From positions 1 to 38,004 of the IMG/VR virus record IMGVR_UViG_3300031451_000007: 38,004 bases of DNA; one strand, given 5' to 3'. Source of the DNA: a virus (Duplodnaviria > Caudoviricetes). The translations under genes and the position numbers were made by a program. How positions within the stretch are numbered: the first letter of the stretch is position 1; each line of letters opens with the position of its first letter. Shown one piece after another: positions 1-38,004 of this stretch. The notes under the pieces are model-generated. The model was not told the origin of the DNA, did no database searches, and was given only the letters and a program-made list of their open reading frames with translations.

Positions 1-174
1 GAGAGTTACGCGCTGTGCCTCGACCCCGAGGCGGGGCTGGTCTATCGCTGCGACGCGCCATTCGGTGGCCTAGTCGTGGGCGGCGTGAAGCTGCCCCGGA
101 CCGAGGGCGGCGGCTACGACGTGTGGCTCGATCGCGAAGGCAAAGCGTACGCACGTCCGACAGCGATCGCCTGA
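1..174 (+). CDS. Hypothetical phage protein, 5'-partial
   Basis: Frame 1 is open from the window edge (ESYALCLDPEAGLVYRC...AIA) to TGA at 172-174, with phage-like GC3 codon usage. Confidence 0.55.
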   Translation, partial: ESYALCLDPEAGLVYRCDAPFGGLVVGGVKLPRTEGGGYDVWLDREGKAYARPTAIA

Positions 175-209
175 CGCCCACCCGACATGCGGGGCGGGCC
201 GTGGCGCAC

Positions 210-241
210 CGCCCCGCGCACACCAGGAGGAGACGATGAGC
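210..241 (+). repeat. 32-bp direct repeat, copy 1 (RBS+ATG boundary sequence)
   Basis: CGCCCCGCGCACACCAGGAGGAGACGATGAGC, identical to 815-846. Confidence 0.95.
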
Positions 242-814
242 GCGCTCGCCACACAACAACAGCTGCCTTGGCTGGCGGAAGCGATCACCATCATCCCCAC
301 CAGGGAGGCGCGGCGCTTTGTGGAGCGGCACCACTACCTGCGCCGCTCGCTCCACATGGCGCAACTGTCCTACGGGATATACCGGGCTGGCGTGCTTGAT
401 GGGGTGTTCACGTTCGGCTTCCCCTTCTTCTCCCGCGCCCCGTTCGGCCTCGGCAGCCCGGTCGAGTGGATCGAATTCGCGCGCTGCGTCTGGCTGACGA
501 AGGACGATCGCAACACCGGCTCACGCGCGATCGGCACCATCCTACGGCGTGTCGGTGCCGATTGGCACGCCTATCTCCCGCACGTCTCCATACCGCTGTA
601 CGTGGTCAGCTACGCCGACCTGACCCGCCATACGGGGACGCTGTACCGCGCCTGCAACTTCATCGATACGGGCCAGAGCAACAGCCATCTGCGCTTCGGT
701 ATCGCGCGTGCCAATCGCATTGCACACGCCGACCGCGCGCATCCTAAACAGCGATTCGTGTATCCGCTGACGCGCGCCGCACGCAAGGCGCTCGCAGCTG
801 CGCTGGCCGACTGA
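236..814 (+). CDS. mom: Mom-family (GNAT-fold) DNA adenine modification protein
   Basis: Motifs FVERHHYL, E-x-x-R, N-x-x-S, VVSYAD-x3-H-x-GT-x-Y-x-A-x-NF-x3-G and terminal K-x-RFVYPL resemble Mu Mom-like proteins; strong AGGAGG RBS. Confidence 0.8.
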   Translation: MSALATQQQLPWLAEAITIIPTREARRFVERHHYLRRSLHMAQLSYGIYRAGVLDGVFTFGFPFFSRAPFGLGSPVEWIEFARCVWLTKDDRNTGSRAIGTILRRVGADWHAYLPHVSIPLYVVSYADLTRHTGTLYRACNFIDTGQSNSHLRFGIARANRIAHADRAHPKQRFVYPLTRAARKALAAALAD

Positions 815-846
815 CGCCCCGCGCACACCAGGAGGAGACGATGAGC
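815..846 (+). repeat. 32-bp direct repeat, copy 2
   Basis: Identical to 210-241. Confidence 0.95.
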
Positions 847-1251
847 ATCATCGAGACGGCCTACGGCGAGCAAGTCGCGGCCAGACTCTGCACCGCGATC
901 GAATCGCTGGACGAGGCGACCGCCGCCTACCAGACGACCGGGGACGCGCTACTCAGGGCGTATCACGACCATCAGAACGTGCGCGACATCCTCACGCGCA
1001 CCGAGACGCATTCGCGCGCCGCGTTGCTGAACGATGCCGACCTCGGCAAGAACGCCGATCAGCGCGCCGCCAATCTTGCCGAACGTCTCGCCGCCACCCC
1101 GCTCATCGCCCAGATACGCGAAGACCTCAACGACAAACAGTGGGCGCTCGATGACGCCGAGCGCGCCCACAAGAACGCCTATCACCTGCTGGAGTCGTGC
1201 CGCGTGGCGATCGGCGGCTACGCGGCGGTGCTGGGGGCGGTGGGGCGATGA
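841..1251 (+). CDS. Hypothetical helical/coiled-coil phage protein
   Basis: AGGAGG RBS, 136 aa, ATGA overlap with the next gene. Confidence 0.8.
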   Translation: MSIIETAYGEQVAARLCTAIESLDEATAAYQTTGDALLRAYHDHQNVRDILTRTETHSRAALLNDADLGKNADQRAANLAERLAATPLIAQIREDLNDKQWALDDAERAHKNAYHLLESCRVAIGGYAAVLGAVGR

Positions 1252-1580
1252 GTACGCGCACGACGAACCGTAACGTCCGCGCCGCGCTCCGCTTCGCGCG
1301 CCAGCACCCCGAACTGGCCTACGACAACCGTTGCGATGGGTGTGGCGCGCTCCTGGACGAACAGGACTACCGCCTCTGTGGCGGGTGCAACGATGCGCTT
1401 GATGACGGCGGGCACGCCGGGATCGGCTTCTACTCCACCACGCCGGACGGTCACGCGATCCATGTCAACGGCGCGCGGGACATGCCACCCGAGACGTTGG
1501 CGGCGCTAGCCCAACTGGCCGATCTGGCCTTCGCGCAGTACGCGCCCAAGCACGACGGGCGGGCGGTGCGGCATGGCTGA
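1248..1580 (+). CDS. Hypothetical protein with CxxC...CxxC zinc finger
   Basis: ATGA-coupled start; CDGC...CGGC. Confidence 0.65.
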   Translation: MSTRTTNRNVRAALRFARQHPELAYDNRCDGCGALLDEQDYRLCGGCNDALDDGGHAGIGFYSTTPDGHAIHVNGARDMPPETLAALAQLADLAFAQYAPKHDGRAVRHG

Positions 1581-1896
1581 GGTGCATCCAGGGGCGGCGC
1601 TGTTCAGCGAGGCGGCACGCAAGGCGGTCGCCGAGAAGCCATGCAGACATGACATCGTGGAGTCGCTCTTGGTCGCCGAGGGGTTGACATTGCGGGGGCC
1701 GAGCGCGGAGTACGTGTCCTATTTCACAAACGAGCACGAAACGGTACGCATGTTGTCTCAGGCGCACCGAAGACCCGACGACAACACCCGCGCGAATGCC
1801 TACGCCATCGAGGATTTGCGAGCCCTGCACCGATCGGGACGTTACGCCGACCGCGCCAAACTGCGCCGCGATCTGCTCGGGGCAACCAAGGACTGA
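1573..1896 (+). CDS. Hypothetical protein
   Basis: Overlaps the upstream stop; 107 aa. Confidence 0.6.
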   Translation: MAEVHPGAALFSEAARKAVAEKPCRHDIVESLLVAEGLTLRGPSAEYVSYFTNEHETVRMLSQAHRRPDDNTRANAYAIEDLRALHRSGRYADRAKLRRDLLGATKD

Positions 1897-1956
1897 CGAC
1901 ACGCGCGCGCCCGGGCGCACTGGCCGGGCGGCGCGACACACCGAAGGGAGGCGAAC

Positions 1957-2145
1957 ATGAAGCGCGTTCTTTGGGGTAATTGGGCTGGACGTAAGGTTAG
2001 CGTTGGTATCGGTTTTAACGCACGCGATCTCTGGATGGGCGTCTACGTCAAGCCCGAACGCGATCGACTCACACTCTACTGGTGCCCACTGCCGACGCTC
2101 GTGGTGCGGATCACCCTGCCACGCCGGAAGGTCGGTGCGCGATGA
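1957..2145 (+). CDS. Small hypothetical protein
   Basis: GGGAGG RBS, 62 aa, ATGA overlap downstream. Confidence 0.6.
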   Translation: MKRVLWGNWAGRKVSVGIGFNARDLWMGVYVKPERDRLTLYWCPLPTLVVRITLPRRKVGAR

Positions 2146-2531
2146 GCGACCTCGCCTTTCGCGACGTGCAATCCCGCTACGAGGACTGGGCCAGCGCGCA
2201 GGGCCACGCCACGCGGACGTCCGCGCCCGCCCCCCAAGGCTACGCCCTGCGGCTCATGGAGGAGGCGCTCGACGACAGCGAGGAGCGTAACGCCATCCTG
2301 CGTCGCGAGATCGCTCGGGCCGCGCAGGACTACGCCCGCCTGCTCGCCAGGACGAGCCACACGCGCCGGATCCACGCCCCGTGGCGGGATGCGCCGCTCG
2401 CACTCCTGGCGACCGCCTGGGACGCGTTGACCAGTCCGGACCGCCACGACCTGACCGGCTTCCTGGCGGTGCTCGTGGGGGTGGTGGCGATACTCGCGGC
2501 GGTGCTGCTCGGCGGGCCGGGTACGCCATGA
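2142..2531 (+). CDS. Hypothetical protein with C-terminal transmembrane helix
   Basis: ATGA-coupled; ends in the hydrophobic stretch GFLAVLVGVVAILAAVLLGG. Confidence 0.7.
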   Translation: MSDLAFRDVQSRYEDWASAQGHATRTSAPAPQGYALRLMEEALDDSEERNAILRREIARAAQDYARLLARTSHTRRIHAPWRDAPLALLATAWDALTSPDRHDLTGFLAVLVGVVAILAAVLLGGPGTP

Positions 2532-3073
2532 ACGAGCAAAGTATGACGGTCAAGCTGATGGAGCCGTTCCCCCGCGAGGCGATCAAGACCCGACAGGGCG
2601 GCGGGAACACCCGCCTGTCCTACATCGAGGGCCACACGGTTATCCACCGGCTGATCGCCGCCACCGACAATCGTTTCGATCTGCGCGTGCTGAACGTCGA
2701 GCAGAAGGGCGACCTCCTCACGGCCCTGGTGGAACTGACGATCCCCGGCCTGGGGAGTCGGCAGCACATGGGCGTGCAGAAAGTCAGCGAGCGGGGGGGT
2801 GAGGATCTCGTCAAGGGCGCGATCACGGACGCCATGAAAAAGGCCGCGACCCTGTTCGGCGTGGGCCTCGAACTCTATGGCCCCGACTACGGCGCGATCG
2901 GCGATGACGGCCCCGATATGGACTGGCCCGCCGCTCGCAAGTGGCTCCGTGAGGCGGGGTTCGCGGACAGCGCCGCCGTGAGCGCCTACCTCGGCAGGAG
3001 CGTCAAGGATTGGACACCCGGAGAAATTTGCACTGCTGTACAGGTGAAGCAACAACAGGAGCAACCCCGATGA
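2528..3073 (+). CDS. Rad52/Rad22-family (Sak-like) single-strand annealing recombinase
   Basis: L-x-EPF...K-x-RQGGG...LSYIEGH-x-VI-x-RL and KGAITDAMKKAATLFGVGLELY are Rad52_Rad22 signatures. Confidence 0.88.
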   Translation: MNEQSMTVKLMEPFPREAIKTRQGGGNTRLSYIEGHTVIHRLIAATDNRFDLRVLNVEQKGDLLTALVELTIPGLGSRQHMGVQKVSERGGEDLVKGAITDAMKKAATLFGVGLELYGPDYGAIGDDGPDMDWPAARKWLREAGFADSAAVSAYLGRSVKDWTPGEICTAVQVKQQQEQPR

Positions 3074-3336
3074 GCAGCCCGCACCGCCCGACGCCCGACC
3101 ACGAGCCGCCCGACGCCGCCGCGCTCGCCGTGCCCCTCCCCCGCGTCGAACTGGTCGCCGTGCCGTGGGTCAGCATCGAGGAGCGTCTGCGTGCCTGGGT
3201 GCTGGCACCGGCCCCTGAACAGTCCGAGGCTGAGCACAACGTCAATCAGCGCCGGTACTGGGTGCAACAGCACGCGGTACGCGAGAGATTGGCCGTACCT
3301 GACCGCCCCTTTATCGAGCAGGCCGAGGCGGCATGA
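3070..3336 (+). CDS. Hypothetical protein
   Basis: ATGA-coupled at both ends; ends in AEAA. Confidence 0.55.
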   Translation: MSSPHRPTPDHEPPDAAALAVPLPRVELVAVPWVSIEERLRAWVLAPAPEQSEAEHNVNQRRYWVQQHAVRERLAVPDRPFIEQAEAA

Positions 3337-3668
3337 GCGACCTGTTCCGCGCCAGCCTCAAAACGTACCGGAACCGGCGGCGCTGGTCGCAGGAACATCT
3401 CGCCTTCGAGGCCGAGATGGATCACTCACTCGTCTCTCGCCTCGAATCGGGCCAACGCAAACCGACGCGGGACGCCATCGCCAAGCTCGTCCCAGTGCTG
3501 CAACTGACCGCGCGCGAGGCGACCATATTGTACCTGAGTGCCGGACTGACACCGCCCGATCTCGACATCGGACACCTGATGACCGCGCTCATTTTCGTGA
3601 CTGAGATGACCACGGCGGAGATCGAGGCGGCGCGACGGCTGATTGCGGTCGCACGCGACGCCACCTGA
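3333..3668 (+). CDS. XRE-family helix-turn-helix regulator
   Basis: LKTYRNRRRWSQEHLAFEAEMDHSLVSRLESGQRKP is a classic HTH_3 pattern. Confidence 0.88.
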   Translation: MSDLFRASLKTYRNRRRWSQEHLAFEAEMDHSLVSRLESGQRKPTRDAIAKLVPVLQLTAREATILYLSAGLTPPDLDIGHLMTALIFVTEMTTAEIEAARRLIAVARDAT

Positions 3669-3720
3669 CGACCGCCAGCGCGCGGCGCGGACAGCCCGCG
3701 CCGCGCCGAGAGGAGCACCG

Positions 3721-3954
3721 ATGATGGCTGTCACGGAATATGTCACCGCCTATAGCACCGAGGCCATCGAAGAAGAGACGCTAGAGCCGCACCCGGCGCT
3801 GCGGGCGTTCGTGCAGCAGGTCGAGGAGGGCGGCTACCAGCCCTCCCCGAACGAGGCGATGCTGATCAATGTGGTCGTGCGCCAGCAAGACGCGCTGGCC
3901 GCAATGGCACGCGAGTTCGTTGCCCTGCGCCGCACACAGGAGCCGCAATCATGA
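3721..3954 (+). CDS. Hypothetical protein
   Basis: GAGGAG RBS before ATG at 3721. Confidence 0.65.
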   Translation: MMAVTEYVTAYSTEAIEEETLEPHPALRAFVQQVEEGGYQPSPNEAMLINVVVRQQDALAAMAREFVALRRTQEPQS

Positions 3955-4051
3955 CCGCCACCCCCGCCACCGCCTGACCCGGCGCGCGACGCGGGGCGCT
4001 GCGGGGGCGGCGTGCGGGGCGAACTGGATCGGCGGAATTTGGCGTCAGGAC

Positions 4052-4081
4052 TTGTAAATCGGGGTGTTGGTGTGATAGAAT
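4052..4081 (+). promoter_or_regulatory. Putative sigma70-type promoter of the replication operon
   Basis: TTGTAA-18 nt-TAGAAT, with a TG extended -10. Confidence 0.45.
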
Positions 4082-4087
4082 TCGTAG

Positions 4088-4260
4088 TACCACAGCCGCA
4101 TGAGGGAGCGCGTACGGCAACGTACAAATCCCGCACTTCCGAACCGAATAGCCCGCGCTATGCTCCCGATCTCGGGGGTGAGCGTGCTATTATATCGACG
4201 ACACCCGGAGAGACCTCGTGCGGCTGTGGTAAGCGTACGTGGCAACCTCTCCGGGTGTCG
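4088..4260 (+). ncRNA. Structured leader / putative antisense-switch RNA
   Basis: 18-nt inverted pair 4088-4105/4214-4231, 14-bp perfect stem 4199-4212/4247-4260, and an additional hairpin at 4147-4190. Confidence 0.5.
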
Positions 4261-4286
4261 CCGCGTTCACCACAGGAGCGCGGATA

Positions 4287-4339
4287 ATGCCTGATCTCAC
4301 CCCTATCCCCACCCAATATAACGGACACCTCTTTCGGAG
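4287..4339 (+). pseudogene. Orphaned original 5' end of the PD-(D/E)xK nuclease gene (MPDLTPIPTQYNGHLFR)
   Basis: AGGAG RBS; the peptide parallels the N-terminus of 4985-5530 (LNPIETVYSGHLFR) and is interrupted exactly at the HNH stop codon. Confidence 0.7.
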
Positions 4340-4340
4340 A

Positions 4341-4907
4341 TTACAGCGTGAGGTGAGTGCAGACACGTGCGATCCATTCACGAAACTCCGTCTCAGTCAG
4401 GATGCCTTTGGCGATGTTGCATTGCTTACAGCACGGACGGACATTGCTTGCAACGTAGCCGAGCGTGTTGTCGATGCGATCGATACCGTTGCCAAGGTAG
4501 TCGCCGTTAGTGCCCGCCTGGGCGCGAAACTTCGTGGTCGGTGGGGCACCGCAGTAGGCGCAATCCTGCGATGTCAGATCGCGAAATTCTTCGACAGTCA
4601 GCGCGAATCCATAGCCACGGCCTCGGGCACTCTTCCGGTAAGCGCCGAAGAGTTGATTGAATGCCGATTTTCCGGTGGGCAATGCGTTCTTTCCGGCACT
4701 GGCCCGCAACACCTCCCGGAACCAACACCCGCAACTCTTGGTGTGTCCACGCGAGAGTTCGCGAAAGCTGACTACGCACTCGTTGCCGCAGTCGCAGACG
4801 CAACGCCAGAGGCGGTATTTTCCAGCTTTCTCGCTGACGCCTTTGTACTCCACGATGGTAAGGCGACCGTATCGCTCCCCAACTCGGTCTACGAATGGCT
4901 TGCCCAT
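4341..4907 (-). CDS. HNH-like (His-Me finger) putative homing endonuclease with N-terminal Cys-rich domain
   Basis: GERYGRLTIV...WRCVCDCG...L-x2-GHTKSCGC plus CAYCG...NGIDRIDNTLGY-x3-NVRPCCKQCNIAKG; ATG at 4907 follows a G-rich RBS. Confidence 0.85.
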   Translation of the reverse strand: MGKPFVDRVGERYGRLTIVEYKGVSEKAGKYRLWRCVCDCGNECVVSFRELSRGHTKSCGCWFREVLRASAGKNALPTGKSAFNQLFGAYRKSARGRGYGFALTVEEFRDLTSQDCAYCGAPPTTKFRAQAGTNGDYLGNGIDRIDNTLGYVASNVRPCCKQCNIAKGILTETEFREWIARVCTHLTL

Positions 4908-4914
4908 GATACCC

Positions 4915-4970
4915 CCCGCAAATACAATGGATAATAAAGAATTATACCACTTATCCATTGTATTTGCGGG
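4915..4970. repeat. Perfect 20-bp inverted repeat with a 16-nt loop carrying an extended -10 (minus strand)
   Basis: CCCGCAAATACAATGGATAA (4915-4934) / TTATCCATTGTATTTGCGGG (4951-4970); the loop reads GTGGTATAATTCTTTA on the minus strand. Confidence 0.92.
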
Positions 4971-4984
4971 AGGGGGGGTGTGTC

Positions 4985-5530
4985 GTGTTAAATCCGATTG
5001 AGACGGTGTATTCAGGACACCTCTTCCGCAGCCGCTTAGAAGCGCGCTGGGCGGTGTTCTTCGACGCGCTCGGTATTCGCTACGAGTACGAGGCGGAAGG
5101 CTACGACCTGAATGGGACGTGGTATCTGCCCGACTTCTGGCTGCCCGAGGTCGGTTGCTACGTTGAGATCAAGCCCGTCCCTCGCGGCGGATTCGGCCCT
5201 GATGCCGATCTCTTCAACGATACCGCGCAGCGGTTGGCGACTAGCGCTGATCGCGCCGTGCTGATGGTGTATGGCACGCCGTGGCCTGGGGCGTATGAAG
5301 TGATGCCGCATGAGCGACGGCGCTTCCATTTCGTGGAAGGTTGGCTATTCGCCATTGGCGGGCGACACCCCGAAGAAATGTGGCTGTACAGCGAGGCTGG
5401 CGCATTCTGCCTCAACCCTGCCAGTGCCGGCCATGACTACCCCGATCTCGAATCCACCCGATTGGGAGATGCATTTCAGGCGGCTCGCTCTGCTCGGTTC
5501 GAGCATGGGCATAGTGGGCGCACGCTCTAG
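4985..5530 (+). CDS. PD-(D/E)xK-superfamily phage nuclease
   Basis: FRSRLEARWAVFFD-x2-GI-x-YEYE-x-EG...YLPDFWLP...YVEIK; GTG start after a GGGAGG RBS. Confidence 0.82.
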   Translation: MLNPIETVYSGHLFRSRLEARWAVFFDALGIRYEYEAEGYDLNGTWYLPDFWLPEVGCYVEIKPVPRGGFGPDADLFNDTAQRLATSADRAVLMVYGTPWPGAYEVMPHERRRFHFVEGWLFAIGGRHPEEMWLYSEAGAFCLNPASAGHDYPDLESTRLGDAFQAARSARFEHGHSGRTL

Positions 5531-5542
5531 GAAGAGGATCGT

Positions 5543-6430
5543 ATGGCACGTATTCGCAGTATCAAGCCGGGATTCTTCACGAACGATCTGCTTGCCGAGG
5601 TGGACCCCTTGGGCCGCATCCTCTTTGCTGGCCTGTGGTGTCATGCCGATCGCGCGGGTCGTCTCGAAGATCGCCCGCGCAAGATCAAGGCGGAAGTGCT
5701 GCCGTATGACGCCTGCGACGTGGACGGACTGCTCACCGATCTGGTCAGACATGGCTTCATCGAGAGATACCAGATCGGTGAGATGAGGCTGATCCAGATC
5801 GTCACCTTCAACAAGCACCAGACCCCGAACATCAAGGAAGTAGACAGTATTTTACCGCCGCCACCCCGGCATGATACGCCCGCCACCCCGGCACAGTACG
5901 AGCACAGTGCCGAGACAGTGCCAGCACTTCACTTAACAGACTTGGGAACAGAACAGTTACAGGAGCAGGATCAGGAGCATATACAGGAGCAGGAGGGGGT
6001 GCAGGGGGGGACAGCGGCTACGCCGCCTGTGTCGGATGATGCCCCGGTTCGCCCTGTCGCCCGATTCGCAACCAAGAAGCACGAGCAGTCTTTCGCCGCC
6101 TTCTGGCAAGCGTGGCCGAAGAAAGAGGCTCGCCCCAAGGCGTTCGCCGCCTGGTGCAAGATCGGACCCGACCCCGATACCGTCCAGTCTATCCTCGACG
6201 CGATTCCTCGCCACTTGGCGATCAAGGACTGGCCTCGCGAGGGATGGCGCTACTGTCCGCAGCCGGCAACATGGCTCAACGAGCGGCGCTGGGAGGATGA
6301 GTTGCCGGATGTGGTGCCGCGATCGCTCGTCGTCAACGGCACCGCGATCCCGGCGAACAGCCGCACCGCCCGCAACATCCGCGTGCTCGACACGCCGTGG
6401 CCCGAACACCATCGTCAGGAGGATCGATGA
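5543..6430 (+). CDS. Phage replication initiator / replisome organiser
   Basis: MARIRSIKPGFF N-terminus, LWCHADRAGR, QEQ-repeat linker, and C-terminal F-x2-FW-x2-WPKK...AW-x-K...PATWLNERRWEDE. Confidence 0.85.
   Translation: MARIRSIKPGFFTNDLLAEVDPLGRILFAGLWCHADRAGRLEDRPRKIKAEVLPYDACDVDGLLTDLVRHGFIERYQIGEMRLIQIVTFNKHQTPNIKEVDSILPPPPRHDTPATPAQYEHSAETVPALHLTDLGTEQLQEQDQEHIQEQEGVQGGTAATPPVSDDAPVRPVARFATKKHEQSFAAFWQAWPKKEARPKAFAAWCKIGPDPDTVQSILDAIPRHLAIKDWPREGWRYCPQPATWLNERRWEDELPDVVPRSLVVNGTAIPANSRTARNIRVLDTPWPEHHRQEDR
5891..5991 (+). repeat. Iteron-like repeats, probable origin inside the rep gene
   Basis: Three 11-bp-period units (GCACAGTACGA, GCACAGTGCCG, AGACAGTGCCA) followed by CAGGAGCA x3 at 12-bp period (5960, 5972, 5984). 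Confidence 0.55.
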
Positions 6431-6996
6431 ACAGCGCGCAATTCAAGTCCCAACTCATGACCCTGGCCGAGTTGACCAACAAGGAGTTCACGTCCGACGC
6501 CGTGCCGCGCTACTGGTGGCAGACCTACGGCGACCTGCCCGACGATGTCCTGCAAAAGGCGTTTGCCGCCGCGCAACGCGCCTCACGATTCTTCCCAACG
6601 CCCGCCGAGTTCGACGCGATCCTCCGGCAAATCGCGGCGAAGGGCGGCGCGGTGGTGGACGGTGCCTCCGCCTGGGACGCGATGGAGCGGGAGCTATTCG
6701 GCTGCTGGTCGGAGACGAACGACCGGATCAACGTCCGCGTGCATGGCTACCCCTGGCCCAACGACCGCAGCAAAGCGATCCTGCGGGGCGAGTTGAACTG
6801 CACGGTGCGCGACGTGGCCGAGATGCACCCCAAGGGTGTGGCCGATCTCCGTGCCCGCTTCGTCGCCCTCTACGACGGCGTGGCCCAGGTGGAGCAGGCC
6901 GAGCAGACCGTCGCCAGATTGGCCCCACCGGAGACGGTCCCGATCCCGATCCCGCCGCGCCCGCAGCGCCCGCGCCTCGTCGGCGGGGAGGAGTGA
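6427..6996 (+). CDS. Putative helicase loader/inhibitor-type replication partner
   Basis: ATGA-coupled to rep; YW-x4-DL...F-x7-RFFPTPAEF...AW pattern typical of rep-adjacent genes. Confidence 0.6.
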   Translation: MNSAQFKSQLMTLAELTNKEFTSDAVPRYWWQTYGDLPDDVLQKAFAAAQRASRFFPTPAEFDAILRQIAAKGGAVVDGASAWDAMERELFGCWSETNDRINVRVHGYPWPNDRSKAILRGELNCTVRDVAEMHPKGVADLRARFVALYDGVAQVEQAEQTVARLAPPETVPIPIPPRPQRPRLVGGEE

Positions 6997-6997
6997 C

Positions 6998-7372
6998 ATG
7001 GGCGTCTGGGATCGGGCGACCACACCGCTCTTCGCACCCGTACGCGACGACCCGAAAGCCCAAGCCAATGCGGCCTGGGTGCGGAAATGGCTCGCGGCGC
7101 TGGTGGATGGATCGAAGACGACCGAGCAGTTCGACGCGGCGATCCCGAAGCAGCGCAGCCGCATGATCGCGCAATACCTCCACATCTACGGCAAAGCCGA
7201 CGAATACTACGCGGTCTGCAACGCGCAGATCGATCGCCGGATGGAGCGCCTGCACGGCAAGCGATATTGCCGCTGGCGTGGCTGGGTCAACCTAGAGGAA
7301 TTTGACTCCTGGCGTTGGGACCGGGCGCGCGAGCGCTCGCAGTTGCCGAACAAGGACCGGAAGGTGGCGTGA
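6998..7372 (+). CDS. Hypothetical protein
   Basis: GGAGGAG RBS; 124 aa. Confidence 0.7.
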   Translation: MGVWDRATTPLFAPVRDDPKAQANAAWVRKWLAALVDGSKTTEQFDAAIPKQRSRMIAQYLHIYGKADEYYAVCNAQIDRRMERLHGKRYCRWRGWVNLEEFDSWRWDRARERSQLPNKDRKVA

Positions 7373-7436
7373 TGGCGCGACGGTGGGACCGCTGCCGGGC
7401 GGCGACGGGGCAGGAGGGGACGGAGGGGGGGCTAGG

Positions 7437-7670
7437 ATGGCGGTACTGGAGAGAGAGCCGACGCACGATGCGCTTTGTGCTGCAAACATCCTCGACCTGC
7501 GCGACTGGCTGGCCGAGCACTTCGACGATACGGCGTGCGGCCTCCTCGCGCCGCTCGGCTGGCCGTTGGTGGAAGTCACCCCGGATCGGGAACAGGCGTG
7601 CGGCGTGCTGATCCTCGTGCGCGGCGTCGGGACGATCCGCGTGACGTTGACCGTGGATAGCGTGCAGTGA
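7437..7670 (+). CDS. Hypothetical protein
   Basis: G-rich RBS; flanked by 28-bp imperfect direct repeats at 7390-7417 and 7683-7710. Confidence 0.55.
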   Translation: MAVLEREPTHDALCAANILDLRDWLAEHFDDTACGLLAPLGWPLVEVTPDREQACGVLILVRGVGTIRVTLTVDSVQ

Positions 7671-7717
7671 GCGCCGCGTGATCGCTGCCGGGCGGCGGTG
7701 GGGCAGGAGGAGGGGCG

Positions 7718-8113
7718 ATGACCACGCTTCGGGTGCTGCTGCCGATCCCGCCCAGCCTGAACCATCTCTATCGCAACGTGCCGGGGCGGGGGCGCGTGGT
7801 GACGGAGGATTATCGGATGTGGCGCGAGCTGGCGGGTTGGGCCGGTGCGCCGTGGCCGCGCCTCGCGGACGATCCCCGGAATCGGCTCGGCTGGGCGGTC
7901 GTGATCGAGGCGCGCGGGTTGGGCCACCATCGCGACCTCGATAATATCTGCAAGCCGGTACTCGATCTGATCGTGACGCACACCGGACTGCGGGACAACT
8001 ACTGCAATTCGGTCGAGCTGACGCGCGGCCCGCTCCTCTCGACCGAGACCGTGCCGTACCTGGCGGTGCGTGTGGGCATCGACGACACAGCGGCAGACAG
8101 CGAGGCGGCGTAG
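7718..8113 (+). CDS. rusA: RusA-family Holliday junction resolvase
   Basis: LPIPPSLNHLYRN N-terminus and catalytic RDLDNICKPVLD...D motif. Confidence 0.85.
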   Translation: MTTLRVLLPIPPSLNHLYRNVPGRGRVVTEDYRMWRELAGWAGAPWPRLADDPRNRLGWAVVIEARGLGHHRDLDNICKPVLDLIVTHTGLRDNYCNSVELTRGPLLSTETVPYLAVRVGIDDTAADSEAA

Positions 8114-8152
8114 CGCGGGCGGCGGTGGCCGACGCGGGGAGGTAAGGGGGCG

Positions 8153-8455
8153 ATGACACTGCTGGGTGATGCATTGGGGCTGGTCCGCGATGAGCGGCAC
8201 AAGCAGGACGAGAAGTGGGGACCGCAACGGCATGGCCTCCCGGTCTGGCTCACGGTGCTCACCGAGGAATGTGGCGAGGTGAGCGAGCGGATACTCGCGC
8301 TGCGCAGCGAGACAGACCCGGAGAAACGCGCCGCCATTGCCTGGCAACTCCGACAGGAGGCGACACAGGTCGCGGCGGTCGCCGTGGCGCTGCTCGAACA
8401 CATCATGGAGGAAGCGTGCCAGGACGAACCGTTCCCGAACGAGGTCTGGCAGTAG
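8153..8455 (+). CDS. MazG-like NTP pyrophosphohydrolase
   Basis: ER-x-KQDEKWG-x-Q...WLTVLTEECGEV...E-x2-QVAAVAVA. Confidence 0.8.
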   Translation: MTLLGDALGLVRDERHKQDEKWGPQRHGLPVWLTVLTEECGEVSERILALRSETDPEKRAAIAWQLRQEATQVAAVAVALLEHIMEEACQDEPFPNEVWQ

Positions 8456-8472
8456 AGCGAGGAGGCCAACCG

Positions 8473-8655
8473 ATGAGCACGACACCCCAAGGCGTGACCG
8501 AAACGATAGAGAGTCTACGCGACGATCGAGATTTCTGGAGGGGTGAGGCAGAGGGCTACAAGCGGATCATCGCCATGATGAAGGATAACCAGATCAAAGA
8601 CATGCAGGAATGGCGCGAGGTCATCAAGCTGCTGGCAGGAGGCAAGGGGCGATGA
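8473..8655 (+). CDS. Small coiled-coil hypothetical protein
   Basis: AGGAGG RBS; 60 aa. Confidence 0.65.
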   Translation: MSTTPQGVTETIESLRDDRDFWRGEAEGYKRIIAMMKDNQIKDMQEWREVIKLLAGGKGR

Positions 8656-9032
8656 GCACGACCGCACACGGCAGCGCGGACGGGCAGGGGGCGGGCGAGG
8701 AGGTGGGTATGCGTGTGACCAATGAGCAGGAGTATTGCTATCAGGCACAATGCCGTGGGTGTAAGCGTCGGGCCACGCTACGCGAGCCGGTGGTGTTCGT
8801 CTGCGGCGCTTGCCACGGAGAGCTTGTCCCGTTGCTCACGCCCGAGCAACTGATCTGGGCGTACCCCGCGCCCGACCGTGACCCGCTCGGCGATCCGCTG
8901 ACCGCCTTGCGCGACGCCGCCCTGCGTGTCCACCACGAGTGGGCGACCGAGCGCACCGCCTACGGACTGGAAGATGCCATGATCCTGATGCGGCAGGTAT
9001 TGCAAGCCATCGGCAAGGAGGCCAACCGATGA
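8652..9032 (+). CDS. Hypothetical zinc-ribbon protein (alternative start 8709)
   Basis: CRGC...CGAC; ATGA coupling. Confidence 0.6.
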   Translation: MSTTAHGSADGQGAGEEVGMRVTNEQEYCYQAQCRGCKRRATLREPVVFVCGACHGELVPLLTPEQLIWAYPAPDRDPLGDPLTALRDAALRVHHEWATERTAYGLEDAMILMRQVLQAIGKEANR

Positions 9033-9214
9033 TCGTGGGGGAGTGGCTTGTCGCCGCTATCGCTGTGCTGATCTGGCTCGCTGTGCTGCTCTTCGCCGCG
9101 CTGTACTGGCATGAGCGACGCTTTTTGGTACGGGTGCTGGCCCAGATGCAAGCGATCAACGACGAGTGGCACGCCTTGCAGCGTGCCGAGTGGGATGCGC
9201 GGCAGGGGGAGTGA
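9029..9214 (+). CDS. Small membrane protein
   Basis: AGGAGG RBS; N-terminal hydrophobic helix. Confidence 0.6.
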   Translation: MIVGEWLVAAIAVLIWLAVLLFAALYWHERRFLVRVLAQMQAINDEWHALQRAEWDARQGE

Positions 9215-9218
9215 GGCG

Positions 9219-9431
9219 ATGGACGACAGACGGCGGGACGAGACCGGGCAGGCCCGACCGTGGACGTGCACATACTGCGGGGCGACCGTTGGCATGCTCG
9301 CGTTCGCGCGCGGCAAGCCGCCCGAACTGCTCCCGCGCATGCCGGTCATCGCCATCCGGGGCGGCGTGATTTGGTTTCGGTGTTTGTCGTGCGAATCCCC
9401 TGTCCAGTGGCGCATCCCGCACGCCGCTTGA
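9219..9431 (+). CDS. Zinc-ribbon protein (Com-like layout)
   Basis: WTCTYCG...FRCLSCE; last gene before the late promoter. Confidence 0.55.
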   Translation: MDDRRRDETGQARPWTCTYCGATVGMLAFARGKPPELLPRMPVIAIRGGVIWFRCLSCESPVQWRIPHAA

Positions 9432-9456
9432 CGGCGTGTCCGTGCGGCGCTATGCT
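9428..9456 (+). promoter_or_regulatory. Putative promoter of the packaging module
   Basis: TTGACG-17 nt-TATGCT. Confidence 0.6.
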
Positions 9457-9487
9457 TGACGATAATACAGACCACGGGCGAGCGTTT

Positions 9488-9536
9488 GGCCGCCGATCGA
9501 TCTCCGCAAGGGGGTTGTCGGCGGTCTCTGTGTTTT
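9488..9536 (+). terminator. Leader hairpin / attenuator-like element
   Basis: GGCCGCCGA...GCAA loop...TCGGCGGTC, followed by TCTGTGTTTT. Confidence 0.45.
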
Positions 9537-9553
9537 ACGGGGGAGCAACTTGT

Positions 9554-9730
9554 ATGAGTGACGAGTACGCGCCGATTCCGATCGCGACCGTTCGTGAGTC
9601 GATCGAGCGGGCGCTAGAGCAGACGCGCGAGCTTGCTAAGGCGGTCGGGCGTGGTGAGGGCGGGCGCGAGGTTTCGCTCACCATCACGAAGCTCGAAGAG
9701 GCACAACTCTGGCTGAGCAAGGTCCGCTAG
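9554..9730 (+). CDS. Acb2/Tad1-like small helical-hairpin protein (putative nucleotide-signal sponge)
   Basis: 58 aa with REVSLTITKLEEAQLWL, the RE-x-SL-x2-TKLEEA-x2-W motif of the Acb2/Tad1 superfamily; GGGAG RBS. Confidence 0.65.
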   Translation: MSDEYAPIPIATVRESIERALEQTRELAKAVGRGEGGREVSLTITKLEEAQLWLSKVR

Positions 9731-9734
9731 CGCC

Positions 9735-9962
9735 ATGCAGCGGCCCTACACCATCGCCGCCTTCGCCGAGCGGGCCGGGTCTGGCGAGCACACCCCGCCG
9801 CCCTACCAGGATCCGACGTGCGCCCGTTGCGGCGGTGCCCTCCCGGAACCGGGCCGGATCTATTGCGGGCGTCCCCGCTGTCAGGCGCGGCGGGCGACCA
9901 CGGACACCCGGGCGGCGCGGCGCGGCGAGACGGAGCCGGGTATCGCGCGGTACTCGCACTGA
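9735..9962 (+). CDS. Small zinc-finger hypothetical protein
   Basis: CARCG...YCG-x2-RC. Confidence 0.5.
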   Translation: MQRPYTIAAFAERAGSGEHTPPPYQDPTCARCGGALPEPGRIYCGRPRCQARRATTDTRAARRGETEPGIARYSH

Positions 9963-9974
9963 GGGTGTAGGGGC

Positions 9975-10403
9975 ATGGCACGACCACCGAAGTACAGCCC
10001 GGAGCGCGCCGAACTGATCTTCCGGGCGATCAGGCAGGGCAACACGCTCACCAACGCGGCGAAGATCGGCGATATCGCCTACGAAACCCTCAAAGATTGG
10101 CGCGGTCGTTACCACGAGTTTTCTTCCGGTGTAGAAAAGGCCGAGGCCGAGGCCGAGTCGCTGCATGTCAACGCGATCGTCTCGGCTGGGGTGAATGGCA
10201 ACTGGCAGGCGTCCGCATGGTGGCTCGAACGGCGGCGCACCGGGGACTGGCGGAAGCCGATCGAGCGGATCAGCATCGAGGAAGGCGCTATTGAAGCCGC
10301 CGCCGATCGCCTCGCGAGCAAGACCGGGCGGGACCGCGCGCTGGTCCTCGCCGATCTCAAGGAGCGCACGGCGGCGATCGAGCGCGAGCGGAAGGCGGGG
10401 TGA
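9975..10403 (+). CDS. terS: Terminase small subunit
   Basis: MARPPKY HTH start and WQASAWWLERR motif; immediately upstream of terL. Confidence 0.85.
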   Translation: MARPPKYSPERAELIFRAIRQGNTLTNAAKIGDIAYETLKDWRGRYHEFSSGVEKAEAEAESLHVNAIVSAGVNGNWQASAWWLERRRTGDWRKPIERISIEEGAIEAAADRLASKTGRDRALVLADLKERTAAIERERKAG

Positions 10404-11947
10404 TGGCGCTGCCCGCCTACCTGGAAGCCGAGATCGAACTGGAGGCGCGGTACGGGGCGCTCGCCCTGGTGCCGGATGCGCCCGTGGTCGCGTGGTCGCC
10501 GCAAGCGGGGCCACAGACCAGCGCGCTCGATTGCCTCGCGGACGAACTCTATTACGGCGGCGCGGCGGGCGGCGGGAAAACGTTCCTCTTGCTCGGCCTT
10601 GCCATGACGCGGCATCGCAAGTCGATCATCTTCCGCCGCGAGTTCACCCAACTCCAGGACATCATCGAGCAGGCGCGCGACCTCGCCGACGAACACGGGC
10701 GCTATAACGGCGCGACCCATATCCTACGCCTTGACGACGATCGCGTGCTCGAATTCGGCGCGGTGCAACTCGTGCGCGATGTCCGCAAATATCGTGGCCG
10801 CGCCCACGACGCCAAACTTTTCGATGAGCTCCCCGAGTTCACCGAGTACCAGTACCGCTTCCTGAACGGCTGGAAGCGCACCGTGCGCGCGGGCCAGCGC
10901 ACGCGCACCGTCGCGGCGGGCAACCCGCCGACCAGCCACGAGGGCGAGTGGGTGATCCGGCACTGGGCACCCTGGCTCGATCGCCAGCATCCTCGCCCTG
11001 CGCTCCCCGGCGAACTGCGCTGGTTCGCGATGATCGATGGCGAGGAAGAGGAGCGCGAGGACGGCACGTCGTTCGTGTGGCAGGGCGAGACGCTCACGCC
11101 CACGTCGCGCACCTTCATCCCCGCGCAACTCAGCGACAACCCGCTCCTCATGGCGACCGGCTACGCCACGACGCTCCAAGGGCTCCCGGAGCCGCTGCGT
11201 TCCCAGCTCTTGCGCGGCGACTTCTCCGTTGGACTGGAGGACGATCCCTATCAGACGATCCCGACCGCCTGGGTGCTGGCCGCGCAGCAACGCTGGCGCG
11301 AGACACGCCGCCCTACCATCAGCGACCAGCGCGGCGATACGGTCCCGCTGTCGCTCACAGCGGTCGGGGTGGACCCGGCGCGCGGCGGCGACGATAAGAC
11401 CTGTCTCGCGCGGCGGTACGGCAACTGGTGCGCGCCGATCGAGACGCATCCGGGGAAGGCGACGCCGGACGGGCAGGCGGTGGCGCAACTGACGATCGCG
11501 GCACTGCTGGAAGGGGGGCACGCCAACATCGACGTGATCGGCATCGGCGCGTCGGTCTACGATCTGAGCAAGCAGCAGGGCGCGGCGGTGCAGGCGATCA
11601 ACTTCGCCAATGCGGCACCGGGGATGGATCGCACCGGCAAGCTGTCGTTCGTCAACCTGCGGGCCTACGCCTATTGGTGGCTGCGCGAGGCGCTCGATCC
11701 GGTGAATGGCGACCATCTGGCGCTGCCGCCCGATCCCGAGTTATTGGCCGATCTCTGCGCGCCGAAATGGCTGATCCGCTCGCGCGGCATCCAGATCGAG
11801 AGCAAGGACGACATCAAGGCGCGGTTGGGGCGCTCGCCGGACAAGGGCGACGCGCTGGTGATGGCGTTCGTCCCGCCGCCCGTGCCCGAGCCCTCGCGCG
11901 TCCTGCGTCCTGCCGGGCGACGCCTGATCCCCAAGGGAGGCTATTAG
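10400..11947 (+). CDS. terL: Terminase large subunit
   Basis: Walker A YGGAAGGGKT, Walker B LFDE, GNP coupling motif, and RNase H-like GVDPARGGDD...SPDKGDAL. Confidence 0.95.
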   Translation: MMALPAYLEAEIELEARYGALALVPDAPVVAWSPQAGPQTSALDCLADELYYGGAAGGGKTFLLLGLAMTRHRKSIIFRREFTQLQDIIEQARDLADEHGRYNGATHILRLDDDRVLEFGAVQLVRDVRKYRGRAHDAKLFDELPEFTEYQYRFLNGWKRTVRAGQRTRTVAAGNPPTSHEGEWVIRHWAPWLDRQHPRPALPGELRWFAMIDGEEEEREDGTSFVWQGETLTPTSRTFIPAQLSDNPLLMATGYATTLQGLPEPLRSQLLRGDFSVGLEDDPYQTIPTAWVLAAQQRWRETRRPTISDQRGDTVPLSLTAVGVDPARGGDDKTCLARRYGNWCAPIETHPGKATPDGQAVAQLTIAALLEGGHANIDVIGIGASVYDLSKQQGAAVQAINFANAAPGMDRTGKLSFVNLRAYAYWWLREALDPVNGDHLALPPDPELLADLCAPKWLIRSRGIQIESKDDIKARLGRSPDKGDALVMAFVPPPVPEPSRVLRPAGRRLIPKGGY

Positions 11948-13405
11948 TTGAGCGCACCATCGTCGATGCTCCCCCTCGCCGCGCAGGATGCCGCGCTGGT
12001 CGCGGGCACGCCCTACGAGTCCACCGCGTTGCTGACCGGCGGACTCGCGCCCGACACGGCGCGCGACATCGCCTGGGCGGTGTCCGCGTTCGCCGCGCGG
12101 CGCGCGGAATACGCGCTGTATCGCGCCTACCTGGAGGGGCACCACCGCCTGACGTTCGCCACGCGCGGCTATCGCGAGGCATTCACCGCGCTCCTGGCCG
12201 GGTTGCGCTGTAACGTCTGTCAGCGCGTGGTCCACGCGCTGACCGATCGCCTCGCCGTCGTGGGTTTCACCGGGCAGGCGGGCGCGGACGGCTCGGCGAG
12301 CGCGGACGCCGCCGCCGCCTGGAACTTCTGGCAGGCAGGGCGGTTCGATCGCATCTCGAATCAGATCCACAGCGAGGCGGTCGCGCTCGGCGACGCCTAC
12401 CTGCTGGTGTGGCCCGACGCCCTCTACCCCGACGCGGGCGGGCGAGTGCGCTGCTACCCCTATCGCGCGGACGAGATGGTGGTCGCCTACGACGCGGAGC
12501 GCCCCGACGTGATCGTGCGCGCCGCGCGCCTCTGGGCGGTCGGCAAGCGCTACCGGCTGAACCTCTTCTATCCCGACCGCATCGAGAAGTATGTCACGCG
12601 CGAGGACGCGCCCAACGGCGTCCCGGATCGCCCGACCGCCTGGACCCCCTACGCGCCCGACCCGCTGATCCGCAACCCTTACGAACAGGTGCCGGTCTTC
12701 CATTTCGCGTTCGACGCGGGGCTCGGGCAGGGCGGACGTGCGGAACTGCGGGACGTGATCCCGCTGCAAGACGCGCTCAACAAGACGCTCGCCGACCTGG
12801 TGATCGCGTCCGAGTTCGGGGCGTTCCGCCAGAAATACGCGCTCGGCGTCTCGCTCGATGACGATGACGAGCGCGCGATCGCGGTGGGGATCGATCGCTG
12901 GGTCACGGTGGCGAACGCGGATGCCAAAGTCGGCGAGTTCGCGGGGACCGATCTGGCGGTCTACACCAGCACGATCGAATTCTTCTTCCGCTGCGTCGCC
13001 CAGGTCAAGGGTGTACCGCTGCACTACCTGATGATGTCCGGCACCTTCCCGAGCGGTGAGGCATTGAAAACCGCCGAGGGGCCGCTGGTGGCGCGCGTGA
13101 CCGACACGCAGGTGGACCTCGGCGATGTCTGGGAGGACGCGATCGCCTTCGCCCTGCGCGTGACGAACACCGCCACAGACGCGCGAATCGAGGCGACCTG
13201 GCGCTCCGCCGAGAGCCGCGCCGAACTCGATCACGTCAACGCGGTCGCCATCAAGGTCCGGGACATCGGCGTCCCCGAGCAGATGGCGTTCCGCGAGTTG
13301 GGGTACTCCGAGGAGGAGGTCGCGGCCATGCTGACGCAGCGAAAGGCCGCGCGCCAGGCGGCGACGCAGGCCACGGCGCAGGCGTTCAACGCGGGGCAGC
13401 TGTGA
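11948..13405 (+). CDS. Portal protein (SPP1 gp6-like)
   Basis: Follows terL; NP-x3-VPV-x-HF, G-x-AEL-x-DVIPLQDALNK, SGEALK and LGYS motifs. Start uncertain (11948 TTG or 11967 ATG). Confidence 0.92.
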   Translation: MSAPSSMLPLAAQDAALVAGTPYESTALLTGGLAPDTARDIAWAVSAFAARRAEYALYRAYLEGHHRLTFATRGYREAFTALLAGLRCNVCQRVVHALTDRLAVVGFTGQAGADGSASADAAAAWNFWQAGRFDRISNQIHSEAVALGDAYLLVWPDALYPDAGGRVRCYPYRADEMVVAYDAERPDVIVRAARLWAVGKRYRLNLFYPDRIEKYVTREDAPNGVPDRPTAWTPYAPDPLIRNPYEQVPVFHFAFDAGLGQGGRAELRDVIPLQDALNKTLADLVIASEFGAFRQKYALGVSLDDDDERAIAVGIDRWVTVANADAKVGEFAGTDLAVYTSTIEFFFRCVAQVKGVPLHYLMMSGTFPSGEALKTAEGPLVARVTDTQVDLGDVWEDAIAFALRVTNTATDARIEATWRSAESRAELDHVNAVAIKVRDIGVPEQMAFRELGYSEEEVAAMLTQRKAARQAATQATAQAFNAGQL

Positions 13406-13551
13406 GATACGAGGACACTCTGCGCTATCGTCGCGAACAGGCGTATCGCGAACTGGCCGCCTCTGTCACCGAGGTCGAATCCGCGATGAACGCGTACTGG
13501 CTCACGCGCTGGCTCTACCGGATCGTGCGCGTGCTGTCATGGCGACCATGA
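13402..13551 (+). CDS. Small hypothetical protein (49 aa, not in the ORF track)
   Basis: GTGA overlap with the portal stop and ATGA overlap with the next gene; MRYEDTLRYRREQAYREL... Confidence 0.5.
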   Translation: MRYEDTLRYRREQAYRELAASVTEVESAMNAYWLTRWLYRIVRVLSWRP

Positions 13552-13859
13552 TCGGGGGGCAATTCGGCCCGTTGTGGACGCTCAACAGCGCCAATCCCTC
13601 CTACGCGACCCACGTCGAGACCGAGCCGGACGCGACGTTCACGATGCTGATGGGAAGTGAGGGCGCGATGGCAACAGCGACTATCGTGGTGCGCGTCTAC
13701 GAGCAGGACGCGGCGCGCCGCCACCTCCGCGCGGCGGTGTCGTGCGCCGATTGGGTGGCCGCGCTGGCGTTCCTGGCACGGTCGGTGGTCGAGGGTGGCA
13801 CGCGCTACTACGAGATCGAGGAGCGCGCGGACGCACCGGGCGACGGGAGCGGGGAGTGA
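13548..13859 (+). CDS. Hypothetical protein
   Basis: Coupled ORF with phage-like codon usage. Confidence 0.55.
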   Translation: MIGGQFGPLWTLNSANPSYATHVETEPDATFTMLMGSEGAMATATIVVRVYEQDAARRHLRAAVSCADWVAALAFLARSVVEGGTRYYEIEERADAPGDGSGE

Positions 13860-13880
13860 TCGAGCAGTCAGGGGGGCGAC

Positions 13881-14090
13881 ATGGCGACAGCGACGATCAC
13901 CGTGCGATTGACGGATGCCGATGAAGTCCAGGCCGTCGTCAACGCCGCCGCCACCGTACTCCAGGAGGCGAACGACAAAGGCAGCGTATCGCGCCAATCC
14001 ATGCCACTGGTGCAGTTGCATTGCGCCCTTGAATCGCTGTCAGCCCGCCTGAATAGATTGCAGATCGAAGCGCGACATGAGGGGGAGTGA
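13881..14090 (+). CDS. Hypothetical protein
   Basis: G-rich RBS; 69 aa. Confidence 0.55.
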   Translation: MATATITVRLTDADEVQAVVNAAATVLQEANDKGSVSRQSMPLVQLHCALESLSARLNRLQIEARHEGE

Positions 14091-14096
14091 GGGGCG

Positions 14097-14366
14097 ATGA
14101 AGATGCACCGAGACGTACCGGGCGGGGATCACTGCGATGTTTATCTGGACGGCGTGAAGATCTTCACCTGTCACGAAGCCGACGACAGCGAGGGATGGGC
14201 GCGTTGCCACATGCTCGATTCGCGGGGGCGCATAATCACCGATCCCGAGAGCGACGACGGTATGCGATTCGAGATCAGACGCGGCGCGGTGTCGTTCGCC
14301 TTCATCCCACCCGAAGAGCGCCAGAAGGCGGAGCGGTATTGGTCCAAACAAGCGGGCGGGGGATAA
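14097..14366 (+). CDS. Hypothetical protein
   Basis: GAGGGG RBS; VYLDGV...EADDSEGW. Confidence 0.65.
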   Translation: MKMHRDVPGGDHCDVYLDGVKIFTCHEADDSEGWARCHMLDSRGRIITDPESDDGMRFEIRRGAVSFAFIPPEERQKAERYWSKQAGGG

Positions 14367-14369
14367 GGG

Positions 14370-14570
14370 GTGAGGGGTGATGTGGTGGCGGTGGCACTCA
14401 TACGGGCGTGGCAATGCGTCTTTGGTTGCTCTCGCGGTAAGCACGATTGGGGCACACTGGCGATCATCCCCGGTGATCGCCAGGGCGACCGCTGTTATTG
14501 GGTGAACCGCTGCTACGGTTGTCGGCGGGTGCGGATTCTGACCCCACGACGTATGGTAATCGAGCGATGA
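14370..14570 (+). CDS. Small Cys/His-rich hypothetical protein
   Basis: C-x3-KHDW...C-x2-C; ATGA overlap downstream. Confidence 0.5.
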   Translation: MRGDVVAVALIRAWQCVFGCSRGKHDWGTLAIIPGDRQGDRCYWVNRCYGCRRVRILTPRRMVIER

Positions 14571-15097
14571 CCACGCTCGCCGCCCTGACCGCGCAGCAAC
14601 GCGCCGAACGCGCCCGCCTGGAGGCGGATGCCGTAGCGCGCCTCGTCACGGCATACGGGCAGGCGTGGGCCGCGATCGACCGCAACCTCGCCGCGCTCAC
14701 GGACGCCATCGAGGCGGCGCAGGCCAGGGGCGAGACGGTCAACGCGGCGTGGCTGGCGCGACAATCTCGCTACCGGGCGCTCATGGATCAGGTCGAGACG
14801 CAGATCAACGGGCTGGCGCAGCAGGCGGGGCCGCTCGTCCGCGCACAGCAGGCGGCGGCGATCGGCGCTGCGGCGAATCACGCGGAGGCGCTGGCCCGCG
14901 CGGCGCTCGGCCCGCCCCCGCCCGGTGTGTCTGTCGTGTGGAACCGGGTGCCGGTCGAGGCGACGCGGGAACTGATCGGCGCGCTCGGCGACGGGCGGCC
15001 ATTGGGGGAGATCCTGGCGGCGTTCGGCCCCGAGGCGCGCGAAATCGCGGCGGCGCTGATCGCGGCGGCGGATGCGGCGGAGAGGGGGCCGGGGTGA
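14567..15097 (+). CDS. Minor head (MuF/gp7-type) protein, N-terminal part only, apparently truncated
   Basis: Lies between portal and scaffold; Ala-rich helical N-terminus and WNRVP-x-EA...G-x3-DG-x-PL...GP motif; no C-terminal Cys/His MuF domain. Confidence 0.5.
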   Translation: MTTLAALTAQQRAERARLEADAVARLVTAYGQAWAAIDRNLAALTDAIEAAQARGETVNAAWLARQSRYRALMDQVETQINGLAQQAGPLVRAQQAAAIGAAANHAEALARAALGPPPPGVSVVWNRVPVEATRELIGALGDGRPLGEILAAFGPEAREIAAALIAAADAAERGPG

Positions 15098-15324
15098 GTG
15101 GTTATTACAGCGGCGGGACGCGCAAGATCGCGGAAGGCGAAGATCTGATCGCGATAGCGTTTGCCGAGTCGGAAAGGGAGAAGGTTGCACCGACTGATCG
15201 GGAAGGCCCATCGGTCGGTAAGGCGGGCGAGCGGGGAACGCCGACGACCGGGGGCTATGGCGTGCGCCCTGTTGCGCCTGTGAAGCCGTTCCCGCCCCCA
15301 CCAACGCCGAGGAGGAAGCGGTGA
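15094..15324 (+). CDS. Hypothetical protein
   Basis: GTGA-coupled at both ends. Confidence 0.45.
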   Translation: MSGYYSGGTRKIAEGEDLIAIAFAESEREKVAPTDREGPSVGKAGERGTPTTGGYGVRPVAPVKPFPPPPTPRRKR

Positions 15325-15653
15325 AGCTACCGGAGCGCGTGCGAATCGGCCCGTATGACTACGCGGTGCAACTCGAAGACAAGGTGCTCGGGGATCAGAA
15401 TCAAGACCTGTACGGGCGTATCCGTTACGGCCCGCAGCAGATCAACCTCGAACGTGGGCTATCCGCCGAACGAACCTTAGCCGTCTTCCTCCATGAGGTC
15501 TTGCATGGTGTCGATGAATACATGAGCATCGGCCTGACCGAGAAACAGGTGACGCGCCTGGGCGTGGGGCTGGCGACGTTCCTGCGCGACAACGACCTGT
15601 TGCGCGAGGATAAGCCCCCCGCGCCCGCCGAGGCGAGTCAGGGGGCGGCGTAG
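15321..15653 (+). CDS. HExxH zinc metallopeptidase-like phage protein
   Basis: LYGRI...INL...FLHEVLHG...E-x2-V; GAGGAGG RBS. Confidence 0.75.
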   Translation: MKLPERVRIGPYDYAVQLEDKVLGDQNQDLYGRIRYGPQQINLERGLSAERTLAVFLHEVLHGVDEYMSIGLTEKQVTRLGVGLATFLRDNDLLREDKPPAPAEASQGAA

Positions 15654-15654
15654 G

Positions 15655-15876
15655 ATGCCACCAGAGGAGCGCAGCGTGCCGCTGAGCCTGCTGATCGCCG
15701 ATGCCTGCGAGACGGACTATCTCCGCGCCATGCAAGCGGCGATCGTCAGTGTGGATGCCGCGCAGACCCTGACGGCTGTGGCGCTCGCGCTCGCCGCGCT
15801 GATCGGGGATGACGGCCTGACCGCGATCGTGGAGGAGCGGTGCGAGCTGCTGCAACGGCTTGACATACCGCGCTGA
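15655..15876 (+). CDS. Hypothetical protein
   Basis: Starts 1 nt after the upstream stop. Confidence 0.5.
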   Translation: MPPEERSVPLSLLIADACETDYLRAMQAAIVSVDAAQTLTAVALALAALIGDDGLTAIVEERCELLQRLDIPR

Positions 15877-15892
15877 GCAAGGAGTAGCCGCG

Positions 15893-16096
15893 ATGCCGGA
15901 GGCCACGCCGCACACCCTCGCCAGAGACGATCCGGCCCGCCTGTTCTGGGAACAGGTCCGGCAGGCGCGCTTGCAGGAAATCGCCGCGCTGAATCGCTTG
16001 CTCGGCTACGAGCCGACGCCGCCACGGAGACGGGGGAAGGGGACCGCGCGCGTGTGGCATAATGAGGAGCGAGAGGGGTATGAGGTCGCGTCTTGA
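15893..16096 (+). CDS. Hypothetical protein
   Basis: AAGGAG RBS; FWEQVRQARLQEIAALNRLLG. Confidence 0.6.
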   Translation: MPEATPHTLARDDPARLFWEQVRQARLQEIAALNRLLGYEPTPPRRRGKGTARVWHNEEREGYEVAS

Positions 16097-16126
16097 TGCG
16101 TATGTGCGCGGCACGGGAGAGGTGCG

Positions 16127-16384
16127 ATGGATACGCGCGACCCGACGATCTGGCGTGGGGCAAGTCTCGGCCCCCTTGTGCAGGCGTTACGCCCTATCTT
16201 TCCCGCTGCCCGCCCGGAGAACATGGCCAGTGAGCGCAATTGGCACATCCTGCACGCCGTCGTTGTTGACGGGTTGACCTATGCCGCTGCCGCTCGTGCC
16301 TACGGCGAGGGCATTACACAGGCGCGTGCTCACCAGATCGTCGCCAGGGAAGGGCGGAAATTGCTCGCCTCGCTGGTTGAGTAA
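16127..16384 (+). CDS. Sigma70 region-4-like HTH protein
   Basis: SERNWHIL...DGLTYAAAARAYG-x-GITQARAHQIV-x-R-x2-RKL. Confidence 0.65.
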   Translation: MDTRDPTIWRGASLGPLVQALRPIFPAARPENMASERNWHILHAVVVDGLTYAAAARAYGEGITQARAHQIVAREGRKLLASLVE

Positions 16385-16416
16385 CCTTGAAGCGTTGTTT
16401 GGTGCGGCTATCCCAC

Positions 16417-16446
16417 TTGACATAGCACGCTGTGTATAGCTAAACT
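16417..16446 (+). promoter_or_regulatory. Putative promoter of the capsid module
   Basis: TTGACA-18 nt-TAAACT in an AT-rich intergenic patch. Confidence 0.6.
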
Positions 16447-16486
16447 AACACCATAACCGCATAGGCACCGCGTCGTAGCGACGTAG

Positions 16487-16539
16487 CGCCCCGATTGTCC
16501 GCAGCACCGAGTGTGCCGCGCGACAACCGGGGCGTTTTT
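16487..16539 (+). terminator. Leader hairpin with U-tract
   Basis: CGCCCCGATTGTC...GACAACCGGGGCG followed by TTTTT. Confidence 0.6.
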
Positions 16540-16603
16540 GCATTTGCGGCTGCCAGCGGAACGCCCACGGGGAGCGGCGATCCCCGGTAGGAGGTCAGGC
16601 GCG

Positions 16604-17212
16604 ATGTCGGCGGTAATCGAGCAGCAGGACGGCAACAACAACGGCGATGGCAACACCCCGAAGGTCACGCCAGCCGGGGGCGGTAACCCCGGTGGGGAGC
16701 CAGCCAAGACGTTCACCCAGGCCGAACTCGACGGGATCGTCAACGATCGGCTGACGCGCGAGCGCAAGAAGTACGACGGCTTCGACGACCTGAAGCGCAA
16801 GGCGGGCGAATTCGACAAGCTCGCCGACGCGCAGAAGTCCGAGACCGAGCGCCTGACCGGACAGATCACCGACCTCACCGGCAAGTTGACAGTGGCGCAG
16901 CAGCGGGAACGCTCCTATGCCCTGCGCGACGCGATCGAGGAGACGATCAACGCCGCCGACTTCGCCCATGCGCCGCGCGTCTCGACCGGGCGGTTGATCC
17001 GCCTGCTGGACCTCGGCGATGACGACTGGGATGGTGAGCAGCCCCGCAACGTCAAGGCGCTGCTCGTCAAGCTCCAGAAGGCCGAGCCCGATCTGTTCGT
17101 CGCCAAGGGCCGCCGCACCGGGAGCGCCGATGCGGGCGAGGGCGGGCGAGAGACAATCGCGGCGTCCATGAACGACCGCATCCGGGCGCTGGCCGGGCGC
17201 GGGCATAGCTGA
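16604..17212 (+). CDS. Capsid scaffolding protein
   Basis: KTFTQAELDGIV-x2-RL-x-RE-x2-K, coiled coil, C-terminal SMNDRIR; directly before the major capsid gene. Confidence 0.88.
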   Translation: MSAVIEQQDGNNNGDGNTPKVTPAGGGNPGGEPAKTFTQAELDGIVNDRLTRERKKYDGFDDLKRKAGEFDKLADAQKSETERLTGQITDLTGKLTVAQQRERSYALRDAIEETINAADFAHAPRVSTGRLIRLLDLGDDDWDGEQPRNVKALLVKLQKAEPDLFVAKGRRTGSADAGEGGRETIAASMNDRIRALAGRGHS

Positions 17213-17268
17213 CCCGGCGCGCGATCCCTCGCGGTTCGTCGCGCCCCACCGAAAGAGGAGAATCCGCG

Positions 17269-18219
17269 ATGGCATTCAATAACATCATCTCCCGTGCCGA
17301 CGAGCAGGCACTGATCCCCGAGGAGGTGGCGGCGGGGGTGATCAGTCGCGTCGCGCAGCAATCCGCCGCGCTGACCATGTTTCGCCGCATCCCCGTCTCG
17401 CGCGCACAGGTTCGCATCCCGATCGTGTCCGCCCTCCCGACCGCCTACTTCGTCACGGGCGACACGGGACTCAAGCAGACCACGGAAGTGAACTGGACCA
17501 ATCGCTACCTCACCATCGAGGAGATCGCGGCGATCGTCCCGATCCCGGAGGCCGTGATCAACGACGCCGCGTTCGACGTGTGGGGCGAGATCCAGCCGCT
17601 CCTCGCCGAGGCGATCGGGCGCACGTTCGACGCGGCGGTCTTCTTCGGCACCAACGCCCCGGCATCCTACCCGGTCGGCATCAACGCGGCGGCGGCGGCG
17701 GCGGGCAACAGCCTCACCGAGGCCAGCCTCGCCGCAGCGGGCGCGTTCTTCGGCGACCTGGACGCCGCGATCGCGCTCTTGGAGGCCGATGGCTACGAGC
17801 CGACCGGCTACGTGGCCGCGATGAGCGCCAAGGGTCGCTTCCGCGCCGCGCGGAGCACGCAGGGCGAGCGTCTGGACGAGAACCGGCTCACCCCCGATCT
17901 GAACATGGTGGACGGTGCCCCGATCGCCTACCCGATGCGCGGACTCTTCCCGACCGGCGGCGTGGCGGGCACCAATGTCCGGCTGCTGGCGATGGAGCGC
18001 GAGCAGTTCATCGTCGGCGTGCGCCAGGACATCACCTACAAGCTGCTCGATCAGGCGGTCATCCAGGATAACACCGGGGCGATCGTCTACAACCTGGCGC
18101 AGCAAGATATGGTCGCCATGCGGATCGTCTTCCGCGCCGGTTGGCAAGTCTCGAATGTGATCAATTTCGACCAGCAGCTCGAAGCAAGCCGATATCCGGC
18201 TGCGGTGCTTAGGTATTGA
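17269..18219 (+). CDS. Major capsid protein (HK97 fold)
   Basis: LIPEEV, EIAAIVPIPE-x3-ND, FDAAVFFGT and NLAQQDMVAMR motifs. Confidence 0.95.
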   Translation: MAFNNIISRADEQALIPEEVAAGVISRVAQQSAALTMFRRIPVSRAQVRIPIVSALPTAYFVTGDTGLKQTTEVNWTNRYLTIEEIAAIVPIPEAVINDAAFDVWGEIQPLLAEAIGRTFDAAVFFGTNAPASYPVGINAAAAAAGNSLTEASLAAAGAFFGDLDAAIALLEADGYEPTGYVAAMSAKGRFRAARSTQGERLDENRLTPDLNMVDGAPIAYPMRGLFPTGGVAGTNVRLLAMEREQFIVGVRQDITYKLLDQAVIQDNTGAIVYNLAQQDMVAMRIVFRAGWQVSNVINFDQQLEASRYPAAVLRY

Positions 18220-18303
18220 GTAGCCCGCCTACGGTGGGGTATTCGCCGTGCGCGGCACCCGCCGAATATCCGGCGCGAACATCAAGAATCGGGAGGTTCA
18301 GGC

Positions 18304-18567
18304 ATGGCCGACACGACGAAGGACGAACAGCCCAAGGTCGAGTCCGTGGCGAAGCAGGCCAAGCAGGCCGAGGCGGCGGACGCTGCCGTGCAGGAGCAGG
18401 TCGATCACGAGCAAGACCAGGGTTTCCGGGGTGACAAGACCGACCCGACCGACAACTCCGCGTATACGGTCCAGGGGGTGACTTCGGGGGCACCAACCCC
18501 CGAAACCGACCCGGACGCAGCAGCCGCAGCCGGGAGCACCCGTTTCAACGGCACCAAGTCGGCCTGA
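18304..18567 (+). CDS. Hypothetical head-associated protein
   Basis: GGGAGG RBS; directly after the major capsid gene. Confidence 0.7.
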   Translation: MADTTKDEQPKVESVAKQAKQAEAADAAVQEQVDHEQDQGFRGDKTDPTDNSAYTVQGVTSGAPTPETDPDAAAAAGSTRFNGTKSA

Positions 18568-18585
18568 CGACACGGGGGACGGGCG

Positions 18586-19173
18586 ATGGACATCGCGGTC
18601 GCACGGGCCAGACTCGAACGCATGGTGCGCTGGGACTCCGCGCCGACGCTCACGAGCGCCGAGGTGGACGACCTGCTGCTGCTGGCCCGCACGACCGACC
18701 CGAACGGCTACGAGCCGTACGATGTGTGGGCACCGCTGACCGTTTACCCGGCGGCGGCGGTGTACACGCGCCACCTCGATGACCTGATCTATCCGGCCCC
18801 GATGGCGCGCGTCCCGACCAGCTCCAACGGGCATCTCTACATCGTGCGCGTGGCGGGGACGAGCGGCACGACCGAGCCGACATGGCCGCTCGCCGTGGGC
18901 GGCGAGGTGACGGACGGCACCGTGACCTGGCGCGAGAGCGGGCGCTACCTGTGGACGCCGACGTTCAACCTGGGTCGCGCTGCGGCGGAGGGCTGGCGCT
19001 GGAAGGCGGGCAAGGTGGTCGACCAGTACGCGGTCGGGCTCGGCACGGGCAAGACGTTCGCGCGCGACCAGCAGTACAAGATGTGCATGGAGCAGGCGGC
19101 GGCGTTCGGCGGCGCGGGAGGCGGGATCGGTTCGGTCCGCCTCGTCGGGCGTAGCACGGGGAGGTTGCGCTGA
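18586..19173 (+). CDS. Head-tail adaptor with an inserted beta-rich domain
   Basis: Adaptor-like ends (PTLT-x2-EVDDLL; AAAEGWRWKAG) flank W-x-P-x-T-x-Y...GTSGTTEPTWP...VTDGTVTW. Confidence 0.65.
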   Translation: MDIAVARARLERMVRWDSAPTLTSAEVDDLLLLARTTDPNGYEPYDVWAPLTVYPAAAVYTRHLDDLIYPAPMARVPTSSNGHLYIVRVAGTSGTTEPTWPLAVGGEVTDGTVTWRESGRYLWTPTFNLGRAAAEGWRWKAGKVVDQYAVGLGTGKTFARDQQYKMCMEQAAAFGGAGGGIGSVRLVGRSTGRLR

Positions 19174-19544
19174 TGGGCATCCTGTCGAGCGCCGAGATCG
19201 CGGGCTTCCGCGCGCTGGAAGCCAGCCTGCTCTATCACGACACCTACGCGGTGGTCCGGGCGACCAGCACCGACGATGGCGCGGGCGGCGCGACCACGAC
19301 CGAGGCGACGGTGGAATCCGGCGCGTGCGACCTGACGGCGATCCCGCGCCTGCCGCGCGAGGCGCCCGAGGGTGGCCGCCTGGTGTCGGACACCAACTAT
19401 TACGTCACGCTGCCCGTCGCGAGCGTCGTGACGCCCAGCGACCGTCTCGTGATCAACGGGACGCGCCGGTTCGAGGTGGTGGGCATCGATCGCGACGGCT
19501 TCCTCGCGATCGACACGCGCGCCGTGTGCCGCGAGATATTCTAG
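19173..19544 (+). CDS. Head closure / head-tail joining protein
   Basis: DDGAGG-x-T...LP...DRLVING-x2-FEV; position in the neck cluster. Confidence 0.75.
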   Translation: MGILSSAEIAGFRALEASLLYHDTYAVVRATSTDDGAGGATTTEATVESGACDLTAIPRLPREAPEGGRLVSDTNYYVTLPVASVVTPSDRLVINGTRRFEVVGIDRDGFLAIDTRAVCREIF

Positions 19545-19556
19545 GAGGGCAAGCAG

Positions 19557-19751
19557 ATGGCGTCATTGCTAGTGATTGAGCATAAGGACGGACGCACCTA
19601 TGCGGTGAGCGCCGCCGACTTCCGCAAGACCTACGAAGAGCAGGGCTTCAAGGCACTCCGTCACGAGGATGGTAGCCCCTACGAGCCGCCCGCGAAGCCC
19701 GCCGAGAAGGCCGCAGACAAACCGAAAGATGCCGCGATGGACAAGGCGTAG
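19557..19751 (+). CDS. Small hypothetical virion-region protein
   Basis: AGGAGG RBS; 64 aa. Confidence 0.6.
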   Translation: MASLLVIEHKDGRTYAVSAADFRKTYEEQGFKALRHEDGSPYEPPAKPAEKAADKPKDAAMDKA

Positions 19752-19757
19752 GCGGCG

Positions 19758-20096
19758 ATGGCAGGCATGATCAGCGTCTCCATTCTCAGCAATTCCCTCC
19801 CGTCCATCGCGGCACGGTTGCCCGGCGAGGCGCGCGCGATCGTGCAAAAGACTCTCGAGGATGTCGAGGGCGGGTGTAAGGCGCGCAGCCGGGTCGATAC
19901 CGGGGACATGCGGAATGAATGGGGTTCGCGTATGACCGGGTCGACCTCGGGCGAGGTCTACAACAACTCCGATCACGTCCTGCCGAATGAGTACGGCACC
20001 GTGCATATGTCTGCTCAACCGATGGCGCATCCGTCTGCTGATGCGGCCCGTCCTGGCTTCGAGGCGGCGATCAAGCAACTTGCGGCGGGGCTGTAG
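19758..20096 (+). CDS. HK97 gp10-like tail completion protein
   Basis: RVDTG-x-MR...EYGT-x-HM-x-AQP. Confidence 0.85.
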   Translation: MAGMISVSILSNSLPSIAARLPGEARAIVQKTLEDVEGGCKARSRVDTGDMRNEWGSRMTGSTSGEVYNNSDHVLPNEYGTVHMSAQPMAHPSADAARPGFEAAIKQLAAGL

Positions 20097-20098
20097 CC

Positions 20099-20518
20099 GT
20101 GGCGGAAACGGCGCGGGCGCGGGCCTGGATTTTCACCACGCTCACGGGCGACGTGACGATGCAAGGGCTGATCGGCGCACGTTGCTATCACGGTGTCGCC
20201 CCGGCGGCGGCGCAGTACCCGTTCGTCGTCTTCCAAATGCTCAGCGGCGGGAACGACCTGATGACGGTCGGGACGGCGCGCATCTGGTCCGCGCCGCTCT
20301 TCATTGTCAAGGCGGTCTGTAAGGGCAGCAGCACCGGCCCGATCGAGCCGGTCGCCAATCGTATCGATCAGTTGCTTCACGCGGGTTCTGGCGCGGTCAC
20401 CAATGGCGTGATCGTGGAATGTGTCCGGGAACGGCCATTCGACCTCCCGACGAATGAGAACGGGGTGGCCTACCAACAACTCGGTGGCGAATACAGAGTG
20501 CGGGTCCAGCAGGTATAG
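20099..20518 (+). CDS. Tail terminator (DUF3168-like)
   Basis: L-x2-D...R-x-Y-x3-AP-x4-YPFVVF; precedes the tail tube gene. Confidence 0.75.
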   Translation: MAETARARAWIFTTLTGDVTMQGLIGARCYHGVAPAAAQYPFVVFQMLSGGNDLMTVGTARIWSAPLFIVKAVCKGSSTGPIEPVANRIDQLLHAGSGAVTNGVIVECVRERPFDLPTNENGVAYQQLGGEYRVRVQQV

Positions 20519-20609
20519 GAACGGATGAGGGGCAACCCGCCCAGTGGTGTCAGTGCGACACGAAGGGGCTGACGGGGGCCGGTGGTCTACAAGCGAAGGA
20601 GCCTGCGCC

Positions 20610-20858
20610 ATGCTGCGCGATCAGTCCGCCAAACCTGCCCTGCCGCGTGCCCCGGATACCGGGGAGCGGGCGGGGCTTCGCGTTGTCATCGATCCCGACT
20701 GGCAGTTCGACACGATCCTCGCGCCCACCGAACCGAAACGCATCGATGGGGTGCGTTGCCCGAACCCGAAGTGCCGCAAGAAGCTCGCGGAAGACCTGAC
20801 GGGCACGCTCGTGATGACGTGCCGCCACTGCAATCAGCGGGTCACGATCACCCGCTGA
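20610..20858 (+). CDS. Com-like zinc-ribbon regulator
   Basis: VRCPNPKCRKKLAE...LVMTCRHCNQRVTI matches the Mu Com layout; AAGGAG RBS. Confidence 0.65.
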   Translation: MLRDQSAKPALPRAPDTGERAGLRVVIDPDWQFDTILAPTEPKRIDGVRCPNPKCRKKLAEDLTGTLVMTCRHCNQRVTITR

Positions 20859-20873
20859 TCGACCTACAACCCA

Positions 20874-20918
20874 GTGTGGCCGGTGCCCGGAGTTCGCTCC
20901 CTCGTGTGGCCGGTGCCC
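20874..20918 (+). repeat. 15-bp direct repeat pair upstream of the tail tube RBS
   Basis: GTGTGGCCGGTGCCC at 20874-20888 and 20904-20918. Confidence 0.9.
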
Positions 20919-20943
20919 TTTGTAAGCAAAGGAGCATCGAGTC

Positions 20944-21927
20944 ATGCCAGAGCGATCCTCGGCCCTCCAGCACGTCCAGATCGGGATCGAGACCAACGAA
21001 GGTGTCTCGACGGCGGCGAACAAGCAGCTGCAAGCCCTCTCGCTGACCCTGAAGCCCGAGATCGAGACCAATCGGTTCATGCCGGTCGGTACGCTGCTCG
21101 ACACCCTGGTGACACCGGGCAAGGAGTGGACCAGCGGCGGCGTGTCCGGCATCGCCACCTACGACGAGATCCTCTACGCCCTCGCCAGCGTGCTCGTGAC
21201 CCCCGCCGCGCCGGTCACGAGCGGCACCACCGGCAAACTCTGGACCTTCGAGCCGAGCGCGGTGTCCGAGGATACCGTCACCACGTACACGGTCGAGCAG
21301 GGCTCGGCGATCCGCGCGCAGAAGGCGACCGGCTGCGTGCTGACCGACTTCTCGATCAAGTGGGACCGCAGCGTGATCGAGATCGGCGGCGCGTTGCTGG
21401 GACAGCTCTTCAGCGACGGGATCACCATGACGGCGACCCCGACCAGCGTGCCGCTCGTGCCGATCCTCCCGAAGGACATCTCGGTCTACGACGACGCCAC
21501 GGCAGCGGCGCTGGGCACCACCAAGCCGCTCCGGGTGCTCTCCGGGGAGTTCGGCATCGGGGGACGCTTCAATCCGCTCTGGGTGCTCAACCAGGCCAAC
21601 CCCTCCTATGCCGGGCGCACCCTGGCGGCCCCGGACGTGACGCTGAAACTGCTGGTCGAGGCGGACGCAAGTGGCATGGCCTACCTGGCGGCGGTACGCG
21701 CGGGCACGACCCGCTTCCTCCGCTTCGAGGCGCTCGGCGGTGTCATCGGCGCGGGACCGGCCACGTACAAGTACACGCACGACATGGCGATGAAGGTCGA
21801 GAGCATCGACTCGCTGGACGACAGCGACGGGGTGTACGCCCTGTCCGTCAGCCTGCGCGGTGTCTATGACGCGACCTGGGCCAAGTGGTTATCCATAAAA
21901 ATTGTGAACTCGACCACGGCGCTCTGA
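20944..21927 (+). CDS. Major tail (tube) protein
   Basis: 327 aa, beta-rich; QIGIET-x2-G and TYTVEQG; lies between the terminator and chaperone genes. Confidence 0.85.
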   Translation: MPERSSALQHVQIGIETNEGVSTAANKQLQALSLTLKPEIETNRFMPVGTLLDTLVTPGKEWTSGGVSGIATYDEILYALASVLVTPAAPVTSGTTGKLWTFEPSAVSEDTVTTYTVEQGSAIRAQKATGCVLTDFSIKWDRSVIEIGGALLGQLFSDGITMTATPTSVPLVPILPKDISVYDDATAAALGTTKPLRVLSGEFGIGGRFNPLWVLNQANPSYAGRTLAAPDVTLKLLVEADASGMAYLAAVRAGTTRFLRFEALGGVIGAGPATYKYTHDMAMKVESIDSLDDSDGVYALSVSLRGVYDATWAKWLSIKIVNSTTAL

Positions 21928-22110
21928 TAGCGACGCACACGGGCGGGCGGCACGGCGCTGCCCGCCGCACATCTCTGGCGGAGCACAACGATGGTCACGA
22001 GCGGGTTTGATGACAAGGCGGCAGCGGCGGTCTTGTCGCTCTTCCGCACGTCGGGGCCAGCGTTCGACGAACGACGAGCGGCATTGGTAGCGCGAGGGAG
22101 AGGGACGGAC

Positions 22111-22446
22111 ATGGCGGAACTGAACGACATCATTGGCATGCGCGTGCCGGTCACATTCGACTGGAACGGCACCGAGATCGCGATCGCCTATCGCCCGTAC
22201 TCGGAGCGGATCGAGCGTGAGATCAAGGGCGACGCCGACTGGGCACAAGACAGCATGAAGGCGCTCGTCGTTCGCGTGGCGCTCGACTGGAACATCACTT
22301 CCAACAAAAAGCCGGTGCCGATCGATCTCGACACGCTGGAACAACTACCGATCGAGTTGCAGATGAGCCTCTTCTACGCGGTTTTGAACGATGTCCGAAA
22401 CCCTTCGCTGCCCATCGTGACCAAAAGCAACTCCGCCGCTATCTAG
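22111..22446 (+). CDS. Tail assembly chaperone (gpG-like)
   Basis: Follows the tube gene; W-x-I...PVPI-x3-L-x2-LP...D-x2-NP; contains the slippery site. Confidence 0.8.
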   Translation: MAELNDIIGMRVPVTFDWNGTEIAIAYRPYSERIEREIKGDADWAQDSMKALVVRVALDWNITSNKKPVPIDLDTLEQLPIELQMSLFYAVLNDVRNPSLPIVTKSNSAAI

Positions 22447-22634
22447 CGACGGACGGCCAGATGGGCGCGGAGCCAGAGTCATACGGCTATATCAGAGCCG
22501 CGAAATACATGGGCGTCGCGCCGTGGGAATTGCTGGATCGCGATGACGGGCGGTACTGGTCCTCGCAGGCGATCGCCATCCAGAACGCGGAGAATCTGGC
22601 GCAGCAAGACCTGAACAAGCATCACGGGCGGTAG
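22398..22634 (+). CDS. -1 frameshift extension of the chaperone (gpGT-like, 22111-22634)
   Basis: Heptamer A-AAC-CCT (22398-22404, X XXY YYZ in frame); the -1 frame is open to TAG at 22632-22634 (PFAAHRDQKQLRRYLATDG...AAKYMGVAPWELL...). Confidence 0.8.
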   Translation, partial: KPFAAHRDQKQLRRYLATDGQMGAEPESYGYIRAAKYMGVAPWELLDRDDGRYWSSQAIAIQNAENLAQQDLNKHHGR

Positions 22635-22645
22635 GAGGTGCCACA

Positions 22646-22825
22646 ATGCGGACCATGATCTGCCCGCGCTGTGGGCAGCCGATACCGCCCGAGGCGGAGC
22701 GCAAGCCGTTGGCCCATCCGGAGGGCTGCCATCCGGTCGTCAAGGTGGCGCACCGCAAGGCCGATGGGAAGTGGTGCGCGGTGGTCATCGCGCCGGTCGA
22801 GGACGAAGGGGGGCGGGCTAACTAG
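22646..22825 (+). CDS. Small zinc-binding hypothetical protein (59 aa, not in the ORF track)
   Basis: AGGAGG RBS; MRTMICPRCGQP...H...C. Confidence 0.55.
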   Translation: MRTMICPRCGQPIPPEAERKPLAHPEGCHPVVKVAHRKADGKWCAVVIAPVEDEGGRAN

Positions 22826-22834
22826 CTCGTCCCT

Positions 22835-23254
22835 CTACTTCTTCTTTTGCGACGGTTTCCTGTTTGCCAATCGAAGCCGCTGTTGCTCCAAGACACGCGC
22901 TAAAGTCGGGCTATTCTTCGATTCAATCGCTTTTTGAAATGCGGACGCGCGCTTGCACATGTCTTCGTCAACACCTCTGTAGACAGCGTAGAGTATGTCG
23001 AGTGATTTTGTGGCTAATGCTTCCGTCGTGATAAGGATTGGCTCACCATCGTCGTCAAGTAGATCCCATGAATCGACGTATTCCACCACCCAATCGATTA
23101 CTCGTTTCGGTTCTTCTAGTTCATTTTGCCTTTCAGGCAAGCGTATATAATAGGTAACATTTGTTATGCCACCGGGGTAGGCAATCGGTATGGTGATTGC
23201 CTCCCCTTGCAAGCGCTCTCGTAAGATGTGGTAGGCAGCATCTTCAATGCTCAT
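22835..23254 (-). CDS. Low-GC moron resembling a tail assembly chaperone
   Basis: VVEYVDSWDLLDDDGEPILITTEALATKSLDILYAVYRGVDEDM aligns by eye with the chaperone core at 22111-22446; AAGAGG RBS; TG-T-TAGTAT extended -10 at 23322-23314. Confidence 0.65.
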   Translation of the reverse strand: MSIEDAAYHILRERLQGEAITIPIAYPGGITNVTYYIRLPERQNELEEPKRVIDWVVEYVDSWDLLDDDGEPILITTEALATKSLDILYAVYRGVDEDMCKRASAFQKAIESKNSPTLARVLEQQRLRLANRKPSQKKK

Positions 23255-23390
23255 CTTGACCTCTTAGCGTGCCACTCGCTGTATTTCCGCCGCTACCCGC
23301 TCGCTAAGACGCGATACTAACACAGGAATAGACGAGGAGCCGGGGCGGGCTAGGTAGCCCGCCCCCTCCCCTGTTTGCCTGGTGCCGCGC

Positions 23391-23651
23391 TCAGTGGACG
23401 TAGCGATCGTTCTGCGGTAGCCACACCTGCCTGACCTCGGCGAGCGGCTTGTCCTGCAAGCCGCTGATCGCGGCGTGCGTCGATGCGGCGGTGCCAGCGG
23501 CGGTCATCAACGCCTCCATCAGGTCCGTCTGCGCGAGGTTCGTGGCCGCGTCGAAATTGACGGCGGCGCGGCACGCCTCGGCGAGTAGGAAGCAATCGGC
23601 GGGGTCGAGGGTCAGTGTTACGGCATCGTGGTCGAACTTGACGATATTCAT
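23391..23651 (-). CDS. Hypothetical protein
   Basis: ATGA-coupled to 23648-24010. Confidence 0.65.
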   Translation of the reverse strand: MNIVKFDHDAVTLTLDPADCFLLAEACRAAVNFDAATNLAQTDLMEALMTAAGTAASTHAAISGLQDKPLAEVRQVWLPQNDRYVH

Positions 23652-24010
23652 GCTCGATCCCCTGGCAACGTATCGAGCAAGCCCAGGCGCACGATGTCTT
23701 TGCCCTCATCGATCCCGTTGTAATAGCCCAGATCGTAGCCTGCGAGCCAGGCATCCATGTAGGTGATCAGCAGCATATGGGCGATGCCCCGGTGCATGGG
23801 ATCGCGCTCGGGGAACCGCGCGGCGAGGGTGTCCGCGAACGCCTCGATCGCCGCGACGCTGAGGTTATACGGGTCATCCCTGATCAGTTCTTCCAGGTAG
23901 GTCCGGGTGTCCTGCGGGTGGGGGCCACGGGGATAGTCGCTGTCCATTGCACGTCTCCCGCCGTCGAGTAGCATCAATGCCGGGGCGGGGCGCTCCATCT
24001 GCAAGGCCAT
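23648..24010 (-). CDS. Hypothetical protein
   Basis: GAGGAAGG RBS; AW-x2-GYDLGYYNG-x2-EG. Confidence 0.65.
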   Translation of the reverse strand: MALQMERPAPALMLLDGGRRAMDSDYPRGPHPQDTRTYLEELIRDDPYNLSVAAIEAFADTLAARFPERDPMHRGIAHMLLITYMDAWLAGYDLGYYNGIDEGKDIVRLGLLDTLPGDRA

Positions 24011-24101
24011 GATTGGCGTTCCTTCCTCGTTGGTGTGGTGGGTAGAAAAAAGAGGGGGGTGCGCCGGGGGGACTTGGCGGTGCCCCCCGGCCCGTGCCGG
24101 T

Positions 24102-24413
24102 TCAGGCGACGAGCTTGGACAGGGGGGCGACCACGCCGAACGACCAGCTCTCGCGCTCGGAGCGGCGCTCCACGGCGGCGACGTGCTTGCACATGCCGGT
24201 GAAGCGGAAGCCGTCGCACTCGCAGCCCCAGCCGTGGCGGCTGCGCTCGATGCGATAGGTCAGGCCGGGGGTGGACTGGCTGATGCTGACGTAGGAACGG
24301 GCCACGGAGACGACCGCGACGCGCACCCCTCGGGACTTGGCGCGGGCGCGGGCCTCGATCTGGCGGGCGGGTTGCGGCTTGCTGAACTGACGGGGGGTGG
24401 CGTAGGCGCTCAT
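24102..24413 (-). CDS. SWIM zinc-finger protein
   Basis: Y-x3-SQS-x-PG-x2-Y-x-I...CECDGF-x-F-x-G-x-CKH; AAAGG RBS before ATG at 24413. Confidence 0.8.
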   Translation of the reverse strand: MSAYATPRQFSKPQPARQIEARARAKSRGVRVAVVSVARSYVSISQSTPGLTYRIERSRHGWGCECDGFRFTGMCKHVAAVERRSERESWSFGVVAPLSKLVA

Positions 24414-24517
24414 GGTACAATGCCTTTCGCGTGGGGGTGAGAAACCCCTTCGTAACAGGGCGGTTGTGAGTGAGGTTCCGGCAAGTTCACCACTCACAGC
24501 CGCTTTTCTCTGTCTTT

Positions 24518-24580
24518 AGTATAGTATCTCAATAGTATCATATCAAGGGGTTTACAGATACTTGTTTCATACTATATACT
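24518..24580. promoter_or_regulatory. Back-to-back divergent promoters with repeated GATACT/ATACTA boxes
   Basis: Minus strand: TTGATA (24546-24541)-17 nt-TATACT (24523-24518). Plus strand: TTTACA (24551-24556)-18 nt-TATACT (24575-24580). Confidence 0.7.
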
Positions 24581-24604
24581 GGTACGAAGAAAGGGGGTGA
24601 TCCT

Positions 24605-24781
24605 ATGGCAGACATAGTGCGGTTCTTATTGCGTTTACCTGCGGAACTGCACGCTGAAATGAAGGATATGGCCGATCAGGACCGGCGCTCCTTACATGCC
24701 GAGATTCTGGTGTTGCTTGAAGAGGCGGTGGCGGTGCGCCGCGATGCTGCGACAGACACAGGGTCAAAACTGGCGGCGTGA
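24605..24781 (+). CDS. Arc-family ribbon-helix-helix repressor (58 aa, not in the ORF track)
   Basis: MADIVRFLLRLPAELHAEMKDMADQDRRSLHAEILVLLEEAV...KLAA has the Arc signature. Confidence 0.88.
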   Translation: MADIVRFLLRLPAELHAEMKDMADQDRRSLHAEILVLLEEAVAVRRDAATDTGSKLAA

Positions 24782-24876
24782 AGAGTAAACCAGCACGCCG
24801 CCAGTCGCAGAAGTAGTCGCCACGCGGGAGGGCTCTAATCTACCCGTGTGACGGCGTGAGTGTAGCAGAGGTAGGC

Positions 24877-25713
24877 ATGAGCGTAGAGGACGAATCGGCC
24901 ATCAGTTCGGTCGAGGCCGCTGCATTGGCCGATCAGGAAGCGATCATCACGCAGGGACTCAAAACATTCTACGCGGTCGGTACGGCGCTGCTGACCATCC
25001 GTGATCAGCGACTGTACCGGGAAGATCACAGCACATTCGAGGATTACTGCCAAGAACGCTGGGGCATGACACGCCGACATGCCAACCGTCTTATCGAAGC
25101 GTCCGAAGTGATCGATAACTTGGGACCAATTGGTCCCATTTTGCCAGCAACGGAAAGCCAAGCCCGTCCACTCACCCAACTTCCCGCCGAGCAGCAAGGA
25201 CCGGCGTGGCAAGAAGCAGTCGAGACGGCCCCGAACAATAAGCCCACGGCGGCACACGTGGTGGCCACGGTGCGGAACATCCAAGCGCCGCAAGCATCCA
25301 CGTCCCAGGAAAACCCTGGGGCAACGTTGCCCCAGGGTTTAGACGAAACGGATAGCTCTCGTCCAACTTTGGACACAACCTATTTCCCCACGGAACCAAC
25401 GATCAGTACGCTCGATCCGCGCGCCATCCAGCAATGGAAGCCAACCATCCAGCCATCTGACCCGGTGATGCAGGCGATCGTCACCAGCGGGCGCGACGAA
25501 TATCTGGCGCAGGATTTCAATAATCTCGTCGCCGTGCTGTTGCGAACTCCCGACATCGCGCGCCGCATGATGCAGGCGTCGTCTACCGTCGAGATGGCGC
25601 GTATCCTCACGCGCGATGAAGTGGTGGGGATGCGACGGGCCGTGCCGGTGCTCGAATACGCCTTGGGTATCTATGCCGATTTCGAGCGGCAGAGCCTGCG
25701 GGTGGTCCGATGA
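24877..25713 (+). CDS. Phage DNA-binding-type protein (DUF3102-like/HTH N-terminal domain)
   Basis: F-x2-VG-x-AL-x2-IRD-x-RLYR-x2-H-x-TFEDYC-x-ERWG-x2-R-x2-A-x-RLI...LP-x2-ESQARPL. Confidence 0.7.
   Translation: MSVEDESAISSVEAAALADQEAIITQGLKTFYAVGTALLTIRDQRLYREDHSTFEDYCQERWGMTRRHANRLIEASEVIDNLGPIGPILPATESQARPLTQLPAEQQGPAWQEAVETAPNNKPTAAHVVATVRNIQAPQASTSQENPGATLPQGLDETDSSRPTLDTTYFPTEPTISTLDPRAIQQWKPTIQPSDPVMQAIVTSGRDEYLAQDFNNLVAVLLRTPDIARRMMQASSTVEMARILTRDEVVGMRRAVPVLEYALGIYADFERQSLRVVR
25121..25374. repeat. Three intragenic palindromes
   Basis: TGGGACCAATTGGTCCCA (25121-25138, perfect 18 bp), AAACCCTGGGGCAACGTTGCCCCAGGGTTT (25311-25340, perfect 30 bp) and GTCCAA-CT-TTGGAC (25361-25374). Confidence 0.92.
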
Positions 25714-26228
25714 CACTGGACACGTTCCTCGGTCCCATCATGACCGAGATATTCGACGACGATCCCTCGATCGGCAACAACGATGCGGTTGCCCGCGTAC
25801 TGGCGTTCGTCAAGGTGCAGCCGAACGCCGCGTATTGCGACCAGCTCGCTATCTTCGATGGCTACCTCGTTATCTGGCGTCGGCATGTACGAAAACAGAA
25901 TGCGCGCAACCGGAAGCGGTTGAAAGCCCTCGCCTTCGCGCCGACACAGAAGAAAATCGTCAAGGACAATCCGTGGTTGCAGTTGCAGATACCATCGTCG
26001 GACGGCCAGAGCAAGATGACGATGGGGAAATCGCGCGCCGTAGACTTGCGACAATCCGCCGCGCTGATGATCGGGCAGGCGCGTGGCATGTATGCCACGA
26101 TCCGGCAATTCATCACCGCCGCAGAACTGCTTGAAATCGCCGGGGAGAAAGTTGGCAATCCCGATCTGATGCTCGAAGAAGGTGTCGAAATGGGGTTGAT
26201 CGACGTGAACCGCTTGGCAGCGGCGTAA
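25710..26228 (+). CDS. Hypothetical protein
   Basis: ATGA-coupled; 172 aa; ends in RLAAA. Confidence 0.75.
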   Translation: MTLDTFLGPIMTEIFDDDPSIGNNDAVARVLAFVKVQPNAAYCDQLAIFDGYLVIWRRHVRKQNARNRKRLKALAFAPTQKKIVKDNPWLQLQIPSSDGQSKMTMGKSRAVDLRQSAALMIGQARGMYATIRQFITAAELLEIAGEKVGNPDLMLEEGVEMGLIDVNRLAAA

Positions 26229-26244
26229 TTCTTAGGAGGCTGAT

Positions 26245-26604
26245 ATGGTGCTCACGCAAGAACAGAAAGACAATCTCTTCGCCGCCCTGGACGCCGCAGA
26301 GGGTGAGGATATGCAAGCGACCCTGATTCGTGTAGCGGGCAATCTTCGCGTGACCGATGTGGCACCCGCGTTGCGCGAATACTCGCAGATGCTTGCCCTA
26401 CGTCAGCGCACAACGGGGCTCGTGATCCGCGCGATGGATGCGATCAGGGCGGAAGGCCGACGCGCGGGTGTCGCGAATCCCGGCGAACTGATGGCGCTGC
26501 GCGGGGTCAGGACTGTCCCCGAACTCCTCGCGTCCCTTGGCTTCACCGGCGACCTCGATGCTCTGGCGAACGAGATGGAACGGGCGGTGCAACGCGCCGC
26601 GTAG
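26245..26604 (+). CDS. Hypothetical protein
   Basis: AGGAGG RBS; ends in QRAA. Confidence 0.75.
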   Translation: MVLTQEQKDNLFAALDAAEGEDMQATLIRVAGNLRVTDVAPALREYSQMLALRQRTTGLVIRAMDAIRAEGRRAGVANPGELMALRGVRTVPELLASLGFTGDLDALANEMERAVQRAA

Positions 26605-26612
26605 TCTACCCC

Positions 26613-26641
26613 TTGCCGTCCGGGGCGTCCCGCCCGATACT
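26613..26641 (+). promoter_or_regulatory. Putative hicAB promoter
   Basis: TTGCCG-17 nt-GATACT with a short GGGCG/CGCCC dyad in the spacer. Confidence 0.4.
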
Positions 26642-26682
26642 TGGTCAGCACGAGGGCGACACGACGCGACGATGGAGGGGCG

Positions 26683-26877
26683 GTGGCGACGGTAAAGGTC
26701 GGCGAGGCGCTCCGACGGTTGGGCGTCGATGGCTGGTTCCTCGTCCGCACCGCCGGGAGCCACCGCATCTTCCGCCATCCGACCAAGCCGGGGACCGTGA
26801 CGGTGCCCGGCAAGCCCGGCGAGCAACTCACGGAGGGGACATGGAACAGCATCCAGAAGCAGGCGGGCTGGCGGTAG
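26683..26877 (+). CDS. hicA: HicA-family toxin (mRNA interferase)
   Basis: L-x2-DGW-x-LVR-x2-GSH-x2-FRHPTKPG-x-VTVP...GT-x-NSI-x-KQAG. Confidence 0.92.
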   Translation: MATVKVGEALRRLGVDGWFLVRTAGSHRIFRHPTKPGTVTVPGKPGEQLTEGTWNSIQKQAGWR

Positions 26878-27389
26878 CCACCCGGCGCACCTACGCCATC
26901 GTCATCGAGTGGGCCGAGACGAACTATGCGGCGTATATCCCCGATGTCCCCGGCTGCGTGACCACCGGCGCGACGGTCGAGGAGACGATCGCCAACATGC
27001 GCGAGGCGCTCCAGGCGCACCTCGAAGTGACGCAGGAGTACGGCGAACCGCTCCCCGAGCCGCGTGCCCGCGTGGCGACCGTCGATGTGGCGATCGAATC
27101 TGGCGGGCCGACACACGCCGCGCCCACGGGAGGGACGATGCAGGCCCAACAGGACGACGACGCGGCGTTCAACGCGGCGGGCGAGCCGATCTTCCGCCTC
27201 GATGACGGCACCTGGGTACTCGCCACGCATCTCGCCTACGAATTCACGAACGGGCCGGTGCCGGACGGGATGCACGTCGTGCAATCGTGCGGCAACCAGG
27301 CGTGTATGAACCCCGACCACTTCCGCTTGCAGAAGAACTCCCCGCGCTGGGAGCGGCAACACACCAGTTGGCATCTCCATCCGGCGTAG
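26841..27389 (+). CDS. hicB: HicB-family antitoxin, in frame with a degenerate HNH domain
   Basis: YAIVIE...NYAAYIPDVPGCVTTG-x-TVEE-x3-NMREAL-x2-HL...GEPLPEP, reading through to LAYEFTNGPVPDGMHVVQSCGNQACMNPDHF. Start uncertain. Confidence 0.85.
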   Translation: MEQHPEAGGLAVATRRTYAIVIEWAETNYAAYIPDVPGCVTTGATVEETIANMREALQAHLEVTQEYGEPLPEPRARVATVDVAIESGGPTHAAPTGGTMQAQQDDDAAFNAAGEPIFRLDDGTWVLATHLAYEFTNGPVPDGMHVVQSCGNQACMNPDHFRLQKNSPRWERQHTSWHLHPA

Positions 27390-27405
27390 CGCGCGGTAAG
27401 CACCA

Positions 27406-27445
27406 CACAGCGCCCCCGCACCGCTCTGGTGCCGGGGGCGCTGTG
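27406..27445. terminator. GC-rich hairpin between convergent genes
   Basis: CACAGCGCCCCC...GGGGGCGCTGTG. Confidence 0.65.
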
Positions 27446-28348
27446 CTATTTGGCGTCTATCGTCCAGTCGCCATCGGCGGTTACATTGAACACATAGATA
27501 CCGCGCGCGGGAATACGAATACTCTGGCTCGTGGTCGTGTTGCCGATCGCGTTTGCCGCGAGCGCCACCACCTGCCCGCGACTATCGAGCACCTCCACGA
27601 TAAAGTTGCGCGTCCCGTTATGACTCCCGGCGACGAACACCGCCCCGGCGTTGGCGGTAAAGAGCGGCGTATTCTGGTTACCGGTGCCGCTGAAAGACTG
27701 GGGGAGTGGCACGGACGATTGCTGCTCGAATGCGCCGATCGGTACGAACGCGAAGACCCACGGGCCGTTCCCAAGGGTGACATTGAGGATGTAGTCGCCG
27801 GTGGCGGGCACACGAAATGCCTTGCTGGTAGACCCGGTGCCGATTGTATTGGCGAGCAAGGCCACCGTCTTACCGGTACTATCCTGCAATTCGGCGATGA
27901 AATTGTATTGGCCGGTGAAGGAGGAGTTCACCGTCATCAGCCCGGCCAGTAGATGCACGCCGGGGATGGCCTGCTGCCCCCTGCCGTTGATCTCGACGTG
28001 GGGCGATGGTGCGGCGGGCGGCGGGACGGTCGGTGGTATCGGTGTCATCGTTGGGGGACGCGGAGTTGCCGTCGCTGTCGGTGGTTTCAGGGTAGATGTC
28101 GCGGTAGCGGTTGGTGGTGCCTTTGTCGGCGCGGCGGTGCTGGTTGCGCTCGGCGCGATTGTCGACGTGGCTGGGGGTGGCGTGTTGGTCGCGGCACTCG
28201 TGGCGGTTGGCACGCCGATCGTCGCTAACTGACTAACCTCGCCAGTGCGCGTCTGCGTAGCCGCCACATTGACGGTAGGTGTCCCCGTCGCGCCACAAGA
28301 TCCCAGGAACAGACATAGGATAGCCACCGCTAACACACGTTTCATCAT
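27446..28348 (-). CDS. Lipoprotein with Thr/Pro/Ala linker and two tandem beta-sandwich repeats
   Basis: Signal peptide MMKRVLAVAILCLFLGSC (lipobox); repeats G-x-G...NFI-x-E-x2-DS-x-G-x2-VAL-x-AN-x-IG...PA-x-G-x-Y-x2-NVT-x2-(x)-G-x-W. Confidence 0.85.
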   Translation of the reverse strand: MMKRVLAVAILCLFLGSCGATGTPTVNVAATQTRTGEVSQLATIGVPTATSAATNTPPPATSTIAPSATSTAAPTKAPPTATATSTLKPPTATATPRPPTMTPIPPTVPPPAAPSPHVEINGRGQQAIPGVHLLAGLMTVNSSFTGQYNFIAELQDSTGKTVALLANTIGTGSTSKAFRVPATGDYILNVTLGNGPWVFAFVPIGAFEQQSSVPLPQSFSGTGNQNTPLFTANAGAVFVAGSHNGTRNFIVEVLDSRGQVVALAANAIGNTTTSQSIRIPARGIYVFNVTADGDWTIDAK

Positions 28349-28366
28349 GTCTCCCTATCCCCCCAC

Positions 28367-28395
28367 TTGACAACAACCGTGCCGCACTCTACCAT
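28367..28395 (+). promoter_or_regulatory. Putative promoter for the tape measure gene, overlapping a divergent extended -10 for the lipoprotein
   Basis: TTGACA-17 nt-TACCAT; the minus strand reads TG-G-TAGAGT. Confidence 0.6.
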
Positions 28396-28420
28396 ACATC
28401 CGTGCTTTGAGCGCATCCAC

Positions 28421-28468
28421 AGAGATGCCGGGCATCCCCTTCGGGGGGTGGTCCGGCGTCTCTTTTTT
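28421..28468 (+). terminator. Intrinsic-terminator-like hairpin in the tape measure leader
   Basis: AGAGATGCCGG...TTCG loop...CCGGCGTCTCT followed by TTTTT. Confidence 0.7.
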
Positions 28469-28479
28469 GTGGGTGCGCG

Positions 28480-31400
28480 ATGCCGGATGTCGCCGAACTC
28501 CGCGTAAAAATATCCCTGGACGGTGCCGAGAAGGTCGCTTCTGGATTGAAGCAGGCCGACAGCAGTGTGTCCTCCTTCGCGTCCAACGCGGGCAAGATGG
28601 GCGGCGCGCTCGGCTCGGTCGCCACACAGTTCGCCGCGTTCGGGGTGGTGGCGGGCGGTGCGGTCGTGGCCGGACTCGGCGCGGCGGTATCGAAGGCCAG
28701 CGATTTCGAGGCGGGCATGTCCCGCGTCAAGGCGGCGAGTAGCGCCAGCGCGTCGGAGATGGCGGCGCTCGGGTCGGCGGCGATCGCGCTCGGCGCGGAC
28801 ACCCAACTCGCGGGCATCGGCGCGACCGACGCAGCGAGCGCGATGGAAGAGTTGGCGAAGGGGGGCGTCTCCGTTTCCGATCAACTCGGTGGGGCGACGA
28901 AGGGCGCATTGCTCCTGGCCTCATCGGGGAGCATCGCCGTCGCCGACGCGGCTGGTATCGCCACCAAGGCCATGAATATCTTCGGCCTCGCCGGGACCGA
29001 TGTGGCGCACGTCGCCGACCTGATGAGCGCCGGGGCCAACAAGAGCGCGACCGATGTGGGCCAACTCGGCGCGGCGTTCAACCAGTCGGCGGCGGTCGCG
29101 AAGAATGCGGGCCTCGACATCGAGACGCTGACCGGGACGCTCGCCTTCTTCGCGCAGCGCGGCATGGAAGGGTCCGACGCCGGGACCAGCCTCAAGACCG
29201 CCCTGCTCGCCCTGCAAGCGCCCACGGATGTCGCCGCCAAGACGATGAGCGACCTCGGCATCAACGTGCGCGACGCCAACGGCAAGATGCTCCCGATGGC
29301 GGACATCGCGGACGTGCTGAAAGATCGCCTCTCCGGTTTATCGGACGCTCAGAGGGATAGCGCGCTCAAGCAAATATTTGGGAACGACGCGATCCGCGTG
29401 GGCATCGGCCTCTACGAAGGGGGCGGTTCGGCGATCCGCGACTGGACCGCCAAAGTCAACGACGCGGGCAACGCCGCGCGCACCGGCGCGACGATCAACG
29501 ACAACCTGAAAGGCAGCCTGAGCCAGCTCGGCGCGGTGCTCGAAACGGGCGCGATCCAGTTCGGCGGCAAGCTGACGCCGGTGATCCGCACCGCGACGGA
29601 TGAGGTCGCCAAGTTTGTGCAGGGGGTGATGGACTCCCCCAGGGCGCAGGCGGCGTTCGACAGTTTCGCCACGTCGGCCGGCACGGCGATCACGGCCTTC
29701 TTCACGAAGGTCAAGGACCCGGCGTTCCAGGATGCGGCGCGCCAGTGGGCGACCGCCGCGCTCGATGTCGGCAAGGCGGTCGTCTCGCTGGGTCAGAATA
29801 TCGGCTCCACGCTCGGTCCGCCGCTGCGCGAGGCCGTGACATGGTTCAACGGCCTCGATCAGGCGGGCAAGGAACAGGTCATCTCCTTCGGCCTGGTGGC
29901 GGCTTCGGCGGTCAAGTTCCGCGACGAACTCGGCACCGTCAAGAGCGTGGTCGAGGATGTCATCAAATCCTTCGCCGCGAAGGAGGCGGCGAAGAAGGGC
30001 CTGACCGCCGCGAATAACACGCTGGCGGGAAGTGCTGCGAATACCGCCAAATCGTTCGGGGGGGTTGCTGCCGCCGCCGTACCCGCCGCGCTGGCGATCG
30101 CCGATGTGGCAGTTGTGAGCGGCGTCGCGGTGGGGGCATCGGTCGCGATGATCTCCGCCGCCGATGGCGTACAAAAGAAGTTCGGCGAGCAGAACGACAT
30201 CCTCGCACAGAGCGCCGCCCATTGGGATGCCGCGAGCATCGCCATCGCGCACGGCGGGACCGAGCAGAACAACGCGGTCGTCTACTTCCAGAAGTGGCTC
30301 GACGTCCACGGACAGACAATCAGCAGCCTCGCGCAAGGCGAGATGCTGTGGAACCAGTACGTCACCGCGACCAATAGCGCCGGGGTCGGGATCGCGGGGC
30401 TGACCACCGCGCAACTCGGGATGCTCGACCCGCTCAATCAGACGAACGCGCGCCTCGGCGAGGGGCGGATCGCGGGCGATAACTTCAATAACACGTTGGT
30501 CGGGATCGGCGTCGGCGCGAAGGTGATGGTCGGCGTATTCAGCGGTGCCGCCGCAGACGTTGACAATCTGAATAACCGTCTCGGCGAGGGGCGGATGGCG
30601 GGCGACAACTTCAACAACACGTTGGTCGGGGTGGGCGTCGGTGCGCACGCGATGGTCGCATCGATCACGGCGGTCGCCTCGGAGCAGCAGCAGGCCACCA
30701 AGGCGGCGCAAGACGGTCAGGTCGCGTGGCTCAACGCGCAAAACGCCCAGGAGAATTACGGGGGCGCGCTGGCGACGTTCGGCGAGCAGGCGCGACACGC
30801 CACCGACAATTTCAACGCGCTCGTGCAGCAGCAGCAGGCGGCGGGGCAGCAAGCGAGCGTCTACTCGGGGCAAGTCGGGCTGCTGGACGGCGGCATGGAT
30901 CGTCTCAACGCGCGGTATCAGCAGGGCATCCCACTCTCCGCCGCGCAGGTCGCGAGCTATCAGCAGGCGGCGGAGGCGGCGGCGTTCTACCGGATCGGGA
31001 TCGGGAGCCTCACCGAATCGCAGTTCACCAGCGCCATCGCCGCGCAGCAGCAGATCGTCACGGCCGAGGCGATGGTGCGTCAAACGGCGCTCCTGTCCGG
31101 CGCCTCGACCACGGTCGCCGATTCCCTGCAAGGGCAAGCGGGCGCGTACCTCACCCTCGTGGCGAACGTCGAGGCGACCAACTCCGCGTTGCGGGTCGCC
31201 ACCCAGGAACACAGCACGCTCGGCGGCGAATTGAACACGTTCACGGGCCGGGTCGCCGCACTCACGCAGCAGGAGAAGGATTACGCGGCGGGCAAGGCCG
31301 GGGTCACCGCGCTGACTATCGACGAACGCAATCAACTCGGTCAACTCAGCGGCATTATCCCCGGCATGACGGAGGCGTACCGGCTCCAAGCGGTGCAAGT

Positions 31401-34400
31401 CACCAACATGGAGATCGCGCATGTCCGCGCCAATGCGGCGCTCCAGGAGGCGCAGCAGGCGTTCCAGGGGCAGAATACCGCGATGGTGTCCAGCGGCACG
31501 GCCCTGGCCGACGCCGCGCTGAAGGCGGGCACGCTGACGCAGGCGCAGCACGATCTCGCGGTCGCGTCGATCGCCAGCGCCAGCAACGCGTTCGATCTGA
31601 CCGCCGCGATCAACAGCATCCCCGGCCAGCACGTCACACAATTCGTGGTGGACGCCGCAGGGGCGATCGAACTCGTCAGCCAGTTCGGCACCCACTTGTT
31701 CGACGTGCCGAAGGAATATGCCACCAAGCTTCAAAATAATAGTACCGACCTGATCCCATTGATCGACCAATACGGACAGGCGTTCCTGCACGTCCCCGCC
31801 GACTGGGTGACGAATGTCAACAACAACGCGGGCGAGCAGACGCCGGTCGTGGATGGCTACGGGCGAATCGTCGCGCAAATCCCGACGGAGTGGGCGACCA
31901 CCTTCCTGCACAACGCGGGCGAGGTGATCCCGGTCGTTGACAACTACGGGAATGTCATCAAGACGGTCGAGCGCAGCAAGGTCACGGAGTTTATCGCCAA
32001 CACGGCAGGCGCGCAGTCGGCGGTCAACGAATTCGGCCAGACGGTGATCAACATACCACCAACCGCGACCACCACCGTCAGCGCGCCGGGCGCGGCCACG
32101 GCGGCCACGGATATCGGGGCAGTCGCCACGGCGGCCACGACAGTGCCATCAACCGCCACCACCACCGTCAGCGCGCCCGGCGCGCTCGGTTCGGCGCAGG
32201 CGATCGGTGCACATGCCGCCGCCGCGCTCGCGGTGCCCCAAGCGGCCACCACGAATGTGACCGCACCGGGCGCGCTGGGGTCGGCGGTGTCGATCGGTGC
32301 CGTCACCGCCGCCGCGCTCGCGGTTCCCAGTGCCACCACCACCACGTCAGCGACGGTCAACACCGCCCAGTCGGCGGGACAGATCGCGGGCGTCTCCGCC
32401 GCCGTCGCGCTGGTCCCCAAATCCTTCACCGTCACCGCGAACGTGGACATCGGCGGGGCGCTCGCCAATATCGCCACCCTGGCGGCGAACATGCCGCACT
32501 CCCCGGCGAAGGAAGGGCCGTTCAAGACGCTGCCGAACTGGCAGTGGGTGTTCAGCAACTTCGCCGACGGGGTCAGCGGCGCGCTTGCCGAGGTGAGCCG
32601 ACTCGGCGGCGGGATCAGCGACACGGTGGCGGCGGGGGCGAAGCGCACCGGCGAGATCATGGGTTCGCTCGCCACCACGGTCAAGAGCGGCATGGATGCG
32701 CTCACCGGACTCGCCGCGTTCAACCCCGCGACGATGGCCCCCACGGACGCGCAGCGGGGCGGCTTCCTGGCCGCGCTCGCGCCGCTGCTCGCGGACCTCA
32801 ACGCCGCGACCACGGCCTATAGCGAGGAATCGGCCAAGGCCGCGACCCGCTGGGCCGACACGAGCGGCAAGCTGCTCGGCGTGGTCAAGGCCGGCCTCGA
32901 CGCGCTCGCGGGCCTCGTGACGTTCGTCGCCCCGGCCCAGGCCAACATCGCCGCGTTCAAGTTCGCCACGGAAAGCCTCGTCACCAGTTTGGGCGACAGC
33001 GCGGCGGTCATGGATGCGGACTTCGTGGCGAATGCCGCCGTATGGGCCGAAGGGGCTGGGAAGAGCCTCACCATCCTGAAGACCGGCGCGGACGGGTTGC
33101 GCGCGCTGCTCAACTTCGTGGCCCCGACACAGGCCAACATTGCCGCGTTCAAGTTCGCGACCGAGTCCCTGGTGCGCTCGCTCGGCGATAGCGCCGTGGT
33201 GATGGACAGCACATTCGCGGCCAATGCGGGCGTCTGGGCGACCGGGGCGGGCAAAGCGCTCGGGATCCTCAAATCGGGCGTGGACGGTTTCGCGGCGCTC
33301 GCCACGCTGGTGGTGCCGAGTCAGGCGGCGATCGGGGCGTTCAAATTCGCCACCGAGTTCGTCGTGCAGAGCATCGCCGACACGGCGGCGGCGATGGACG
33401 CCAGGGCGGTCGCGGCGGCGGCGGTATGGAGCGACGGGGCGGGGAAGGTGCTCGGCCTGATCAAATCGGGCGTGGACGGGCTGACCGCCCTGGCGGCGTT
33501 CGTCGCGCCCGCCCCCGCCGCGATCGACGCCTTCGCCGTGGCGGTCGGGCAGATCGTCGCCCGTTTCGCGGTCGCGGCGCAGGCGATCGGCACCGAGGGG
33601 GTCGCGGCGGCGGGCGCGTTCGGCACCAGCGCCAAACTGGCGGTCGATACGATCAAGACCGGCCTCGACGCCTTCAAGTCGTTCAAAGACATGGTGATTC
33701 CTTCCTCCGGCGCGATCGACGAATTGGTGGCGGGCGTGACCTATGTCGTGCAACGGTTCGCGGACATGGCCGATCAGATGGGCAAGGGCGCGCTCGGCAA
33801 GGCGCAGGACTTCGCCACGGCGGTCGGTGCGAGCGCCAAATCCGTGCAGACGGCGATCGGCACGTTCAAGAGCCTCACCGAAGCCCCGTTCAAGGGGGCC
33901 ATGACCGCGATCATGACGGAATTCACGGGCGATTTCGACGGCGCGCTGACCCTGATGAAGGAGGCGACCGCCGCCGCCGGGGAGTACGAGGCCCAGGCGC
34001 ATCTGTACGAGCAGGCGATGAAGAACGCCGCGAGCTGGATCGCGGCGGGGAACGCGGCGCTGGCGACGGCGGCGCTGCCGGGCAGCGGCATGGGCGCGGC
34101 GATGGCCGACGCGGGCGCGCATCTCGGCGACAGCCTCGCGAGCGGGATGCGCGGCGCCCTGGAGATCCACTCGCCCTCGCAGGTGATGGTCACGGTCGGC
34201 CAGCAGGTGGTCGCAGGGCTCGTCGCCGGCATGAGTTCCAGCGCGCAGGACGCGGCGAAAAAGGCCGCCGACGTGGCGAAAGGGATCGCCGACGCCGTGA
34301 CGGCCACCTTGGGCGCGATGAAGGCGCTCGGCGGGCTGAGCATGGCGTCCCTCCCCTCGGGCGGGCAGGTGGGCGCGTTCGTCGCCTTCACCGGCCAGCT

Positions 34401-37194
34401 CGTCATCGCACTTTCCGGCGCGGCTACCAGCCTCACGACTACCGCGCGGGATGCCGCGAGCAAGTACGCCGAGGCGGCGAGCAAGGTCGTCTCCTTGGTT
34501 GGCAGTGGCGTGGACGCCTTCGGCAAGCTCGCCAACGTCGCACTCCCCGCCGTGACCGCGATCTACGGGTTAGACAGGCTGATCCAGGCGGCGGTGAACG
34601 ATTTCGCCGTGATCGCCGAGGCGGTCGGTACGGAGATGCTCGGGCTGGCGACCGATTTCGCGAGCGGGGCGGGTGCGGTGGCCGAGACGATCGGCAAGGC
34701 GGCGGACGGGTTCGCCAAGCTCGGCTCGTTCGCCTACACCGACGGGGCGATGGGCGGGATCTTCGCCCTCGGGAAGGCGGTCAGGCAGGCGGTCCAGGAC
34801 TTCGCGGCGATCGCCGAGCAGGTCGGCACCCCCCTCCTGGGCCTCGCCTCCTCGTTCGCCGACGGTGCGGGCAAGGTTGTCGATGTGGTCGGCAAGGGTG
34901 CGGCGGGCTTCGCCAAGCTGGCCGACTTCGCCTATACCGACGCGATCACGGCGGGGATATTCGCGTTCGGCAAGGCGGTGCGCCAGGTGGTGCTCGACTT
35001 CGGGACCATCGCGCAGCAGGTCGGCCCGGCGCTGACCGGGCAGGCGGCGATCTTCGCCGATGGGGCCGGGAAGGTCGTCGCGATCATCTCCAATGCGGTG
35101 GACGGCTTCGCCAAGCTCGCCACCTACAAGGGCATCGCCAATACGCTGATCGGCCCGTTCGTGGAGACGGTGCGGACCCTCGTCGCGGCGATCGGGCAGG
35201 CGGCGACACAGTTCACCACCGAGGGGCTGACGCAGGCGGGGCAGTTCGCGGACGCGGCGAGCAAGGCGATCGGCCTCCTCTCCGGGATCGACGGCTTCGG
35301 CAAGCTGGCGGCGTTCCAGGTTCCCGCCGCCGCGAGCATCGCCGCCTTCGCCGGCACGGTCGCGACGATGGTGCGGCAGATCGGCGCGATCGCGACCGGC
35401 TTCACCACGGACGGCTTGGCGGCGGCGAGCCTCTTCGCGGACACGGCGGGAAAGGTGCTCGGCATCGTCGGCAACGGCGTGGACGGCTTCGCCAAGCTCG
35501 CCGACTTCAAGGCCCCGCTCACCGCCACGATGGGCGCGTTCATCTCTAGCCTCTTCACCTTCACGGCCACGTTCGCGAATTGGATGCCGACCTTCGCGAC
35601 GGAGCAACTCGCGGCGGCGTCGCTCTTCGCCGACACGGCGGGGAAGGTCGTCGGGCTGATCTCGTCCGGCGTGGACGGCTTCGCCAAGCTCGCGACCCTC
35701 GTCACCCCGTCCGGCGCCGCGATCGGGGAATTCATCCGTGTCGCGACCGACATGACAAGCCGCTTCGTCGCCGCCGTGCCGACCTTCGCCGAAGGGCAGC
35801 TGGTGGCGGCCTCGCTCTTTGCGGATACGACAAGCAAGGTGGTCGGGCTGATCGGGGCGGGCGTCGATGGCTTCGCCAAGCTCGCCACCTTCAATGCTCC
35901 GCTCAACGCCGTCATGGGCGCGTTCATCGACAGCGTTTTCACCTTCACCGCGACCTTTGCCAATTGGGTGCCACGCCTCGCCTCGGAGCAACTGGCGGCG
36001 GCGGGCGCATTCGCCGACGTGGCATCCAAGACGGTCGGGCTGATCGGCTCCGGTGTGGATGGCTTCGCCAAGCTGGCATTGTTCGCCGTCCCGTCGAGTG
36101 GCGCGATGGGCGCGTTCATCGACGGTATCTTCCTCTTCACGGCGACGTTCGCGCGCTGGGTACCGACCTTCGCCGACGGGCAATTGGCGGCGGCGTCGCT
36201 CTTCGCGGATACGGCGGGCAAGGTGATCGGGCTGGTCGGGGCGGGCGTCGATGGCTTTGGCAAGCTCGCCGATTTCCGGGCACCGCTCGATGGCACGATG
36301 GGCGGTTTCCTCGCCACGCTGATCGACTTCACCGCGCGCTTCGTCGCCGCCGTGCCGCGCTTCGCCTCGGAGCAACTCGCGGCGGCATCGGCCTTCGCCG
36401 ACGTGGCGAGCAAGGCGGTGGGCCTGATCGGGACCGGGGTCGCGGGCTTCGCCGCGCTCGCCGACTTCCGCGCGCCGACCGCCGCCGCGCTGGACGCCTT
36501 CGCCTGGTCGGTCGGCCAACTGGTCGCGCGCATGGTGGGGATCGGCGCGTGGTTCGAGCAGAACGGCCTGGACGCGGCGGGCACCTTCGCCGACACGGCG
36601 GGCAAGGTGCTCGCCACGCTGGGGTCCGGGGTCTCCGGGCTGACGAGCCTCTTCACGTTCGTCGCGCCGGGCCTGGGCGCGCTGGACGCGTTCGCGGGCG
36701 CGGTGCGGGACATGGTGGCGCGTTTCACCTGGATCGCGGGGACGCTCTCCGGGGACGGCGTGCGAGCGGCGGCGGAGTTCGGCGCGGCGACCGGGACGAT
36801 CTTCGGGGCGTTGCAGTCCGCGACCGGATTCTTCAACAGCCTCGACGGCCTGCTGCTGCCCGACCGGGCCGGGATCGACCGGCTCCTCGCCCCGATCATC
36901 GACACGCTGGCGGCGGTGACGGATGCGGCGAACCGGATCGGCGCGGGCGGCCTGGAAGCGGCCACGGCGTTCAGCACGGCGGTCGGCGCGGTGTTCGGGG
37001 CGATCAACACGGCGCAGCAGGCGACGGGCGGCATCGCGCCGCTCGCGATCGGCGGTGGGGGCGGATCGGGCGGCGGTGGGGGCGGGGGGATGAGCGTGAC
37101 GATCCAGATCAATGCACCGGTGTATGGCGTGCAGGATTTGCAGGAAGCAGTCGTGAGCGGCGTGATCGAAGCGCGGCGACGCGGGCGACTCTAA
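28480..37194 (+). CDS. Tape measure protein (TP901-type N-terminal core), 2904 aa
   Basis: MPDVAELRVKI start; DFEAGM-x2-V...ELAKGG...GSDAGTSLK...IFGNDA...DNLKG core; Ala/Gly-rich repeats; C-terminal VTIQINAPVYG. Confidence 0.95.
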   Translation: MPDVAELRVKISLDGAEKVASGLKQADSSVSSFASNAGKMGGALGSVATQFAAFGVVAGGAVVAGLGAAVSKASDFEAGMSRVKAASSASASEMAALGSAAIALGADTQLAGIGATDAASAMEELAKGGVSVSDQLGGATKGALLLASSGSIAVADAAGIATKAMNIFGLAGTDVAHVADLMSAGANKSATDVGQLGAAFNQSAAVAKNAGLDIETLTGTLAFFAQRGMEGSDAGTSLKTALLALQAPTDVAAKTMSDLGINVRDANGKMLPMADIADVLKDRLSGLSDAQRDSALKQIFGNDAIRVGIGLYEGGGSAIRDWTAKVNDAGNAARTGATINDNLKGSLSQLGAVLETGAIQFGGKLTPVIRTATDEVAKFVQGVMDSPRAQAAFDSFATSAGTAITAFFTKVKDPAFQDAARQWATAALDVGKAVVSLGQNIGSTLGPPLREAVTWFNGLDQAGKEQVISFGLVAASAVKFRDELGTVKSVVEDVIKSFAAKEAAKKGLTAANNTLAGSAANTAKSFGGVAAAAVPAALAIADVAVVSGVAVGASVAMISAADGVQKKFGEQNDILAQSAAHWDAASIAIAHGGTEQNNAVVYFQKWLDVHGQTISSLAQGEMLWNQYVTATNSAGVGIAGLTTAQLGMLDPLNQTNARLGEGRIAGDNFNNTLVGIGVGAKVMVGVFSGAAADVDNLNNRLGEGRMAGDNFNNTLVGVGVGAHAMVASITAVASEQQQATKAAQDGQVAWLNAQNAQENYGGALATFGEQARHATDNFNALVQQQQAAGQQASVYSGQVGLLDGGMDRLNARYQQGIPLSAAQVASYQQAAEAAAFYRIGIGSLTESQFTSAIAAQQQIVTAEAMVRQTALLSGASTTVADSLQGQAGAYLTLVANVEATNSALRVATQEHSTLGGELNTFTGRVAALTQQEKDYAAGKAGVTALTIDERNQLGQLSGIIPGMTEAYRLQAVQVTNMEIAHVRANAALQEAQQAFQGQNTAMVSSGTALADAALKAGTLTQAQHDLAVASIASASNAFDLTAAINSIPGQHVTQFVVDAAGAIELVSQFGTHLFDVPKEYATKLQNNSTDLIPLIDQYGQAFLHVPADWVTNVNNNAGEQTPVVDGYGRIVAQIPTEWATTFLHNAGEVIPVVDNYGNVIKTVERSKVTEFIANTAGAQSAVNEFGQTVINIPPTATTTVSAPGAATAATDIGAVATAATTVPSTATTTVSAPGALGSAQAIGAHAAAALAVPQAATTNVTAPGALGSAVSIGAVTAAALAVPSATTTTSATVNTAQSAGQIAGVSAAVALVPKSFTVTANVDIGGALANIATLAANMPHSPAKEGPFKTLPNWQWVFSNFADGVSGALAEVSRLGGGISDTVAAGAKRTGEIMGSLATTVKSGMDALTGLAAFNPATMAPTDAQRGGFLAALAPLLADLNAATTAYSEESAKAATRWADTSGKLLGVVKAGLDALAGLVTFVAPAQANIAAFKFATESLVTSLGDSAAVMDADFVANAAVWAEGAGKSLTILKTGADGLRALLNFVAPTQANIAAFKFATESLVRSLGDSAVVMDSTFAANAGVWATGAGKALGILKSGVDGFAALATLVVPSQAAIGAFKFATEFVVQSIADTAAAMDARAVAAAAVWSDGAGKVLGLIKSGVDGLTALAAFVAPAPAAIDAFAVAVGQIVARFAVAAQAIGTEGVAAAGAFGTSAKLAVDTIKTGLDAFKSFKDMVIPSSGAIDELVAGVTYVVQRFADMADQMGKGALGKAQDFATAVGASAKSVQTAIGTFKSLTEAPFKGAMTAIMTEFTGDFDGALTLMKEATAAAGEYEAQAHLYEQAMKNAASWIAAGNAALATAALPGSGMGAAMADAGAHLGDSLASGMRGALEIHSPSQVMVTVGQQVVAGLVAGMSSSAQDAAKKAADVAKGIADAVTATLGAMKALGGLSMASLPSGGQVGAFVAFTGQLVIALSGAATSLTTTARDAASKYAEAASKVVSLVGSGVDAFGKLANVALPAVTAIYGLDRLIQAAVNDFAVIAEAVGTEMLGLATDFASGAGAVAETIGKAADGFAKLGSFAYTDGAMGGIFALGKAVRQAVQDFAAIAEQVGTPLLGLASSFADGAGKVVDVVGKGAAGFAKLADFAYTDAITAGIFAFGKAVRQVVLDFGTIAQQVGPALTGQAAIFADGAGKVVAIISNAVDGFAKLATYKGIANTLIGPFVETVRTLVAAIGQAATQFTTEGLTQAGQFADAASKAIGLLSGIDGFGKLAAFQVPAAASIAAFAGTVATMVRQIGAIATGFTTDGLAAASLFADTAGKVLGIVGNGVDGFAKLADFKAPLTATMGAFISSLFTFTATFANWMPTFATEQLAAASLFADTAGKVVGLISSGVDGFAKLATLVTPSGAAIGEFIRVATDMTSRFVAAVPTFAEGQLVAASLFADTTSKVVGLIGAGVDGFAKLATFNAPLNAVMGAFIDSVFTFTATFANWVPRLASEQLAAAGAFADVASKTVGLIGSGVDGFAKLALFAVPSSGAMGAFIDGIFLFTATFARWVPTFADGQLAAASLFADTAGKVIGLVGAGVDGFGKLADFRAPLDGTMGGFLATLIDFTARFVAAVPRFASEQLAAASAFADVASKAVGLIGTGVAGFAALADFRAPTAAALDAFAWSVGQLVARMVGIGAWFEQNGLDAAGTFADTAGKVLATLGSGVSGLTSLFTFVAPGLGALDAFAGAVRDMVARFTWIAGTLSGDGVRAAAEFGAATGTIFGALQSATGFFNSLDGLLLPDRAGIDRLLAPIIDTLAAVTDAANRIGAGGLEAATAFSTAVGAVFGAINTAQQATGGIAPLAIGGGGGSGGGGGGGMSVTIQINAPVYGVQDLQEAVVSGVIEARRRGRL
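34470..36660 (+). repeat. Tandem ~50-60-aa repeats in the tape measure protein
   Basis: Recurring AA-x2-FAD-x-AGKV-x-GLI-x2-GVDGFAKLA; coordinates approximate. Confidence 0.85.
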
Positions 37195-37237
37195 GCGCCC
37201 CCGGACCGGGGCGGACGCAACCCAACAGGAGGACACC

Positions 37238-37843
37238 ATGACGTTCCTACCGATCGCCAATCCACCGAACAAGCCCACGCCGGTCGGTGCAGACAAGCTC
37301 CTCGGCACCGACAGCGCCGATGGCTCGACGAAAAACTTCGCGGTGAGCGCGCTCGCCACCGTCATGGCCGCGCAAGGCCCGGCAGGCCCCGCCGGGATGG
37401 TGTGGCGGGGGGCGTGGTCGTCCGCGACCGCCTACGCGAGCGGCGATGGCGTCTCGTCCGGCGGCAGCAGCTACATCGCGACCGCCGCCAACACCAACAG
37501 CCAGCCGCCGTCCGCGAACTGGAACCTCCTGGCGCAACAGGGGGCGGCGGGGAGCGCGGGGAGCGCCCCCGCGCCGGTGACGGTCGCGGCCAACGCCACC
37601 GTCACCACGGCGCAGCGCACCATCCTGGTCGATGCCACCGGCGCGGCGCGGACGATCACCCTCTACACCGCCGTAGGCAACGCGGGCAAGGAGATCCGCG
37701 TGAAAAAGATCGCCGGGGCGAACGCGGTCACGATCGCCGCCGCCGGGTCCGAGACGATCGACGGCGCGGCGACCCTGGCGGTCGCCGGGATCAACGACAG
37801 CTACAGCCTGGAGAGTGACGGTGCCGTGTGGCGCGTGATCTAA
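37238..37843 (+). CDS. Tail fibre / minor tail-like protein with a short collagen triplet and CBM-like module
   Basis: QGPAGPAG, W-x-GAW-x4-AY-x2-GD-x-V-x3-GSSY...WNLLAQQG, and C-terminal ILVDAT...ITL...ETIDG...SDG-x2-W. Confidence 0.7.
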   Translation: MTFLPIANPPNKPTPVGADKLLGTDSADGSTKNFAVSALATVMAAQGPAGPAGMVWRGAWSSATAYASGDGVSSGGSSYIATAANTNSQPPSANWNLLAQQGAAGSAGSAPAPVTVAANATVTTAQRTILVDATGAARTITLYTAVGNAGKEIRVKKIAGANAVTIAAAGSETIDGAATLAVAGINDSYSLESDGAVWRVI

Positions 37844-37874
37844 GCGGCGAGTCGACTCGCAAAGGAGAACGCCG

Positions 37875-38004
37875 ATGACATATCTGCCGCGCGGCACCCT
37901 GCCGTCCTACACGCGCGCCGCGCTCCCGGTCGCCCCCGCCGACTACCAGCAAGCGTTCGTGACGGACGGTGCGGTGCGCGGCCCCTCTATCTGGGTGCCC
38001 TCGC
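37875..38004 (+). CDS. Virion-region protein, 3'-partial
   Basis: AAGGAG RBS; MTYLPRGTLPSYTRAALP...FVTDG is open to the window edge. Confidence 0.6.
   Translation, partial: MTYLPRGTLPSYTRAALPVAPADYQQAFVTDGAVRGPSIWVPS

Follow-up and report, generated by a model that had tools for sequence, protein, structure and literature searches.

An antisense, frameshift-less homologue of the tail assembly chaperone in a variable phage cassette: a candidate tail-assembly decoy

Why would a phage that already encodes a tail assembly chaperone locus carry, shortly behind it and on the opposite strand, a second gene resembling the chaperone? We addressed this question in a 38,004-nt stretch of DNA (the window), a 38 kb virus record that is 43% complete and comes from rock metagenome runs. 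An initial annotation had proposed that the antisense gene, here called gene A, is made in lysogens and poisons the tail assembly of related superinfecting phages. Judging from the sequence, we give a probability of about 0.4 to the reading that A would be a lysogen-expressed, dominant-negative tail-assembly decoy.

Gene A and the resident chaperone locus

The long-tail morphogenesis module of the window comprises terminase, portal, scaffold, capsid, neck, terminator and tail tube (20944-21927) genes, followed by the resident chaperone gene G, a set of accessory genes and the tape measure protein (TMP) gene at 28480 (Table 1). The initial call of a gpG/GT chaperone locus is sound because three lines of evidence agree: a slip site, a -1 frame that resembles the T frames at other loci, and a structure ranking in which the G model places first 3klu (Z 6.8), 3fgx (Z 6.2) (both of which we take to be chaperones) and the HK97 chaperone 2ob9 (Z 4.9).

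Table 1 Features at and around gene A (positions in the window)
Feature	Position	Strand	Remarks
Resident tail assembly chaperone G, 111 aa	22111..22446	+	Model and profile
Slippery heptamer AAACCCT with predicted T domain (GT) in the -1 frame	22398..22634	+	Open -1 frame
Zn-ribbon-like gene, 59 aa	22646..22825	+	Also present in relatives without A
Left hairpin copy, terminator-like	22807..22846	+	-24.8 kcal/mol on +, -13.1 on -
Gene A, gpG-type tail assembly chaperone homologue	22835..23254	-	Core ~residues 14-100; extension ~100-139
RBS-like AAGAGGT	23259..23265	-	4 nt 5' of gene A ATG
Extended -10-like element TGTTAGTAT	23314..23322	-	59 nt 5' of gene A ATG; candidate promoter
Right hairpin copy	23341..23367		Resembles the lone hairpin at the L003 and L051 empty site
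86-aa gene upstream of A	23391..23651	-	Homologue adjoins hairpin directly at empty sites

The antisense gene had been drawn at 22835..23330. An antisense ORF is indeed present there, and its coding part is confined to 22835-23254, an intact frame of 139 aa with an ATG start on the - strand. Its stop lies 200 nt past the GT stop at 22634, in line with the distance first given, and these 200 nt contain the Zn-ribbon-like gene of 59 codons. The low GC attributed to gene A is likewise borne out (0.479, window 0.665), and its GC3 of 0.514 lies below that of G (0.82) and of the tail tube gene (0.915). Both proposed expression signals, a ribosome-binding site (AAGAGGT) and an extended -10 (TGTTAGTAT), are found upstream of the gene, the latter being promoter-like. 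The extended -10 motif occurs 15 times in the 38 kb on both strands, and ~0.018 occurrences are expected per 90 nt; a sigma-70 scan of the region upstream of gene A found no -35/-10 pair. Among the listed runs that contain the window, none is an RNA dataset. Composition and signals support the view that gene A sits in an antisense, low-GC inserted cassette with its own promoter-like site, and its intact ORF, with an extension common to its relatives, suggests that it has been kept under selection. On the - strand, extended -10-like motifs cluster in the accessory region (28394, 24867, 24545, 24540 and 23322), and one of them lies 46 nt 5' of an antisense 300-aa gene.

Relationship of A to the tail assembly chaperones

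The initial annotation had described A as a paralogue that parallels G along its length. The peptide pairs it quoted are present, but pairwise likeness does not rise above chance. BLASTP of A against G gave E 1.3, the A-G local alignment score was reached by 164 of 2000 shuffles (G without its first 7 residues), an alignment of the G family matched A at 1.8% probability, and a G-only profile scored A at 9.7 bits where the shuffle maximum was 13.1. It is through broader profiles that family homology emerges. A profile of 59 chaperones from the fetched loci, with no A-type protein among them, scored A at 49.8 bits (maximum of 2000 shuffles, 9.9), and a profile of four context-checked in-operon chaperones, two of which were originally found using an A-type query, scored it at 25.5 bits (shuffle maximum, 10.1). 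Alignment A9 matched A at E 1.3e-9. Furthermore, a phmmer search of 1.84 billion proteins with A returned 25 rows: A itself, three A-like proteins (P0014, 49% identity overall; P0015, partial; and P0022, 37%), five short chaperone-like proteins and 16 long repeat proteins. The nine rows kept, once aligned, match the G family at 97.8% probability. The 16 repeat proteins (P0016-21, 23-25, 27-30, 32, 35 and 37) were dropped as chance helix matches; one of them, P0030, is by eye presumably Sel1-like. A also keeps the invariant Trp and the W-D-L..D..G.P core. Because homology to the G family is significant in the broad profiles, we consider A a true, distant member of the tail assembly chaperone (G-domain) family rather than a duplicate of G. 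It belongs to this family and not to the canonical G/GT system.

The A-type family is small, numbering five to six proteins. A word-index search using A matched only A itself, and neither A nor the resident G has a chaperone family match in Pfam or PHROG. Locus searches with A, P0014, P0038 and P0039 in viral contigs, and with P0038 in GTDB genomes, gave weak or ordinary in-operon matches only, and annotated phages and plasmids yielded no loci for A-type queries.

The idea that A is a local duplicate fared poorly. In core trees, the G family falls on a separate starred branch and A is placed elsewhere with P0014, a placement that argues for A being an acquired distant homologue and not a recent local duplicate; recent duplication of G was rejected on these trees. 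The nearest rows to A are P0014, P0034, P0049, P0036 and L057, with deeper forks unsettled: the two A-type groups do not join, a single A-type clade is not rejected (p-AU 0.139), and neither is a constraint of A and P0014 with G (p-AU 0.204).

As first claimed, A lacks a slippery site. The strict heptamer is found within the last 45 codons of 50 of the 59 other chaperones (A AAC CCT in G) and is absent from A, which also has no T domain (T profile, 0.7 bits). A instead ends in ~40 aa predicted to form two helices with a basic tip. The basic tail singled out at the outset is therefore real, in that A ends helical and basic, but it is not special to A, as the C-termini of several ordinary G proteins are basic runs too; what sets A apart is structure, the tails of ordinary G proteins being Ser/Gly/Pro-rich. 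The extension is common to A, P0014, P0022, P0038 and P0039. Its score between A and P0022 was reached by 0 of 5000 shuffles, P0022 having been chosen via a search with A, and that between P0014 and P0022, weak alone, by 126 of 5000. No match to the A-type extension was found in the 59 chaperones, T or TMP, and its interpretation as a T remnant or as a TMP mimic was dropped for lack of any match. P0014 and P0022/38/39 could be in-operon chaperones, which counts against the decoy reading.

Structure prediction gave a similar picture. The top viral Foldseek match of the A model (pLDDT 81.6; E 4.5e-5) is the same as that of the G model, and annotated tail chaperones occupy ranks 3, 6, 8 and 12. 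Foldseek against the PDB gave no match to the A model at E 0.001, and solved chaperone structures match A weakly (Z 3.7-4.0, whereas YbaB-like proteins reach Z 6.1), among them 2ob9, the HK97 chaperone (Z 3.9, rmsd 4.7, 86 aligned), and 5IR0, the PLE TAC (Z 4.0). The chaperone likeness that had been expected of A is thus found by profile and viral Foldseek, and its match to solved structures is weak. In the ESM Atlas, feature matches to A (0.91-0.92) are unnamed viral clusters and YdaY-like, and structure rows (TM 0.45-0.56) include chaperone clusters under the naming bar; we treat both as leads only. A and P0014 are without the conserved Tyr-Arg-Pro motif, whose Pro is found in 51 of 59 chaperones and which P0022 retains, and the helix that follows the motif is not predicted in A. 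This loss could abolish chaperone-like binding in A and so counts against the decoy reading.

The same features could be explained by a new function on an old fold, with the core as scaffold and the extension binding nucleic acid or another protein, which would make A a regulator or effector. The extension is the part special to A-type proteins, the Tyr-Arg-Pro motif is absent from A and P0014, and the best solved-structure matches of A are YbaB-like proteins (Z 6.1 and 5.2), which have a nucleoid role. These Z values, however, fall within the background reported by the tool, the G model ranks chaperone structures first, and basic tails are shared with ordinary G proteins. We regard this explanation as unlikely, if somewhat less so than the other rival explanations below.

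The cassette and its occurrence in other genomes

Gene A is a variable cassette between hairpin copies and is absent from close relatives. In the window, two hairpin copies flank it as direct repeats (chance 0.01). The left copy folds well on the + strand only; it overlaps the A stop, and its T-rich tail corresponds, on the opposite strand, to that stop and the last Lys codons. At the empty site in L003 and L051, a single hairpin lies between the small Zn gene and the homologue of the 86-aa gene, and the L003 DNA match to the window ends at 22833 and restarts at 23338. A contig from run X5 joins 21981 to 23342 by 776 letters instead of 1360, a spacer presumably too small to hold A. An assembly artefact is unlikely, since a second sample (X2 records 22802-23080 and 23199-23382) holds both junctions with no differences. 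An X3 contig agrees with the window as far as 22807, shows the changes seen in the G homologue P0004 and continues for 519 unseen bases. P0014 may sit at A's site: its one contig, of 12,869 nt, equals the X3 contig in size, the locus itself being unseen. Both neighbours of A (the Zn gene and the 86-aa gene) occur in relatives without it; the cassette contains one gene, and the record is partial. L003 lies within a record classed as provirus, and A can be described as an accessory gene in the late-operon hotspot of a temperate phage, with temperate status taken from the relative G001, classed provirus.

The initial annotation had convergent late transcription silence A during the lytic cycle. 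This idea is weakened by a + strand terminator-like hairpin that separates A from the late genes. Late transcription would probably stop short of A, pointing to insulation rather than silencing.

The interval from G to TMP is about 5.8-6.4 kb here and >3 kb in L036 and L051, with a median of 545 nt in 38 loci. The accessory hotspot (22646-28400) holds leftward SWIM-like, 120-aa and 86-aa genes, an Arc-like repressor, 285-aa and 172-aa genes, divergent promoter-like sites at 24518-24580, HicA (26641-26877), a frame matching both HicB and HNH (26613-27389) and the antisense 300-aa gene, which is lipoprotein-like. Layouts are alike in L003 and L051, where the lipoprotein position before TMP (L003:12049-13239 and L051:12810-14057, both on the - strand) is occupied by a lipoprotein-like gene whose product has a staphylococcal nuclease domain (matched by Pfam in L003 and recognised by eye in L051); the C-terminal domain of the window gene is a different one. 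Among close relatives, shuffling has affected both the tail tube and G. The window tube is 44% identical to L003:8951-9934 between flanks of ~80% DNA identity, and in L005 the tube is 96% and G 76% identical.

We surveyed the arrangement in other genomes. Of 62 viral loci retrieved through their tail tube, 53 have one co-oriented chaperone match apiece, accompanied in 51 by a T match; most of the nine without a chaperone match are cut at a contig end. None of the 53 chaperone-bearing loci has a second or antisense extra copy. When whole records were searched for 33 of the 62 loci, 31 proved to have a match and none a second gene; in one record the match fell into two adjoining pieces on the same strand. 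Across 301 genomes from the phylum of G003, 14 genomes hold 16 chaperone matches, 15 of them co-oriented with structural genes (by profile or by eye). The sixteenth, L090:9915-10316 (-) in G132, is inverted, carries a slip site and is that prophage's only G/GT. Because an ordinary G/GT can be inverted, orientation alone proves nothing and is weakened as a sign of defence. The arrangement of A, antisense, outside the tube-G-T-TMP order and downstream of a complete resident G/GT, is rare, and ordinary members are not extra antisense copies. The L090 gene lies behind the tail tube and faces a + strand hairpin, and neck-like genes there (2450-2929 and 7124-7899) are inverted too. A chaperone at L027:1492-1827 has neither a strict slip site nor a T match, is followed directly by a TMP-like frame, has no tube match within 1.5 kb and possibly belongs to a G-only tail module.

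A might also be a captured passenger, a G gene of another phage that was inserted at a hairpin prone to recombination, no longer has its frameshift and plays no selected role. Such a history would suit its rarity, the variability of the G-to-TMP interval within the clade and the occurrence of inverted structural genes. It is at odds with an intact ORF that has a ribosome-binding site and a promoter-like site, and with a structured extension kept across proteins that are 37-49% alike, and we consider it improbable.

Possible functions of A

The decoy reading can be framed against what is reported for canonical chaperones. In lambda, the 0 frame is kept ~96% of the time and the G:GT ratio must stay high (PMC3296357). 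Whereas the G domain attaches to TMP, the tube is brought in by T, and TP901-1 lacking gpT produces tailless capsids (PMC4493119). Simple poisoning of the ratio, as first proposed, is weakened by these numbers: G is already in large excess over GT, so modest extra G would hardly shift the ratio and a decoy would have to cap or occupy its target. We therefore picture a different route. A would be expressed from its own promoter in the prophage state and would bind the TMP or chaperone spiral of a rival through its kept core. Without T, it would not recruit the tail tube, leaving tailless particles, and its extension would block by capping or occupying, not by mere dilution of GT. Self-tolerance would come from the distance between A and the phage's own G, not from convergent silencing.

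Tab, Tai and Rta are described as prophage- or satellite-encoded blockers of tail assembly, and A would most likely work like Tab or Rta. Tab of JBD26 is an accessory prophage gene whose proposed action is to block tail assembly at TMP, and its authors suggest that it may keep the chaperone from binding (PMC10884400). That report does not describe Tab as a chaperone homologue, and Tab needs anti-Tab, whereas A has no tied partner. Tai/Ati (PMC11364771) resembles A as a moron of opposite orientation within a late operon. As described there, however, Tai belongs to a noncontiguous operon that also includes a counter-defence gene, whereas A is preceded by a + strand terminator-like hairpin and has none tied to it; Tai is also widespread, unlike the A-type family. 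The PLE TAC (5IR0) and Rta (PMC12987554) combine a mobile element's own distant chaperone, 20% identical to that of the helper, with tail-assembly interference. In that account the PLE TAC is paired with its own TMP for building chimeric tails and the blocking is done by a distinct protein, Rta, whereas A has no partner TMP. Prophage P-FimU (PMC12952977) parallels the decoy reading as a structural look-alike in phage-versus-phage defence; it is reported to mimic a host pilus protein and block adsorption, whereas A would mimic a phage assembly factor. To gpG/gpGT themselves (lambda, TP901-1 and HK97 2OB9), A is alike in G-domain profile and predicted fold, and it differs in being an antisense second copy with no slip site or T domain and a 40-aa helical extension.

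Two further points count against the decoy reading. A PADLOC 2023 scan gave no match for A, and in this partial record no gene of counter-defence can be linked to A, whose two neighbours also occur in relatives that lack it. More tentative than that reading itself is the claim that A would be the first anti-phage protein derived from a phage's own chaperone, a frameshift-less G plus a new helix carried as a moron, with its range set by chaperone-TMP specificity and no antidote needed; our searches of open-licence literature returned no report of a chaperone-derived moron. If A blocks tails, tail-assembly defence would gain a structural logic, chaperone mimicry, that is not seen in the cited accounts of Tab, Tai and Rta. 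Such defences could then be found as second, frameshift-less chaperone genes, and A would be a natural probe of how the G spiral grows on TMP and is handed over to the tube.

A decoy could also be aimed at the host. A would then occupy chaperone-fold sensors (Avs17, Schlafen pSlfn5) without triggering them and shield the phage's own G, which would amount to counter-defence against chaperone-sensing Avs17 and Schlafen systems. A keeps the chaperone core, varies between relatives and has its own promoter-like site, but fold-level sensors would more likely be triggered by a constitutive G-like protein, and we hold this to be as doubtful as the passenger explanation. Least probable is that A helps the phage's own tail as an extra G-only supply tuning the G:GT ratio for a long TMP. 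In favour are the high ratio reported to be required in lambda and the TMP length (2904 aa, compared with 2321 aa in A-less L003). Against it, A is only remotely related to the resident G, runs antisense and does not belong to the late transcript.

The window TMP ORF (28480-37194) has internal repeats. Towards the other end of the window, 236-814 encodes a Mom-family protein (E 2.9e-17) and 2381-3073 a Rad52/22-family annealing protein (E 2.6e-11).
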